UHGV virus genome: UHGV-0246749
Reading direction: 5' to 3' (one strand)
Length of the DNA: 19,123 bases
Source of the DNA: a virus
In this document: in pieces, positions 1-19,123 of the stretch
Numbering within the stretch: the first letter of the stretch is position 1
How the letters are laid out: each line of letters begins with the position of its first letter
Notes under the pieces: model-generated
What the model was told of the DNA's origin: nothing
The model's database searches: none
Seen by the model: the letters and a program-made list of their open reading frames with translations, nothing else
Position numbers and translations under genes: made by a program

Positions 1-9
1 CTGGATTTT

Positions 10-432
10 ATGAATCAGGAAGTAGTCAAAAACGCTAATATGCATCCATCTGGGGTGGGTGTGGGTAGTGACTTTAATCCTGTGTATTCTGGTGACCCTA
101 ATAAACCGAATATGATTAACGAAGGATGGAGTAGAATTTTTAGTTCAATGGGTGAATTGTTTAACAATGCCACAATGAATATTGCAAGATTCAATCATCC
201 AGAATTAATTACCATGAAACAGGATGCATCATTAACGAGCACTGACATCCAAAATCTAAGAGATGAAATTAGTGCTTTGAGTAAGCGTATTCAGGAGCCA
301 GTGAAAGTTTCACTTGGTGGTGAAGTTGCCATTAAACCAGATGAAACCAGCTTTATGACCTTTAGCAGTAGTATCTACGACAAATATTCAGAAACTATGC
401 TACTAAGTTCATCATTCCCAGAAGATGATTGA
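10..432 (+). CDS. Hypothetical protein, AT-rich gene; may be the C-terminal part of a longer ORF since no stop occurs in frame between position 1 and the ATG at 10
   Basis: 140-aa ORF in the six-frame track; no motif recognised; AT-rich by eye like the rest of 1-3000. Confidence 0.4.
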   Translation: MNQEVVKNANMHPSGVGVGSDFNPVYSGDPNKPNMINEGWSRIFSSMGELFNNATMNIARFNHPELITMKQDASLTSTDIQNLRDEISALSKRIQEPVKVSLGGEVAIKPDETSFMTFSSSIYDKYSETMLLSSSFPEDD

Positions 433-588
433 TTTAACGGTGTTCTACGTGAATAAAGCAAAGTTAATACCCGCACTGAAAAATAGAATTTACGTACAAC
501 ACGCTTAACAGAGAAAATACTTATATATCAAAGGCTTGGTTAAAAATGATTAAAATACACTAAGCCTTTGAAATCAAAGGAGAATTTA

Positions 589-1362
589 ATGATTTACACT
601 AATCAGCTTCGTTACACTGGCAAAGATGGCGTTTACTTTCATCTACAAGGCCAGCCAGATAATTTCTTGTCACTATCAGCTACTGAGAACATGGAATTTG
701 ACAGCCCTATGATGGTGACCACTCAAAATATGCAATCAGGGCAGACTGTAACAGATAATGTAATGCGTTCACCAAGAACTATTTCAATTAGTGGTGTGGT
801 TGTGGTTGGTGAATCCGGTAGTACCCTTATCTCACGAGATAATAAGCTGGTGGAGAACTTCATCGACACCCTTGAAACTTGGAGAGACCAGAAACAAATT
901 ATTTCAGTGATTTGTAAAGATGGTATCAAGATTGATGACTCAATTATTACCAACTTTAAAGCCTCTAAAGATGTTACTATCTCTAACGGTCTTAGAATCC
1001 AGCTAACTTTTCAGGAAATTAACTTTAAAGCTATTGTAGGGCAAACTGATATTTCAGCAGCCACTGGCAAAACGGCTACCACAAATGATGGCGGTGCTAC
1101 TTCTAAGAAGAATACTGGCAACACTACGACAAGCTTGGGTAATGGTATGTTGCTGTGTCAGGAGCTATATAATCGCTCTACGAGTGAACTTACTAATGAG
1201 CAACTTCAAGCCCGTATCAATTGTGGTAAAAGTGTCAGAGTTGAGAATGGAAAAAGCACCTTCTCAGATGCCGCTAATGAGCAAGCTTCGAAAGTGCTTA
1301 ATAATGCTGGTGCAGGTAATGTTTTGAAGAGGCTGTCTATTAATCCTAACAAGCGCTACTGA
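589..1362 (+). CDS. Hypothetical Ser/Thr/Asn/Gly-rich protein (cargo of the serine-recombinase element)
   Basis: Track ORF 568-1362; I prefer the ATG at 589, which sits after 'aaaggag' at good spacing. No recognisable domain. Converges on the recombinase gene with a 14-nt gap. Confidence 0.5.
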
Positions 1363-1376
1363 CGATAGAAGCTCAA

Positions 1377-2900
1377 CTATATGATAACCTCATCAACATC
1401 TATCAACCCCCTCTCAGTGACTTCAGAAAGCGACTGTATAGCCTCTGTAACGTCCTCTGAGGGGTTTTCTGTTATTGGTAGGTCAATTAACCTACCGTTG
1501 TGAAAAGTCACTTTACAGCGACGTTTAGCAGTATTTAAAACGACCTCTTTAACAGCACTTCTAATAATCAGTTGTGCTTCAATCCTTCCCGCCTTTGTAG
1601 TCAAGTCACAATCAGACAAACAACCAACATCAATAGATTTAAGGCGTTGTGTCTCCTTCTCGATATCCGCATCAACCTGTGATAGCTCACCTTTTAACTG
1701 CTTTAGTTTGATGGTAATAGCTGACAAATCTTCAATTTCAAGTGATAGCTGTACCAGCTTTTCAATATTGCTTGAGATGTGTTCACGGTGTAGCTTCAAT
1801 GTATCAATGACATTCGTCATATCGCTATCAAATCGGTCAAGACGAGATAGCAGGGTAAGTAATGTACCATCGGTTTGCTTACGTGACAGCCCTTTAGCAC
1901 TACAACGGTTTTCATTACGAAGAGGACAACGATAAATCCCGCTTCTTGTATCGCTAAAGCCTGTGATAATCAGAGCATGACCACATTCAGAACAACGGAT
2001 AACACCTTTAAAGAGATTCACACTCAATGGTTTATCTGAAACAGACCTCTTTCCATAACGAGAATGTGATAGTTGTTGAACTTTGTAGAATGTTGTTTCA
2101 TCTATAATTGCAGGATAATAACCAGATATCTCTTCACAGCCTTTCGGGGTAAAGTATCCAATTACAGAGCGATTCTTCAAAAGGTCTTGCACTGAGGTTT
2201 GACCAAACTTACCCGGCTTGTATTGGTTCATCGACCGGTGACCTTCAGCATTAAGAGTTCTGACAATCTCCCAGATAGACTTACCCTCTAACCGTAGCTG
2301 AAAGCACCTCTTCACAGTTTCTACCTTCTCAGGTATTACAGAGAAGCTTTTACGGTCATCATTAAGCTTAAGCCATGCAGGACAACGTTTAGAAACTTTG
2401 ATACCAGCTTTAGCAGCCTCTTTCTTGGCATCCCATGCAGCCTGTATACGCTCAGCCTTACGTAATGATTCCTCATGCGCCCTTTGCATTATCAAAATGC
2501 TTTTAATCAGAGCTAGCGGGTCTTTAAGAGATTCCTTTGTGTAATGTTCACCATCGGACAGGGTGACTACATCTACACCAGCCCTTAAGATACGGCGTAA
2601 TAGCTCAGAAGCAATATCAATATCCTGACGTGACAAACGGTCTAAACTCTCGATTAGTAGCGTATCACCAGCTTTAACAAGACCTTTCTCGATAGCGGTT
2701 AAGAAGTCACCTAAGCCACCTTTCAAGTGCTTACCAGTGAACCCGCTAACGCCTAAATCACGAAAAGATAAATCTTGGTCAAGGTAGTACTCAGGATGAG
2801 CCTTAAGCCAATCTGTAACCATCTTAGATTGTCTGCGTAGTGAGTCGCCTTTGGCTTGTCGCTCAGAACTGAATCTGATGTAGCTGATTACACGTTTCAT
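1377..2900 (-). CDS. Large serine recombinase (resolvase/invertase-type N-terminal catalytic domain, recombinase domain, zinc ribbon, coiled coil)
   Basis: 507 aa; N-terminal 'VISYIRFSSERQ' fits the catalytic-serine motif of serine recombinases; Cys cluster 'CSECGH...CPLRNENRC' fits the zinc ribbon; ATG at 2900 preceded by GGTGG. AT-rich by eye. Confidence 0.85.
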   Translation of the reverse strand: MKRVISYIRFSSERQAKGDSLRRQSKMVTDWLKAHPEYYLDQDLSFRDLGVSGFTGKHLKGGLGDFLTAIEKGLVKAGDTLLIESLDRLSRQDIDIASELLRRILRAGVDVVTLSDGEHYTKESLKDPLALIKSILIMQRAHEESLRKAERIQAAWDAKKEAAKAGIKVSKRCPAWLKLNDDRKSFSVIPEKVETVKRCFQLRLEGKSIWEIVRTLNAEGHRSMNQYKPGKFGQTSVQDLLKNRSVIGYFTPKGCEEISGYYPAIIDETTFYKVQQLSHSRYGKRSVSDKPLSVNLFKGVIRCSECGHALIITGFSDTRSGIYRCPLRNENRCSAKGLSRKQTDGTLLTLLSRLDRFDSDMTNVIDTLKLHREHISSNIEKLVQLSLEIEDLSAITIKLKQLKGELSQVDADIEKETQRLKSIDVGCLSDCDLTTKAGRIEAQLIIRSAVKEVVLNTAKRRCKVTFHNGRLIDLPITENPSEDVTEAIQSLSEVTERGLIDVDEVII

Positions 2901-3001
2901 TCTTTACCACCATAAAAACTAATAGCAGTTGGGCTTGTTATGAGGATGCTTCATCCGAATCATCTACCAACCCCTAGATTGTATCGCTTTAGGTGGTGTA
3001 T

Positions 3002-3421
3002 TTAAACGTGTCTGATGAAAATCACCCGATTAACGCCGCGCTGATGTAAACCGCGATTAAGCGTTTGTTCCTCTTCCCCTTTGGCGAAAAACTGTGGATG
3101 GCGGACTTCCACACCATAATTAAATTCGCCGGGAAGGGAATCGAGAAAATGCCAAAGCGCAGGCAGATCCCGTGGGCCAAATGTGGCAGGCAGTTGCAGC
3201 CAGTATTGCCCAATGCGCGGCGCTAACGGTGACATGCGGGTCAAAAATTCAGTCACTAAATCATCGCAATGCCGTAATGCTGCCTGATGCGAAATGGTCG
3301 CCGGAAACTTAAAACAGAAGCGAAAATTATCTGTGGTCTGCTCACGCCAGCGCAGGACAACCTCGGATTTCGGCAGGGCGTAAAGCGTGGTGTTGCCCTC
3401 CACACAGTTAACATGACGGGT
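3002..3421 (-). pseudogene. yecE: Internal fragment of a DUF72-family (YecE-like) host gene, apparently truncated at both ends
   Basis: Translation 'VEGNTTLYALPK...FRFCFKFPATISHQ...GVEVRHPQFF' matches the middle of DUF72 proteins as I recall them; similarity seems to continue a few codons upstream of the GTG (HVNCVEG) and then stop near the integrase end; the ORF ends after 'GVNRVI', before the expected C-terminal third. GC content is visibly higher than in flanking DNA. Confidence 0.5.
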
Positions 3422-3445
3422 ATTAAGGATTAACTTACTGATTTT
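3404..3445. other. Approximate attL junction (host DUF72 sequence meets prophage sequence at the integrase stop)
   Basis: Host-like coding similarity is lost within about 30 nt of the integrase stop at 3430; the exact core cannot be set without attR or an empty-site sequence. Confidence 0.3.
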
Positions 3446-4743
3446 AATAAGCCTCTGGTGTCACTTTGGTGACTATGGGGCATCATTGGGACATAATCTG
3501 TCAGCTTCTGATTCAGCATTGCGATCTGTTCTGCATTGCTGTCAGTCATCCATGCTCCGTATACATTGAATACCATCTGGGCACTTGCATGGCCCATCTG
3601 GCTGGCAATGAAGCTTGGGTTTGCTCCGGCAGATAATGACCAGCACGCATAAGTGTGTCGTGACTGGTATGCCTTTCGATGCCTGATCCCTGCACGCTTA
3701 ATGGCTGTTTCCCATGAGTCACCTACAGAATCGACTTTGTAGACAAAACCTACCTGTTCGCTTTTTCTAACCACTTGAGGGTTAAACACGAAAGTACATT
3801 CATGGTTCACTGAACGTCCATATTCACGTAGTTGCACCTTGATGTTGTACTGCTTACCCAGTCTTGTCATTTCAGCCTGATTTTTCAGGACACTGATAGC
3901 GGGCTGGATAAGGTGCACAACCCTGTTTGTGCTTGCTTCAGTTTTCGGTAGAGTGAACTCACCAAGTTTCGTATAATTGCGCCTGATGGTAATTGTTCCT
4001 GCCTTCAGATCGATATCTTCCCAGGCCAGGGAGACCAGTTCACCGTGACGCATTCCTGTGTACACAGCCAATGACCACAGGTTTTTCGTCTGCTGATGTC
4101 GGCAAGCATCTATCAGGCGAATAAATTCGTCACGAGTTAGCGGATCTGGCTCTGCCCTGGCTCTTTTAAGAGGCTTAATTCCCTGGAAGGGATTTGCTTC
4201 TAAGTAACCGTGATCTGCAGCAAACTGAAACATTCCAGCGATTGTCGTCATGTAATAATTTACAGTAACGACGCTCCGTCCTTTTGCTGCTGCTTTGTTT
4301 TTCGTTGAATTCTGATACCCGGTAAGCAAATCTTTCCTGATATACAGCAATTCCTCTTTGGTTACCGATGACACCAGTCTACTGCCTCCAATTTTCGGAA
4401 CCATCGTTCTTGCAACGGATTCATAGCGATTGAATGCATTTGCAGAGATTTCCATTCGTTTCAGATCCAGCCACTTTTCTTCAAGTTCCTTCACCGTAAT
4501 TTCTTTTTTACTTACCCCAAAAGCCTGAAGGTTGGGGGAGTCAGGGAACTGTGCAGCATAATCAAAGCTTCCTGTGCGGATGGCAAAACATACTGATGTC
4601 CGCAGTTCCCCGGCGATCTTCCTGTTCTTGGCAGTGTCAGGGACACCAAGATTTTCCCTGACACGTTTACCTTTAAAATTAAACCAGATGCGTAATGTGC
4701 CGCCGTGGTTTTCGACGCCTGTTGGATATTTGACTTTATCCAT
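3430..4743 (-). CDS. int: Phage tyrosine integrase
   Basis: 437 aa; C-terminal catalytic region contains 'GMRHGEL', 'HRKAYQSRHTYACW' and 'HASAQMVFNVYGAWM', consistent with the R..H-x-x-R..Y active site; sits at the prophage end facing the att junction. Confidence 0.9.
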   Translation of the reverse strand: MDKVKYPTGVENHGGTLRIWFNFKGKRVRENLGVPDTAKNRKIAGELRTSVCFAIRTGSFDYAAQFPDSPNLQAFGVSKKEITVKELEEKWLDLKRMEISANAFNRYESVARTMVPKIGGSRLVSSVTKEELLYIRKDLLTGYQNSTKNKAAAKGRSVVTVNYYMTTIAGMFQFAADHGYLEANPFQGIKPLKRARAEPDPLTRDEFIRLIDACRHQQTKNLWSLAVYTGMRHGELVSLAWEDIDLKAGTITIRRNYTKLGEFTLPKTEASTNRVVHLIQPAISVLKNQAEMTRLGKQYNIKVQLREYGRSVNHECTFVFNPQVVRKSEQVGFVYKVDSVGDSWETAIKRAGIRHRKAYQSRHTYACWSLSAGANPSFIASQMGHASAQMVFNVYGAWMTDSNAEQIAMLNQKLTDYVPMMPHSHQSDTRGLLKSVS

Positions 4744-4798
4744 CGATACCTCCAGACGCCCAAGAGCGATACGAGCTTACATATTTCATGATATTAAA

Positions 4799-5035
4799 TC
4801 ACCTGGGTTGTTTGTTTTTCATTGAGGCGACCCAGGCATCTATTGCTTTTCTGTTATACATACATTCACTGGAAGGCTTTGGATTACCGTCTGGTGATAC
4901 GTGAATATACTCTCTTCCAACCATCCAGCATTCTTTCCGGGCCCGAAGAATTGTGCCTGGTTTGAGCCCGGTAATTGCGATAAGAACGCTTTCACAAACC
5001 CATTCATTGGGAGCCAGTTGAATCACATTGCCCAT
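4799..5035 (-). CDS. xis: Putative excisionase / recombination directionality factor
   Basis: 78-aa ORF immediately upstream of int on the same strand; the sequence resembles enterobacterial prophage excisionase-like proteins as I remember them; position is typical. Confidence 0.55.
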   Translation of the reverse strand: MGNVIQLAPNEWVCESVLIAITGLKPGTILRARKECWMVGREYIHVSPDGNPKPSSECMYNRKAIDAWVASMKNKQPR

Positions 5036-5043
5036 GTATTACC

Positions 5044-5190
5044 TCACACAACACTCAGCCCACGGCAGTGGCAACACACTTCAAACATTCGCTTCACAAC
5101 TTCACGACAGTAGAAGCCGTCAACATCTCGCGTCAGGTCATAGCGATTGCCGTAACGCTGGTGGACCCATCGTTCAAATGCTTTATTCAT
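5044..5190 (-). CDS. Small Cys-rich protein (48 aa), not in the ORF track
   Basis: My own translation: MNKAFERWVHQRYGNRYDLTRDVDGFYCREVVKRMFEVCCHCRGLSVV; ATG preceded by AGGAAG; start lies 1 nt after the upstream gene's stop, and its own stop is 8 nt from the xis start. Confidence 0.4.
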   Translation of the reverse strand: MNKAFERWVHQRYGNRYDLTRDVDGFYCREVVKRMFEVCCHCRGLSVV

Positions 5191-5193
5191 TCT

Positions 5194-5472
5194 TTACTTC
5201 CTTTTTATGGCTCGTAATTTTTTCAGGTGCTTTTCCTGCTCAGTGTCCGCGAGAATTTTGCGGTACTCCTGGTGGTCAATATGTTCGAACAGGCAGTTTA
5301 ACTCACCAATGCGTACCCGCCCTGATCGTCCGTCCATCCGTCGAAAGAACACTGAGTGCTCAGTGATGCGAGTAATCACCACGGGGTATCCGGCTCTGTC
5401 CGTGTATATCTGACCGCGTTGAATCAAAGCGAACATGTGGTTATCCCCATCGACAAATCGAGAACACAACAA
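5194..5472 (-). CDS. Hypothetical phage protein; start uncertain (track start is TTG, an internal ATG lies at 5436)
   Basis: 92-aa track ORF; no ATG upstream in frame (I traced back to a stop). Confidence 0.4.
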   Translation of the reverse strand: MLCSRFVDGDNHMFALIQRGQIYTDRAGYPVVITRITEHSVFFRRMDGRSGRVRIGELNCLFEHIDHQEYRKILADTEQEKHLKKLRAIKRK

Positions 5473-5520
5473 ACGCTGCTGCGAAGACCACCCCCAGAGT
5501 TACGATTGCATCAGGCCAGC

Positions 5521-6033
5521 TCATTGATTCACCTCCTGCCTGTCGTCCGGCATTCGCTCACTACAGCTTATCCAACCATCCGGAGTTACCGGAGAGCTGG
5601 TTGACGCTTCCGGGATTTTCCGAAAATTATTGGTTGACGAATCTTTATTTTCCCGAAAGTTTCCGGACTGAAGCATGGCTTCGCGGCAATCGTTCCAGCC
5701 TGTAGCGTATGCAGCCGCTTTGCTGCTGCCTTCAACTGGCGCATCCTGCCAATACATTTCTTCCGGCACTATCGGCGCTGGAGGGGCGGCAAATAGATAT
5801 CCGCCAAAGTCAGGAAGCTCTCTAATGGCCTGTACGAATTTTTGTTTGCCTACGTCAACTCCTAATGGGTAATGAGCTATAATCTTTGCCACCGGCTCTG
5901 CTGCCAGTGATGCCAGCGCAATCCGTGCCAGCTCTTCCGCTTCTTCTGCTGGAAGCACAACGTTGCTACCCGGTCCGTATGTTTCGCGCCACTGCTTGAT
6001 TGTCAGCAGTCGCTCTTTGGTTATAGTGGTCAT
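5521..6033 (-). CDS. Phage protein with DUF551-like C-terminal motif, possibly truncated
   Basis: 170 aa ending '...DGWISCSERMPDDRQEVNQ'; the 'W-I-x-C-x-E-R-x-P' pattern fits the start of DUF551 domains, but the ORF stops about 12 residues later. Confidence 0.55.
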   Translation of the reverse strand: MTTITKERLLTIKQWRETYGPGSNVVLPAEEAEELARIALASLAAEPVAKIIAHYPLGVDVGKQKFVQAIRELPDFGGYLFAAPPAPIVPEEMYWQDAPVEGSSKAAAYATGWNDCREAMLQSGNFRENKDSSTNNFRKIPEASTSSPVTPDGWISCSERMPDDRQEVNQ

Positions 6034-6043
6034 GTGTTACTCC

Positions 6044-6307
6044 TTAACCCGCAGTGCTTTCAACTGATGAGGGGAACAAAATCTTTTCATCAAACCCTGC
6101 ATTCATATCATGGACAGCAACACACCAATCCATCGACGAACGATTATCAAGAGCCTCCATGATTTCATCCATGCGGCGTAGGTCATACAGGTAAATGGTT
6201 TTATCGCCAATGGTGTAAAAACCAATTTTTTTTGGTGATGGACAGCGATCAAGAACGTCCTGTAATTCATTCAACCATGCCCGTTCTTTTTTTGTTAAAG
6301 TGGCCAT
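6044..6307 (-). CDS. Hypothetical phage early protein
   Basis: 87-aa ORF with ATG start, tightly packed between neighbours on the same strand. Confidence 0.5.
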   Translation of the reverse strand: MATLTKKERAWLNELQDVLDRCPSPKKIGFYTIGDKTIYLYDLRRMDEIMEALDNRSSMDWCVAVHDMNAGFDEKILFPSSVESTAG

Positions 6308-6308
6308 A

Positions 6309-6845
6309 TCACTCTCCTTTGATACGAATGTCAGCGACGCGTAATGCGTGTTCTAGGTCAATCAGGTAAAGCCAACTGCCATTTTCTTTAGGTATCATGA
6401 CTTGTCGCTCATCTGCATTTATCGGGTGTCCATATCGAAGGTCGTAGCGAGTCGGTAATTGAACTTCCCGCGCTTCCAGTTCAGCAATACGCTTGCACCC
6501 ATCAGAGATAACTCCCTCGTAATACTCGCGCTGCTCGTTGAGTTTTGATTTTGCTGCTTCAAGCTCAACGCGCAGCTTCCCAACCGTAAGCGCAATATCC
6601 TCGTTCTCCTGGTCGCGGCGTTTGATGTATTGCTGGTTTCTTTCCCGTTCATCCAGTAGTGCCAGCACGGTTTCTGGTCCGGTCAGAAATTTGAAGGCAT
6701 TGAGCGCATCAATATCCACACCGTAATCTTTAAGTTCCTGTTCACTTAACAAATCATCATCAGCTGGCAACATTAACAGGCGTTCCATTGCTGGAATTGC
6801 ACGTTCCGCCACCTCACGCAGTGACTGGTAATTAATTTCGCTCAC
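6309..6845 (-). CDS. Ea22-like protein (paralog 1)
   Basis: 178 aa; N-terminus 'MSEINYQSLREVAERA' matches the conserved N-terminus of the neighbouring paralog; GTG start overlaps the upstream stop as GTGA. Confidence 0.6.
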   Translation of the reverse strand: MSEINYQSLREVAERAIPAMERLLMLPADDDLLSEQELKDYGVDIDALNAFKFLTGPETVLALLDERERNQQYIKRRDQENEDIALTVGKLRVELEAAKSKLNEQREYYEGVISDGCKRIAELEAREVQLPTRYDLRYGHPINADERQVMIPKENGSWLYLIDLEHALRVADIRIKGE

Positions 6846-7528
6846 TGGTTGCCTCCTTTGCGAAGCTGGGCAGCAAAGTCAACTAACCACTCAGTCATTT
6901 CAACCTTCCCTACCAGGTCTGAACCAGGGTGCATACAGCAATCACTCTGCGCCGCTTTGAAATCCTTATACTCATATTCTTGGGCCACCAGATTTTTTGC
7001 AGCTTCTATAGCAGCATCCACCCCCTGCGCCCGGACTTCAGCCAGGAAAGCATCAGTGGTTGGCGTTTCAGGTATCTGTCTCCTCATCCGTTCTATTGCA
7101 TGATTGAACCCGAAGTCTTCCGCGAGAGATACGTCATCCATATTGTCATTGTCATCCTCAATATCCCGTGATTCTGGAATTGCAGACTTTATTCCCGCAT
7201 TCTCCGCTGTCAGCGCCGCGCACTTGGCCTCAAGAGCGGCAACCACTTCCTGATGGTCTTTGTACTTAACGTATGAGCCGGAGATGTCATCACCTTCGGT
7301 GTTTAGCCATGCGTCATTGCAATTCACTGCGTAGGTTCTGATGCTCATGTTGATGCTCTCCCGCCCCTGACAGACGCCAGGCCAGTCAATAAAGTATCCG
7401 CAATGCCTACCCTCAGACGTGCGCGCAGGATAAATGCCGTTATGACCCGGCAAAATATATGCTACCCATTCATCTTGCGTTGCCTGTTCCGCCGCCTCGC
7501 GCAGTGCCTGATAGTCAATCTTGCTCAC
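6842..7528 (-). CDS. Ea22-like protein (paralog 2)
   Basis: 228 aa; N-terminus 'MSKIDYQALREAAEQA'; GTG start; acidic stretch and coiled-coil-like segment. Confidence 0.6.
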   Translation of the reverse strand: MSKIDYQALREAAEQATQDEWVAYILPGHNGIYPARTSEGRHCGYFIDWPGVCQGRESINMSIRTYAVNCNDAWLNTEGDDISGSYVKYKDHQEVVAALEAKCAALTAENAGIKSAIPESRDIEDDNDNMDDVSLAEDFGFNHAIERMRRQIPETPTTDAFLAEVRAQGVDAAIEAAKNLVAQEYEYKDFKAAQSDCCMHPGSDLVGKVEMTEWLVDFAAQLRKGGNQ

Positions 7529-7853
7529 TGGCAGCCTCCTTTGCCGGGATTTCTAACTTTTGAGTGGTTGTATCAAATTCAAACAACTTAACCACGTCAT
7601 CAAACAGGACATAATCACCATCAGGATCTTCAGTCATATCTGCGCCACAATCCTGACCGCACGAGTCGCAACCATCCATATCAAGCTCGTATCGCTTCAG
7701 GTTTGCGATATTTGATAAATTCAGCGCCAGTACAGCCAGGTCATAAACCTCTTCGGCAGTGACATCGCTGTTCAGTCCCATTTCATGGCGATATATGATT
7801 TTTTCTACTCGTTGTTTTGTGATCGTCATTTTTCTCTTCACTCCGATATACAA
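7515..7853 (-). CDS. Hypothetical phage protein, start uncertain (TTG at 7853; ATG at 7829 after GGAG; ATG at 7781 one nt after the upstream stop)
   Basis: 112-aa track ORF; acidic Cys-containing C-terminal half; the choice of start changes the overlap with the upstream gene. Confidence 0.45.
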   Translation of the reverse strand: MYIGVKRKMTITKQRVEKIIYRHEMGLNSDVTAEEVYDLAVLALNLSNIANLKRYELDMDGCDSCGQDCGADMTEDPDGDYVLFDDVVKLFEFDTTTQKLEIPAKEAASEQD

Positions 7854-8100
7854 GGATTACTACACCCCCTCTGCTGATTGCGCGAGCTGGATCCCCTGGT
7901 TCCATGCCGTCAATTCCGAAGGCTTCGGAAAACGCATTCATTGCCTTCTGGCGTTCATCCTGCTTACGGCGTTTATTCCATTTTTTCAGGAACAACAGCG
8001 ACAGCCACCGTCCGCTGCAGAACACGATGTAAAAATAACCAAGGAGCGCCAGGCCGACATTCAGGGCCGTTTCTATGGTTAGTTGTGAGTCAGTTGCCAT
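7783..8100 (-). CDS. Small putative membrane protein (one hydrophobic helix followed by a basic stretch)
   Basis: N-terminal 'LNVGLALLGYFYIVFCSGRWLSLLFL' is hydrophobic, followed by 'KKWNKRRKQDERQK'; ATG start at 8100. Confidence 0.45.
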   Translation of the reverse strand: MATDSQLTIETALNVGLALLGYFYIVFCSGRWLSLLFLKKWNKRRKQDERQKAMNAFSEAFGIDGMEPGDPARAISRGGVVILVYRSEEKNDDHKTTSRKNHISP

Positions 8101-8338
8101 TTCTTACCTGTTTAAGTAACTGGTTGAACATAACACTTAGGGGATTGCTGTATCCAAACGGCAGATTGTTTACGCAGTACAGAATCGTTTTGTTTTTTTC
8201 TCCAGTTCGTACTATTAACCCATTCCACAATAACCGTGATAATTCATTACTGATAGAAGTTGCGCTTCTTCCAAGTGCGAGGGATATATCTTCTCTACTG
8301 CAATCTGGATTTTCCTGGATATACTCGATAACGGTCAT
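8090..8338 (-). CDS. Small protein with possible winged-helix fold
   Basis: Track ORF 8090-8380; I prefer the ATG at 8338 (MTVIEYIQ...), preceded by AAGGGA and clear of the upstream gene. Confidence 0.45.
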   Translation of the reverse strand: MTVIEYIQENPDCSREDISLALGRSATSISNELSRLLWNGLIVRTGEKNKTILYCVNNLPFGYSNPLSVMFNQLLKQVRNGN

Positions 8339-8348
8339 GTGGTCCCTT

Positions 8349-8930
8349 TTACTTAATATCTGTTTCGGATTGCATGCCATGAGTATTCATTTCGTTAATA
8401 ATTTCATCCAGAAGGATTTCAAGCCCTTCTCGACCCATATCTGAAAGAATGAAACCTTTATCAGGGGAAGTAGTGAGCATTTTCTGATAAAGAAACAGCG
8501 CTCTTCCCATTCCTTCAGCTTCGCCGTATTTTTGAATTAAATTCCATTCAATATACTGTTGTAAGGCAAATCGAATGGGGCCGGGATATATCGTCATAAA
8601 CCCATACATCCCGTTATATACCACGGCGTGTTCAATTGTTCCGTGTTCATTCAGGATATCAATTGTGCCGTTCTTGTCTTCTTCTTCGTTGATGAATGTC
8701 GTCACATACAACCATCGCCACTGAGCAACCTTCATCTCAACCGGAAGTTTACCCAGTAATCCTGCTTCGTCGGCTTGCGCCAGACACTGAAGGATACGTA
8801 AACCTCGCACATTAGGAGTATCGAATTCTCCGGCATCCAGACGACGTATGGCGTCGTGATAATCAATCGTCATACTGCCAGTTCGTATACCATTGGCTGT
8901 TGCTTCAGCCTGGAATTCATCGTATTGCAT
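8349..8930 (-). CDS. Hypothetical protein, 193 aa, no recognised domain
   Basis: ATG start; translationally coupled to the upstream 60-aa gene (its stop TAA lies within the GAGGAA ribosome-binding region). Confidence 0.6.
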   Translation of the reverse strand: MQYDEFQAEATANGIRTGSMTIDYHDAIRRLDAGEFDTPNVRGLRILQCLAQADEAGLLGKLPVEMKVAQWRWLYVTTFINEEEDKNGTIDILNEHGTIEHAVVYNGMYGFMTIYPGPIRFALQQYIEWNLIQKYGEAEGMGRALFLYQKMLTTSPDKGFILSDMGREGLEILLDEIINEMNTHGMQSETDIK

Positions 8931-8935
8931 GATAT

Positions 8936-9118
8936 TTATTCCTCATCTTCATCTGCTGGTGCAATAACGTCATATCCTGCCCTTTCTGCAATAAACAGGA
9001 ATGTTGAAAGAGTTCCTACAAGTTCATCGTCATGAACATGGCGAATGAATATTACTTTCCCGTTTTTGATGGTCAGCAATATTCTGGTTTGTTCGTGTTC
9101 TGCTGTTTTCTGATGCAT
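8936..9118 (-). CDS. Hypothetical small protein, 60 aa, acidic C-terminal tail
   Basis: ATG preceded by GGGAG; ends 'APADEDEE'; 5-nt gap to the next gene. Confidence 0.5.
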   Translation of the reverse strand: MHQKTAEHEQTRILLTIKNGKVIFIRHVHDDELVGTLSTFLFIAERAGYDVIAPADEDEE

Positions 9119-9120
9119 TA

Positions 9121-9234
9121 TTATCTCCCGTATGCTTTACGCAGAAATAAGCAGGCAATATGCATGTAATTTTCACCGTATTGTGCAATAAGGCAGGCGG
9201 TCTTGTGTGATGCCATATTCTTTATAAAAGTCAC
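9121..9234 (-). CDS. Possible small ORF (37 aa), not in the ORF track
   Basis: My own translation: (GTG)TFIKNMASHKTACLIAQYGENYMHIACLFLRKAYGR; AGGAGG lies 7 nt before the GTG; its stop is 2 nt before the 60-aa gene start. Could be non-coding leader instead. Confidence 0.25.
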   Translation of the reverse strand: MTFIKNMASHKTACLIAQYGENYMHIACLFLRKAYGR

Positions 9235-9312
9235 AATAAAGCCTCCTGTGGTTTAAGGTTGTAACAATCCCCGGCGATAAAACCGCAATAAACGTTCAGG
9301 GCATATTTGTTG

Positions 9313-9678
9313 TTATTGCGCTAATTCTTTTTCGGCAGCAGCTTTTGTATACTCACATGCAAAACTCAGAATTTCGCTGCCGAGTGTTTTCGTTTCGTGA
9401 TTACTGGACATATGTAATACCTGTGTTGCATGCAATAAATGATAAACATTTACCGCAAATGAATCAGGCTCCAGGCAAATGCCTTCGTAATTATCTTGCT
9501 GTGAGGTTGTTTCTGTCATTGCTCCTGAAGTGCATACGAGCCTGTTTTTGACAATTCTCTTTTCTCTAATCACTATATCGGCAACATCTATTGCCTTTAC
9601 AACCTCCGGGAGAAGTTCCGGGTTTGTATAATCAAAGTCATCAACATGGAGAACAGTTATGTTTTCGAACTTTTTCAT
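9313..9678 (-). CDS. Hypothetical protein, 121 aa, AT-rich gene
   Basis: ATG preceded by GAGGA at 5-nt spacing; flanked by AT-rich intergenic DNA on both sides; no recognised domain. Confidence 0.55.
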   Translation of the reverse strand: MKKFENITVLHVDDFDYTNPELLPEVVKAIDVADIVIREKRIVKNRLVCTSGAMTETTSQQDNYEGICLEPDSFAVNVYHLLHATQVLHMSSNHETKTLGSEILSFACEYTKAAAEKELAQ

Positions 9679-9806
9679 GGTTTCCTCAGCTGACTTATAT
9701 GTTCTGCTATATAGCGAGTCTCAGAAGTGTTTTCATATTGAGACTGTTTCCGCAATGATTGATAAAAATGTTCGCATGTACCTTGAGGGGCGAAGCGGCG
9801 ATTATG

Positions 9807-10310
9807 TCACCATTGGTATTGGTTCTTCCGTAGAAGAGCTTCGCGAGATAAGGGGCAAACTTGTTGAGATGCGTCATGGTGTTGCTGCTCCTCACTTTTT
9901 GGTTGCTCCGGAGGAGTAACCTCACCAGTTAACAGCCACATCGGATCGCAGCCAAGAATATTTGCCAGTGGGATAAGCATACTGATAGTTGGTTCATACT
10001 CTCCGCTCTCCCACTGGATGATAATTTCTTCATCGAGATCGAGCAGCCTGGCGAGTTCGGCGGTTGTTAAGCCGCAGGCTTCGCGTTGGGTGCAAAGACG
10101 GTTGTTGATTGCAGAATTTTTGTTCTGTAAAAGCATTGCTGACGATAGCTTTCTGGATATGCTATTTGTCATATCCCATGCCAGTCCTGCGCATGACTCT
10201 ATATCGCTAGAGAGCGTAGCATCAGGTGTTGCTTTTGCTATTAGTGTAATGAGGCTGCCGAGGTTTTTCAGTTCTTCGAGACAGTCAAGAGTTGTAGCTT
10301 TATTGATCAT
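9807..10310 (-). CDS. HTH (XRE-type) DNA-binding protein with a 58-aa N-terminal extension; first gene downstream of the putative pL
   Basis: 'CGLTTAELARLLDLDEEIIIQWESGEYEPTISMLIPLANILGCDPMWLLTG' is a classic XRE-family helix-turn-helix; ATG at 10310 preceded by GAGG; an internal ATG at 10136 would give an N-terminal HTH instead. Confidence 0.6.
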   Translation of the reverse strand: MINKATTLDCLEELKNLGSLITLIAKATPDATLSSDIESCAGLAWDMTNSISRKLSSAMLLQNKNSAINNRLCTQREACGLTTAELARLLDLDEEIIIQWESGEYEPTISMLIPLANILGCDPMWLLTGEVTPPEQPKSEEQQHHDASQQVCPLSREALLRKNQYQW

Positions 10311-10413
10311 GAGATGATACCTCAGTTACGAACTTTGTTTTATGGTAACTAAGGTATCAAGGTGTGGCAAGTGATTTTTGATACTTTGGTTTCTTTTTGT
10401 GTTTTGTGTCTGG
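10311..10413 (-). promoter_or_regulatory. Putative OL/pL region: two copies of the operator 12-mer plus a leftward promoter
   Basis: 'ttgatactttgg' at 10378-10389 and its near-reverse-complement 'ctaaggtatcaa' at 10349-10360; on the minus strand -35 TTGCCA (10365-10370), 17-nt spacer, -10 TACCAT (10342-10347). Confidence 0.45.
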
Positions 10414-11070
10414 TCAGAAAATATCCCACCTGGCATCAACCACAACACCTACTATTTCGCAATCATTGTCCATTTCTATGATTGGATATTGTGGATTAAG
10501 GGGCTTTAGAAACGCCTTTCCCATGTCAGAAATATATTTTTTGAATGTTGCTTCATTGGTAGATTTTTTTCTGGCGATGACGTAACACCCTGAAAAAACT
10601 TCTTTATCTGGGTTGACAAGGATCGACATTCCTTCAGGAAATGTTATTCCTACGGGCGAAGTCATTGAGTCTCCGTGCACTTCCAGCCAGAACCCCCTCT
10701 CACCAGCGTATTTTACAGAATGCCTCCAATTATCCTGATCATACATGTTGTAGTCATCACCAGAAGTTGCGAATAATCCTGCCTGAACCCAGTTAATTAC
10801 AGGGTAAGAGTGTGCTGTGTCTCTCTGTGGGCAGCTCTTAACATTATTTTCCCAATGCTTATCTTTTTCATCTCCGTTCTGAAGCCACTGCGGTGAACAC
10901 CGCAGTGCAGCTGCAACTTTAAAAAGGGTGTCACCGTTGAAACTTTTTGTAAGGCCTTGCTCGGCTTTACTTATTGCAACTCTGGTGACCCCAGCTTTTT
11001 TAGCCAACGCATCTTGTGTTAACCCAGCTTTTTGCCGTGCGTTGATGAGACGTTCACCTAAAGACTTCAT
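10414..11070 (-). CDS. cI: CI-type prophage repressor (N-terminal HTH, C-terminal LexA/S24 peptidase-like domain)
   Basis: Track ORF extends to 11145, but the ATG at 11070 (MKSLGERL...) follows AGGAG. N-terminal HTH 'LTQDALAKKAGVTRVAISKAEQG'; C-terminal 'HGDSMTSP' and 'ARKK' fit the S24 Ser/Lys dyad; 'VQAGLF' contains a possible Ala-Gly autocleavage site. Confidence 0.85.
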   Translation of the reverse strand: MKSLGERLINARQKAGLTQDALAKKAGVTRVAISKAEQGLTKSFNGDTLFKVAAALRCSPQWLQNGDEKDKHWENNVKSCPQRDTAHSYPVINWVQAGLFATSGDDYNMYDQDNWRHSVKYAGERGFWLEVHGDSMTSPVGITFPEGMSILVNPDKEVFSGCYVIARKKSTNEATFKKYISDMGKAFLKPLNPQYPIIEMDNDCEIVGVVVDARWDIF

Positions 11071-11181
11071 TTTTCTTCTCCTCTCATGGCTGTTGATACT
11101 AAAGTAACAGAATTTCTTGATACTTTGGGTTCCTGTGGTTAACATCGTTGGATAACAAAGTATCTGGCGTGAGACTAAAGA
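11071..11181. promoter_or_regulatory. Putative OR/pR/pRM region: three copies of the operator 12-mer and a rightward promoter
   Basis: 'ttgatactaaag' at 11093-11104, 'ttgatactttgg' at 11117-11128, reverse copy 'caaagtatct' at 11156-11165; rightward -35 TTGATA (11117-11122), 17-nt spacer, -10 TAACAT (11140-11145). Confidence 0.5.
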
Positions 11182-11409
11182 ATGACCCTTTATGAAATAT
11201 TAAAAATTCAATTTAAAACCAATGCCGCTATTGGTCGCAGGTTCCCAAAGAAAGGAAGGCCTCGTGGCAGTCAAGGTGTTGGAAAGTGGAAAACGCGAGG
11301 TGTTCCGGAGGATGTTGCCATTCTTTGTCATCTGGATCCGAGCATTCCATATACACACCCAAGTCTAGCGAATACAGAAGATGACAAGCCCACAGGAGAC
11401 CAACAATGA
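11182..11409 (+). CDS. Possible small basic protein in the Cro position; could be non-coding leader
   Basis: 75-aa ORF rich in K/R/G with no HTH I can recognise; weak ribosome-binding site; stop overlaps the next ATG. Confidence 0.3.
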   Translation: MTLYEILKIQFKTNAAIGRRFPKKGRPRGSQGVGKWKTRGVPEDVAILCHLDPSIPYTHPSLANTEDDKPTGDQQ

Positions 11410-12113
11410 ACACCGCAATTTTTAACGGCAAAGCATCCATGACCAGCGTTGAGATCGCAGAGTTGGTGGGAAGCCGACCAGATAGTGTTAAGAGAACTAT
11501 TGAAACACTGGCTAAAAAGGGAATCATCCAATTTCCACAGACTGTGGAAATTGAGAATAAACAATCACTTGGGCCTCGCCGATTTTCTAGCGCGTATGTA
11601 TTCGAAGGTGAACGAGGTAAGCGCGACAGCATCATTGTCGTCGCACAGCTCTGTCCTGAATTCACAGCTTGCCTGGTAGATCGCTGGCGCGAACTGGAAG
11701 AACAGATCCGTAAGCCAATGAGCGAAATCGAAATGGTTGCCGCGATGGCTCTTGAAGCCGTTCGCCAACAGAAACGGATCACTCAGGTGGAAGAAAAAGT
11801 CAGCCACGTTGCTGAAACAGTCGAGCAAATTAAAAAGGGCACTATTCGTGAGGGCTATGCCGGATATCGCCAACTGAAAGCAAAAACCGGTTTGTCAGAT
11901 GATAAATGCCGCAATCTGGTGAACGCCTATCAAATTCCTACAGACACACATGAGTTCATGACGCCGGACGGATTGTTGTCACGTCGCGCAATTGTTGCTG
12001 TGGAACCGTTTATGGCTGCTTTTTATCGGGTTATGGAGGAAGCAGAACCGCGAGGGACTCGCTGGTATCACCCGAAAATGGGGTTATTTCAGGTTATTGG
12101 TTGGCAGCGATGA
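11406..12113 (+). CDS. Rha-like / antirepressor-like DNA-binding regulator
   Basis: 235 aa; ATG preceded by AGGAG; N-terminal 'MTSVEIAELVGSRPDSVKRTIETLAKKG' parallels the N-terminal region of the Rha protein at 12526. Confidence 0.55.
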   Translation: MNTAIFNGKASMTSVEIAELVGSRPDSVKRTIETLAKKGIIQFPQTVEIENKQSLGPRRFSSAYVFEGERGKRDSIIVVAQLCPEFTACLVDRWRELEEQIRKPMSEIEMVAAMALEAVRQQKRITQVEEKVSHVAETVEQIKKGTIREGYAGYRQLKAKTGLSDDKCRNLVNAYQIPTDTHEFMTPDGLLSRRAIVAVEPFMAAFYRVMEEAEPRGTRWYHPKMGLFQVIGWQR

Positions 12114-12136
12114 AAAAAAGCCGGGAGTAACCCGGC
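12113..12136 (-). terminator. Intrinsic terminator oriented for leftward transcription
   Basis: Seven A's (12113-12119) then stem gccggg / cccggc with loop agtaa (12120-12136); on the minus strand this is a hairpin followed by a U-tract. No T-tract follows on the plus strand. Confidence 0.4.
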
Positions 12137-12332
12137 TCACTCAACATCAATAACGGGGAGCTGTTTCGCATAAAACGGCTCCGAAACATCCAAGAACAGT
12201 TCTAAAGATATCAGCAGCTATATGATCATTTCAAGACCAAATATTGATTCTGCAATTCCGGGACGTTACACTGCTCAGGCACCTTATAAAGCGGGTGCCG
12301 GGCGTGGAAACCCGAAATTCAATATAGAGCAC

Positions 12333-12354
12333 AACCGCGCTCATGCGGTTTTTT
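12333..12354 (+). terminator. Weak candidate rightward terminator (tR1-like position)
   Basis: 'aaccgc gctcat gcggtt' followed by T's to 12354; short GC stem, so low confidence. Confidence 0.3.
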
Positions 12355-12525
12355 CGTGTCATGAGCATCGTTACGCCCAAATTATGGTGGGGCGTGCAGG
12401 GCCAACTTCGGTTGGGCCGGGTTCTATGTTGACCGGTATTTCCACCCCTGTACGTCTCACCACCTATATGGTCGTGGAAAGCCTTGGTGGTGAGTTCATT
12501 GAATTCAACATAGGGGCTGTCACCA

Positions 12526-13076
12526 TGACTACTCTCCCAACCCAATCTCACCCTGAAATCACGATTATCAATGGTCGCGTTGTCACCACATCTCTTGCAG
12601 TAGCTAATTACTTTACTAAACGGCATGAGCGGGTTTTAGATAGAATTAGAAACCTCGAATGTTCCGCTGAATTTACTGAACACAATTTTGTGTTAAGTGA
12701 ATACACCGACGCATCAGGCCGCAAACTACCTTGCTATCAAATCACCCGCGATGGCTTCGCGTTCCTTGCCATGGGCTTCACTGGTAAACGTGCTGCCCGG
12801 TTCAAAGAGGCATACATCAACGCCTTTAACCTGATGGAGAAGAGTTTATCAGGTGCCGATGCGTCTGATATGTCAGCTGTCGCACGAAACGCCAGAGGCG
12901 TATACCTGCATTTGCGTGAAATCCATCAAATCTGGACAAGCCAGCTTTATCCAATGCTTAAGGCCGTTGAATCTCCGCTGGCTAGCAAACTGTACGACCG
13001 TGTTGGTGATGCTGTTTTTGGCGCTGCACTTGTTGATTCCAGGCTGAATGGTTCTGACAAGGAGGTTCGCCCATGA
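12526..13076 (+). CDS. Phage regulatory protein Rha
   Basis: 'ITIINGRVVTTSLAVANYFTKRHERVLDRIRNL...ITRDGFAFLAMGFTGKRAARFKEAYINAFNLMEK' matches the Rha family as I recall it. Track ORF starts at 12222, but the upstream 101 codons look non-coding; I take the ATG at 12526. Confidence 0.7.
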
Positions 13077-13267
13077 TTAGTTACGAAATCATCATCTCCA
13101 CTACGGAATACAGAAACGATGTATCAGTTCGCACGGATGTATCTGTCTGGCACCGTCGCTATAAATCCAGAAAAACAGCGGAACTGAAAGCGGCAGAGAT
13201 GTGTGAAACCATCTCAATGAAAGGTAGCCCGGTTAAATACGTAACTACGGTGGAGGTGCGTCCATGA
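13073..13267 (+). CDS. Hypothetical small protein (64 aa)
   Basis: ATGA overlap with the Rha stop; part of a chain of coupled small ORFs. Confidence 0.45.
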   Translation: MISYEIIISTTEYRNDVSVRTDVSVWHRRYKSRKTAELKAAEMCETISMKGSPVKYVTTVEVRP

Positions 13268-13488
13268 TCCGCCACATCGTTAATTCCCTGTATCACCGAT
13301 ACAACCGTTGCCCCCGTGTGGGGCAGTGGTTCGCCACCAGCAACGGTCACGTTCTGCGGGTTTGCCTAGTCAACGCTGAAAGCCAGAAAGTCGTGTGCGA
13401 ACTACAGGGGCGTAGCTACACCATCAGTTACCCTCTGGCGGTATTTCTGTCTGGAAAAATGTTTAAGCGTCTGGGAGGTGTGGCGTGA
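13264..13488 (+). CDS. Hypothetical small protein (74 aa)
   Basis: ATGA overlap with the upstream stop; Cys-containing. Confidence 0.45.
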   Translation: MIRHIVNSLYHRYNRCPRVGQWFATSNGHVLRVCLVNAESQKVVCELQGRSYTISYPLAVFLSGKMFKRLGGVA

Positions 13489-13784
13489 ACTGTTTTCAGT
13501 TTGTGTGCGGATGTGCTTTCGATAACCCGATTCAGCGCCTGATTATGTTGCGTGTTTTGATGTCGGGTTCTTCAGACGGTGAAGGCGAGAGAGTTATTGA
13601 TCATCAGGTGCTTGCTGATTTCTGCTGTTGTTCTAAGCAAGCGATATTCAGGGAAACCCTGGCACTGGAAAGAGCTGGTTATCTTCATATCCGAAAAATT
13701 GCAACGCTTACTATTGATGCAAAAGCCAGACTACAACCTGCGCGTGGCTACACAATTCTCATGCCGCGGAAGGAGGTTGTATGA
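13485..13784 (+). CDS. Hypothetical protein (99 aa), possibly DNA-binding
   Basis: GTGA overlap with the upstream stop; ends in ATGA overlap with the replication initiator. Confidence 0.45.
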   Translation: MNCFQFVCGCAFDNPIQRLIMLRVLMSGSSDGEGERVIDHQVLADFCCCSKQAIFRETLALERAGYLHIRKIATLTIDAKARLQPARGYTILMPRKEVV

Positions 13785-14773
13785 GCCGTTACGCCCCCAC
13801 ACCGGAAGTTATGGCTATTGGTCAAATTAATATTTCCGGCAATGTTACACCTGCGAACTGGTGGAAATATATTCGACTACCCAGTGGGCGTCCGGATGCG
13901 ACGGCTATCGCTCTGCTTTCAGAGATCGTTTACTGGTACCGCCCGACAGAGGTCAGGGATGAGCACACCGGAGCGTTGCTGGGATATCGCAAGCGTTTTC
14001 AGGGCGACAAACTGCAAAGAAGCTACCAGGCGTTTGCTGAGCAGTTTGGTTTCGGGAAAAGGGAAACCGCAGATGCGCTGAAGCGTCTGCGCGATGCAGG
14101 GTTTATTACTCTGGATTTACGCACGGTGGAAATGCTCGATGGGGTGAAATGCAGCAATATTTTGTTTGTCGGGATCAACCCACAGGCAATTGCGGCCATC
14201 ACCACACCTTCTTCTGTTTCGCCAGAAAGTAACAGCAATAATGCAATCAGCGATACAGCTATTACGTTAAAACGGAACACCCCCCGACGTCATAACGGAA
14301 CAGGGGATACGCCGAATGTTGATACAAATACAGAGATTACTACAGAGATTACAACGGAGACTAAAAACACTATTGATGCATCCGCTGACGCGTCTGCGCC
14401 AGCGCGTTCTGCCCGACAGGAATATTCATCGGAATTTGAACAGGCCTGGCAGGAATATCCCAAACGTGCTGGTGGCAATTCCAAGTCAGCAGCCTTCAAA
14501 GCCTGGAAAGCCCGTATCAGGGAGGGAATAAAACCGGAGACCATGCTTGATGGCGTGAAGCGGTATGCCGCCTGGGTACGTGCTACAGGAAATACCGGCA
14601 CACAGTTCGTGAAGCAGGCTGCGACGTTCTTTGGACCCGATCGTCACTTCGAAGATTACTGGCAACAGCCAGCCGCTCACGGAGGTGGGCGACAGCGACA
14701 GGTCGATGTCCTGGCTGGCCTGGGAGCCATGTCTGACAAATTCGGTAAATCCAGTAACAAATTGACATTCTGA
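13781..14773 (+). CDS. Phage replication initiator / replisome organiser (lambda O-like role)
   Basis: 330 aa; ATG after AGGAGG; sits directly upstream of the DnaC-like and DnaB-like genes; carries an internal tandem repeat at the DNA level. Confidence 0.7.
   Translation: MSRYAPTPEVMAIGQINISGNVTPANWWKYIRLPSGRPDATAIALLSEIVYWYRPTEVRDEHTGALLGYRKRFQGDKLQRSYQAFAEQFGFGKRETADALKRLRDAGFITLDLRTVEMLDGVKCSNILFVGINPQAIAAITTPSSVSPESNSNNAISDTAITLKRNTPRRHNGTGDTPNVDTNTEITTEITTETKNTIDASADASAPARSARQEYSSEFEQAWQEYPKRAGGNSKSAAFKAWKARIREGIKPETMLDGVKRYAAWVRATGNTGTQFVKQAATFFGPDRHFEDYWQQPAAHGGGRQRQVDVLAGLGAMSDKFGKSSNKLTF
14329..14364. repeat. Tandem 12-bp direct repeats inside the initiator gene (candidate origin iterons)
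   Basis: 'tacagagattac' at 14329-14340 and 14341-14352 (perfect), then degenerate 'aacggagactaa' at 14353-14364; encodes TEITTEITTETK. Confidence 0.35.
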
Positions 14774-14783
14774 GGTGACAGCG

Positions 14784-15683
14784 ATGATGACGATTGACCA
14801 ACGTGAGAAACAAACAAGACTACAGGCGCGAATGGATGAGTTACGGGCAGAAATGGATGAGTTACGGGCAGAGATTGCATTTGCTCAGAAGGGCGAAAAG
14901 CCATGGCCTTATCGTTCCTGCCTGATGCGTGAAGGTCGCGGATATTGCGAAAAACACGGTAAATATCGTACGCATATACTGGTGTGGATCGATCGTAATG
15001 GCGAGGACAGAGAAAAAATTTCATGCTGCCCTGACTGCTTGATCGCTGAGGCCAGTGATTTGACCATGGAACTGTCGTCCCTCAAGGCGGAAGAACTGAC
15101 TGATAACGCCGGAATTGCTCTGCGTTTTCGGGACTGCGAGTTTGATAATTATCTGGAGGTTAATCCTGACGCAGCCAGAAATCTTGCGGCCTGTCGCCGC
15201 TATGCGGAGAACTGGCCAGATATGCTGGAGAACGGTACCAGTCTTGTTATGACCGGCAGTTGCGGTACCGGGAAAAATCATCTGGCGGTATCAATGGCAA
15301 AACACATCATCCGTAACTATCTGGCCAGTGTGGAGATCACCGACGTGATGCGCCTTACCCGGGCTGTGAAAAACTGCTGGCGGAATGACAGTGAAAAAAC
15401 AGCGGATGACGTCATTGAGCATTATGCGTCACTGGATTTGCTGATTGTCGACGAAGTCGGCGTTCAGTTTGGCAGTGCGGCTGAAATGGCCATTTTGCAG
15501 GAAATTATCAATGCCCGGTATGAGGGTATTTTGCCAACTATCCTGATCAGCAACCTTTCACCGGAAGAATTGTGGGCGTTCATCAGTCCCCGGATTGCCG
15601 ACAGGATCACCGATGGCGGGCGCAACTGGTTGTCGTTTAACTGGCCCAGCTACCGTTCTCGTATCGGAGGTGTTGCCGCATGA
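14784..15683 (+). CDS. DnaC-like helicase loader (IstB-like AAA+ ATPase)
   Basis: Walker A 'GSCGTGKNHLA' and Walker B 'LLIVDEVG'; track start is GTG at 14775, I prefer the ATG at 14784 after GAGGTG; stop overlaps the helicase start as ATGA. Confidence 0.85.
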   Translation: MMTIDQREKQTRLQARMDELRAEMDELRAEIAFAQKGEKPWPYRSCLMREGRGYCEKHGKYRTHILVWIDRNGEDREKISCCPDCLIAEASDLTMELSSLKAEELTDNAGIALRFRDCEFDNYLEVNPDAARNLAACRRYAENWPDMLENGTSLVMTGSCGTGKNHLAVSMAKHIIRNYLASVEITDVMRLTRAVKNCWRNDSEKTADDVIEHYASLDLLIVDEVGVQFGSAAEMAILQEIINARYEGILPTILISNLSPEELWAFISPRIADRITDGGRNWLSFNWPSYRSRIGGVAA

Positions 15684-17080
15684 CCAGCCAGAACACCCCG
15701 GCATGGCGTAACGATGACCTGGAAGGCGCTGTCATCGGTGCGTTTTTTCTGCGTGGGGCCGATCCGGAAGTGATGGATATTCTGGCCACACTTCCGGCGG
15801 ATGTATTTTTTGTGCGTCAGTACCGGGATATTTACGCGGGGATTTGCAGACAGGCTCGCATATCCGGCGTCATTGACCCCGTACTGCTGTGCAATGAGAT
15901 GCCGGAACTTGCCCCGGTGATTACCGACACCGGACGCAAAACCTGGGTGAAGTCTTCACTGGAGCACTATGTCGCAGCGTTGCGGCGCAATGCCGCACTG
16001 CGCGATGCAGAAAAAACACTGACTGAAGCATTACAGAATTTACGTGATGCGTATACCTGTGAAGCAGCCGAGGATGCCCTGAAGGATGTGCAGAACATGA
16101 TGGCCTCACTGTCGACCGGAAAGGGCGTCATTCAGCCGGTTCACATTGATGATGTCCTTCCGGAAGTGGTCGACCGTGTTGAATGCCGCAATCAGGGACT
16201 GGAGAAATCCAGGGCGCTGATGACCGGTATTGATGAACTGGACGCAAAAACGGGCGGTATGGAGCCCGGTGACTTGGTATTCATTGCCGCCCGTCCTTCG
16301 ATGGGGAAAACCGAACTTGCGCTGGACATCATCGACAAGGTGACTGAGCAGGGGCATGGCGTGCTTCTGTTCACCATGGAGATGGCGAACATCCAGATTG
16401 GTGAACGTATGGTGTCTGCTGCCGGTGGAATGCCGGTATCCCGTCTTAAGTCTGTTGCCCGTTTTGAAGATGAAGACTGGGCGCGTTTCTCGCAGGGCGT
16501 GGGACGAATGACGGGGCGTAATATCTGGATGGTGGATCAGGCAAACCTGACCATTGATGAGATATGTGCAACCACGAAGCACCACCGGATGAAACACCCG
16601 GAAACGGCGCTGGTGGTGGTCGATTACCTCGGTCTGATTAAAACCCGCAGCACGGGGCGTCACGACCTTGCTGTGGGGGAAATCTCAAAGGGACTTAAAA
16701 GCCTGGCAAAATCCGGCGGTTTCCCGCTGATTGCTCTGAGCCAGCTCTCCCGAGGCGTGGAATCCAGACCCAATAAACGTCCCATGAACTCAGACCTGAA
16801 AAACTCCGGGGAAATAGAGGCTGATGCCGACATCATTCTGATGCTTTACAGGGATGAGGTGTATAACCCGGATACACAGGCCAGAGGCATAGCAGAAATC
16901 AACATCACGAAACAGCGTAATGGCACACTCGGGACCATTTACCGGCGTTTTCATAACGGACATTTTCTGCCTGTGGACCAGGAGAGTGCCCGGGTTCTTT
17001 CCACACCCATGACGCCGGGCAATCCGCGCAGATACAGCAATAACCGCATGTCGGGCAGTAAAACGGAGCGTTTATTTTGA
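15680..17080 (+). CDS. DnaB-family replicative DNA helicase
   Basis: 466 aa; Walker A-like 'ARPSMGKTELAL', 'LVVVDYLGLI', 'IALSQLSR' and 'ILMLYRDEVY' fit DnaB helicase motifs. Confidence 0.9.
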   Translation: MTSQNTPAWRNDDLEGAVIGAFFLRGADPEVMDILATLPADVFFVRQYRDIYAGICRQARISGVIDPVLLCNEMPELAPVITDTGRKTWVKSSLEHYVAALRRNAALRDAEKTLTEALQNLRDAYTCEAAEDALKDVQNMMASLSTGKGVIQPVHIDDVLPEVVDRVECRNQGLEKSRALMTGIDELDAKTGGMEPGDLVFIAARPSMGKTELALDIIDKVTEQGHGVLLFTMEMANIQIGERMVSAAGGMPVSRLKSVARFEDEDWARFSQGVGRMTGRNIWMVDQANLTIDEICATTKHHRMKHPETALVVVDYLGLIKTRSTGRHDLAVGEISKGLKSLAKSGGFPLIALSQLSRGVESRPNKRPMNSDLKNSGEIEADADIILMLYRDEVYNPDTQARGIAEINITKQRNGTLGTIYRRFHNGHFLPVDQESARVLSTPMTPGNPRRYSNNRMSGSKTERLF

Positions 17081-17334
17081 ACAACAGAACAATCACTGTT
17101 TCACCGGAACAACTTCGTCGGCAGGCGCAGGAGATGCTTCGTTGTGCTGAACAGATGGAAAAAACGAGCGTGAAAAAAGATACGCTCCGCAAGCAGCTTA
17201 CTCCGGCGCTTCGTGATCTGCTGCAGGCAAAACACCGCACACAAAAGGCGGTGGATGAGCTGGTGGATTGCGTGGCGGAACTGGAAGGACAGGTAAGCCA
17301 GTTTGAAACGCTGGTGAAGGAGTTTACTGCGTGA
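17077..17334 (+). CDS. Hypothetical protein (85 aa), predicted coiled coil; TTG start
   Basis: TTGA overlap with the helicase stop; no ATG near the 5' end. Confidence 0.4.
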   Translation: MNNRTITVSPEQLRRQAQEMLRCAEQMEKTSVKKDTLRKQLTPALRDLLQAKHRTQKAVDELVDCVAELEGQVSQFETLVKEFTA

Positions 17335-17380
17335 TGGCTGAATTTTTTTCTCCTGCGTTCATGCAATACCGTTCGCTGAG

Positions 17381-18376
17381 GTGACCGTGAGAGCACTGCT
17401 GACCCCTGAAATTGCCCCGCGTATGGGGATCGTCTTGTTCAGACCCGGTTCAGAGCTGATGCCCCTGTTTATGCAGGGGCGTGTCCTGCTGGAGCCTGAG
17501 CCGGAACGTTATTCATCTTTTGCCAGTGGTGCCGTTCCGGCAGCATCACAACCGCTGGCGGATGATCCTGCCGTTCGGGCCGTGTTCCGCCATGAGGCGG
17601 TGATCCGTCGTGCTGGTGGCGTGGAATGCCTTGAGAGCTGGTTACTTCGTGAAAAAGGCTGCCAGTGGCCTCATTCCGGATGGCACAGCGAGAACATGAC
17701 CACAATGCGACACGCGCCGGGCGCAATCCGTCTGTGCTGGCACTGCGATAACCTGCTTCGCGATCAGTTCACGGAACGTCTGGAATCAATGGCAACGGAT
17801 AACTGTGCCCGCTGGGTGTTGTCCGTAGTCCGTCGTGATCTCGGTTTTGATGACAGCCACGTTGTGACAATGCCGGAACTGTGCTGGTGGCTGGTTCGTA
17901 ATGACCTGGCGGATGCCTTACCGGAAAGTGCAGCCCGTAAGGCACTGAGATTACCGAAGCCTGTTGTGCCGTCTGTCACCCGGGAAAGTGACCTTGTGCC
18001 TTCGGTTCCTGCCACCAGCATCATCCGGGATAAGGCGAAAAAGGTGCTGGCGCTGAAAGTGGATCCGGAGTCGCCGGAGTCTTTTATGTTACGCCCCAAA
18101 CGTCGTCGCTGGGTTAATGAAAAGTACACGCGCTGGGTTAAGACGCAGCCGTGTGCATGTTGTGGTAAGCCAGCCGACGATCCTCATCACCTGATTGGTC
18201 ATGGTTAGGGTGGAATGGGTACAAAAGCGCATGACCTTTTTGTGTTGCCTTTGTGCAGAAAACACCATGACGGACTGCATGCGGATACCGTGGCATTTGA
18301 AGAGAAGTATGGTTCCCAACTGGAGCTGATATTTCGTTTTATCGATCGCGCGCTGGCGATTGGTGTGCTGTCCTGA
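17381..18376 (+). pseudogene. DUF968-like protein with HNH-like C-terminal motif, interrupted by an in-frame TAG at 18206-18208
   Basis: Frame reads '...PHHLIGHG' TAG 'GGMGTKAHDLFVLPLCRKHHDGLHADTVAF...' and continues 55 more codons to a TGA at 18374-18376; the stop splits what looks like a single conserved His/Cys motif. Confidence 0.55.
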
Positions 18377-18393
18377 TTTTGTGGAGAAAGTTG

Positions 18394-18777
18394 ATGCGTG
18401 ATATTCAGATGGTTCTCGAACGCTGGGGAGCATGGGCGGCAAATAATCATGAGGATGTGACCTGGTCGTCCATTGCTGCCGGTTTTAAGGGATTAATTCC
18501 TTCAAAAGTAAAATCTCGCCCGCAATGTTGTGACGATGACGCGATGATCATTTGCGGGTGCATGGCCCGTCTGAAAAAGAACAACAGCGATTTACACGAT
18601 TTATTAGTAGATTATTATGTATGTGGTATGACATTCATGTCACTGGCAAGTAAGCATTGCTGCTCGGATGGTTATATCGGGAAAAGGTTACAGAAGGCTG
18701 AGGGCATAATTGAAGGGATGTTAATGGCATTAGATATCCGGTTAGATATGGATATCGTTGCTAATAATTCTAATTGA
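18394..18777 (+). CDS. Q: Late-gene antiterminator Q (the type I associate with 933W-like phages)
   Basis: '[33 protein letters not shown]...' as I remember that Q family; ATG at 18394 after GGAGA (track start is a TTG at 18379); followed by a leader and strong terminator. Confidence 0.75.
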
Positions 18778-18913
18778 TATGCAATTGTTTACTAAAAGTT
18801 ATTAAAAATGGGGCGTGGAAACGCCCCCAAATAAAGGGTAATATATAACAGAAGGTTTATATAGTAAGAAGCAAGGTAGTGCTTCTAAAGGAAGTGGCTT
18901 GAGGGCTCCACTT

Positions 18914-18953
18914 ATATGTTGCGGAGGCAAAGCCTCCCGCAACATATCTTTTT
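18914..18953 (+). terminator. Strong intrinsic terminator (tR'-like) downstream of Q
   Basis: About 14-bp stem 'atatgttgcggagg' / 'cctcccgcaacatat' with one bulged C, loop 'caaag', then 'ctttttcg'. Confidence 0.7.
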
Positions 18954-18964
18954 CGTAAGTCAGA

Positions 18965-19123
18965 TTAGAACTGATAAACCAGACCTACAGCGACGATGTC
19001 GTCGGTATCAATACCAGCTGTTTTGGTAAACTTACTATCGTCAATTAAGTTGATTTTGTAATCAACAAAAGTGGACATGTTTTTATTAAAGTAGTAAGTA
19101 GCACCGACATCGACATACTTGAC
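18965..19123 (-). CDS. 3' end of an OmpC/NmpC-like outer-membrane porin gene (partial; start lies beyond the window)
   Basis: My own minus-strand translation: ...[52 protein letters not shown]; the ending 'GLVYQF' is the typical porin C-terminal strand. Not in the ORF track because no start is in the window. Confidence 0.8.

What the first reader, a model, noticed from the sequence alone, without database searches (positions are those of the whole stretch)
1..2900. AT-rich serine-recombinase element with unrecognised cargo and a hairpin over the cargo gene start region
Two forward genes with no recognisable domains converge on a large serine recombinase, all visibly more AT-rich than the rest of the window, which suggests a distinct foreign element extending leftward out of view. 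A 9-bp inverted repeat (caaaggctt at 529-537, aagcctttg at 562-570) sits just upstream of the 589 start next to a TATATA box, and 2905-2997 holds a partial inverted repeat (accacc / ggtggt) that could be part of the recombinase attachment site.
Basis: partly seen in the sequence, partly recalled or inferred. Interest (0 to 1): 0.5.

Follow-up and report, generated by a model that had tools for sequence, protein, structure and literature searches.

The report
Satellite-like island carrying virulent-phage tail genes
Bases 1-3024 are the right end of an ~11.4-kb mobile island inserted in the E. coli gene yecE that carries its own copies of two tail genes of strictly lytic Felix-O1-type phages, which makes it a likely, so far undescribed, parasite ("satellite") of those phages.

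Summary
The described features are present, but the cargo is not unrecognisable. Bases 1-432 encode the C-terminal end of a tape measure protein (TMP). Bases 589-1362 encode a tail-tube initiator (TI) matching the solved Bas63 (Felixounavirus) gp018 at E=4e-112. Bases 1377-2900 encode an intact large serine recombinase (LSR).

The element ends at 3017-3024, not 2900. attR has a 7-bp core, AAAATCA, inside yecE. Related genomes show an ~11.4-kb element with TMP, TI, LSR, a replication-initiator-like gene and small unknown genes, but no capsid, packaging or lysis genes. Versions with unrelated LSRs sit at other chromosomal sites.

Its GC content (39%) equals that of Felixounavirus. Non-coding patches copy phage intergenic DNA. 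The TI core has recombined repeatedly with the phages, while its C-terminal extension is element-specific. One metagenome contig is the whole element with the predicted attP and no host flank.

Best reading: a PLE-like satellite of virulent Felixounavirus that builds chimeric tails or poisons phage tails. This is inferred, not shown. The 529-570 hairpin is real and nearly invariant, but its function is unresolved. I found no paper describing such elements.

The parts
1..432 (+). [quoted passage not shown]
   Evidence: The frame is open from base 1. It is 93% identical to residues 580-722 of the 722-aa TMP of L001, which carries PF20155 TMP_3 (1e-23) and phrog_4036 (1e-95) and matches Bas63 gp017 in PDB 9ndy_F at 2e-73. 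The terminal motif LLSSSFPED is shared with the phage TMP tip. No phage record matches window 1-600 at the DNA level.
433..588 (+). The AGGAG ribosome-binding site is at 577-581.
   Evidence: In Felixounavirus the TMP and TI genes abut (TAATG), so the spacer is an insertion relative to the phage. The last ~100 nt are nearly invariant in 9 distinct copies, loop included. For the first repeat the arms are kept while the loop exists in two unrelated versions. Fold z = -3.95. No Rfam match and no sigma-70 or terminator consensus. Function unresolved.
589..1362 (+). Tail-tube initiator (TI, Dit-like 'baseplate protein'), 257 aa. It has a phage-like core (about aa 1-190) and an element-specific C-terminal extension (about aa 190-257).
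   Evidence: PF21821 at 1e-18. PDB 9ndy_A, Bas63 gp018 tube initiator, at E=4e-112. About 79-83% nucleotide identity to 160+ Felixounavirus records over 618-1147 only. No phage match for 1150-1400. Mosaic pattern shown.
1377..2900 (-). Large serine recombinase (integrase), 507 aa, intact.
   Evidence: Resolvase (1e-21), Recombinase (1e-15) and Zn_ribbon_recom (5e-7). The N-terminal motif YIRFSSERQ is present. It is 93-95% identical to the LSRs of other yecE-inserted copies and 34-38% identical to the LSRs of family members at other sites. The nearest phage relative is the YbcK-type LSR of lambdoid phages, at 35%.
2901..3017 (-). Region upstream of the recombinase gene plus the element-derived (P) arm of attR. 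It holds the GGTGG Shine-Dalgarno (2906-2911 on the + strand), a sigma-70-like TTTAAA-17-TACAAT (3006-2978) and the inverted-repeat arm tGGTGTATTTA (2994-3004).
   Evidence: Sequence, promoter scan and junction alignment. In L001/L002 the arm TAGTGTATTTA has a perfect 11-bp inverted partner TAAATACACTA at the other end of the element.
3018..3024 (.). Crossover core AAAATCA, shared by attB, attP, attL and attR. This is the right boundary of the element.
   Evidence: K-12 yecE aligns to the left junction up to this block and to the right junction from this block, giving a 7-bp overlap. The sequences are shown. The core lies at the symmetry centre of attP.
3025..3411 (-). Host DNA: an internal fragment of yecE (DUF72). 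It is cut on the left by this element and on the right by a second prophage.
   Evidence: 96.7% identical to K-12 yecE. PF01904 DUF72 at 7e-31. Relatives annotate 'DUF72, incomplete' on both sides of the element.

Best explanation
Window 1-3024 is the right end of an ~11.4-kb integrative element inserted into the host gene yecE by its own large serine recombinase. It comprises the TMP C-terminus, a regulatory spacer, the tube-initiator gene, the integrase gene and attR.

The element belongs to a family found in E. coli, Shigella, E. albertii and Citrobacter. Members carry private versions of two tail-assembly proteins of strictly virulent Felixounavirus (Felix-O1-like) myophages: the tape measure and the tube initiator that seeds the tail tube on the baseplate hub. 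They carry no capsid, packaging, sheath, tube, fibre or lysis genes.

Most likely it is a phage satellite that works like the Vibrio cholerae PLEs:
- It sits silently in yecE.
- On infection by a Felixounavirus it is switched on through regulatory DNA copied from the phage.
- It excises through LSR-mediated attL x attR recombination to an 11.4-kb circle and replicates.
- It then substitutes its own TMP and TI into phage-made tails, giving chimeric tails, and/or blocks the phage's own tail assembly, so that it spreads at the phage's expense.

Shown:
- Gene identities.
- The att sites, and the existence of the attP (excised-type) junction on a contig made only of element DNA.
- The family structure.
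- Sequence ties to the phage.

Inferred: induction by the phage, packaging, chimeric tails and interference.
For: Anatomy:
- TI matches Bas63 gp018 at E=4e-112 and TMP matches Bas63 gp017 at 2e-73. Their order is the same as in the phage.
- In the Bas63 virion, the TI hexamer adapts the hub to the tube and the TMP tip contacts the hub (PMC12609058).
- The LSR is intact.

att sites:
- A 7-bp core and a perfect 11-bp inverted repeat in the reconstructed attP.
- The same attP occurs naturally inside an 11,473-bp metagenome contig. That contig is the whole element, circularly permuted, with no yecE flank and with intact genes.

Size and content:
- About 11.4 kb in L001 and L002.
- Contents: Dam methylase, an HTH_36 replication-initiator-like protein, small unknown proteins, TMP, TI and LSR. 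No other virion genes.

Family:
- The same core (about 92-106 aa, 107 aa, ~234 aa, ~69 aa, TMP, TI) is linked to LSRs of only 34-38% identity at mdtG-lpxL and lafU-dinB, and in Citrobacter.
- 462 of 5426 complete E. coli genomes have a match.

Ties to virulent Felixounavirus:
- GC is 39.2% in the element and 39.1% in phage bumzen, against 52% in the host.
- Only TMP and TI have phage protein homologues.
- About 130 nt upstream of the element's first operon is homologous to a divergent intergenic region of 253 Felixounavirus-type records, in the same orientation as upstream of Felix O1 ORF84. Other non-coding patches match other phage intergenic regions.
- The TI core of some copies is 88-93% identical to the phage but only 76-80% identical to other copies. 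The C-terminal extension falls into three element-only types. This indicates repeated recombination with the phage.
- The phage genome has no annotated integrase.

Precedent: PLEs have an LSR integrase and a virulent myovirus helper. They encode TAC, TMP and a baseplate hub protein, and build chimeric tails (PMC12987554).
Against: - There is no experimental link to any phage. Induction, replication, packaging and transfer are all inferred.
- No packaging function, capsid-size-redirecting protein, recombination directionality factor or tail assembly chaperone could be identified. The conserved small proteins have no Pfam, PHROG or PADLOC hit. The AlphaFold model of the 234-aa core protein was too poor to use (pLDDT 56).
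- An 11.4-kb genome in an ~87-kb-genome capsid would need size redirection or multimer packaging. Nothing here addresses that.
- Several copies are decaying: TMP has an internal stop in L012, and IS elements interrupt L007, L010 and L011.
- The attP contig could in principle come from a tandem integrated dimer, and the nature of the sample is unknown.
- IMG/VR held no attP form.
- Only the right 3 kb of this particular copy is visible. Its best relative is 90% identical, so its left half is unknown.
Confidence: 0.6

Rival explanations
1. A defence island rather than a satellite. The element's TMP and TI act as dominant-negative decoy subunits that co-assemble with Felixounavirus tail parts and abort tail assembly. 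The island moves only by other routes and is not packaged by the phage.
For: - Tail assembly is a known defence target, as with the Tai systems (PMC11364771) and PLE11 Rta (PMC12987554).
- The TI keeps a phage-like core but carries a foreign C-terminal extension. The equivalent ~100-aa extension in Bas63 threads through the baseplate. This is what a poison subunit would look like.
- TMPs are hypervariable among copies, at 31-93% amino-acid identity, as expected in an arms race.
- No packaging or capsid function was found.
Against: - The element has a replication-initiator-like gene, phage-like regulatory DNA, an intact LSR and a natural attP form. A static defence locus does not need these.
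- The conserved TMP N-terminus and hub-binding tip fit a working tape measure.
- No PADLOC hit.
- In PLE, defence and satellite transfer coexist, so the two readings are not exclusive.
Confidence: 0.2
2. A decayed remnant of a once complete temperate phage related to Felixounavirus. The TMP and TI genes are leftovers without current function.
For: Some copies carry stops or IS insertions. Prophage remnants next to integrases are common, and yecE is a known prophage site (PMC3603311).
Against: - The same ~11.4-kb organisation, with intact genes and exact att sites, recurs at three or more chromosomal sites with unrelated LSRs and in several genera.
- An intact copy exists in the attP form.
- No phage record among 50,697 matches the element's 5.6-kb core, its TI 3' end or its TMP 3' end.
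- Felixounavirus has no annotated integrase.
- The TMP-TI spacer is more conserved than the flanking coding DNA.
Confidence: 0.07
3. One reading: a serine-recombinase island with novel, domain-less cargo genes and a regulatory hairpin over the cargo gene start.
For: The LSR, the AT-richness and the hairpin are real. The 140-aa fragment alone has no Pfam hit.
Against: Both 'cargo' genes are identified phage tail genes. The hairpin ends 17 nt before the ATG and does not cover the ribosome-binding site.
Confidence: 0.03

Closest known systems
[quoted passage not shown]
   Same: - A small island integrated by a large serine recombinase.
- The partner phage is a strictly virulent myovirus, inferred here from homology.
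- The element has its own replication initiator.
- It carries a partial tail-assembly module centred on its own TMP. PLE has TAC, TMP and BhuB and builds chimeric tails (PMC12987554).
   Different: - Different host genera and a different helper lineage.
- No sequence homology to PLE genes was seen. PLE sequences were not compared directly, and the LSR search of phage records returned no Vibrio hits among the listed groups.
- The second tail gene here is the tube initiator, not the baseplate hub.
- TI and non-coding DNA are 80-93% identical to the phage, whereas PLE tail proteins are 20-41% identical to ICP1's.
- The element is smaller (11.4 kb against about 18 kb; the PLE size is from my own knowledge).
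- Nothing has been shown experimentally.
Felixounavirus Bas63 gp017 (TMP) and gp018 (tube initiator), PDB 9ndy
   Same: Direct homologues, at E=2e-73 and 4e-112. They have the same gene order, the same TI tube-like core and the same TMP N-terminus and C-terminal tip.
   Different: - They sit in a bacterial chromosome next to an integrase.
- A 156-nt conserved spacer is inserted between the two genes.
- The TI C-terminal ~70 aa and the TMP C-terminal ~140 aa are unrelated at the DNA level to any phage record.
cf-PICIs, PICIs and P4-like satellites of Enterobacteria
   Same: Small chromosomal islands in E. coli that depend on phage virion parts. Some cf-PICIs carry putative tmp genes (PMC12987554, Extended Data Fig. 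10).
   Different: Those use tyrosine integrases and temperate helpers, and they encode capsid and packaging genes (cf-PICI), or terS/pri-rep (PICI), or sid/psu/alpha (P4). These features are from my own knowledge. None of them was found here.
Tail-assembly-interference defences (Tai systems, PLE11 Rta)
   Same: They target phage tail assembly from a mobile element.
   Different: Those are small inhibitor proteins, not homologues of the tail proteins themselves. There is no PADLOC hit here.
YbcK-type large serine recombinases of lambdoid coliphages
   Same: The same three-domain LSR architecture. These are the nearest phage relatives.
   Different: Only 35% identity, with a different attachment site (yecE core AAAATCA).

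Membership tests
Large serine recombinase (serine integrase) | N-terminal resolvase-type catalytic domain with a serine nucleophile, followed by a recombinase domain and a zinc-ribbon domain. | tested here: met
   PF00239 (1e-21), PF07508 (1e-15) and PF13408 (5e-7) occur in order over residues 4-349. The N-terminal motif YIRFSSERQ is present.
Large serine recombinase (serine integrase) | A simple ~50-bp attP with inverted-repeat arms around a short core that is the only identity with attB. Integration creates hybrid attL and attR. | tested here: met
   The core AAAATCA is shared. attP has perfect 11-bp arms (TAGTGTATTTA / TAAATACACTA) symmetric about the core. attL and attR are exact hybrids of attP and K-12 attB. 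The natural attP is in L023.
Large serine recombinase (serine integrase) | Excision requires a recombination directionality factor. | not testable with these tools
   No candidate could be recognised. In PLE the factor is supplied by the phage (own knowledge; Seed laboratory work).
Phage satellite (general) | A small integrated element lacking most virion and lysis genes, so that it cannot form particles alone. | tested here: met
   The element is 11.4 kb. Only TMP and TI are virion genes. There are no capsid, portal, terminase, sheath, tube, fibre or lysis hits in Pfam or PHROGs. This was tested on relatives L001 and L002; the left half of the window's own copy is not visible.
Phage satellite (general) | Precise excision to a circular form. 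| tested here: met
   The metagenome contig L023 is the whole element, permuted, with attP inside and no host flank. A tandem integrated dimer is not formally excluded.
Phage satellite (general) | Specific molecular ties to a helper phage. | tested here: met
   TMP and TI homology, matching GC content, phage-derived non-coding DNA and a mosaic TI that indicates recombination with Felixounavirus.
Phage satellite (general) | Helper-dependent induction, packaging and transfer, with interference against the helper. | not testable with these tools
   This needs infection experiments.
PLE family (Vibrio cholerae) | Homology to PLE core genes (RepA, TcaP, NixI, LidI and others), with ICP1 as helper. 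| not tested
   No PLE sequence was available for comparison. Host and inferred helper differ, so the element is not filed as a PLE. It is described only as working like one.
PICI / cf-PICI / P4-like satellites | Tyrosine integrase, plus alpA and pri-rep with terS or a capsid module (PICI, cf-PICI), or sid/psu/delta/alpha (P4). | tested here: not met
   The integrase is a serine recombinase. No such domains appeared in Pfam or PHROG scans of all element proteins.
Complete temperate prophage | A full virion, lysis and lysogeny gene set, typically 30-60 kb. | tested here: not met
   There are 11.4 kb between attL and attR in L001 and L002.
Felixounavirus tube initiator (Dit-like) | Sequence homology across the tube-like core, with the gene immediately downstream of the TMP gene. 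| tested here: met
   PDB 9ndy_A matches residues 5-256 at E=4e-112. Synteny is shown. The C-terminal extension is not conserved.

The most novel reading that the evidence does not exclude
This is the visible end of the first described satellite family that parasitises strictly virulent Felix-O1-like phages in E. coli, Shigella and Citrobacter. It would be an enterobacterial counterpart of Vibrio PLEs. It listens to the phage through copied regulatory DNA, excises with a swappable large serine recombinase, and re-tools the phage tail with its own tape measure and a tube initiator that carries a private baseplate-spanning extension. It keeps pace with the phage by repeatedly recombining the tube-initiator core.
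Probability: 0.5. Interest if true: 0.85.

Novelty: new variant of a known kind. Interest (0 to 1): 0.7.

Why it matters
Well-studied E. coli satellites (P4, PICIs, cf-PICIs) exploit temperate helpers. The only well-studied satellite of a virulent phage is PLE/ICP1 in Vibrio cholerae (own knowledge).

An equivalent system in E. coli would matter for four reasons:
- Its helper genus is easy to grow, structurally solved (Bas63) and widely used for Salmonella and E. coli biocontrol and typing. That would give a tractable model for how satellites hijack or sabotage tail assembly.
- It would be a natural experiment on which parts of TMP and tube initiator must match the phage and which can be private.
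- It may explain strain-specific resistance to Felixounavirus cocktails. About 8% of complete E. coli genomes carry related sequence.
- The family offers several new LSR/att pairs (yecE, mdtG-lpxL, lafU-dinB) for genome engineering.

Tried and rejected
- Rfam scans of window 1-3500 and of a whole element (L008) gave no match at E<=1.
- PADLOC on ten small element proteins gave nothing.
- phmmer of all small element proteins against all ORFs of phage bumzen gave nothing below E~0.002. The tail-assembly-chaperone idea for the 102- and 69-aa genes upstream of TMP is therefore unsupported.
- AlphaFold on the conserved 234-aa protein with a 14-sequence alignment gave pLDDT 56 and all long helices. 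That is too poor for a fold search, so none was run.
- I looked for a shared late-promoter motif between the TATATA box and the upstream regions of Felixounavirus late genes and found none.
- I looked for iterons in the 1.1-kb left non-coding region and found only weak, scattered repeats.
- ~11-kb assembly contigs carrying the 234-aa protein were checked for circularity. L017 has host flanks and no terminal overlap, and L020 is integrated in yecE.
- The attP pattern was not found in IMG/VR. The hairpin pattern in IMG/VR hit only contigs whose IMG identifiers look like isolate genomes rather than viromes (my reading of the identifiers).
- Eight literature searches for a Felixounavirus or Ounavirinae satellite, or for an E. 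coli PLE-like element, found no description. Absence from this library is not proof of novelty.
- The idea that the neighbouring lambdoid prophage is the helper was considered and rejected. The element occurs without it (L002), and the tail genes are of Felix type.
Full report
**What is in the window**

The first 3 kb hold three reading frames: 10-432 (+), 589-1362 (+) and 1377-2900 (-). The last is an intact 507-aa large serine recombinase (LSR) with Resolvase, Recombinase and Zn_ribbon_recom domains.

The region is 40.1% GC. The adjacent host fragment is 51.8% and the rest of the window 48%.

To the right lie a 394-bp internal piece of the host gene yecE (DUF72; 96.7% identical to K-12) and then a separate lambdoid prophage. 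That prophage begins with a tyrosine integrase at 3430-4743 and fills the rest of the window.

**The two 'cargo' genes are phage tail genes**

- The frame of the first ORF is open from base 1. It is the last 143 codons of a tape measure protein (TMP) and is 93% identical to the C-terminus of the 722-aa TMP of a related E. coli element. That TMP carries PF20155 and phrog_4036, and matches the TMP gp017 of Felixounavirus Bas63 in PDB 9ndy at 2e-73.
- The 257-aa protein has a Dit_like domain. It matches the Bas63 tube initiator gp018 (9ndy_A) at E=4e-112 over its whole length.
- In the Bas63 virion the tube initiator (TI) forms the hexamer that adapts the three-fold baseplate hub to the six-fold tail tube. 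It sends a ~100-residue C-terminal extension through the baseplate. The TMP tip contacts the hub (PMC12609058).
- In Felixounavirus genomes the two genes are adjacent and in the same order.

**Boundaries and attachment site**

Aligning empty K-12 yecE with the junctions in the window and in two related genomes shows that host sequence resumes at 3018. Left and right junctions overlap by 7 bp, AAAATCA.

Joining the element-side halves gives attP: TAGTGTATTTA-aacgtgtctaat-AAAAATCA-tcaaggtc-TAAATACACTA. It has perfect 11-bp inverted arms symmetric about the core, which is the standard design of a serine-integrase site.

In the window the attR element arm is tGGTGTATTTA at 2994-3004 and the core is at 3018-3024.

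Its supposed partner accacc is the GGTGG ribosome-binding site of the recombinase on the minus strand. A sigma-70-like TTTAAA-17-TACAAT for the recombinase overlaps the arm. That is a consensus match only.

**The whole element, seen in relatives**

In E. coli 2011C-4315 and PS3Tanimalfeces2 the DNA between the two yecE halves is 11.43 and 11.42 kb. From left to right it holds:
- a 1.1-kb non-coding region;
- a Dam-type methylase;
- an HTH_36 protein that hits phage replication-initiator families;
- seven small proteins without any family match;
- TMP, TI and LSR.

There are no capsid, portal, terminase, sheath, tube, fibre or lysis genes. The second strain lacks the lambdoid prophage, so the two elements are independent.

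This is a family:
- The same core (about 92-106 aa, 107 aa, ~234 aa, ~69 aa, TMP, TI) occurs between mdtG and lpxL and between lafU and dinB, and in Citrobacter, E. albertii and Shigella.
- These copies are joined to LSRs only 34-38% identical to the window's.
- There are two alternative left halves.
- 462 of 5426 complete E. coli genomes have a match to window 1-3017, and 153 cover at least 80% of it. The best match is 90% identical.
- Some copies are decaying through stops or IS insertions.

**Ties to strictly virulent Felixounavirus**

1. Element GC is 39.2% and phage bumzen GC is 39.1%.
2. Only TMP and TI have protein homologues in the phage. The phage has no annotated integrase.
3. About 130 nt just upstream of the element's first operon is homologous to non-coding DNA in 253 Felixounavirus-type records, at 81-88% identity. 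In Felix O1 this DNA lies in a divergent intergenic region, ~140 nt upstream of ORF84 and in the same orientation. The homology includes a palindromic GATATC hairpin and a TTGTCA -35-like box. Other elements carry patches of other phage intergenic regions.
4. The TI gene is a mosaic:
   - Over the core (nt 60-570), some element copies are 88-93% identical to the phage but only 76-80% identical to the window's copy.
   - The last ~240 nt fall into three element-only types, each about 45-54% identical to the phage. The copies used were confirmed to be elements.
   - No phage record matches the window's TI 3' end, its TMP 3' end plus spacer, or a relative's 5.6-kb core.
   - The simplest reading is repeated recombination between elements and infecting phages, with retention of a private C-terminal extension.

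**Evidence for excision**

A pattern that spans the predicted attP cannot exist in the integrated state. It found one public metagenome contig, ERZ1090866 NODE_760 (11,473 bp, coverage 6). The contig has these properties:
- It is the entire element, circularly permuted.
- attP lies in its interior and is identical to the reconstruction.
- It has no yecE sequence and its genes are intact.
- Its two ends map about 4 nt apart on the element. One end carries 43 nt of Nextera adapter.

The LSR system therefore appears active in nature. A tandem chromosomal dimer is a less likely alternative. I could not determine the nature of the sample.

**The hairpin**

The TMP-TI spacer (433-588) is absent from the phage, where the two genes overlap at TAATG.

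The region folds with z = -3.95. A bare 9-bp repeat would turn up in 28% of shuffles.

In nine distinct copies the last ~100 nt, loop included, are almost invariant, although the flanking genes differ by 10-25%. There is no covariation. One copy breaks a pair, and the Citrobacter copy lacks the hairpin.

A second repeat (446-454 / 488-496) keeps its arms while its loop exists in two unrelated versions.

The hairpin ends 17 nt before the ATG and leaves AGGAG free. No sigma-70 promoter, terminator or Rfam family fits.

It is a conserved, sequence-specific regulatory insertion of unknown mode. Candidate modes are an operator, an RNA processing or stability element, or a phage-type promoter.

**Interpretation**

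An island that cannot make a virion, yet carries exactly the tape measure and the tube-seeding protein of a virulent phage, must act on that phage's tails. It also carries a replication initiator, phage-copied regulatory DNA and a working integrase.

The closest known system is PLE of Vibrio cholerae. PLE is integrated by an LSR and parasitises the virulent myophage ICP1. It was recently shown to encode its own chaperone, TMP and baseplate hub protein, and to build chimeric tails. The same paper noted putative tmp genes in other putative satellites (PMC12987554).

I therefore favour a PLE-like satellite of Felixounavirus (about 0.6 overall). The main rival is a decoy-based tail-poisoning defence island (0.2). 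The two are not exclusive. A prophage remnant is unlikely (0.07).

It is not a PLE, PICI, cf-PICI or P4 by gene content. I found no paper describing Felixounavirus satellites in the held library.

**Limits**

- Only the right 3 kb of this copy is visible.
- All functional steps beyond integration and excision are inferred.
- No packaging, size-redirection, chaperone or directionality factor was identified.

Noticed in passing
window 3412-19123: A second, independent lambdoid prophage is inserted in the same host gene yecE, only 394 bp from the first element. It carries a tyrosine integrase (3430-4743), a DUF1233 excisionase, Ea22-like genes, an S24 cI-type repressor, Rha/Ash regulators and (by analogy with the relative L001) a DnaB-type helicase. 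yecE is therefore split into three pieces by two mobile elements that use different att sites.
   Followed up: partly
L008 5583-5664; L012 4310-4372; phage bumzen (L005) 36097-36183: A hairpin (GTGGAT-N6-ATCCAC) followed by about 12 tandem pentamers of the form NNACC lies in a phage intergenic region between the DNA ligase gene and gene 43. The same design, with different individual pentamers, occurs in the unannotated 2-2.5-kb gap of 'type B' elements. The period-5 pattern is conserved but the sequence is not. This could be a binding array for a ring-shaped protein or an origin. Unexplained.
   Followed up: partly
L001 12462-12630 (also L002, L007); Felix O1 L021 1455-1640: The region upstream of the element's Dam/Rep operon copies a Felixounavirus divergent intergenic region. 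The palindromic stem is shifted by one pair between phage (AGATATC / GATATCT) and element (GATATCC / GGATATC), so the hairpin is preserved. The motif TTAAGATAAAAGAT recurs upstream of phage gene 51.
   Followed up: partly
L023 (ERZ1090866 NODE_760), whole contig: An 11,473-bp metagenome contig is the complete element in attP (excised or concatemeric) form. One end still carries 43 nt of Nextera adapter. I could not determine whether the sample is a virome or whether Felixounavirus is present in it.
   Followed up: partly
L001 18264-20432, L008 10947-13037, L014, L016, L020 (TMP genes): The TMPs of different element copies are extremely diverse: 31-93% amino-acid identity over the C-terminal part and 33-89% overall. 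The adjacent TI core stays at 75% or more. TMP type and TI C-terminal type do not co-vary.
   Followed up: partly
L002 11740-12309; L007 2442-2993; L008 4601-5143; L010 444-1013; L023 2000-2575: Many copies carry an additional small serine recombinase (183-191 aa, resolvase/invertase size) near the left end, in either orientation. Its target is unknown.
   Followed up: no
L001 15150-15218: A near-consensus sigma-70 promoter (TTGACA-17-TAAGAT) lies in front of the conserved ~96-aa gene, which looks ribbon-helix-helix-like by eye. This protein is a candidate for the element's constitutive repressor.
   Followed up: no
L001 18185-18225: An intrinsic-terminator-like hairpin (GGGGAG...CTCCCC followed by TTTTT) sits immediately upstream of the element's TMP gene. 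It mirrors a terminator upstream of the chaperone-TMP block in the phage (bumzen, about 18050-18090).
   Followed up: no
L022 (MT836130.1, 12,681 bp 'Bacteriophage sp.' from human faeces): An unannotated 12.7-kb virome scaffold has a terminal LSR 29% identical to the window's. Its size and layout are reminiscent of these elements, but it was not examined.
   Followed up: no

What the first reader, a model, noticed from the sequence alone, without database searches (positions are those of the whole stretch)
2901..3445. A roughly 420-bp internal fragment of a YecE-like gene sits between two different integrases
The DUF72 reading frame is bounded on one side by the tyrosine-integrase prophage (integrase stop at 3430) and on the other, about 100 bp beyond its premature end, by the start of a large serine recombinase. 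The fragment lacks both the N-terminal region and the expected C-terminal third. This looks like two independent insertions into the same host gene; yecE is a recognised lambdoid and Stx-phage integration site in E. coli.
Basis: partly seen in the sequence, partly recalled or inferred. Interest (0 to 1): 0.6.

Follow-up and report, generated by a model that had tools for sequence, protein, structure and literature searches.

The report
yecE split by two mobile elements
The E. coli gene yecE has been cut into three pieces by two unrelated mobile elements, each inserted at its own site by its own recombinase; this is an ordinary outcome of known mechanisms, though the smaller element is itself an undescribed and curious one.

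Summary
Window 3018-3411 (minus strand) is a 394-bp internal piece of yecE, nt 86-479 of the K-12 gene at 96.7% identity.

Right boundary: this is the attL of a phiP27-type lambdoid prophage. The 11-bp core CACACAGTTAA lies at 3401-3411, and the tyrosine integrase gene ends at 3430.

Left boundary: this is the crossover dinucleotide (3018-3019; TT of codon 160) of a large-serine-recombinase (LSR) element. That element is about 11.4 kb, not a full prophage.

Each insertion occurs alone in other genomes. Strain U1 has only the prophage and is 100% identical to window 3018-19123. GCA_000159895.2 and PEC1009 have only the LSR element. Each junction type is found in about 5% of 5,426 complete E. 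coli genomes. Both together occur in at least 6 of them and in 4 IMG/VR loci.

The window is a whole metagenome contig. A chimera is very unlikely, because the two parental haplotypes share only 59 exact bases next to the junction and k was 119.

The phiP27 site is published. I found no description of the LSR site.

Side lead: the LSR element carries a tape-measure and Dit-like gene pair related to FelixO1-like virulent phages, both under purifying selection. It may be a new satellite-like family.

The parts
1..432 (+). 3' end (last 143 codons) of the tape-measure gene of the serine-recombinase (LSR) element
   Evidence: In frame with the 725-aa TMP of the identical element in GCA_000159895.2 (L014 12469-14646; PF20155 TMP_3). 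Window 1-3017 has 0 mismatches to that isolate.
589..1362 (+). Dit-like distal-tail / 'baseplate' protein gene of the LSR element (ORF opens at TTG 568; ATG 589 is the start used in related genomes)
   Evidence: PF21821 Dit_like and phrog_3721. 72% aa identity to Felixounavirus TP1 gp018. dN/dS 0.10-0.13 between diverged copies.
1377..2900 (-). Large serine recombinase (507 aa)
   Evidence: Pfam Resolvase + Recombinase + Zn_ribbon_recom and phrog_95 integrase. The N-terminal motif YIRFSSERQ with the catalytic Ser is readable in the translation. dN/dS 0.18.
2995..3017 (.). Element-side half-site of the LSR attachment site (GGTGTATTTAAACGTGTCTGATG)
   Evidence: It forms an imperfect dyad with the far-end arm seen in PEC1009: 17 of 23 symmetric positions, reached by 0 of 20,000 shuffles.
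3018..3019 (.). LSR crossover dinucleotide AA (TT in yecE sense; yecE nt 478-479, codon L160)
   Evidence: These are the only bases shared by attB (K-12), both junctions and the reconstructed attP in PEC1009. The 100% identity to U1 begins at 3018.
3018..3411 (-). Internal fragment of host gene yecE (DUF72), nt 86-479 of 819
   Evidence: 100% identical to U1's chromosomal yecE, and 14 SNPs away from the allele of the LSR-only isolate.
3401..3411 (.). phiP27-type att core in attL (CACACAGTTAA; yecE nt 86-96)
   Evidence: The phiP27 record annotates attL at its bases 1-11 (CACGCAGTTAA), which equal window 3401-3411. The same core is at attR in U1. The published att is CAYGCAGTTAA (PMC5592225).
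3412..3448 (-). Prophage-side attL arm. It keeps about 20/25 identity to yecE around the core and supplies 15 substitute N-terminal codons (IKISKLILNTRHVNC)
   Evidence: In single lysogens PGAP calls a 256-aa DUF72 CDS that starts here and overlaps int by 19 nt.
3430..4743 (-). phiP27-type tyrosine integrase (437 aa)
   Evidence: Pfam Arm-DNA-bind_2 + Phage_integrase. 94.2% DNA identity to phiP27 int/xis.
4799..5035 (-). Excisionase
   Evidence: Annotated as excisionase in U1, SCU-387 and phiP27. PF06806 is recorded for the contig's own gene call (L016).
3412..19123 (.). Early region of the lambdoid prophage: int, xis, Ea22-like genes, cI/LexA-like repressor, Rha regulators, replication genes, Q antiterminator, and the start of a phage-borne ompC-like porin gene
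   Evidence: 100% identical to strain U1, whose annotation is (window coordinate = L003 coordinate + 17). In U1 the prophage is about 48 kb and ends at yecE 5' / yecD.

Best explanation
The contig comes from an E. coli whose chromosomal yecE gene was cut twice by two independent site-specific recombination events.

(1) A lambdoid prophage with a phiP27-type tyrosine integrase and excisionase recombined its attP with the 11-bp core CAC(G/A)CAGTTAA in yecE codons 29-32. This displaced the first 85 nt of yecE, together with yecD, to the far end of the ~48-kb prophage.

(2) An ~11.4-kb island recombined through its large serine recombinase. Its ~48-bp quasi-palindromic attP met a weakly symmetric attB at the TT of codon 160. 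This displaced the last 340 nt of yecE, together with yecN, to the island's far end.

What remains between the two recombinase genes is the 394-bp middle of yecE. All three genes (int, the yecE fragment, LSR) point the same way.

The haplotype pattern suggests an order of events: the host was already a U1-like lysogen when the LSR island integrated.

Shown: both junction sequences, the cores, the single-occupancy states, and the haplotype switch at the LSR crossover.

Inferred: that these two enzymes catalysed the events, the order of the events, and loss of YecE function.
For: Identity of the fragment.

Prophage junction: the phiP27 attL annotation coincides with window 3401-3411. attR in U1 carries the same core next to the yecE 5' piece and yecD. 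The published att at yecE is CAYGCAGTTAA (PMC5592225), SE11's yecE prophage has an 11-nt duplication (PMC2608844), and the 21-bp att of O145:H28 yecE phages contains the same core (PMC8112680).

LSR junction: attB, attL and attR share only TT. attP arm symmetry is 17/23, with p<5e-5 by shuffling. The element is bounded by the yecE 3' piece and yecN in PEC1009, JKHS016, E32511 and GCA_000159895.2.

Independence: the LSR junction spans in 280 of 5,426 complete genomes and the P27 junction in 308. Both occur together in SCU-387, FDAARGOS_1252, MS20645, OZ547152, EC12 and JKHS016, and in IMG/VR loci L021, L024, L026 and L027, whose LSR variants are 91-95% identical.

Haplotypes: window 1-3017 has 0 mismatches to the LSR-only isolate GCA_000159895.2. 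Window 3018-3411 has 14 mismatches to it. Window 3018-19123 is 100% identical to the prophage-only strain U1.
Against: Neither far end lies inside the window, so the displaced 5' and 3' yecE pieces were seen only in surrogate genomes.

The source is a MEGAHIT metagenome contig, and no read-level data were available.

Each half is 100% identical to a different isolate, and no sequenced isolate has both halves at 100%. Taken alone, that is the pattern a chimera would give.

Recombinase activity and the exact cleavage positions were not tested experimentally.

The attL core differs by one base (A at 3404) from the attR core in U1 and from phiP27, and this is unexplained.
Confidence: 0.9

Rival explanations
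1. Assembly chimera. The metagenome held two E. coli strains, one with only the LSR island in yecE and one with only the prophage. The assembler joined them through the shared middle of yecE.
For: The window is an entire metagenome contig. Its left 3,017 bp are 100% identical to an LSR-only isolate, and its right 16,106 bp are 100% identical to prophage-only isolates.
Against: The two parental haplotypes differ at 14 SNPs within the fragment. Next to the LSR junction they share only 59 exact bases, and 98 at most anywhere in the fragment, whereas 118 are needed for a k=119 join. The 119-mers covering 3017-3077 must therefore come from real molecules.

A two-strain graph would branch at both junctions, yet the contig runs through both. 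The same contig is recorded in 2 samples. The same architecture exists in at least 6 closed genomes.
Confidence: 0.04
2. The order of events is reversed, by homologous recombination. An LSR-island-bearing strain acquired the prophage together with the adjacent yecE middle piece from a U1-like donor (by transduction or conjugation), not by integrase action in that cell.
For: The fragment carries the donor-type (U1) allele throughout, which imported DNA would also show.
Against: One recombination endpoint would have to fall within the 59 bp between SNP 3077 and the LSR junction. LSR integration into an intact attB of a U1-like lysogen explains the exact coincidence of the haplotype switch with the crossover dinucleotide without that constraint.
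Confidence: 0.05
3. There was a single insertion of a composite element that already carried a yecE-like piece. Some ompW prophages do carry a 100-bp yecE-derived attB.
For: Prophage-borne yecE-like attB copies are documented (PMC8112680).
Against: Those copies are about 100 bp at 87% identity. This piece is 394 bp, 96.7% identical to K-12, and 100% identical to U1's chromosomal yecE, which continues into yecN. Both single-occupancy states exist. In single-occupancy genomes the two yecE pieces add up to the whole gene, with only the core duplicated.
Confidence: 0.01

Closest known systems
Stx2e phage phiP27 integrated in yecE (AJ298298)
   Same: The integrase/excisionase region is 94.2% identical in DNA. 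The 11-bp att core, its position in yecE (nt 86-96) and the int-proximal attL layout are all the same.
   Different: Only the first ~1.9 kb resembles phiP27. The rest is a different lambdoid mosaic, closest to PhiR49_2 and to the U1 prophage. No stx gene is annotated in the 100%-identical U1 prophage. The core has A rather than G at window 3404.
yecE-integrated Stx1a/Stx2a/non-Stx prophages of O145:H28, O26:H11 and SE11 (PMC8112680, PMC5592225, PMC2608844)
   Same: The same attB is used. Their 21-bp att TCCACGCAGTTAATGTGACGG contains the 11-bp core. The early-region genes are partly shared at about 93%.
   Different: Their integrase ('intR', 428 aa) shows no megablast-level similarity to this one. 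None of those papers mentions a second, serine-recombinase site in yecE.
Large serine recombinase integration into protein-coding genes (A118 in comK, SPbeta in spsM, skin/SpoIVCA in sigK, phiC31, Bxb1) - from general knowledge
   Same: The three-domain architecture matches (Resolvase, Recombinase, zinc ribbon). So do the ~50-bp attP with imperfect dyad symmetry, the weakly symmetric attB, and the non-palindromic 2-bp crossover.
   Different: It is only distantly related in sequence. The best solved relative is A118 integrase, at E about 5e-4 over about 70 residues. The cargo is an 11.4-kb island, not a phage. No recombination directionality factor was identified.
Prophage-in-prophage / tandem prophages (PMC8112680)
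   Same: Several mobile elements pile up at one chromosomal locus.
   Different: Here two different recombinase families use two different attB sites, 382 bp apart, inside the same host gene. Neither element sits inside the other or uses an attB carried by the other.
Phage satellites (P4-like, PICI, cfPICI, PLE, PICMI) - applies to the LSR island only
   Same: The island is small (11-13 kb), has an integrase and a replication-initiator-like protein, and lacks capsid, portal and terminase genes. It carries homologues of a specific phage group's structural genes, and it is conserved under purifying selection.
   Different: It uses a serine rather than a tyrosine integrase. Its cargo is a tape-measure plus Dit-like pair related to virulent FelixO1-like phages. 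There is no evidence of induction, packaging or interference. No hit to any described satellite family was sought beyond Pfam, PHROGs and PADLOC.

Membership tests
yecE / DUF72 (PF01904) | Significant match to the DUF72 profile | tested here: met
   E=5.6e-34, 118.5 bits against a cut-off of 25.3. Only profile positions 16-138 of 217 are covered.
yecE / DUF72 (PF01904) | Orthology to E. coli yecE (sequence and synteny yecD-yecE-yecN) | tested here: met
   96.7% DNA identity to K-12 yecE nt 86-479. In U1, PEC1009, JKHS016 and GCA_000159895.2 the other pieces adjoin yecD and yecN.
yecE / DUF72 (PF01904) | Complete coding sequence | tested here: not met
   Codons 1-28 and 161-272 are absent from the window. 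It is a gene fragment.
phiP27-type tyrosine integrase / attachment at yecE | Tyrosine recombinase catalytic domain plus an N-terminal arm-binding domain | tested here: met
   PF00589 (E=3e-18) and PF12167 (E=1e-23). R...HxxR-like (SRHT) ...GH...Y motifs are visible in the translation (by eye only).
phiP27-type tyrosine integrase / attachment at yecE | The 11-bp core CAYGCAGTTAA is duplicated at both prophage ends inside yecE | tested here: met
   attL is in the window at 3401-3411. attR was seen in the 100%-identical U1 prophage. The repeat is 10/11, not 11/11. The window itself does not reach attR.
phiP27-type tyrosine integrase / attachment at yecE | Integrase-mediated integration and excision activity | not testable with these tools
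   Requires an experiment.
Large serine recombinase (LSR) integrative element | Resolvase catalytic domain with an N-terminal Ser, a Recombinase domain, and a zinc ribbon | tested here: met
   PF00239, PF07508 and PF13408 all score above their cut-offs. The YIRFSSERQ motif is present.
Large serine recombinase (LSR) integrative element | attP of about 50 bp with imperfect dyad symmetry, and a 2-bp non-palindromic crossover shared with attB | tested here: met
   attP was reconstructed from the PEC1009 junctions: 17/23 symmetric positions, 0 of 20,000 shuffles as good. Only TT is shared.
Large serine recombinase (LSR) integrative element | Precise empty site in genomes that lack the element | tested here: met
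   K-12 and U1 have uninterrupted attB. U1 is identical to the window from the crossover dinucleotide onward.
Large serine recombinase (LSR) integrative element | Recombination directionality factor / demonstrated excision | not tested
   No candidate was identified. Five to seven small ORFs have no family hit.
Phage satellite (for the LSR island) | Lacks its own capsid and packaging genes but has integrase and replication functions | tested here: met
   Pfam, PHROGs and NCBIfam scans of all annotated ORFs of the JKHS016 copy.
Phage satellite (for the LSR island) | Induction, replication and packaging depend on a helper phage | not testable with these tools
   The only evidence is indirect. 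The TMP termini and the Dit-like protein are specifically FelixO1-like.
Sakai SpLE2 (a lead from memory) | Located in yecE | tested here: not met
   PMC3519850 places SpLE2 in the sbcB-containing fragment, not at yecE. The lead was dropped.

The most novel reading that the evidence does not exclude
The ~11.4-kb serine-recombinase island in yecE belongs to an undescribed family of satellite-like, or phage-interfering, integrative elements of Enterobacteriaceae that target FelixO1-like (Ounavirinae) virulent phages.

Evidence that does not exclude this reading:
- It carries a tape-measure protein whose docking ends, but not its middle, match the FelixO1-type TMP.
- The adjacent Dit-like protein is 72% identical to the phage's gp018.
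- It has its own replication-initiator-like protein and a Dam methylase.
- It has no capsid or packaging genes.

The yecE double occupancy would then record a very recent transfer of such an element into a lysogen.
Probability: 0.3. Interest if true: 0.7.

Novelty: new member of a known kind. Interest (0 to 1): 0.33.

Why it matters
For the finding as posed, the value is mainly annotation. It gives base-exact coordinates for two separate attB sites in yecE, at nt 86-96 and nt 478-479.

It also shows that PCR or in-silico 'yecE occupied' assays used for Stx-phage typing can be triggered by a non-phage island, which is present in about 5% of complete E. coli genomes, including O157:H7.

The identical island in two hosts whose yecE alleles differ by 3.6% shows that this serine recombinase is currently active in nature. 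It has a defined ~48-bp attP and a defined attB, which could interest people who collect LSRs for genome engineering.

The island's FelixO1-like tail-gene pair is a testable lead to a possible new satellite or anti-phage element aimed at a phage group widely used for Salmonella and E. coli biocontrol.

Tried and rejected
1. SpLE2 of O157 Sakai (a 13.5-kb element recalled from memory) as the identity of the LSR island. The literature places it near sbcB, so I dropped it.

2. A third attB in yecE for O145:H28 Stx phages (21-bp att). It contains the phiP27 core, so it is the same site.

3. Using PhiR49_2 to learn which core base (A or G at 3404) is phage-borne. The record is delimited at prophage ends and not at attP, so it is uninformative.

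4. Synthetic two-junction queries to count double-occupancy genomes exactly. Megablast lost short or variant arms, so these give only a lower bound: 4 by that route, and at least 6 overall.

5. PADLOC and NCBIfam scans of the island gave no defence system and no support for PGAP's 'transposase' label on the 234-236-aa protein. A tblastn of that protein against phages found nothing. BLASTP of the 71- and 234-aa proteins against the Felixounavirus tail chaperones found no similarity.

6. The promoter/terminator scan around the fragment found nothing above chance. I make no claim about read-through from int or yecD into the LSR gene.

7. IMG/VR hits to the LSR are mostly provirus calls from isolate genomes, so they say nothing about packaging.

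8. Locus L002 (K-12) was never exported to the sandbox. K-12 comparisons were done with DNA alignment and by reading the sequence.

Full report
**What is in the sequence**

The window has a 507-aa serine recombinase ORF on the minus strand at 1377-2900 and a 437-aa tyrosine integrase ORF on the minus strand at 3430-4743. Between them is a minus-strand frame that matches Pfam DUF72 (E=5.6e-34), but only over profile positions 16-138 of 217.

K-12 yecE lies between yecD and yecN. Reading both sequences side by side and aligning them shows that window 3018-3411 corresponds to yecE nt 86-479: 394 bp with 13 mismatches, 96.7% identity. The integrase stop is at 3430. The recombinase start is about 100 bp beyond the premature stop. 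Both ends of the gene are missing. The true yecE-derived length is 394 bp, not about 420 bp.

**Right junction: a phiP27-type prophage**

Window 3401 onward matches phage phiP27 from base 1 of its record at 94% identity through int and xis. The depositors annotate bases 1-11 (CACGCAGTTAA) as attL.

Strain U1 is 100% identical to window 3018-19123. In U1 the same core sits about 48 kb away, next to a 105-nt yecE 5' piece and yecD. This gives:
- attB: ...gttgccctc CACGCAGTTAA agtggcgggc...
- attL (window): ...gttgccctc CACACAGTTAA catgacgggt...
- attR (U1): ...attccgtat CACGCAGTTAA agtggcgggc...

The literature gives the same 11-bp att for yecE prophages (CAYGCAGTTAA, PMC5592225; an 11-nt duplication in SE11, PMC2608844). 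The 21-bp att described for O145:H28 yecE phages contains this core.

The prophage arm keeps about 20/25 identity to yecE around the core. It provides 15 substitute codons (IKISKLILNTRHVNC, against ...EEYARHFNC in K-12). In single lysogens PGAP therefore calls a 256-aa 'complete' DUF72 protein that overlaps int by 19 nt. The first conserved segment of the domain is nevertheless gone.

**Left junction: a large-serine-recombinase island**

In PEC1009 the same recombinase sits in yecE without any prophage. The yecE 5' part is continuous with yecD, and the yecE 3' part next to yecN lies 12 kb away. The two junctions and K-12 share only a TT (AA on the window strand, 3018-3019; yecE nt 478-479, codon L160).

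The reconstructed attP is GGTGTATTTAAACGTGTCTGATG-AA-GATTAGCAAGGTCTAAATACACC. Its arms are symmetric at 17 of 23 positions, and none of 20,000 shuffles reached that. attB is barely symmetric, at 8 of 26. This is the usual anatomy of large serine integrase sites.

The protein has the Resolvase, Recombinase and zinc-ribbon domains. Its closest solved relative is the A118 integrase, and only distantly.

**Independence and frequency**

Junction-spanning queries find the LSR junction in 280 of 5,426 complete E. coli genomes, O157:H7 strains among them, and the phiP27-type junction in 308.

Both occur together in at least six closed genomes: SCU-387, FDAARGOS_1252, MS20645, OZ547152, EC12 and JKHS016. 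They also occur together in four IMG/VR loci whose recombinases are only 91-95% identical to this one. The double occupancy has therefore arisen more than once.

JKHS016 shows the layout from yecN into the prophage: yecN - yecE 3' - island (~10.8 kb) - yecE middle - prophage.

**Is the contig real?**

The exact recombinase protein led to the source. The window is a complete 19,123-bp MEGAHIT contig (k119) of ENA assembly ERZ19650702. This raised the possibility of a chimera.

- Window 1-3017 has 0 mismatches to isolate GCA_000159895.2, which has only the island. There the island is 11,409 bp and the yecE allele is K-12-like.
- Window 3018-3411 has 14 mismatches to that isolate, the first at 3077.
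- Window 3018-19123 is identical to prophage-only U1.

Next to the junction the two parental haplotypes share only 59 exact bases, and at most 98 anywhere in the fragment. That is below the 118 needed to merge paths at k=119. So k-mers linking the U1-type allele to the island arm must come from real molecules. In addition, a two-strain graph would have broken the contig at both junctions. I put the chimera at about 4%.

The coincidence of the haplotype switch with the crossover dinucleotide is best read as recent LSR-mediated integration of an identical island into a U1-like lysogen. That sets the order as prophage first, island second. Import of the prophage by homologous recombination is a weaker alternative.

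**What the island is (side observation)**

The island was seen in four genomes:
- PEC1009: 12.1 kb
- JKHS016: 10.8 kb
- E32511: 13.4 kb, including an IS
- GCA_000159895.2: 11.4 kb

It encodes:
- a Dam-like methylase
- an HTH_36 replication-initiator-like protein
- several small proteins with no family hit
- a 723-725-aa tape-measure protein
- a Dit-like protein
- the LSR

There are no capsid, portal or terminase genes, and no defence-system hits.

The Dit-like protein is 72% identical to gp018 of Felixounavirus TP1, with about 55 consecutive identical residues. In that phage gp018 directly follows the TMP gene.

The TMP is only 34% identical overall to the phage TMP. However, its first ~45 residues (~80% identical) and its extreme C-terminus match.

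Diverged island copies keep intact, equal-length genes, with dN/dS of 0.10-0.13 for Dit and 0.18 for the LSR, at dS of 0.27-0.87.

A Citrobacter genome has the same gene order, with a 34%-identical LSR.

I found no paper that links satellites to FelixO1-like phages, and none that describes a serine-recombinase element in yecE. This looks like a maintained mobile element family that may parasitise or interfere with FelixO1-like phages. That remains a hypothesis.

**Comparison with what is known, and verdict**

The prophage insertion is a textbook case of a published site. The island insertion follows the standard LSR mechanism at a site that, as far as my searches show, has not been described, although PGAP annotations expose it in hundreds of genomes.

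Two different recombinase families using two attB sites 382 bp apart in one host gene makes a tidy example of an integration hotspot. It is not mechanistically surprising.

I file the finding as a new member of a known kind and rate its interest as modest. The island's tail-gene cargo is the part that deserves follow-up.

Noticed in passing
window 1-3017; full element in L014 9882-21292, L008 6140-16985, L006 36454-48522: The serine-recombinase element is an ~11-13-kb island. It carries a tape-measure gene and a Dit-like gene related specifically to FelixO1-like (Ounavirinae) virulent phages: Dit is 72% aa identical, and the TMP is conserved only at its termini. It also has a replication-initiator-like protein and a Dam methylase, and no capsid or packaging genes. 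The genes are under purifying selection. The same architecture, with a different LSR, occurs in Citrobacter. It may be an undescribed satellite or interference element.
   Followed up: partly
whole window (= ena:ERZ19650702:k119_38659): The window is an entire metagenome contig. Its two parts are each 100% identical to a different isolate: 1-3017 to GCA_000159895.2, and 3018-19123 to strains U1 and NMBU_W05E18. The switch falls exactly at the LSR crossover. The identical island therefore sits in hosts whose yecE alleles differ by 3.6%, which implies recent horizontal transfer.
   Followed up: yes
window 3404 (within the att core 3401-3411): The attL core reads CACACAGTTAA here, in U1 and in PhiR49_2. 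The attR core in U1, the K-12 attB and phiP27 all read CACGCAGTTAA. The 'direct repeat' is therefore 10/11. I could not determine whether the A comes from the host allele or from the phage.
   Followed up: partly
window 3412-3448 (minus strand): The prophage arm supplies an in-frame substitute N-terminus for yecE. In single lysogens PGAP annotates this as an intact 256-aa DUF72 protein. Its apparent start codon is ATT, and it overlaps the integrase gene by 19 nt. Automated annotation can thus hide the disruption of yecE.
   Followed up: partly
window 18394-19123: A Q-type antiterminator gene (quuD, 18394-18777) is followed by the end of a prophage-borne ompC-like porin gene on the opposite strand (from 18965), and the contig stops inside it. 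In the identical U1 prophage, tRNA-Ile/Arg/Arg and a SASA-family (NanS-p-like) esterase follow, which is the usual surroundings of stx genes. No stx gene is annotated there.
   Followed up: no
window 17387-18376: RefSeq flags the DUF968 gene in the identical U1 prophage as a pseudogene with an internal stop.
   Followed up: no
(other genomes): The O104:H4 outbreak lineage (C227-11, 2011C-3493, HUSEC2011) carries a yecE prophage whose attL arm is 100% identical to the window's.
   Followed up: no
L009 (E. coli O157:H7 E32511) 6681-20055: O157:H7 strains carry the same island in yecE, here with an IS1203 insertion and no prophage. 'yecE occupied' typing results in O157 need not indicate an Stx phage.
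   Followed up: partly

What the first reader, a model, noticed from the sequence alone, without database searches (positions are those of the whole stretch)
8349..9234. Tightly coupled cluster of small genes (37-aa candidate, 60 aa, 193 aa) with no recognisable domains
The 60-aa gene (acidic tail) and the 193-aa gene are separated by 5 nt, with the upstream stop inside the downstream ribosome-binding site. An unannotated 37-aa ORF with an AGGAGG site ends 2 nt before the 60-aa gene. A small acidic protein coupled to a larger unknown protein is the layout seen in toxin-antitoxin-like and anti-defence pairs.
Basis: inference. Interest (0 to 1): 0.55.

Follow-up and report, generated by a model that had tools for sequence, protein, structure and literature searches.

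The report
Three unlinked prophage early accessory genes
The three tightly packed small genes are real, conserved genes of unknown function in the repressor-controlled early operon of a phiP27-like E. coli prophage, but they are independent cassettes from a larger variable gene array, not a toxin-antitoxin or inhibitor-effector pair.

Summary
On the minus strand lie a 37-aa ORF (9121-9234, GTG start, AGGAGG 7 nt upstream), a 60-aa gene (8936-9118) and a 193-aa gene (8349-8930), separated by 2 nt and 5 nt. The 37-aa ORF is a real gene: it stays open in six diverged phages, has dN/dS of about 0.07 in frame, and has homologues in 12 Enterobacteriaceae species.

The window is a phiP27/Stx-phage-like lambdoid prophage beside yecE. 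The 60-aa and 193-aa genes are phiP27 L07 and L06 (phrog_340 and phrog_1515, both of unknown function). All three sit behind an operator-flanked pL-type promoter.

Related phages carry a longer array in fixed order with variable content: s37, f10, f3, L07, a ParE-like gene, f7, L06, Ant. The window keeps a reduced version. L06 occurs without L07 in 20 of 81 loci, and L07 occurs in operons that lack L06, so the pair reading is not supported.

L06 gives a confident model (pLDDT 87.6) with no structural or sequence relative of known function. No family matches any lambda or P22 protein.

The most likely role is early-expressed, non-enzymatic binding proteins, which is inferred rather than shown. 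This is an ordinary kind of feature; the modest interest lies in the 37-aa micro-protein family and the orphan L06 fold.

The parts
9121..9234 (-). s37: a 37-aa basic (pI 9.5) micro-protein gene with a GTG start (ATG in most relatives). Family consensus is M-T-F-I-K-D-K-A-A-Y-K-T-A-x-L-...-G-...-I-A-x-L-F-L-R-K-A-Y-G-R. It is the first gene of the conserved accessory array.
   Evidence: ORF. Conservation and ATG starts. dN/dS 0.07 in frame versus 0.73 and 6.6 out of frame. Homologues in 57-68 of about 80 viral loci and in 12 Enterobacteriaceae species. No Pfam, PHROG, NCBIfam, PADLOC or PDB match. pI.
9242..9247 (-). AGGAGG Shine-Dalgarno sequence, 7 nt upstream of the s37 start codon.
   Evidence: Read directly from the sequence. 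Conserved as AGGAGG, TGGAGG or AGGAGA in five other phages.
8936..9118 (-). L07: a 60-aa acidic protein (pI 5.0), the phiP27 L07 homologue and a phrog_340 member. Predicted as a beta-hairpin (residues 12-28) plus a helix (37-46). Its DE-rich tail is specific to this lineage.
8349..8930 (-). L06: a 193-aa strongly acidic protein (pI 4.6, net charge -14), the phiP27 L06 homologue and a phrog_1515 member. It has a confident alpha/beta model with no known structural relative.
8090..8339 (-). Context: the next gene downstream, an 83-aa MarR-like winged-helix protein starting 9 nt after the L06 stop. RefSeq does not annotate it in the identical genome.
   Evidence: ORF. phrog_1687 at 1.5e-24. Pfam MarR_2 at 9e-5, below the curated cutoff. 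Annotated as MarR in the Stx1 phages and absent from the RefSeq table.
9313..9678 (-). Context: the upstream gene L08 (121 aa, phrog_5451), separated from s37 by a 78-nt spacer.
   Evidence: The spacer has no significant RNA fold (z = -0.6) and no Rfam match.
10315..10400 (-). Context: a candidate OL/pL region between the cI-like repressor gene and the first early-left gene. Operator-like repeats (GATAC-N4-GTTAC type) overlap a promoter-like site (TTGCCA-17-TACCAT, 10370..10342).
   Evidence: Repeats shared with the cI/cro intergenic region at 11114-11164. Promoter-like site. Sequence.

Best explanation
The three ORFs are three separate, functional protein-coding genes in the repressor-controlled early-left (pL-type) operon of a phiP27/Stx-phage-like lambdoid prophage integrated beside yecE.

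They are what remains of a longer accessory-gene array that keeps a fixed gene order while individual genes come and go between phages: s37, f10, f3, L07, f6 (ParE-like), f7, L06, Ant-like.

Their 2-nt and 5-nt spacing is the normal polycistronic packing of this operon. It allows coupled translation of neighbouring genes but says nothing about a functional partnership.

By inference, each protein acts alone, soon after induction or infection, as a small non-enzymatic binder of a host or phage protein. L06 is a strongly acidic alpha/beta protein with an orphan fold and no catalytic motif. L07 is a small acidic beta-hairpin-plus-helix module that also appears as the C-terminal part of Ant-type antirepressor families. 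s37 is a basic protein of about 35 aa, probably a helical hairpin, that heads the array.

Shown: the genes are real and under selection, their operon position, their modular independence, and the absence of any known family or fold. Inferred: early expression and a binding rather than enzymatic mode of action. Unknown: the targets.
For: Prophage identity and gene order.

Operator-like repeats flank the repressor gene and overlap a promoter-like site upstream of the operon. No terminator-like site and no excess of promoter-like sites lie inside 8349-9234.

All three genes are under purifying selection.

The fixed-order, variable-content array appears in 81 L06-anchored loci and 12 s37-anchored species genomes. 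L06 and L07 occur independently of each other in both directions.

None of the three matches Pfam, NCBIfam, PADLOC or PDB, and none matches lambda or P22.

L06 homologues occur only in phages or phage-like circles. Charge properties are conserved across each family. L07 shows similarity to the C-terminal region of Ant-type PHROGs.
Against: There are no expression data, so early expression rests on position and on operator and promoter consensus matches only. One promoter-like site inside L08 (9519..9490, 10 of 12 matches) could give independent or lysogenic expression.

'Binding protein' is an argument from the absence of catalytic motifs and of homology, not positive evidence.

Among Stx phages the homologous DNA block covers s37, L07 and L06 together (window 8372 to about 9498). 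Within this lineage the three travel as one unit, which is compatible with some functional linkage.

The L07 model is only moderately confident (pLDDT 69.8).
Confidence: 0.6

Rival explanations
1. L07 and L06 form a two-component system of the toxin-antitoxin or effector-inhibitor type. L06 is harmful to the cell or to phages, and the small acidic L07, translated just before it, neutralises it.
For: Small-then-large gene order with a 5-nt gap here and a 4-nt ATGA overlap in phiP27-type relatives. The two travel together in the Stx-phage mosaic block. Several frameshifted L06 copies exist in E. coli genomes. L07 and L06 co-occur in 61 of 81 loci.
Against: L06 occurs without L07 in 20 of 81 loci. 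L07 occurs in Pantoea and Salmonella operons that have no L06. Where both are present they are separated by other genes in 44 of 56 loci. No toxin, antitoxin or defence model matches either protein. L07 has no DNA-binding domain. Frameshifted copies of L07 also exist, as expected for decaying prophages.
Confidence: 0.1
2. One or more of the three proteins is an anti-defence factor. For example, the strongly acidic L06 could act as a DNA or protein mimic that blocks a host restriction, RecBCD-like or abortive-infection system early in infection. In that reading it takes the place that ral, gam or abc occupy in lambda and P22.
For: The genes lie in the promoter-proximal part of the early-left operon, and this phage has no recognisable ral, gam or abc homologue there. 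The acidic character of L06 is conserved: family median pI 5.0, and -14 net charge here. Patchy presence and absence, as seen here, is typical of counter-defence genes.
Against: There is no homology or fold similarity to any known anti-defence protein or DNA mimic. Acidity is a weak and common property. No experimental data exist. This rival is a more specific version of the best explanation rather than a contradiction of it.
Confidence: 0.2
3. The genes are lysogenic-conversion or superinfection-exclusion morons. They would be expressed from the prophage to protect the host against other phages.
For: A promoter-like site (10 of 12 matches) lies about 250 nt upstream of s37, inside L08. GC content is lower (0.39-0.45) than in the flanking ea-type genes. 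Prophage early regions are known hot spots for defence genes (general knowledge).
Against: No PADLOC defence model matches any of them or their array companions. They are co-oriented and tightly packed with the early-left operon downstream of operator-like sites. No upstream terminator or insulated promoter-terminator cassette is visible. The immunity region has the same low GC content.
Confidence: 0.08
4. The 37-aa ORF is not a protein-coding gene. It would be a chance ORF or a leader whose translation, rather than its product, matters for expression of the genes downstream.
For: It is very short, it starts with GTG in this window, RefSeq does not call it, and it matches no family in Pfam or PHROGs.
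Against: dN/dS is 0.07 in frame and at least 0.7 in the other frames. The amino-acid motif LFLRKAYG(R/K) is conserved down to about 32-50% overall identity in many genera. Most relatives have an ATG start with a conserved Shine-Dalgarno sequence. Independent gene callers annotate it in other records.
Confidence: 0.03

Closest known systems
Enterobacteria phage phiP27 genes L07 and L06 with the unnamed small ORF upstream, and the same module in Stx1a/Stx2a-converting phages and Escherichia phage PhiR49_2
   Same: They are direct homologues in the same order and position: 79% DNA identity to phiP27, 92-93% to the Stx phages and 99.2% to PhiR49_2. All are annotated as hypothetical proteins.
   Different: In the window the last 7 codons of L06 differ because the homology breakpoint lies at 8372. 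L07 here carries a DE-rich tail in place of the ...PPAKEQTL ending. The downstream neighbour is a MarR-like gene rather than the Band_7/'lipoprotein' gene L05.
PHROG families phrog_1515 (L06) and phrog_340 (L07), both 'unknown function'
   Same: Membership is clear: 4.6e-90 over the full length, and 3.9e-22.
   Different: These families carry no functional information. The 37-aa protein has no PHROG family at all.
Promoter-proximal accessory genes of the lambda and P22 early-left operons (ral, cIII, kil, gam; P22 c3, kil, arf, abc1/abc2)
   Same: They occupy the same genomic niche between the immunity region and xis-int, on the repressor-gene strand. They are small, tightly packed, non-essential-looking genes that in lambda and P22 act by binding host proteins (established knowledge of these phages).
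   Different: No sequence similarity to any of them in any reading frame. Function here is inferred from position only.
Three-gene ParE toxin-antitoxin layouts such as paaR-paaA-parE of E. coli O157:H7 prophages (recalled from the literature, not tested against those sequences)
   Same: In the longer relatives of this array, L07 sits between f3 and a 72-aa protein that matches Pfam ParE_like (PF24732, 2e-18). This gives a regulator-sized gene, a small gene and a ParE-like gene in a row.
   Different: The window has neither f3 nor the ParE-like gene. L07 matches no PDB chain, PaaA2 complexes included. The strict co-occurrence is between f3 and f6, not L07 and f6: L07 alone in 18 loci, f6 alone in 13.
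C-terminal region of Ant-type 'anti-repressor' phage proteins (phrog_4792, phrog_2379)
   Same: L07 residues 12-53 align to positions 199-240 of phrog_4792 (1.2e-6) and to positions 127-175 of phrog_2379 (9e-4). The N-terminal part of phrog_4792 resembles the ORF6N domain of the Ant-like gene that follows L06 in related arrays.
   Different: L07 is the small module alone, with no BRO-N, ORF6N or KilA-type DNA-binding domain. The similarity is weak, and the function of that C-terminal region is itself not established.

Membership tests
Type II toxin-antitoxin pair (L07 as antitoxin, L06 as toxin) | The two genes depend on each other and therefore co-occur as neighbours. | tested here: not met
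   L06 occurs without L07 in 20 of 81 loci, and the two are separated by other genes in 44 of 56. L07 occurs in operons that lack L06.
Type II toxin-antitoxin pair (L07 as antitoxin, L06 as toxin) | The toxin belongs to a recognised toxin family or fold. | tested here: not met
Type II toxin-antitoxin pair (L07 as antitoxin, L06 as toxin) | The antitoxin has a DNA-binding domain or belongs to a recognised antitoxin family. | tested here: not met
   No family hit apart from phrog_340, which is of unknown function. No PDB sequence or fold match.
Type II toxin-antitoxin pair (L07 as antitoxin, L06 as toxin) | Growth arrest caused by the toxin is relieved by the antitoxin. | not testable with these tools
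   This needs expression experiments.
ParE-type TA module with L07 as the antitoxin | A ParE-like toxin gene lies immediately downstream and co-occurs strictly with L07. | tested here: not met
   The window contains no ParE-like gene. In related arrays L07 occurs without f6 in 18 loci and f6 without L07 in 13; f3-f6 is the strict pair.
Characterised lambda and P22 early proteins (N, Ral, CIII, Kil, Gam, Ea10, Abc1/2, Arf and others) | Detectable sequence homology. | tested here: not met
   Family HMMs searched with filters off against all six frames of lambda and P22. The best E-values for s37, L07 and L06 are 2.7, 0.84 and 1.6.
Known anti-phage defence systems (PADLOC-DB v2) | A match to a defence-protein model. 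| tested here: not met
   No hits for the three proteins or for their array companions.
Known anti-defence proteins or DNA mimics (Ocr, ArdA, Gam type) | Homology or fold similarity to a characterised member. | tested here: not met
   No PHROG with that annotation. No PDB or BFVD fold match. L06 is acidic, but that alone does not define the class. No dedicated anti-defence library was available.
Lambdoid early-left (pL-type) operon accessory genes | The genes lie on the repressor-gene strand between the immunity region and xis-int, downstream of an operator-controlled promoter, with no intervening terminator. | tested here: met
   Gene order. Operator-like repeats shared with the cI/cro region overlap a promoter-like site. 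No terminator-like site lies between 10340 and 8349 on the minus strand. These are consensus matches, not transcript data.
Lambdoid early-left (pL-type) operon accessory genes | Expressed early after induction or infection and repressed in the lysogen. | not testable with these tools
   This needs RNA-seq or ribosome profiling of induced and uninduced lysogens.
PHROG phrog_1515 (L06) and phrog_340 (L07) | A significant full-length match to the family profile. | tested here: met
   4.6e-90 (residues 1-192 on profile positions 12-202 of 203) and 3.9e-22.

The most novel reading that the evidence does not exclude
L06 would be the founding member of a new fold class of acidic early phage proteins that disables a host defence or DNA-metabolism protein. 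s37 would be a previously undescribed micro-protein family, about 35 aa and found across the Enterobacteriaceae, with its own host target. The fixed-order, variable-content array that s37 heads would then be a counter-defence or host-takeover 'toolbox' locus of phiP27-like temperate phages, comparable to the accessory regions of lytic phages. None of this is excluded by the evidence, and none of it is shown.
Probability: 0.2. Interest if true: 0.6.

Novelty: new member of a known kind. Interest (0 to 1): 0.3.

Why it matters
As it stands this is routine. Temperate-phage early operons are full of tightly packed small genes of unknown function, and these particular genes have sat in databases as hypothetical proteins since the phiP27 genome.

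Three things are still worth keeping. First, the 37-aa ORF is a well-supported conserved micro-protein that NCBI's pipeline misses and that has no Pfam or PHROG family. Second, L06 gives a confident model with no structural relative, in a module carried by about 6% of complete E. coli genomes, including ST131-type and Shiga-toxin phage lineages. Third, the fixed-order array with a ParE-like member offers a defined set of candidates for screens of phage host-takeover or counter-defence genes.

The main practical result is negative: tight spacing plus an acidic tail should not be read as a toxin-antitoxin or inhibitor pair here.

Tried and rejected
- **Toxin-antitoxin or obligate-pair reading:** rejected on co-occurrence in both directions and on the lack of any toxin or antitoxin model.
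- **L07 as antitoxin of the ParE-like f6:** rejected, because f3-f6 is the strict pair and L07 and f6 each occur alone.
- **Homology to lambda or P22 early proteins:** none.
- **Fold searches:**
  - L06 against BFVD gave nothing.
  - afdb50 was unavailable.
- **Profile searches against PDB sequences:** nothing for any of the three families.
- **Internal duplication in L06** (beta3-alpha-alpha units): hhalign probability below 1%.
- **RNA element in the conserved spacer upstream of s37:** fold z-score -0.6, and no Rfam hit at E up to 1.
- **Internal promoters or terminators within 8349-9234:** no more than expected from shuffled sequence.
- **A TPR-like reading of s37:** suggested by the spacing of its small and hydrophobic residues, but unsupported by any Pfam hit, so dropped.
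- **The annotation '2-polyprenylphenol hydroxylase related flavodoxin oxidoreductase'** on L06 homologues in some Klebsiella phage records: no Pfam support in 46 family members, so treated as annotation noise.
- **A 'faint' DUF5375 mark** on one L06 homologue: not reproduced in direct scans.
- **Literature searches** by phage name, gene name and accession: nothing relevant.
- **Co-folding L07 with L06:** not attempted. The structure tool reports only per-chain confidence and accepts only unmodified sequences.
Full report
**What is there.** All three ORFs of the finding lie on the minus strand.
- The 37-aa ORF runs 9121..9234. It starts with GTG, and an AGGAGG at 9242-9247 lies 7 nt upstream.
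- Two nucleotides after its TAA stop comes the ATG of the 60-aa gene (8936..9118).
- That gene ends ...DEDEE-TAA. Five nucleotides later comes the ATG of the 193-aa gene (8349..8930).

The packing carries on beyond the finding. An 83-aa MarR-like winged-helix gene starts 9 nt after the 193-aa stop (ATG at 8339). It overlaps the next gene (DUF4752), which in turn overlaps the one after it.

**Where it is.** The window is a lambdoid prophage.
- It is 100% identical over the region to the chromosome of E. coli NMBU_W05E18, where it sits next to yecE (DUF72) with int and xis at the end.
- It is 99.2% identical to Escherichia phage PhiR49_2, 92-93% to a set of Stx1a/Stx2a-converting phages, and 79% to phiP27.
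- About 325 of 5426 complete E. coli genomes carry related DNA.
- In phiP27 nomenclature the 193-aa gene is L06, the 60-aa gene is L07 and the 121-aa gene upstream is L08.

The gene order on the minus strand is: cI-like LexA-family repressor (10414..11145), a 167-aa HTH protein, L08, the 37-aa ORF (s37 below), L07, L06, MarR-like, DUF4752, Ea22-like genes, DUF551, xis, int.

Operator-like repeats of the type GATAC-N4-GTTAC occur in two places. One set is in the cI/cro intergenic region (11114-11164). The other is in the roughly 100 nt between cI and the HTH gene (10315-10400), where the repeats overlap a promoter-like site. No terminator-like site lies on the minus strand between there and the cluster, and promoter-like sites are no more frequent than in shuffled sequence. 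The cluster therefore sits in what looks like the repressor-controlled early-left operon. This rests on consensus matches and position, not on transcript data.

**The 37-aa ORF is a real gene.**
- It is open in all six phages compared. Four start it with ATG, and the Shine-Dalgarno sequence is kept.
- Window versus phiP27 gives 30 differences distributed 10/3/17 over codon positions. Nei-Gojobori dN/dS is 0.07 in frame, against 0.73 and 6.6 in the other frames.
- phmmer and HMM searches find homologues on the same strand upstream of L06 in 57-68 of about 80 diverged IMG/VR contigs.
- A pattern scan of one genome per bacterial species finds it in 12 Enterobacteriaceae species: Citrobacter, Trabulsiella, Pseudocitrobacter, Atlantibacter, Kosakonia, Raoultella and Superficieibacter. 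In every case it is the first gene of the same array.
- The family is basic (median pI 9.6) and ends in a conserved LFLRKAYG(R/K).
- It has no Pfam, PHROG, NCBIfam, PADLOC or PDB match.
- RefSeq does not annotate it in the identical genome, but several GenBank records do.

**L06.**
- It matches phrog_1515 (unknown function) over its full length at 4.6e-90, and nothing in Pfam, NCBIfam or PADLOC.
- A word-indexed search finds only Escherichia relatives. An exhaustive profile search of 1.8 billion representatives finds 101, nearly all stand-alone proteins of 190-220 aa. None of the 46 scanned has a Pfam domain.
- The AlphaFold model is confident (pLDDT 87.6, pTM 0.83). It contains three small beta units and six helices.
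- The family is consistently acidic: median pI 5.0, and pI 4.6 with net charge -14 here.
- Conserved residues are D37, G34, R72, W73, F79, Y105, R120, E128, Y148 and G166. They do not form a recognisable catalytic motif.
- Almost all members end in G[LM]PxxPVxH at the exact C-terminus. The window copy instead ends GMQSETDIK, because the homology breakpoint with phiP27, the Stx2 phages and ASU11 falls at 8372, seven codons before the stop.
- dN/dS is 0.20-0.25.
- Homologues occur only in phage records and in phage-sized non-mobilizable 'plasmids'.

**L07.**
- It matches phrog_340 (unknown function) at 3.9e-22. It also matches, weakly, the C-terminal region of two 'anti-repressor' PHROGs: phrog_4792 at 1.2e-6 and phrog_2379 at 9e-4.
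- A profile search finds 532 clusters across the Enterobacterales, all hypothetical and all without Pfam domains.
It varies in length among near-identical copies (DEDEE, DEDEDEE, DEDEDEDEDEE) and is absent from the rest of the family.
- dN/dS is 0.17-0.41.

**The three genes are not a unit.** I clustered the same-strand ORFs of 80 L06-containing viral contigs. This shows a longer array with a strictly kept order and variable content:
- s37
- f10 (phrog_8959)
- f3 (phrog_1737)
- L07
- f6 (phrog_1525, which matches Pfam ParE_like PF24732 at 2e-18)
- f7 (phrog_1886)
- L06
- an Ant-like ORF6N or BRO-N protein
- then f13, f8 or f15, and finally xis and int

The window, phiP27 and the Stx phages carry the reduced form s37-L07-L06, seen in 17 of 81 loci.

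Among 81 loci with full upstream sequence:
- L06 lacks L07 in 20.
- Where both are present they are adjacent in only 12 of the 56 plus-strand loci.
- The only near-obligate pair is f3 with f6: both present in 56, neither in 23, discordant in 2.

Starting instead from L07 homologues, Pantoea and Salmonella prophages carry s37-f10-f3-L07-f7 or s37-f3-L07-Ant arrays with no L06 at all. An Atlantibacter prophage has the full set. Independence in both directions argues against a toxin-antitoxin or inhibitor-effector relationship between L07 and L06. The f6 data argue equally against L07 being the antitoxin of the ParE-like protein.

Within the Stx-phage lineage the trio plus the 3' part of L08 does move as one mosaic block (window 8372 to about 9498). 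That is the one piece of evidence for local linkage.

**Comparison with known systems.** I ran it directly: HMMs of every array family against all six reading frames of lambda and P22, with filters off, give only noise. No defence model (PADLOC) matches the three proteins or their companions. The literature searches found nothing on these genes.

The closest known things are therefore:
- the uncharacterised homologues themselves (phiP27 L06 and L07, and the PHROGs);
- by position only, the small host-directed early-left genes of lambda and P22 (ral, cIII, kil, gam, abc, arf);
- for L07, the C-terminal module of Ant-type proteins.

**Most likely mechanism.** The evidence shows three independent genes under purifying selection, packed in an operator-controlled early operon, each a cassette of a variable array. 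From that I infer three things:
- The genes are transcribed together from the early-left promoter on induction or infection.
- They are translated in a coupled fashion only because of operon packing.
- Each protein acts on its own as a stoichiometric binder of a host or phage protein. L06 is an acidic orphan-fold protein, L07 a small binding module related to Ant C-termini, and s37 a basic micro-protein.

An anti-defence role for one or more of them is a plausible special case (about 0.2). Nothing here supports it beyond genomic position, patchy distribution and charge.

**Verdict.** This is an ordinary kind of feature, uncharacterised accessory genes of a temperate-phage early operon. The modest extra value lies in a well-supported, mostly unannotated micro-protein family and in a confident orphan fold.

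Noticed in passing
window 8090-8380 (-): A MarR-like winged-helix gene (phrog_1687 at 1.5e-24; Pfam MarR_2 at 9e-5, below the cutoff) directly follows L06. The likely start is the ATG at 8339, 9 nt after the L06 stop, although the ORF extends to 8380. RefSeq leaves it unannotated in the identical genome, while the Stx1 phage records call it a MarR family regulator.
   Followed up: partly
window 8936-8953 (-), 3' end of L07: The acidic tail of L07 varies in length among near-identical E. coli copies: ADEDEE (60 aa), ADEDEDEE (62 aa) and ADEDEDEDEDEE (66 aa). This looks like slippage of a GAT/GAA repeat. The rest of the L07 family has no such tail.
   Followed up: partly
window 8349-8372 (-), 3' end of L06: Nearly all L06 family members end in a conserved G[LM]PxxPVxH at the exact C-terminus. 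The window copy ends GMQSETDIK instead. The homology breakpoint with phiP27, the Stx2 phages and ASU11 lies exactly at 8372, so a mosaic junction has replaced the conserved C-terminal motif. The role of the terminal His motif is unexplained.
   Followed up: partly
window 9313-9678 (-), L08: The ORF is 121 aa and matches phrog_5451 over its full length (5e-83), but RefSeq annotates only the last 68 aa (9313-9519). The Stx phages carry just that C-terminal module of about 66 aa as a separate gene (phrog_4587). A promoter-like site (ATGACA-18-GATAAT, 10 of 12 matches) lies at 9519..9490 on the minus strand.
   Followed up: no
window 10315-10400 and 11114-11164: Operator-like repeats (GATACCTTAGTTAC / GTAACTGAGGTATC / GATACTTTGGTTTC) flank the cI-like repressor gene on both sides. 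On the left side they overlap a promoter-like site upstream of the 167-aa HTH gene. These are candidate OL/pL and OR sites.
   Followed up: partly
window 9266-9278 (minus-strand sequence ATCGCCGGGGATT): A 13-nt block in the spacer upstream of the 37-aa gene is invariant in six phages whose flanking spacer sequence varies. It forms part of a small hairpin (CGGY...GCCG), but the region has no significant fold (z = -0.6) and no Rfam match. Its function is unknown.
   Followed up: partly
related loci, e.g. L031 2758-3565, L092 3645-4452: In the longer arrays, a 119-aa protein (f3, phrog_1737) and a 72-aa protein matching Pfam ParE_like (PF24732, 2e-18; pI about 11.5) co-occur almost perfectly: both in 56 loci, neither in 23, discordant in 2. 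L07 is often inserted between them. This may be a toxin-antitoxin-like pair embedded in a phage early operon. The window has neither gene.
   Followed up: partly
protein P0072 (336 aa); loci L059, L066, L069-L072: One family member fuses L06 to a C-terminal domain resembling f15 (phrog_37628). In a subgroup of elements, L06 is followed by f15 and a primase/helicase-like protein of about 920 aa rather than by an Ant-like gene.
   Followed up: no
Klebsiella phage records (e.g. MN166823, MK422455): L06 homologues in these records are annotated as '2-polyprenylphenol hydroxylase related flavodoxin oxidoreductase'. No Pfam domain supports this in any of 46 family members, so it is probably propagated annotation error.
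   Followed up: partly
window 5500-11500: GC content is 0.38-0.45 across 8100-9700 and across the immunity region, against 0.48-0.51 in the Ea22/DUF551 genes nearer int.
   Followed up: no

What the first reader, a model, noticed from the sequence alone, without database searches (positions are those of the whole stretch)
12113..12525. About 410 bp of structured non-coding DNA between the two Rha-like genes, with opposing terminators
Right after the first Rha-like gene there is a terminator oriented for leftward transcription, which fits a short antisense RNA like lambda OOP. About 220 bp further on is a weak rightward terminator in the position of a tR1 analog. Between and after them are several hairpins, including a 7-bp stem with a UUCG tetraloop around 12399-12419. 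The track ORF 12222-12525 upstream of Rha has no ribosome-binding site or protein-like composition and looks like leader.
Basis: partly seen in the sequence, partly recalled or inferred. Interest (0 to 1): 0.5.

Follow-up and report, generated by a model that had tools for sequence, protein, structure and literature searches.

The report
IsrK and C4 phage immunity RNAs
The "structured non-coding DNA" is a known prophage RNA switch: a small RNA (IsrK) followed by a C4-type antisense RNA that masks the ribosome-binding site of the Rha gene downstream, so the finding is real but mostly already explained.

Summary
The region is not an anonymous leader. Rfam places two curated families there above their gathering scores: isrK (12279-12355, +) and C4 antisense RNA (12380-12467, +). 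The "weak rightward terminator" is the IsrK terminator. The "UUCG hairpin" is hairpin 1 of C4.

Two unpaired C4 segments, b' (12421-12432) and a' (12439-12445), are complementary to two sets of boxes. One set lies inside IsrK (a1 12304-10, b1 12319-30). The other lies just before the Rha start (a2 12474-80, b2 12505-13, SD 12512-16, ATG 12525). This is the a1/b1, a2/b2 layout annotated in phage P1. Across 17 phage loci these contacts covary strongly.

The same pair of RNAs makes up the Gifsy-1 isrK-orf45-anrP locus, which has been studied experimentally.

The ORF 12222-12524 shows no amino-acid-level selection (pN/pS about 1, against 0.40 in Rha). Its reading frame is nevertheless kept free of stops in relatives, so ribosome transit probably matters.

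The leftward terminator is strong and conserved, and a conserved extended -10 promoter lies about 85 nt upstream of it. An OOP-like function does not fit, and no transcript has been shown.

Verdict: already known in kind, low to moderate interest.

The parts
12113..12138 (-). Leftward intrinsic terminator: stem GCCGGG/CCCGGC, loop of 5 nt, then a U7 tail. It abuts the stop codon of the Roi-like gene.
   Evidence: Found by the terminator scan. In spacers only 70% identical (E. coli C311 and E92), the stem is identical and the loop differs. The same motif is a generic terminator in more than 120 unrelated bacterial genomes.
12205..12234 (-). Candidate leftward sigma-70 promoter: -35 TTGAAA (12234->12229), 18-nt spacer, extended -10 TGnTATCTT (-10 hexamer at 12210->12205).
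   Evidence: Found by the promoter scan, 9 of 12 hexamer matches plus the TG. In the 70%-identity spacers the -35, the TG and the -10 (TATTTT) are kept, while 8 of 18 spacer bases differ (counted by eye). No transcript has been shown.
12113..12198 (-). Hypothetical leftward RNA of about 85 nt: a conserved 5' block UGUUCUUGGAUGUU, a variable hairpin, then the terminator.
   Evidence: It folds at -28 kcal/mol, z = -3.2. No Rfam family reaches threshold; the best is sroD at 24.5 bits against a gathering score of 50. No target was found in the window.
12244..12272 (+). isrK promoter: -35 TTGATT (12244-49), 17-nt spacer, -10 TACACT (12267-72). The predicted +1 is G 12279.
   Evidence: Homology with other phages begins here, at about 12243. 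The hexamers keep their position in 17 loci even where the spacer sequence differs: TTGACT/TATATT, TTGCCA/TACATT, TTGACG/TAAAGT. In Gifsy-1 the equivalent is TTGACA-17-TATATT upstream of the isrK start used in the paper's numbering.
12279..12355 (+). IsrK sRNA. Hairpin 1 is 12279-12298. Hairpin 2 is 12299-12314, with box a1 (GTGGAAA, 12304-12310) in its loop. A single-stranded stretch carries box b1 (12319-12330). The terminator is 12333-12350 with its U run at 12349-12354.
   Evidence: Rfam RF01394 scores 61.6 bits against a gathering score of 50. Hairpin 1 has compensatory changes in 4 of 6 pairs. There is a sub-threshold overlap with RF03163 c4-a1b1 at 23.6 bits.
12380..12467 (+). C4-type antisense RNA (equivalent to STnc1160/orf45 of Gifsy-1). 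The outer stem is 12385-12401 with 12446-12462. Hairpin 1 is 12402-12415 (UUCG loop). Hairpin 2 is 12416-12437, with box b' in its 12-nt loop (12421-12432). Box a' (UUUCCAC, 12439-12445) lies in the internal single strand.
   Evidence: Rfam RF01695 scores 82.4 bits against a gathering score of 45. All stem cells are paired in 17 loci, with 6 + 4 compensatory pairs.
12384..12524 (+). Leader reading frame starting at the conserved AUGG of the C4 5' stem (the orf45 homologue). Here it has 47 codons, no stop, and runs in frame into the Rha ATG.
   Evidence: The distance is 141 nt and in frame. The frame is open in 16 of 17 loci. Stops occur in 3 alignment columns in this frame, against 18 and 17 in the other two. 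pN/pS is about 1. In Gifsy-1 the same AUG starts orf45, which is translated.
12474..12516 (+). Target of C4 in the mRNA: a2 GTGGAAA (12474-12480), b2 TCAACATAG (12505-12513, the 9-mer located; the pairing to b' modelled runs 12505-12515), overlapping the Shine-Dalgarno AGGGG (12512-12516).
   Evidence: The combined a2..b2 pattern occurs once in the window and never in 200 shuffles. The b-box 9-mer occurs exactly three times in 19 kb (b1, the reverse complement of b', and b2), against 0.30 expected. The b':b2 helix has 7 of 11 compensatory pairs and is 86% paired, against 37-49% when the partner is slid.
12525..13076 (+). Regulated gene: a Rha-family phage regulatory protein of 183 aa.
   Evidence: Pfam Phage_pRha scores 105.8 bits. 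pN/pS is 0.40 in frame and 1.08 and 1.31 out of frame.

Best explanation
The interval contains a P1/Gifsy-1-type RNA immunity switch that controls the Rha gene.

A conserved sigma-70 promoter (12244-12272) starts transcription at about 12279. Most transcripts stop at the intrinsic terminator and give the 77-nt IsrK. Some read through and carry the C4-type RNA (12380-12467) and the Rha mRNA.

C4 has two unpaired segments, b' (a 12-nt hairpin loop) and a' (an internal single strand). They pair with a2 and b2 just upstream of, and overlapping, the Rha Shine-Dalgarno sequence. This shuts translation. In P1, C4 is cut out of the precursor by RNase P and then acts on the transcript it came from.

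IsrK carries a second copy of the boxes (a1 in a hairpin loop, b1 in a single strand). In the nascent read-through RNA these pair in cis with a'/b'. This is the translationally silent 'structure A'. Free IsrK in trans competes for a'/b' and so turns translation on.

Translation probably starts at the AUG in the C4 5' stem (12384). In this window it runs in frame into Rha, instead of ending at an AUGA overlap as in Gifsy-1.

Shown here: family membership, the position of the boxes, their covariation, the promoter and terminator, and the predicted structure A.

Inferred from P1/P7 and Gifsy-1: processing, repression, activation by IsrK, and translation of the leader.

The leftward terminator and promoter in the 130-bp spacer form a separate, optional module. 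It most likely makes, or at least stops, a short leftward transcript and so shields the roi-cro-cI side from leftward transcription.
For: Family membership. Rfam scores above gathering: isrK 61.6 against 50, and C4 82.4 against 45.

The pairing is general. C4 is present in 19 of 19 related phage loci. It is preceded by isrK in 17, and by c4-a1b1 in P1 and P7.

The P1 record annotates a1, b1, c4, a2, b2 and the icd ATG with the same order and spacing as in the window.

Covariation over 17 loci:
- a1:a' has changes on both sides in 6 of 7 pairs and is 97.5% paired.
- b1:b' has them in 9 of 12 pairs and is 88.7% paired.
- The C4 stems are 100% paired.
- The whole-structure covariation score is 0.494, against at most 0.10 for slid partners, and 0 of 500 shuffles reach it.

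b':b2 has changes on both sides in 7 of 11 pairs. Its score is 0.729 against at most 0.18 slid, and 0 of 500 shuffles reach it.

Cognate against non-cognate duplex energies:
- b' with downstream: -14.1 against -7.2 kcal/mol.
- b' with IsrK: -12.5 against -6.5.
- a': -9.6 against -6.1 and -6.8.
- The 19 loci hold 12 different a' and 16 different b' boxes.

The b-box 9-mer occurs only at b1, b' and b2 in the 19 kb.

Gifsy-1 itself scores as isrK + C4 + c4-a1b1. The paper's compensatory mutants G28/C162 and G31/C159 fall in a1:a'. IsrK in trans raises anrP translation more than 100-fold.

Nucleotides 1-180 of the window transcript fold into the same 'structure A' topology as Gifsy-1.
Against: - Nothing in this window has been tested experimentally.
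- The downstream gene is a Rha protein, unrelated to Gifsy-1 AnrP (E = 3.2) and to P1 Icd/Ant. The biological output (antirepression?) is therefore assumed.
- The AUGA coupling that Gifsy-1 relies on is absent here.
- The 250-nt transcript is predicted to prefer a free-standing C4 fold over structure A, so the balance of conformers may differ.
- The P1 model (C4 as repressor) and the Gifsy-1 model (IsrK as activator via orf45) have not been reconciled experimentally. In Gifsy-1, constitutive STnc1160 did not counteract IsrK.
- The genomic context differs: the early right operon here, downstream of Q in Gifsy-1.
Confidence: 0.85

Rival explanations
1. A leftward OOP-like antisense RNA ends at 12113. 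A rightward tR1-like terminator at about 12354 makes Rha expression depend on phage antitermination. The rest is passive leader.
For: - The leftward terminator is strong and conserved.
- A conserved extended -10 promoter lies about 85 nt upstream of it.
- The candidate RNA folds better than shuffles, z = -3.2.
- Read-through of the rightward terminator is indeed what makes the mRNA in Gifsy-1.
- P_R transcripts coming through roi would also meet this terminator.
Against: - The rightward terminator belongs to a discrete sRNA gene with its own promoter, and it scores as isrK.
- It is an intrinsic terminator, not a Rho-dependent tR1.
- Control by base pairing is supported by three-way covariation.
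- A leftward RNA would overlap the roi gene only at its stop codon, so it cannot act like OOP on cII.
- The spacer with the leftward terminator is present in only 222 E. coli genomes, against 1211 with the isrK-C4 module. It is therefore dispensable for the switch.
Confidence: 0.12
2. The RefSeq reading. 12222-13076 is one genuine 284-aa protein with an N-terminal 'Ash' domain fused to Rha, and the RNA motifs are incidental.
For: - The translation of 12222-12524 hits Pfam Phage_ASH at 33.7 bits, above the cutoff of 26. So do six annotated long ORFs in other phages.
- The frame has no stop from isrK to the gene ATG in 15 of 17 isrK-type loci (15 of all 19 compared), and from the C4 AUG to the gene ATG in 16 of 17.
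- The isrK-to-C4 spacings (98, 101, 110 nt) differ by multiples of 3.
- Stop-bearing alignment columns number 3, 18 and 17 for the three frames.
- RefSeq annotates the CDS from 12222.
Against: - pN/pS is 1.02 (isrK part) and 0.91 (C4 part) in that frame, no different from the other two frames. The Rha CDS gives 0.40 in the same loci.
- There is no codon-position periodicity.
- Substitutions come as base-pair compensations.
- No Shine-Dalgarno sequence precedes ATG 12222, and that ATG lies upstream of the isrK promoter.
- In Gifsy-1, P88 and NAR688 the leader frame differs from the gene frame.
- The authors of PMC4825925 report that the orf45 nucleotide sequence is conserved while its amino-acid sequence varies.

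A frame kept open without amino-acid constraint fits 'ribosomes must pass through', not a folded domain.
Confidence: 0.05
3. The module is a decayed remnant in a defective prophage, with no current function.
For: - The window's host strain and the state of the prophage are unknown.
- A neighbouring small ORF is marked as frameshifted in the matching genome, which is 100% identical over the 441-bp query.
Against: - All boxes remain complementary.
- The promoter, the terminator and both Rfam scores are intact.
- Sequences identical over the 441-bp query are present in many E. coli genomes; 43 records are at least 99% identical.
Confidence: 0.05

Closest known systems
Gifsy-1 isrK-orf45(STnc1160)-anrP locus of Salmonella (Hershko-Shalev et al. 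2016, PMC4825925)
   Same: - The same two Rfam families in the same order and spacing.
- A promoter, a three-hairpin IsrK and an intrinsic terminator.
- a1 in the loop of hairpin 2, pairing with a' (the paper's helix b-I).
- The leader AUG sits in the C4 5' stem.
- The predicted 'structure A' is the same.
   Different: - The a and b box sequences differ, giving another specificity.
- The leader ORF runs in frame into the gene here. In Gifsy-1 it ends at an AUGA overlap.
- The downstream gene here is Rha, unrelated to AnrP.
- No isrJ lies downstream.
- The window's module sits in the early operon between roi and the replication genes, not downstream of antQ.
immI region of phages P1 and P7: c4 antisense RNA with a1/b1 and a2/b2 sites controlling icd-ant
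   Same: - A C4 RNA with a' and b'.
- Targets a2/b2 just after C4 and at the RBS of the first downstream gene. b2 ends 11 nt before the ATG in both.
- An upstream a1/b1 copy.
- All elements lie on one transcript.
- Specificity is set by the box sequence, as in P1/P7 heteroimmunity.
   Different: - P1 and P7 carry the a1/b1 boxes in the c4-a1b1 motif, which is not Rfam's isrK model and has no hairpin followed by a U run at the corresponding place. Here the boxes sit in a discrete, terminated sRNA.
- The P1 promoter has a C1 operator. The promoter here is conserved among heteroimmune lambdoid phages.
- The regulated gene here is Rha, not icd-ant.
P4 immunity: CI RNA with seqA / seqC (cited as a structural analogue in PMC4825925)
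   Same: A processed antisense RNA flanked by upstream and downstream complementary sequences on the same transcript.
   Different: According to PMC4825925, P4 CI acts by causing premature transcription termination. No such role was tested here.
Lambda OOP RNA
   Same: A short leftward transcript unit (promoter-like site plus intrinsic terminator) placed just downstream of the gene that follows cro.
   Different: By my own knowledge of lambda, OOP overlaps the 3' end of cII by tens of nucleotides and acts as an antisense to it. Here the overlap is at most the stop codon. There is no sequence or Rfam similarity.

Membership tests
C4 antisense RNA (Rfam RF01695) | The covariance-model score reaches the curated gathering score. 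| tested here: met
   82.4 bits against 45, over the full model 1-87, at 12380-12467 on the + strand.
C4 antisense RNA (Rfam RF01695) | A long closing stem enclosing two hairpins, supported by covariation. | tested here: met
   100% of cells are paired in 17 loci. Compensatory changes occur in 6 of 17 outer-stem pairs and in 4 of 5 hairpin-1 pairs.
C4 antisense RNA (Rfam RF01695) | Unpaired a' and b' are complementary to a2/b2 at the ribosome-binding site of the next gene on the same strand. | tested here: met
   a2 is at 12474-80. b2 is at 12505-13 and overlaps the SD at 12512-16. The b':b2 pairing covaries.
C4 antisense RNA (Rfam RF01695) | A second, upstream copy of the targets (a1/b1). | tested here: met
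   a1 is at 12304-10 and b1 at 12319-30, both inside IsrK. Changes on both sides occur in 6 of 7 and 9 of 12 pairs.
C4 antisense RNA (Rfam RF01695) | Excised from the precursor by RNase P, and represses translation of the downstream gene. | not testable with these tools
   Known for P1 and P7 (Hartmann et al. 1995, as cited in PMC2190699). It needs an experiment here.
isrK (Rfam RF01394) | The covariance-model score reaches the gathering score. | tested here: met
   61.6 bits against 50, over the full model 1-77, at 12279-12355.
isrK (Rfam RF01394) | Its own promoter and a Rho-independent terminator. | tested here: met
   TTGATT-17-TACACT lies 6 nt before +1, and the hexamer positions are conserved in 17 loci. 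The terminator is at 12333-12354. Promoter activity itself was not tested.
isrK (Rfam RF01394) | The middle part of IsrK pairs with the 3' half of the downstream orf45/C4 element (structure A, helix b-I). | tested here: met
   This is the predicted MFE fold of nucleotides 1-180, and it is supported by covariation.
isrK (Rfam RF01394) | A leader ORF (orf45) whose stop overlaps the start of the regulated gene (AUGA), giving translational coupling. | tested here: not met
   AUG 12384 lies 141 nt from ATG 12525, in the same frame, with no stop between them. In Gifsy-1 the ORF has 45 codons ending in a TGA that overlaps the ATG.
isrK (Rfam RF01394) | The short RNA activates translation of the long transcript in trans, and binds Hfq. 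| not testable with these tools
   Shown only for Gifsy-1.
c4-a1b1 motif (Rfam RF03163) | The covariance-model score reaches the gathering score. | tested here: not met
   23.6 bits against 46.7 at 12266-12318. Gifsy-1, P1, P7 and NAR688 do pass. The window carries the a1/b1 boxes but is modelled better by isrK.
Lambda OOP-type antisense RNA | The leftward RNA overlaps, and is antisense to, the 3' coding part of the upstream regulatory gene. | tested here: not met
   The terminator's U tract ends at 12113, the last base of the stop codon, so there is no coding overlap.
Lambda tR1-type terminator | A Rho-dependent terminator overridden by an N/nut complex. | tested here: inconclusive
   The element is a hairpin followed by a U run, that is, intrinsic. 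nut sites and the phage antiterminator were not examined.
Pfam Phage_ASH (PF10554) protein family | The HMM score is above the cutoff, and the sequence behaves as a protein (purifying selection on amino acids). | tested here: not met
   The score is met: 33.7 against 26. But pN/pS is about 1 in all frames, against 0.40 for Rha. The 107-position profile maps exactly onto the translated isrK-C4-a2/b2 stretch.

The most novel reading that the evidence does not exclude
The isrK-C4 RNA module sits inside a reading frame that selection keeps free of stop codons but otherwise leaves unconstrained. This would mean that ribosome transit through the two RNA genes is itself part of the switch.

In this window the leader frame is fused to Rha. 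Two routes of expression would then exist:
- Transcripts from the isrK promoter, gated by C4, would be translated from AUG 12384 or AUG 12525.
- P_R read-through transcripts would be translated from further upstream (ATG 12222 here; the end of the preceding gene in other phages). The translating ribosomes would melt the RNA structures and bypass the immunity.

In addition, the spacer would encode a new Hfq-type leftward sRNA of about 85 nt with a conserved 5' seed.
Probability: 0.3. Interest if true: 0.5.

Novelty: already known. Interest (0 to 1): 0.25.

Why it matters
For annotation. RefSeq, in the matching genome inspected, and several phage records merge these two RNA genes into an 'Ash family' or 'Rha family' CDS. 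The Pfam Ash family appears to model the translated RNA locus. Marking the RNAs correctly would change how a module found in about a fifth of complete E. coli genomes (1211 of 5426) is read.

For biology. The comparison places the P1/P7 C4 story and the Gifsy-1 IsrK story in one scheme. IsrK is the carrier of the a1/b1 boxes, and the a and b boxes reassort independently (18 combinations in 19 loci). This predicts a combinatorial specificity code for cross-talk between co-resident prophages.

None of this is a new kind of mechanism.

Tried and rejected
(1) A third 'b0' target near the leftward terminator (TCAACAT at 12140-12146). It does not change in PhiR49_2 or Stx2d_112808, which have other b boxes. 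In C311 (b = GCTCAAGG) it reads TCAACGT, which does not match that b box either. It is a chance match.

(2) The perfect 12+12 palindrome inside roi (11529-11553), which contains GTGGAAA/TTTCCAC, as a further C4 target. The roi stretch compared is identical in Stx1_14040, which goes with a different a box. It is unrelated to C4.

(3) A target in the window for the conserved 5' block of the putative leftward RNA. Only matches with 3 mismatches were found, no more than expected by chance.

(4) A genome-wide scan for the leftward terminator motif. It hit more than 120 unrelated bacteria. The motif is a generic terminator and says nothing about context.

(5) A viral-contig pattern scan for C4. It gave only 4 loci and was not used further.

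(6) Rfam matches on the minus strand (sroD, PrrF, SorX/Y). All are far below their gathering scores and are driven by the terminator hairpin.

(7) RNAcofold of IsrK with C4, and of C4 with its target. It gave no gain, because loop-loop (pseudoknot-type) contacts are outside the model.

(8) MAFFT put the a2 box out of register between groups of loci. a2 covariation was therefore judged only from the cognate against non-cognate energies and by eye.

(9) No tRNA or tmRNA gene in the window.
Full report
**What is in the sequence**

The window is the immunity and early region of a lambdoid prophage. From left to right it holds:
- a LexA/CI-type repressor on the minus strand (10414-11145);
- a small cro-position ORF (11182-11409);
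- a 235-aa Roi-like gene (11406-12113);
- the interval in question;
- a Rha-family gene starting at ATG 12525;
- small ORFs and then replication genes.

- a leftward hairpin followed by a U7 tail at 12138->12113;
- a rightward hairpin followed by a U run at 12333-12354;
- a UUCG hairpin at 12402-12415.

The rightward transcript 12279-12540 folds far better than shuffled versions (z = -4.95).

**Identity**

Rfam, at its curated thresholds, finds two families and nothing else in the 19 kb:
- isrK at 12279-12355, scoring 61.6 bits against a gathering score of 50;
- C4 antisense RNA at 12380-12467, scoring 82.4 bits against 45.

The 'UUCG hairpin' is hairpin 1 of C4.

Homology with other phages begins abruptly at about 12243. 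That is the -35 hexamer of a promoter, TTGATT-17-TACACT, placed 6 nt before the first base of IsrK. In 17 related loci the hexamers stay in place while the spacer sequence varies.

**Anatomy of the switch**

C4 has two unpaired segments: the 12-nt loop of hairpin 2 (b', 12421-12432) and an internal single strand (a', 12439-12445). Each is complementary to two places:

| Box | Upstream copy, inside IsrK | Downstream copy, in the mRNA |
|---|---|---|
| a | a1 GTGGAAA, 12304-10, in the loop of hairpin 2 | a2 GTGGAAA, 12474-80 |
| b | b1, 12319-30, in the single strand before the terminator | b2 TCAACATAG, 12505-13 |

- b2 overlaps the Shine-Dalgarno sequence AGGGG (12512-16) of ATG 12525.
- The 9-mer TCAAYATAG occurs exactly three times in the window, at b1, b' (as its reverse complement) and b2. 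The expected number is 0.30, and no shuffle out of 200 reaches three.
- The curated P1 record annotates a1, b1, c4, a2, b2 and the icd start in the same order and with the same spacings.

**Comparative test**

I fetched 19 phage loci: P1, P7, N15, SfV, ST64B, mEp460, cdtI, P88, several Stx phages, Hafnia phage yong2 and Klebsiella phage NAR688.
- All 19 have C4.
- 17 have isrK 21-35 nt upstream of it.
- P1 and P7 have Rfam's c4-a1b1 motif there instead.

These loci carry 12 different a' and 16 different b' sequences, in 18 combinations. The a and b boxes reassort: Stx2c_JNE072859 has this window's b box together with the a box of PhiR49_2.

On an alignment of 17 loci:

| Helix | Pairs changed on both sides | Cells paired |
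|---|---|---|
| a1:a' | 6 of 7 | 97.5% |
| b1:b' | 9 of 12 | 88.7% |
| b':b2 | 7 of 11 | 86% (37-49% with slid partners) |
| C4 stems | 6 of 17 outer, 4 of 5 hairpin 1 | 100% |

- The whole-structure covariation score is 0.494, against at most 0.10 for slid partners. No shuffle out of 500 reaches it.
- Cognate duplexes are about 6-7 kcal/mol (b boxes) and about 3 kcal/mol (a boxes) more stable than non-cognate ones.

The base-pairing scheme is therefore supported by evolution, not only by this one sequence.

**Link to experiments**

The Gifsy-1 prophage locus studied by Hershko-Shalev et al. (PMC4825925) scores as isrK + C4 + c4-a1b1.
- Their compensatory mutant pairs G28/C162 and G31/C159 fall in a1:a'.
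- Their orf45 starts at the conserved AUGG at the base of the C4 stem.
- They show that the isrK promoter drives the downstream gene, and that the read-through RNA is translationally silent ('structure A').
- IsrK in trans raises anrP translation more than 100-fold, through translation of orf45.
- A processed RNA, STnc1160, arises downstream of IsrK. They liken it to P4 CI RNA, and IsrK to P4 seqA.

Nucleotides 1-180 of the window transcript are predicted to fold into the same structure A, with a1:a' and b1:b' paired in cis. At 250 nt the free-standing C4 fold wins.

For P1 and P7, C4 is the antisense repressor of icd-ant and is matured by RNase P.

The most likely mechanism here combines the two. 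C4 masks the Rha ribosome-binding site through a2/b2. IsrK competes for a'/b' through a1/b1.

**Is 12222-12524 translated?**

Evidence against an ordinary protein:
- pN/pS is 1.02 (isrK part) and 0.91 (C4 part) in the ORF's frame, the same as in the other two frames. The adjacent Rha CDS in the same seven loci gives 0.40 in frame and 1.08 and 1.31 out of frame.
- There is no codon-position periodicity.
- ATG 12222 has no Shine-Dalgarno sequence and lies upstream of the isrK promoter.
- The Pfam 'Ash' hit (33.7 bits) is explained by conservation at the nucleotide level. The 107-position profile maps exactly onto the translated isrK-C4-a2/b2 stretch in six annotated long ORFs.

Evidence that ribosomes do pass through:
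- The frame of the C4 AUG is open as far as the gene start in 16 of 17 loci.
- Stops occur at 3 alignment columns in that frame, all of them in N15 or NAR688. The other two frames have 18 and 17 such columns.
- The isrK-to-C4 spacings differ by multiples of three.
- orf45 is translated in Gifsy-1.

In this window the leader frame from AUG 12384 continues into Rha without a stop. In Gifsy-1 it ends in an AUGA overlap. I read this as a frame that must stay open for ribosome transit, not as a folded domain.

**The spacer and the leftward terminator**

The stretch 12114-12243 occurs in 222 E. coli genomes, always between a Roi-like gene and the isrK module. The module itself occurs in 1211 genomes. 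The spacer goes with several different a/b specificities, so it is a separate, optional unit.

In spacers only 70% identical:
- the terminator stem is unchanged and its loop differs;
- a minus-strand promoter is kept (TTGAAA, 18 nt, TGnTATCTT or TATTTT) although 8 of 18 spacer bases differ;
- a block at the predicted 5' end of the RNA (UGUUCUUGGAUGUU) is conserved;
- the middle hairpin is not conserved.

The candidate 86-nt RNA folds with z = -3.2. No Rfam family matches it, and I found no target for it. It cannot work like OOP, because it would overlap roi only at the stop codon. I rate the existence of a leftward transcript at roughly one in three. At the least, the terminator would shield roi, cro and cI from leftward transcription.

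**Verdict**

The element belongs to two described RNA families whose mechanism has been worked out in P1/P7 and Gifsy-1, so in kind it is already known.

The points of residual interest are:
- the in-frame leader-Rha fusion;
- the frame that is open but unconstrained;
- the 'Ash' protein family, which appears to be a translated RNA locus;
- the independent reassortment of the a and b boxes;
- the untested leftward unit.

Noticed in passing
window 12267-12501; L009 1177-2328, L016 1324-2007 and others: Pfam family Phage_ASH (PF10554, 107 positions) aligns exactly with the conceptual translation of the isrK-C4-a2/b2 stretch. RefSeq and GenBank then call these stretches 'ash family protein', or fuse them to Rha or Ant genes. 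No ncRNA is annotated in the records inspected. The stretch shows no amino-acid-level selection, so the family probably models a translated RNA locus.
   Followed up: partly
window 12279-12524 and the 17-locus alignment A1: One reading frame through both RNA genes is almost free of stops in relatives: 3 stop-bearing columns against 18 and 17 in the other frames. Indels between isrK and C4 are multiples of 3. Yet pN/pS is about 1. The constraint seems to be on openness of the frame, not on the peptide.
   Followed up: partly
window 11529-11553 (inside the Roi-like gene): A perfect 12+1+12 palindrome, CAATTTCCACAG A CTGTGGAAATTG. At the same place, other roi variants have shorter palindromes of a different sequence: CCTCAA A TTGAGG in PhiR49_2 and CGCCA A TGGCG in Stx2d_112808. 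This could be a conserved hairpin or a protein-binding site inside the coding sequence. It is not linked to the C4 a box.
   Followed up: partly
window, whole: The heptamer GTGGAAA, counted together with its complement, occurs 10 times against 3.2 expected. Only 1 of 200 shuffles reaches 10. Three copies belong to the C4 system and two to the roi palindrome. The other five (11286, 13861, 14126, 16998, 18815) are unexplained.
   Followed up: no
L010 (Stx2c_JNE072859) against the window and L001: The a and b specificity boxes reassort independently. L010 has this window's b box together with the a box of PhiR49_2. Many phages share only the promoter and the first 40-60 nt of isrK with the window, which points to recombination breakpoints inside isrK.
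   Followed up: partly
L014 (P88), L022 (N15), L023 (P1), L027 (Gifsy-1): The same RNA module sits in front of differently annotated first genes: Rha, Ant, icd-ant, a P88 'derepression protein' and N15 gene 32. It also occurs at different places in the phage map, the early operon here and downstream of Q in Gifsy-1. Only the window's Rha and Gifsy-1 AnrP were compared directly, and they are not homologous (E = 3.2).
   Followed up: partly
window 12231-12626, minus strand: A 131-aa ORF runs antisense to isrK-C4 and to the start of Rha. P88 has an annotated minus-strand 'hypothetical protein' over the same RNAs. These are probably artefacts of the G+C-rich structured RNA, but this was not tested.
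   Followed up: no

What the first reader, a model, noticed from the sequence alone, without database searches (positions are those of the whole stretch)
17381..18376. In-frame amber codon splits a conserved His/Cys motif in the DUF968 gene
The frame reads through '...PHHLIGHG' then TAG at 18206-18208, then continues 'GGMGTKAHDLFVLPLCRKHHDGLHADTVAF...' for 55 codons with no frameshift. The motif on both sides of the stop looks like one HNH-type metal-binding site. This is either a recent nonsense mutation or a gene that depends on stop-codon readthrough or a suppressor.
Basis: seen in the sequence. Interest (0 to 1): 0.5.

Follow-up and report, generated by a model that had tools for sequence, protein, structure and literature searches.

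The report
Amber nonsense mutation in prophage nuclease gene
A single C-to-T change has turned a glutamine codon into a stop codon inside the catalytic motif of a prophage HNH-type nuclease gene in one E. coli lineage, which is an ordinary pseudogene already flagged as such in public annotation.

Summary
TAG at 18206-18208 is codon 274 of a 329-codon DUF968/YdfU-family gene (17387-18376, + strand), and the frame stays open for 55 more codons. The nearest intact allele (WP_001202272.1, E. coli CE10 and AR_0013) differs from the window's 996 bases at one base only, 18206 C>T (CAG Gln to TAG).

The stop lies in the loop between the two strands of a beta-beta-alpha-metal (HNH) fold. The truncated product loses strand 2, the metal-binding helix and half of the zinc site.

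Relatives almost all read Gln here. All 117 uncut related loci run exactly 56 codons from this position to their stop, under strong purifying selection (dN/dS about 0.05).

The TAG allele has a single origin. The 990-nt gene is identical in all 11 loci that hold it whole. It occurs in 2 of 5,426 complete E. coli genomes (one is ST38) and on about 330 contigs, so it is not a sequencing error.

I found no suppressor: the prophage tRNAs are Met/Ile-CAT and Arg, both hosts have wild-type tRNA-Gln, and no genome holds a supF allele. No stimulatory RNA structure was found.

RefSeq already annotates the gene as "pseudogene, internal stop". Verdict: a recent nonsense mutation in a dispensable prophage gene, of low interest.

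The parts
17387..18376 (+). DUF968/YdfU-family gene (329 codons), interrupted by an amber codon and therefore a pseudogene
   Evidence: The ORF and frame were read directly. The repaired protein matches Pfam PF06147 at E=2.7e-80. PGAP annotates the identical sequence in two genomes as 'DUF968 domain-containing protein, pseudogene, internal stop'.
17378..17389 (+). GAGG Shine-Dalgarno (17378-17381) and the probable GTG start (17387-17389).
   Evidence: Read from the sequence. The PGAP start and the homolog N-termini (MRALL...) agree with 17387.
18206..18208 (+). Amber codon TAG, codon 274, derived from CAG (Gln) by C>T at 18206
   Evidence: It is the only difference from the intact allele in L002 and L003. 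Relatives have CAG in 110 loci, CAA in 12 and TAG in 4. At the protein level the column reads Q141, N6, L5, M3, F3.
18152..18280 (+). His-Me finger (HNH) core. It runs from Cys256/258/259, through His267-His268 on strand 1 and the Gly-rich loop holding codon 274, to Asp283, strand 2, Cys290, His293-His294 and His298 on the helix.
18209..18373 (+). 55 in-frame codons (275-329) left untranslated by the stop. They encode strand 2, the metal-binding helix and the C-terminal helices.
   Evidence: All 117 uncut related loci have exactly 56 codons from codon 274 to the stop. Median dN/dS for this segment is 0.055.
18215..18376 (+). 53-aa ORF starting at ATG (Met277), 6 nt after the TAG. Gene callers call it as a separate gene, and it is a possible but unproven reinitiation product.
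   Evidence: The ORF is listed. It is called on 313 contigs and appears in all loci. Met277 is nearly invariant in intact homologs, so the ATG is not new.
18272..18274 (+). Codon 296, GGA (Gly), where relatives have Glu (HHDELH). The change is shared with the intact sister allele.
   Evidence: Searches give the distribution and coordinates. The column aligns with E60 of YbcO.
18394..18777 (+). Downstream antiterminator Q gene (quuD type) with its own SD (GGAG at 18383-18386), 17 nt after the DUF968 stop
   Evidence: Pfam Phage_antitermQ matches at E=7.7e-54. PGAP names it quuD. Sequence read.

Best explanation
The gene encodes a DUF968/YdfU-family protein. Its C-terminal about 75 residues form a zinc-stabilised His-Me finger (HNH) nuclease domain. 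It sits in the 'nin' position of a lambdoid prophage integrated at yecE, between the replicative helicase and antiterminator Q. In one lineage of this prophage a spontaneous C-to-T transition at 18206 changed Gln274 (CAG) to amber (TAG). Ribosomes stop there and release a 273-residue product. That product keeps the N-terminal part, the first Cys pair and the catalytic His-His strand. It lacks strand 2, the metal-binding helix (C290, H293, H294, H298) and the C-terminal helices, so nuclease activity should be lost. The gene is dispensable for the prophage and host, so the allele has simply been carried along by clonal descent and prophage recombination. What is shown: the mutation, its polarity, its single origin, its position within the fold, and the constraint on the lost segment in relatives. 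What is inferred: loss of activity, dispensability, and a recombination-type role for the nuclease.
For: (1) A single-base difference from the intact allele, CAG to TAG. (2) Two complete genomes are 100% identical to the window's gene and carry PGAP's 'internal stop' pseudogene flag, while four genomes 99.9% identical to the 996-base gene query appear intact; the two fetched carry intact WP_001202272.1. (3) Only 2 of 1,213 genomes holding this 63-mer region have the TAG version. In IMG/VR, 2 contigs have TAG against at least 120 with CAR. (4) All 11 fetched TAG loci that hold the whole gene have an identical 990-nt gene while their flanks differ, which indicates a single origin. (5) Gln occupies the column in 141 of 158 homologs. 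The tail length of 56 codons is invariant in 117 of 117 loci. dN/dS of the lost segment is about 0.05. (6) The stop falls inside the beta-beta-alpha-Me motif. The literature places DUF968 in His-Me finger group 7 together with YbcO (PMC5714182). (7) The allele occurs in independent projects (Broad KTE strains, a second complete chromosome, Norway, Japan, a Logan SRA assembly, a metagenome), so it is real. (8) The prophage carries other pseudogenes too: a frameshift, partial genes and an IS remnant.
Against: Nothing contradicts it directly. The allele is not a one-off: the exact truncated product is on 329 contigs, against 375 for the intact sister allele, and it persists in recombinant prophage backgrounds. 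That pattern is compatible with neutrality in a heavily sampled clone, but does not exclude some retained or selected role. No further decay has accumulated downstream of the stop, so relaxed selection cannot be shown from this lineage alone. Loss of nuclease activity is inferred and was not measured.
Confidence: 0.93

Rival explanations
1. The TAG is decoded: the gene depends on programmed stop-codon readthrough or on an amber suppressor tRNA of the phage or host to make full-length nuclease.
For: The frame stays open for 55 codons and the allele is carried by hundreds of assemblies. A Gln-inserting suppressor, or near-cognate tRNA-Gln(CUG), would restore the exact wild-type protein (established knowledge of supE and UAG misreading). 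None of the 54 intact CDS of this prophage uses TAG as a stop, against 8.3% in related loci.
Against: The open downstream frame is fully explained by recency, since the allele is one base from an intact one. TAG at this codon is confined to one haplotype. There is no tRNA in the window, and the prophage tRNAs are CAT, TCG and TCT. Both complete-genome hosts have 2 tRNA-Gln UUG plus 2 CUG and no CUA. The 60 listed of the 155 supE-allele carriers are K-12-size genomes (about 4.5-4.8 Mb), mostly named laboratory strains. Exact supF is present in 0 of 5,426 genomes. The RNA downstream folds no better than shuffles, z=-0.89. No other prophage CDS carries an in-frame TAG.
Confidence: 0.03
2. The gene now works as two pieces. 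Ribosomes terminating at UAG reinitiate at the AUG 6 nt downstream (18215), and the 273-aa and 53-aa fragments reassemble into a working, or attenuated, HNH nuclease.
For: ATG lies at 18215-18217, preceded by AGGG/GGTGG within 3-8 nt. Gene callers call the 53-aa ORF on 313 contigs. The break lies in a flexible, low-confidence Gly-rich loop, which is the kind of site where split proteins can sometimes complement.
Against: Met277 and the surrounding bases are ancestral and nearly invariant in intact homologs, so nothing here evolved for reinitiation. There is no experimental evidence. The split separates the two halves of the zinc site and the catalytic His from the metal-binding helix. No other lineage has a split gene at this point.
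Confidence: 0.02
3. The TAG is a sequencing or assembly error.
For: None beyond the fact that it is a single base.
Against: The identical base is seen in two finished genomes from different laboratories, an IMG isolate genome and a metagenome contig, and 8 further NCBI and Logan assemblies. The index lists 549 blocks that carry the exact truncated product. The window itself has a private SNP at 16274, so it is yet another assembly.
Confidence: 0.005
4. The phage uses a reassigned genetic code in which TAG means Gln, as in some crAss-like and Lak phages.
For: TAG replaces a Gln codon, and no prophage CDS ends in TAG.
Against: Only one in-frame TAG exists among the prophage genes, and the 54 intact CDS have zero internal stops. 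There is no suppressor tRNA. The host is E. coli with a normal frequency of TAG stops in chromosomal genes. The sister allele has CAG.
Confidence: 0.005

Closest known systems
E. coli K-12 Qin prophage YdfU and the Pfam family DUF968 (PF06147)
   Same: Same family: the repaired protein matches at E=2.7e-80, above the gathering score. Same genomic position immediately upstream of antiterminator Q, and the same C-terminal Zn/HNH motif. The literature assigns DUF968 to His-Me finger group 7 (PMC5714182).
   Different: This copy carries an amber codon at residue 274 and Gly instead of the conserved Glu at residue 296. No member of the family has a demonstrated biochemical function.
DLP12 prophage YbcO (DUF1364), PDB 3g27
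   Different: YbcO is a 96-residue stand-alone domain. It is not detectable by plain sequence search, and the hhalign probability is only 47%. The DUF968 protein has an extra N-terminal region of about 250 residues.
Bacteriophage P1 Ref, the RecA-dependent HNH nuclease, PDB 3plw
   Different: Different Pfam family (RecA_dep_nuc). RecA dependence and a recombination role for DUF968 are inferred only. The AF2 model is of moderate quality (mean pLDDT 64).
Classical amber (CAG to TAG) nonsense mutations in phage and E. coli genes, for example lambda and T4 amber mutants suppressed by supE
   Same: Same mutational event (C-to-T in a Gln codon) and the same expected consequence (truncation). A supE host would restore the wild-type residue (established knowledge).
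   Different: This one arose naturally in wild isolates that lack supE. The site is TCAGG rather than a CCAGG Dcm hotspot, as read from the sequence.
Lambda Rap/NinG and RusA, the nin-region structure-specific nucleases
   Same: They occupy the equivalent place between the replication genes and Q. PMC5714182 hypothesises a similar recombination or repair role for DUF968. One TAG-carrying contig also has a second DUF968 gene next to rusA (L135).
   Different: Different families and, for RusA, a different fold. The similarity is positional and hypothetical, not tested here.

Membership tests
DUF968 (PF06147) / YdfU family | A match to the Pfam model above its gathering score | tested here: met
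   The repaired protein scores 268.8 bits against a cutoff of 27.8, E=2.7e-80, covering residues 160-326. Precomputed Pfam also puts the truncated 273-aa product and the 53-aa tail each under PF06147.
His-Me finger (HNH, beta-beta-alpha-Me) nuclease superfamily | A beta-hairpin followed by an alpha-helix, structurally superposable on solved HNH domains | tested here: met
His-Me finger (HNH, beta-beta-alpha-Me) nuclease superfamily | A catalytic His at the end of strand 1, and metal or zinc ligands (a Cys pair before strand 1, Cys/His on the helix) | tested here: met
   H268, C256, C258, C259, C290, H294 and H298 are invariant across 30 homologs, and H267 and H293 are at least 90% conserved. 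H268 aligns with H32 of YbcO and C290 with C54.
His-Me finger (HNH, beta-beta-alpha-Me) nuclease superfamily | Metal-dependent nuclease activity | not testable with these tools
   This needs biochemistry. No published assay of a DUF968 protein turned up in the held library.
Pseudogene by recent nonsense mutation | An intact, near-identical allele exists, and the stop derives from a sense codon by one substitution | tested here: met
   995 of 996 bases are identical to CE10 and AR_0013, and the only difference is C>T at 18206, CAG to TAG.
Pseudogene by recent nonsense mutation | The lost segment is required in relatives (conserved length and purifying selection) | tested here: met
   The tail is 56 codons in 117 of 117 loci. 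Median dN/dS is 0.055. The lost segment contains invariant C290, H294 and H298.
Programmed stop-codon readthrough gene | The stop codon is conserved at the same position across diverged homologs | tested here: not met
   TAG occurs only in one haplotype. Elsewhere the codon is CAG or CAA, and the residue is Q, N, L, M or F.
Programmed stop-codon readthrough gene | A stimulatory downstream RNA element or a leaky stop context | tested here: not met
   Bases 18200-18300 fold at -29.2 kcal/mol, z=-0.89 against shuffles. Rfam finds nothing there. The context is UAG-G.
Suppressor-dependent amber allele | A tRNA with a CUA anticodon in the phage or host | tested here: inconclusive
   No tRNA in the window. 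The prophage tRNAs are CAT, TCG and TCT. The glnV/glnX operon is wild type in both complete hosts. Exact supF is absent from all 5,426 genomes. Other possible suppressors (serU, leuX, tyrU, lys and others) could not be scanned genome-wide with these tools.
Stop-codon-reassigned phage (TAG = Gln) | Many in-frame TAGs in phage genes plus a suppressor tRNA | tested here: not met
   There are 0 internal stops in the 54 other prophage CDS and no suppressor tRNA.

The most novel reading that the evidence does not exclude
The amber allele might be kept as an attenuated form of a potentially harmful prophage nuclease rather than being mere decay. Low-level near-cognate decoding of UAG by tRNA-Gln(CUG) would regenerate the exact wild-type protein. 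Alternatively, termination-reinitiation at the AUG 6 nt downstream would give a two-piece enzyme. Either would supply a trickle of activity. On this reading, the prophage's complete avoidance of TAG as a stop codon (0 of 54 CDS, against 8.3% in relatives) would reflect a history in which UAG is leaky for this phage.
Probability: 0.03. Interest if true: 0.4.

Novelty: already known. Interest (0 to 1): 0.07.

Why it matters
It matters little in itself. It is a textbook CAG-to-TAG nonsense mutation in a non-essential prophage gene, and RefSeq already marks it as a pseudogene with an internal stop. There are three modest uses. First, the allele is a clean single-origin marker for one prophage lineage, found in ST38-type and related E. 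coli. Second, it is natural evidence that the DUF968 HNH nuclease is dispensable for keeping this lambdoid prophage. Third, the intact Q274/E296G allele, the amber allele and the consensus allele form a ready-made allelic series for anyone who wants to assay the still-uncharacterised DUF968 nucleases.

Tried and rejected

I meant to exclude recoding by showing that neighbouring genes use TAG as a true stop. That failed, because none of the 54 does. Recoding was instead excluded by the absence of other in-frame TAGs and of suppressor tRNAs.

The supE allele search could not by itself clear the two hosts, because only 60 of 155 exact carriers were listed. I therefore walked to the glnV operon in both genomes and read the anticodons.

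A Dcm-hotspot origin (CCAGG to CTAGG) was considered and rejected: the ancestral context is GTCAGGG.

P0027, a 272-aa protein ending at ...HHLIGH, looked like a second truncation. It is labelled partial by NCBI, presumably cut at a contig end, and belongs to a different haplotype.

Variants of the 53-aa ORF (P0286, P0287) are too few and sit on contigs too short to say anything about selection downstream of the stop.

Full report
**The observation.** The window carries TAG at 18206-18208, in frame within an ORF that begins at GTG 17381 or 17387. The frame then continues without a shift for 55 codons to TGA at 18374-18376. The start is more likely GTG 17387. A GAGG Shine-Dalgarno lies 5 nt upstream, PGAP uses this start, and homologs begin MRALL. 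With that start the gene has 329 codons and the amber is codon 274.

**Which codon belongs there.** A megablast of 17381-18376 against 5,426 complete E. coli genomes found two 100% matches (NMBU_W05E18 from Norway and U1 from Japan) and four at 99.9%. In both identical genomes PGAP annotates "DUF968 domain-containing protein", pseudogene, "internal stop". In CE10 and AR_0013 the gene is intact (WP_001202272.1). The only difference over the 996 bases is C instead of T at 18206, so CAG (Gln) became TAG. The ancestral context GTCAGGG is not a Dcm (CCAGG) hotspot.

**How widespread the allele is, and whether it is real.**
- A 63-mer centred on the TAG is exact in only 2 of the 1,213 genomes that hold this region.
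- A degenerate-pattern scan of IMG/VR found 2 contigs with TAG and at least 120 (capped) with CAR. Across all fetched loci the codon is CAG in 110, CAA in 12 and TAG in 4.
- The exact 273-aa truncated product is on record from 329 contigs (Broad KTE strains, ENA, Logan). The 53-aa ORF after the stop is on 313 contigs, and the intact sister allele on 375. The index lists the truncated product in 549 blocks.
- All 11 fetched TAG loci that hold the whole gene have an identical 990-nt gene, while their flanks vary. L137 has 34 mismatches over 11 kb, L138 has a different immunity region, and L135 has a different late region.
- The window has a private SNP at 16274 and a different left flank, so it is yet another assembly.

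The mutation is therefore real and arose once. It has since been carried by a well-sampled lineage (NMBU_W05E18 is O86:H18, ST38; PMC7311804) and by recombinant versions of the prophage.

**What the gene is and where the stop falls.**
- The repaired protein matches Pfam DUF968 at E=2.7e-80 (residues 160-326) and HNHc_6 just below threshold.
- The literature places DUF968, together with DUF1364/YbcO (PDB 3g27), in group 7 of the His-Me finger superfamily and hypothesises a recombination or repair role (PMC5714182; see also PMC4118853). No functional study of YdfU turned up.
- Plain sequence search of PDB finds nothing. A profile of 30 homologs aligns residues 257-309 to YbcO 20-73 at E=1.9e-4 with 32% identity. 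The pairs are H268~H32, D283~D47, C290~C54 and H294-D295-E296~H58-D59-E60.
- An AlphaFold model (mean pLDDT 64) shows strand 265-268, a low-confidence Gly-rich loop 272-281 that contains residue 274, strand 286-289 and helix 291-299.

The 273-aa product keeps the first Cys cluster and the catalytic His-His strand. It loses strand 2, the helix with C290, H293, H294 and H298, and the C-terminal helices.

**Whether the lost part matters.** In relatives it does. All 117 uncut related loci have exactly 56 codons from codon 274 to the stop, and about 100 of 107 have a full-length open frame upstream. For codons 275-329 the median dN/dS between the window allele and other alleles is 0.055. Residue 274 itself is Gln in 141 of 158 homologs, otherwise N, L, M or F. 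A truncation here should therefore abolish the nuclease, though this is inferred and not measured.

**Tests of readthrough, suppression and recoding.**
- The window has no tRNA genes. The prophage tRNAs downstream have anticodons CAT, TCG and TCT.
- I located the glnV/glnX operon in both complete hosts. Each has two tRNA-Gln(UUG) and two tRNA-Gln(CUG), with no CUA.
- The supE allele is exact in 155 genomes, and the 60 listed are K-12-size genomes (about 4.5-4.8 Mb), mostly named laboratory strains.
- An exact supF allele occurs in none of the 5,426 genomes. Other suppressor types could not be scanned genome-wide.
- The RNA at 18200-18300 folds no better than shuffled controls (z=-0.89), and Rfam finds nothing there.
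- None of the other 54 intact prophage CDS has an in-frame stop, which excludes code reassignment.
- The ATG 6 nt after the TAG (Met277) is preceded by a weak SD-like AGGG/GGTGG, so reinitiation is conceivable. Both features are ancestral, and nothing indicates that a split enzyme is made.

**Context.** The prophage is a largely complete lambdoid element of about 48 kb at yecE. It carries integrase, excisionase, a LexA-family repressor, Rha/Ash regulators, replication genes and DnaB, the DUF968 gene, quuD, an OmpC-like porin, tRNAs, and lysis, terminase, head and tail genes. It also has several other pseudogenes. DUF968 occupies the nin-region slot where other lambdoid phages carry Rap/NinG or RusA. 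Those lambda nin genes are dispensable (established knowledge), which fits the tolerance of this nonsense mutation. Q has its own SD 17 nt after the DUF968 stop, so its translation should not depend on the upstream frame. A polar effect on Q transcription is possible but was not tested.

**Verdict.** This is a recent, single-origin CAG-to-TAG nonsense mutation that inactivates the HNH domain of a dispensable prophage nuclease gene. It is already annotated as a pseudogene in RefSeq, and it is ordinary. Three side observations could not be fully explained. The E296G change preceded the stop, since the intact sister allele shares it. No CDS in this prophage ends in TAG. The allele is fairly abundant within its lineage. 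These are recorded but do not change the conclusion.

Noticed in passing
window 18272-18274 (codon 296 of the DUF968 gene): The window allele and its intact sister allele (CE10, AR_0013) read HHDGLH. Relatives read HHDELH. Glu is found in 142 of 156 homologs by motif and in 110 of 117 IMG/VR loci, and the column aligns with E60 of YbcO (3g27). Gly occurs only in this haplotype group. The HNH helix had therefore already taken a rare substitution at a highly conserved residue before the amber mutation, and the enzyme may already have been impaired.
   Followed up: partly
L127 4300-49901 (the same prophage in NMBU_W05E18); window 3430-18777 is part of it: None of the 54 intact annotated CDS of this prophage ends in TAG (31 TGA, 23 TAA). 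TAG ends 8.3% of 908 unique long ORFs in related lambdoid loci, and host genes nearby use it normally. P is about 0.01, post hoc and uncorrected. The truncated DUF968 frame is the only real frame in the prophage that ends in TAG. The other TAG-ending ORFs are not annotated and lie mostly antisense to annotated genes, so they are probably spurious.
   Followed up: partly
window 17660-17746 (residues 92-120 of the DUF968 protein): The N-terminal half has an invariant Cys/His cluster: C92, H96, H100, C117, H119 and C120. In the AF2 model it shows strand 104-109, strand 112-117 and helix 118-124, at pLDDT about 80-89. It looks like a second zinc or beta-beta-alpha-like module, and the truncated 273-aa product retains it. 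Pfam DUF968 covers only residues 160-326.
   Followed up: no
window 1-3017: The left end of the window is not contiguous with the prophage in U1 or NMBU_W05E18. It matches the end of a second prophage (tape-measure and baseplate genes plus a 507-aa serine recombinase at 1377-2900, minus strand) inserted in tandem into yecE, as in strain JKHS016. A yecE (DUF72) fragment at about 3002-3403 separates the two elements.
   Followed up: partly
window 12279-12467 (+): Rfam finds isrK (12279-12355, 61.6 bits) and a C4 antisense RNA (12380-12467, 82.4 bits) at the 5' end of the Ash/Rha antirepressor-like gene (12222-13076). This resembles a P1/P7-type c4-ant immunity module embedded in a lambdoid early-right operon.
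   Followed up: no
L135 17006-19260: One TAG-carrying contig (GCA_006231895.1) has, about 6 kb downstream, a second nin-like block with an intact 351-aa DUF968 paralog, RusA and a different Q-type antiterminator. Some carriers therefore have a functional paralog that could compensate for the lost nuclease.
   Followed up: no
window 18965-19123 (-) and L001 4585-5667: Immediately downstream of Q, on the opposite strand, lies a prophage-borne OmpC/NmpC-like porin gene (360 aa). Beyond it are a truncated DNA methyltransferase and tRNA genes (CAT, TCG, TCT). This is the moron arrangement known from DLP12 and Stx-type phages.
   Followed up: no

What the first reader, a model, noticed from the sequence alone, without database searches (positions are those of the whole stretch)
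18778..19123. Q is followed by a terminated leader and a convergent porin gene rather than tRNAs, toxin or lysis genes
Downstream of Q are a GC hairpin (18811-18829), a strong terminator (18914-18953) and then the 3' end of a porin gene on the opposite strand. The Q-proximal slot is a classic site for cargo genes; a porin there would alter the host surface and may protect against phages using that receptor.
Basis: partly seen in the sequence, partly recalled or inferred. Interest (0 to 1): 0.45.

Follow-up and report, generated by a model that had tools for sequence, protein, structure and literature searches.

The report
Known prophage porin NmpC/Lc with ipeX
The stretch after the phage Q gene is the tail end of the well-known lambdoid-prophage porin gene (NmpC/Lc type) plus its structured 3' untranslated region, the published regulatory RNA ipeX; it is an ordinary, very common cargo module, not a late-gene leader.

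Summary
The sequence features are real. Two hairpins (18810-18827, 18914-18947) and the last 52 codons of a porin gene on the minus strand (18965-19123) follow Q (QuuD, 18394-18777).

The module is a textbook one. The 187-bp Q-porin spacer is 96-97% identical to the quuD-nmpC spacer of K-12 prophage DLP12 and to the region downstream of lc in phage PA-2. That is where the regulatory RNA ipeX was mapped; it is made as the 3' end of the porin transcript and represses OmpC/OmpF.

The first hairpin is the intrinsic terminator of the porin/ipeX transcript on the minus strand, not part of a Q leader. The second has its U-run on the plus strand and may stop Q-ward transcription.

The true late promoter, leader and terminator of this Q family sit 1.64 kb beyond Q, past the porin and outside the window. 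In 23 porin-less relatives from other genera the same motif directly abuts Q, so ipeX plus porin is a cargo insertion between Q and its promoter.

In genomes identical to the window the porin is intact (360 aa) and lies inside the prophage. It is followed by three tRNA genes, an esterase gene and the lysis genes.

Verdict: already known; low interest.

The parts
18394..18777 (+). Q antiterminator gene (QuuD, 127 aa), Q21-type family
   Evidence: Pfam PF06530 matches at E=6.7e-54 over the full length. Similar to the solved phage-21 Q protein, 6P18/6JNX, E=4e-8. RefSeq names the identical protein WP_001204776.1 'antitermination protein QuuD'.
18778..18964 (-). 3' untranslated region of the porin gene; homologue of the published ipeX RNA locus (five stem-loops on the minus-strand RNA)
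   Evidence: 96% identical to the K-12 DLP12 quuD-nmpC spacer and 97% column identity with the region downstream of PA-2 lc. [quoted passage not shown]
18804..18827 (-). Intrinsic terminator of the porin/ipeX transcript: stem-loop 18827-18810, then A + UUUUU (18809-18804) on the minus strand
   Evidence: Listed as a terminator-like site on the minus strand by the scanner. The same site is called in phage 4A7. The stem is invariant in 17 of 18 variants, one carrying a single stem substitution; otherwise only the loop varies. -13.8 kcal/mol.
18914..18955 (.). Long hairpin (18914-18947). It is the first stem-loop of the porin 3' UTR on the minus strand. On the plus strand it is followed by a U5 run (18949-18953), so it could terminate transcription coming out of Q.
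   Evidence: Folds in both strands, -21.9 and -22.5 kcal/mol. The T-run is on the + strand only. Absent from porin-less Q relatives, so it arrived with the porin cassette. Terminator function on the + strand is inferred, not shown.
18842..18913 (-). Three further predicted stem-loops of the 3' UTR (18913-18892, 18886-18867, 18863-18842)
   Evidence: Minimum-free-energy and centroid structures. The same helices appear in the consensus fold of 18 variants. Too little variation for a covariation test.
18965..19123 (-). Last 52 codons plus stop of an NmpC/Lc-type prophage porin gene. The full gene is 1,083 bp / 360 aa and continues beyond the window.
   Evidence: Translation. Identical full-length gene in strains U1 and CE10, WP_000737259.1. 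Porin_1 PF00267, E=6.7e-151. 92% identical to K-12 NmpC and 89% to PA-2 Lc, against 62-67% to OmpC/OmpF/PhoE/OmpN.

Best explanation
The region is the left end of the classical lambdoid 'porin moron': a leftward-transcribed NmpC/Lc-type general porin gene with its own structured 3' untranslated region (ipeX).

The porin is transcribed from its own promoter in the lysogen, towards Q. The transcript runs past the stop codon (18965), through a ~160-nt structured tail, and ends at the hairpin 18827-18810 plus its U-run.

According to published work on the identical DLP12/PA-2 sequence, that tail lowers production of the host porins OmpC and OmpF. The lysogen therefore swaps its major porins for the phage's porin, changing permeability and removing a common phage receptor.

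The cassette (ipeX + porin + porin promoter, about 1.6 kb) sits between Q and Q's own late promoter, leader and terminator. Those therefore lie on the far side of the porin, outside the window.

The long hairpin at 18914-18947, with a U-run on the plus strand, probably also stops early transcription leaving Q from running antisense into the porin gene.

Shown here: sequence identity, anatomy, strand of the terminators, position of the late-promoter motif, intactness of the porin and its position inside the prophage.

Taken from the literature or inferred: expression in the lysogen, OmpC/OmpF repression, phage exclusion, and plus-strand termination.
For: - Window 3018-19123 is 100% identical to prophages in strains U1 and NMBU_W05E18. 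The order there is integrase ... QuuD, porin (-, 360 aa), methyltransferase remnant, tRNA-Ile/Arg/Arg, esterase, holin, lysozyme, Rz, terminase.
- The spacer is 96% identical to the K-12 DLP12 quuD-nmpC spacer. It shows 97% column identity with the region downstream of PA-2 lc, and the PA-2 and K-12 sequences are identical to each other there.
- The porin is 92% identical to NmpC and 89% to Lc, but only 62-67% to the host porins.
- A minus-strand terminator is called at 18827-18810. The minus-strand RNA fold has z=-6.6.
- The same Q-ipeX-porin block occurs at 98-99% identity in isolated temperate phages (4A7, ev017, Lambda_4C10, PhiR49_1, Perceval), where it is followed by holin, endolysin and Rz.
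- It is present with at least 80% coverage in 2,082 of 5,426 complete E. coli genomes. A relative of the porin is encoded in 458 IMG/VR viral contigs.
- The motif TTTACG[AT][AT]CGTAAA, followed by a -10-like hexamer, GTTAAGAGTGG and an intrinsic terminator, lies from 13 nt before to 28 nt after the Q stop in 23 porin-less QuuD homologues (Shigella/E. coli, Trabulsiella, Citrobacter, Pantoea, Xenorhabdus, Providencia, Morganella).
- In the window's lineage that motif lies 1,638 nt downstream (L003 29399), and it also lies beyond the porin in DLP12, 4A7 and PA-2.
[quoted passage not shown] IpeX represses ompC and ompF (PMC5069750). The NmpC gene of prophage Perceval is expressed 10-fold above local background in an LF82 lysogen (PMC9928086).
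Against: - Nothing here measures RNA or protein. Expression of this allele, the 3' ends, and repression of OmpC/OmpF are not shown for this sequence.
- This allele differs from the characterised K-12/PA-2 ipeX at about 4% of positions, including the long hairpin and several loops.
- There is no Rfam model for ipeX to score against.
- The 18 spacer variants available are too similar for covariation, and the two informative substitutions point to opposite strands.
- The original 2006 ipeX paper and the 1985-86 nmpC/lc papers could not be read here, so details of ipeX boundaries come from reviews and my recollection.
- The window holds only 52 codons of the porin; intactness is inferred from identical genomes.
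Confidence: 0.85

Rival explanations
1. One reading: the two hairpins form a Q-dependent late leader. In this view a late promoter lies just after Q, a short RNA is made, and it stops at the strong terminator 18914-18953 unless Q modifies the polymerase.
For: In lambdoid phages the late promoter and its terminator normally lie directly after Q (general knowledge; cassette described in bioRxiv 10.1101/651190). The long hairpin does carry a U5 run on the plus strand.
Against: No promoter-like site lies on the + strand between 18778 and 18913. The promoter/leader motif that directly follows Q in 23 relatives is absent from the window (0 matches) and present once, 1,638 nt downstream beyond the porin. 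The homology breakpoint with other late regions falls right after that far-side terminator. The first hairpin has its U-run on the other strand. The whole spacer is the published 3' UTR of the porin gene.
Confidence: 0.04
2. Crossed convergent terminators. The long hairpin is primarily the terminator of the early (Q) operon, the short GC hairpin is the terminator of the porin gene, and the overlap is only a by-product with no regulatory RNA function in this allele.
For: Each hairpin has a U-run on one strand only, in the crossed arrangement. About 4% divergence from the characterised ipeX.
Against: The long hairpin is absent from porin-less Q relatives and travels with the porin cassette. The ~160-nt spacer is kept nearly invariant across 90 loci, including three further stem-loops that a pair of terminators would not need. 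Published work assigns regulatory activity to this stretch. This view is compatible with, rather than exclusive of, the main explanation.
Confidence: 0.1
3. The porin is the host's own ompC (as the RefSeq annotation names it), or a dead remnant at the edge of the prophage.
For: RefSeq/PGAP labels the gene 'ompC: porin OmpC'. In K-12 the homologous nmpC is disrupted by IS5.
Against: Only 66% identical to K-12 OmpC, against 92% to NmpC. It lies between Q and the lysis and terminase genes, well inside the prophage. It is full length without disruption in U1, CE10, VR50, CU42ET-1 and in isolated phages.
Confidence: 0.01

Closest known systems
nmpC of cryptic prophage DLP12 (qsr') of E. coli K-12, with the ipeX RNA downstream of it
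   Same: Same gene order (quuD, spacer, porin on the opposite strand, late promoter region, lysis genes). The spacer is 96% identical and the porin 92% identical. The same far-side promoter/terminator motif is present.
   Different: K-12 nmpC is interrupted by IS5 near its 3' end and is silent; here the gene is intact. In this prophage a methyltransferase remnant, three tRNA genes and an esterase gene lie between the late terminator and the holin, whereas DLP12 goes straight to essD.
lc (Lc porin, 'protein 2') of lambdoid phage PA-2, GenBank J02580
   Same: A leftward porin gene between Q and the lysis genes. The downstream 227 nt show 97% column identity with the window. The porin is 89% identical. 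The TTTACGTACGTAAA motif lies on the far side of lc. It is the classic lysogenic-conversion porin (my knowledge; Schnaitman 1975 as cited in PMC8065619).
   Different: The differences from Lc cluster in five short blocks (precursor residues 181-190, 220-232, 263-267, 303-306, 335-348). By position in the alignment with OmpF these correspond to surface loops L4-L8; that loop assignment is my inference. The last block is encoded inside the window.
Porin modules of isolated temperate coliphages (Bievrevirus 4A7, ev017, Lambda_4C10, PhiR49_1, LF82 prophage Perceval)
   Same: 98-99% identical over Q, spacer, porin and late promoter region. Perceval's NmpC is reported as expressed in the lysogen (PMC9928086).
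   Different: These phages continue directly into holin, endolysin and Rz after the late terminator. The window's prophage has a late region of the kind I recall from Shiga-toxin phages, with tRNA genes and an esterase gene but no toxin gene.
Phage 21 Q and its late promoter cassette (pR', Q-binding element, sigma-dependent pause, terminator)
   Same: QuuD belongs to the same Pfam family (PF06530) and matches the solved 21Q structure sequence at E=4e-8. The far-side motif has the expected layout of -35, -10, conserved initially transcribed element and terminator.
   Different: The 21Q binding element is a direct repeat of TGAGCA between -35 and -10 (PMC6606751). The QuuD-family motif is a 14-bp palindrome, TTTACG[TA/AT]CGTAAA, overlapping the -35. 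In this lineage the cassette is separated from Q by 1.6 kb of cargo.

Membership tests
NmpC/Lc prophage-encoded general porin | Enterobacterial general porin fold (Pfam Porin_1) with a C-terminal Phe | tested here: met
   PF00267, E=6.7e-151, residues 29-360. The window-encoded C-terminus ends in ...GLVYQF*.
NmpC/Lc prophage-encoded general porin | Closer to NmpC/Lc than to the chromosomal porins OmpC, OmpF, PhoE and OmpN | tested here: met
   92% to K-12 NmpC fragment 1 and 89% to PA-2 Lc, against 66, 62, 65 and 67% to OmpC, OmpF, PhoE and OmpN.
NmpC/Lc prophage-encoded general porin | Located between Q and the lysis genes of a lambdoid (pro)phage, transcribed opposite to them | tested here: met
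   Strains U1, CE10, VR50 and CU42ET-1, phages 4A7 and PhiR49_1, DLP12 and PA-2 all show this order.
NmpC/Lc prophage-encoded general porin | Expressed from the prophage and changes the outer-membrane porin profile (lysogenic conversion) | not testable with these tools
   Literature only: Perceval NmpC is 10-fold above background in an LF82 lysogen (PMC9928086), and PA-2 Lc is cited in PMC8065619.
ipeX (porin 3' UTR-derived regulatory RNA) | Sequence between the nmpC/lc stop codon and its rho-independent terminator | tested here: met
   96% identical to K-12 and 97% column identity in the three-way alignment with PA-2. Length from the stop codon to the U-run is about 161-164 nt, against the 167 nt quoted for ipeX (PMC12197685).
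ipeX (porin 3' UTR-derived regulatory RNA) | Intrinsic terminator on the porin strand | tested here: met
   GGGGCGUUUCCACGCCCC followed by AUUUUUAAUA on the minus strand.
ipeX (porin 3' UTR-derived regulatory RNA) | Lowers OmpC and OmpF production | not testable with these tools
   Not measurable here. A crude duplex-energy test against the ompC and ompF leaders was uninformative. Rfam holds no ipeX family.
Q-dependent late leader (pR' - pause - tR') at 18778-18964 | Promoter on the Q strand directly downstream of Q | tested here: not met
   No promoter-like site on the + strand between 18778 and 18913.
Q-dependent late leader (pR' - pause - tR') at 18778-18964 | Presence of the promoter/leader motif conserved next to Q in this Q family | tested here: not met
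   TTTACG[AT][AT]CGTAAA has 0 matches in the window. It occurs once per related locus, at L003 29399, which is 1,638 nt past the Q stop. In 23 porin-less relatives it lies 13 nt before to 28 nt after the Q stop.
Q-dependent late leader (pR' - pause - tR') at 18778-18964 | Intrinsic terminator on the Q strand | tested here: met
   Hairpin 18914-18947, -21.9 kcal/mol, followed by C-UUUUU. A structural match only.
Q21-type antiterminator (Pfam PF06530) | Full-length match to the family profile and similarity to the solved 21Q | tested here: met
   E=6.7e-54 over profile positions 1-118 of 118. 6P18/6JNX at E=4e-8. Family assignment as in bioRxiv 10.1101/651190.

The most novel reading that the evidence does not exclude
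The two terminators are crossed. Plus-strand transcripts would end at about 18953 and minus-strand transcripts at about 18804. The 3' end of the Q message would therefore be perfectly complementary to about 150 nt of ipeX.

On prophage induction, early transcription through Q could pair with and neutralise ipeX, or run on as antisense to the porin message. That would switch off the lysogenic-conversion programme as the phage enters lytic growth.

Nothing here tests this. It needs both 3' ends to be real and both RNAs to be present together.
Probability: 0.1. Interest if true: 0.4.

Novelty: already known. Interest (0 to 1): 0.12.

Why it matters
It matters little as a discovery. From my recollection of the literature, the porin gene between Q and the lysis genes of lambdoid phages (PA-2 lc, DLP12 nmpC) has been known since the 1970s-80s and its 3' RNA ipeX since 2006.

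The block is also very common: it is in about 38% of complete E. coli genomes.

The practical value is in annotation:
- Such genes are labelled 'OmpC' by the RefSeq pipeline although they are phage NmpC/Lc-type porins.
- ipeX is not annotated and has no Rfam family.
- For this Q family the late promoter should be sought beyond the porin, not next to Q.

The loop-level differences between porin alleles could matter for phage receptor use and antibiotic permeability in clinical isolates.

Tried and rejected
- **Rfam search.** A scan of 18300-19123 at a permissive threshold gave only two chance hits below threshold (sau-19, BSR0739). There is no ipeX family.
- **Covariation in the spacer.** 90 loci collapse to 18 near-identical variants. 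One A-to-G change favours the minus strand and one G-to-A change favours the plus strand, so the test is uninformative.
- **Direct Q-to-leader junction.** A chimeric query (Q joined directly to the far-side leader) against 5,426 E. coli genomes found none that join them within about 800 bp. This Q allele is therefore always separated from its leader there. The porin-less state was found only in more distant Q alleles and other genera.
- **ipeX pairing with host porin leaders.** Duplex-energy comparison of ipeX with the ompC and ompF leaders against mononucleotide shuffles gave z=-2.6 and -1.3. The predicted duplexes were implausibly long, so I treat the result as uninformative.
- **Primary papers.** Castillo-Keller 2006, Highton 1985 and Prilipov 1998 are not held. 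Reviews were used instead.
- **Rejected readings.** Host ompC, a disrupted remnant, a chromosomal gene outside the prophage, and a Q-dependent leader inside the window.

Full report
**Observation**

Q is the 127-aa QuuD gene at 18394-18777. It matches Pfam PF06530 at E=6.7e-54 and the solved phage-21 Q protein at E=4e-8.

Downstream lie two hairpins:
- GGGGCGT-GGAA-ACGCCCC at 18810-18827.
- A 15-pair hairpin with one bulge at 18914-18947, followed on the plus strand by C-TTTTT-CG.

From 18965 to the window end, the minus strand encodes 52 residues ending ...GLVYQF*, a porin C-terminus.

The 187-bp spacer folds much better than shuffled sequence on both strands: z=-6.6 on the minus strand and -4.6 on the plus strand. 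The described features are therefore real.

The U-run of the first hairpin (AUUUUUAAUA) is on the minus strand, where the scanner lists it as a terminator-like site. On the plus strand it is followed by CAAAUAAAG.

**Where the window comes from and what follows it**

Window 3018-19123 is 100% identical to prophages in E. coli U1 (CP041359.1) and NMBU_W05E18.

In U1 the order is:
- tyrosine integrase, early genes, replication genes, DUF968 gene, QuuD;
- a 360-aa porin on the opposite strand;
- a methyltransferase remnant, tRNA-Ile, two tRNA-Arg and a SASA-family esterase gene;
- holin, lysozyme and Rz, then terminase and portal.

The porin is thus intact and well inside the prophage. The tRNA and lysis genes are present; they simply lie beyond the window. 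CE10 and VR50 show the same layout. By my recollection this late region resembles that of Shiga-toxin phages, with no toxin gene in the corresponding position.

**What the porin is**

RefSeq calls it 'porin OmpC', but it is only 66% identical to K-12 OmpC, 62% to OmpF, 65% to PhoE and 67% to OmpN. It is 92% identical to NmpC of the K-12 cryptic prophage DLP12 and 89% to the Lc porin of phage PA-2, GenBank J02580.

The differences from Lc fall in five short blocks. By alignment position I infer that these are surface loops L4-L8. The last block is inside the window.

**What the spacer is**

It is 96% identical to the quuD-nmpC spacer of DLP12. In a three-way alignment with the 227 nt downstream of PA-2 lc, column identity is 97%, and PA-2 and K-12 are identical to each other there.

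This is the locus of ipeX. Reviews describe it as a 167-nt RNA of DLP12 that is made from the phage porin promoter as part of the porin transcript and then processed. It lowers OmpC and OmpF (PMC12197685; PMC5069750; PMC8065619, citing Castillo-Keller et al. 2006).

Here the distance from the porin stop codon to the minus-strand U-run is about 161-164 nt.

The minus-strand RNA is predicted to form five stem-loops:
- the long hairpin, directly after the stop codon;
- three smaller stem-loops;
- the GC hairpin, which acts as terminator.

Rfam has no ipeX family. The 18 variants I could collect are too similar for a covariation test.

**Where the real late leader is**

I fetched 30 loci with QuuD homologues, one genome per species. 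In 23 of them there is no porin. These come from a Shigella/E. coli lineage, Trabulsiella, Citrobacter, Pantoea, Xenorhabdus, Providencia and Morganella.

In those 23 loci a strongly conserved element lies from 13 nt before to 28 nt after the Q stop codon. It consists of:
- the 14-bp palindrome TTTACG[TA/AT]CGTAAA, which overlaps a -35-like hexamer;
- a -10-like hexamer at the usual spacing (16 nt in the window's lineage);
- a conserved GTTAAGAGTGG or GATAAGAGTGA in the first transcribed bases;
- in most loci, an intrinsic terminator 40-70 nt further on.

This layout is expected for a Q-dependent late promoter with pause element and terminator (cassette as described in bioRxiv 10.1101/651190; PMC6606751). 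The assignment of individual elements is my inference.

The window contains no copy of this motif. In the window's lineage the single copy lies at L003 29399, 1,638 nt past the Q stop and on the far side of the porin.

It occupies the same far-side position in DLP12, phage 4A7, PhiR49_1 and PA-2. Similarity between the U1 prophage and the DLP12-type phages ends immediately after that far-side terminator. This marks Q - ipeX - porin - late promoter - terminator as one co-inherited module.

No promoter-like site lies on the plus strand between Q and the long hairpin. Hence ipeX + porin + porin promoter is a 1.6-kb cargo insertion between Q and its own promoter, and the hairpins in the window are not the late leader.

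The same slot holds other leftward cargo in Citrobacter braakii: a 345-aa membrane protein and two small proteins.

**The long hairpin**

On the minus strand it has no U-run after it, so the porin transcript should read through it. On the plus strand it has a U5 run.

It could therefore stop transcription leaving Q from entering the porin gene antisense. That gives a crossed pair of convergent terminators. This is inferred from the sequence only.

It also suggests the one non-trivial possibility left open: the 3' end of the Q message would be complementary to ipeX and might neutralise it on induction. I rate this at about 10%.

**How common and how known**

- The Q - spacer - porin junction is present with at least 80% coverage in 2,082 of 5,426 complete E. 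coli genomes.
- The module occurs at 98-99% identity in isolated temperate coliphages such as 4A7, ev017, Lambda_4C10, PhiR49_1 and Perceval.
- 458 IMG/VR viral contigs encode a relative of the porin.
- In LF82, the NmpC gene of prophage Perceval is listed among genes expressed in the lysogen, 10-fold above local background (PMC9928086).

To my knowledge, lysogenic conversion by the PA-2 porin, the location of nmpC within the defective qsr' (DLP12) prophage, and ipeX are long published (references listed in PMC3333887, and PMC8065619). I could not read the primary papers here.

**Verdict**

The 'cargo porin in the Q slot' idea is right, and the receptor-protection idea fits the published PA-2/Lc and ipeX work. 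Both are already known. The 'terminated leader' reading and the implied absence of tRNA and lysis genes are wrong.

Interest is low. The useful output is a corrected annotation: a phage NmpC/Lc-type porin rather than OmpC, an unannotated ipeX, and a late promoter displaced beyond the porin.

Noticed in passing
window 18206-18208 (gene 17387-18376, +): The DUF968 gene just upstream of Q carries an in-frame stop. It reads TAG where strain CE10 has CAG (Gln), at position 274 of 329 residues. RefSeq marks it as a pseudogene with an internal stop in strain U1, and it is intact in CE10.
   Followed up: yes
window 1-3017 (568-1362 +, 1377-2900 -) and 3430-4743 (-): The left 3 kb is not shared with the otherwise identical U1 and NMBU prophages. 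It encodes a Dit-like phage tail protein and a 507-aa large serine recombinase, directly next to this prophage's tyrosine integrase. This suggests a second phage-like element abutting the prophage end near base 3018.
   Followed up: partly
L096-L120 (about 110 nt from the Q stop); L003 29399-29485; L002 7196; L009 5525; L123 1108: A conserved late-promoter-like element is specific to the QuuD branch of Q proteins across at least seven genera. It consists of the palindrome TTTACG[TA/AT]CGTAAA over the -35, a -10-like hexamer, a conserved GTTAAGAGTGG in the first transcribed bases, and then, in most loci, a terminator. It differs from the TGAGCA direct repeats bound by phage-21 Q. I do not know whether it has been described.
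   Followed up: partly
L102 3391-5726 (Citrobacter braakii) and L100 3370-3507 (C. amalonaticus): The same slot between Q and its promoter holds different inserts. In C. braakii there are three leftward genes: a 345-aa multi-pass membrane protein with no Pfam match and two small proteins. In C. amalonaticus there is a 139-nt insert with a hairpin. The slot looks like a recurrent site for leftward cargo.
   Followed up: partly
L003 29440-29530 (1.7 kb beyond Q, outside the window): In the U1/window prophage the far-side late terminator has a shorter stem than in DLP12, 4A7 and CE10 (GCGG instead of GCGGG, loop CGATGA) and a longer T-run. Directly after it the sequence switches to a methyltransferase remnant, three tRNA genes and an esterase gene. 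The recombination joint therefore lies at the terminator.
   Followed up: partly
L003 30110-31083; L001 12018-12446: By my recollection, the position between the tRNA genes and the esterase gene is where Shiga-toxin genes sit in related phages. In U1 it is empty apart from a 126-nt pseudogene, and in CE10 it holds a 142-aa protein annotated as TolA-like.
   Followed up: no
phage 434 record OL657227.1, about 41385-41993 (hit H127): The deposited genome of phage 434 carries the same Q-porin block, with the porin annotated as interrupted by IS5 after codon 346, as in K-12 DLP12. A possible explanation is that the sequenced stock acquired this region from the K-12 cryptic prophage.
   Followed up: no
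window 18965-19123 and RefSeq annotations of U1, CE10, VR50: The RefSeq pipeline names this phage porin 'ompC: porin OmpC', and phage records call it 'OmpD', 'NmpC' or 'OmpC'. ipeX is not annotated in any record seen, including K-12 NC_000913.3.
   Followed up: yes
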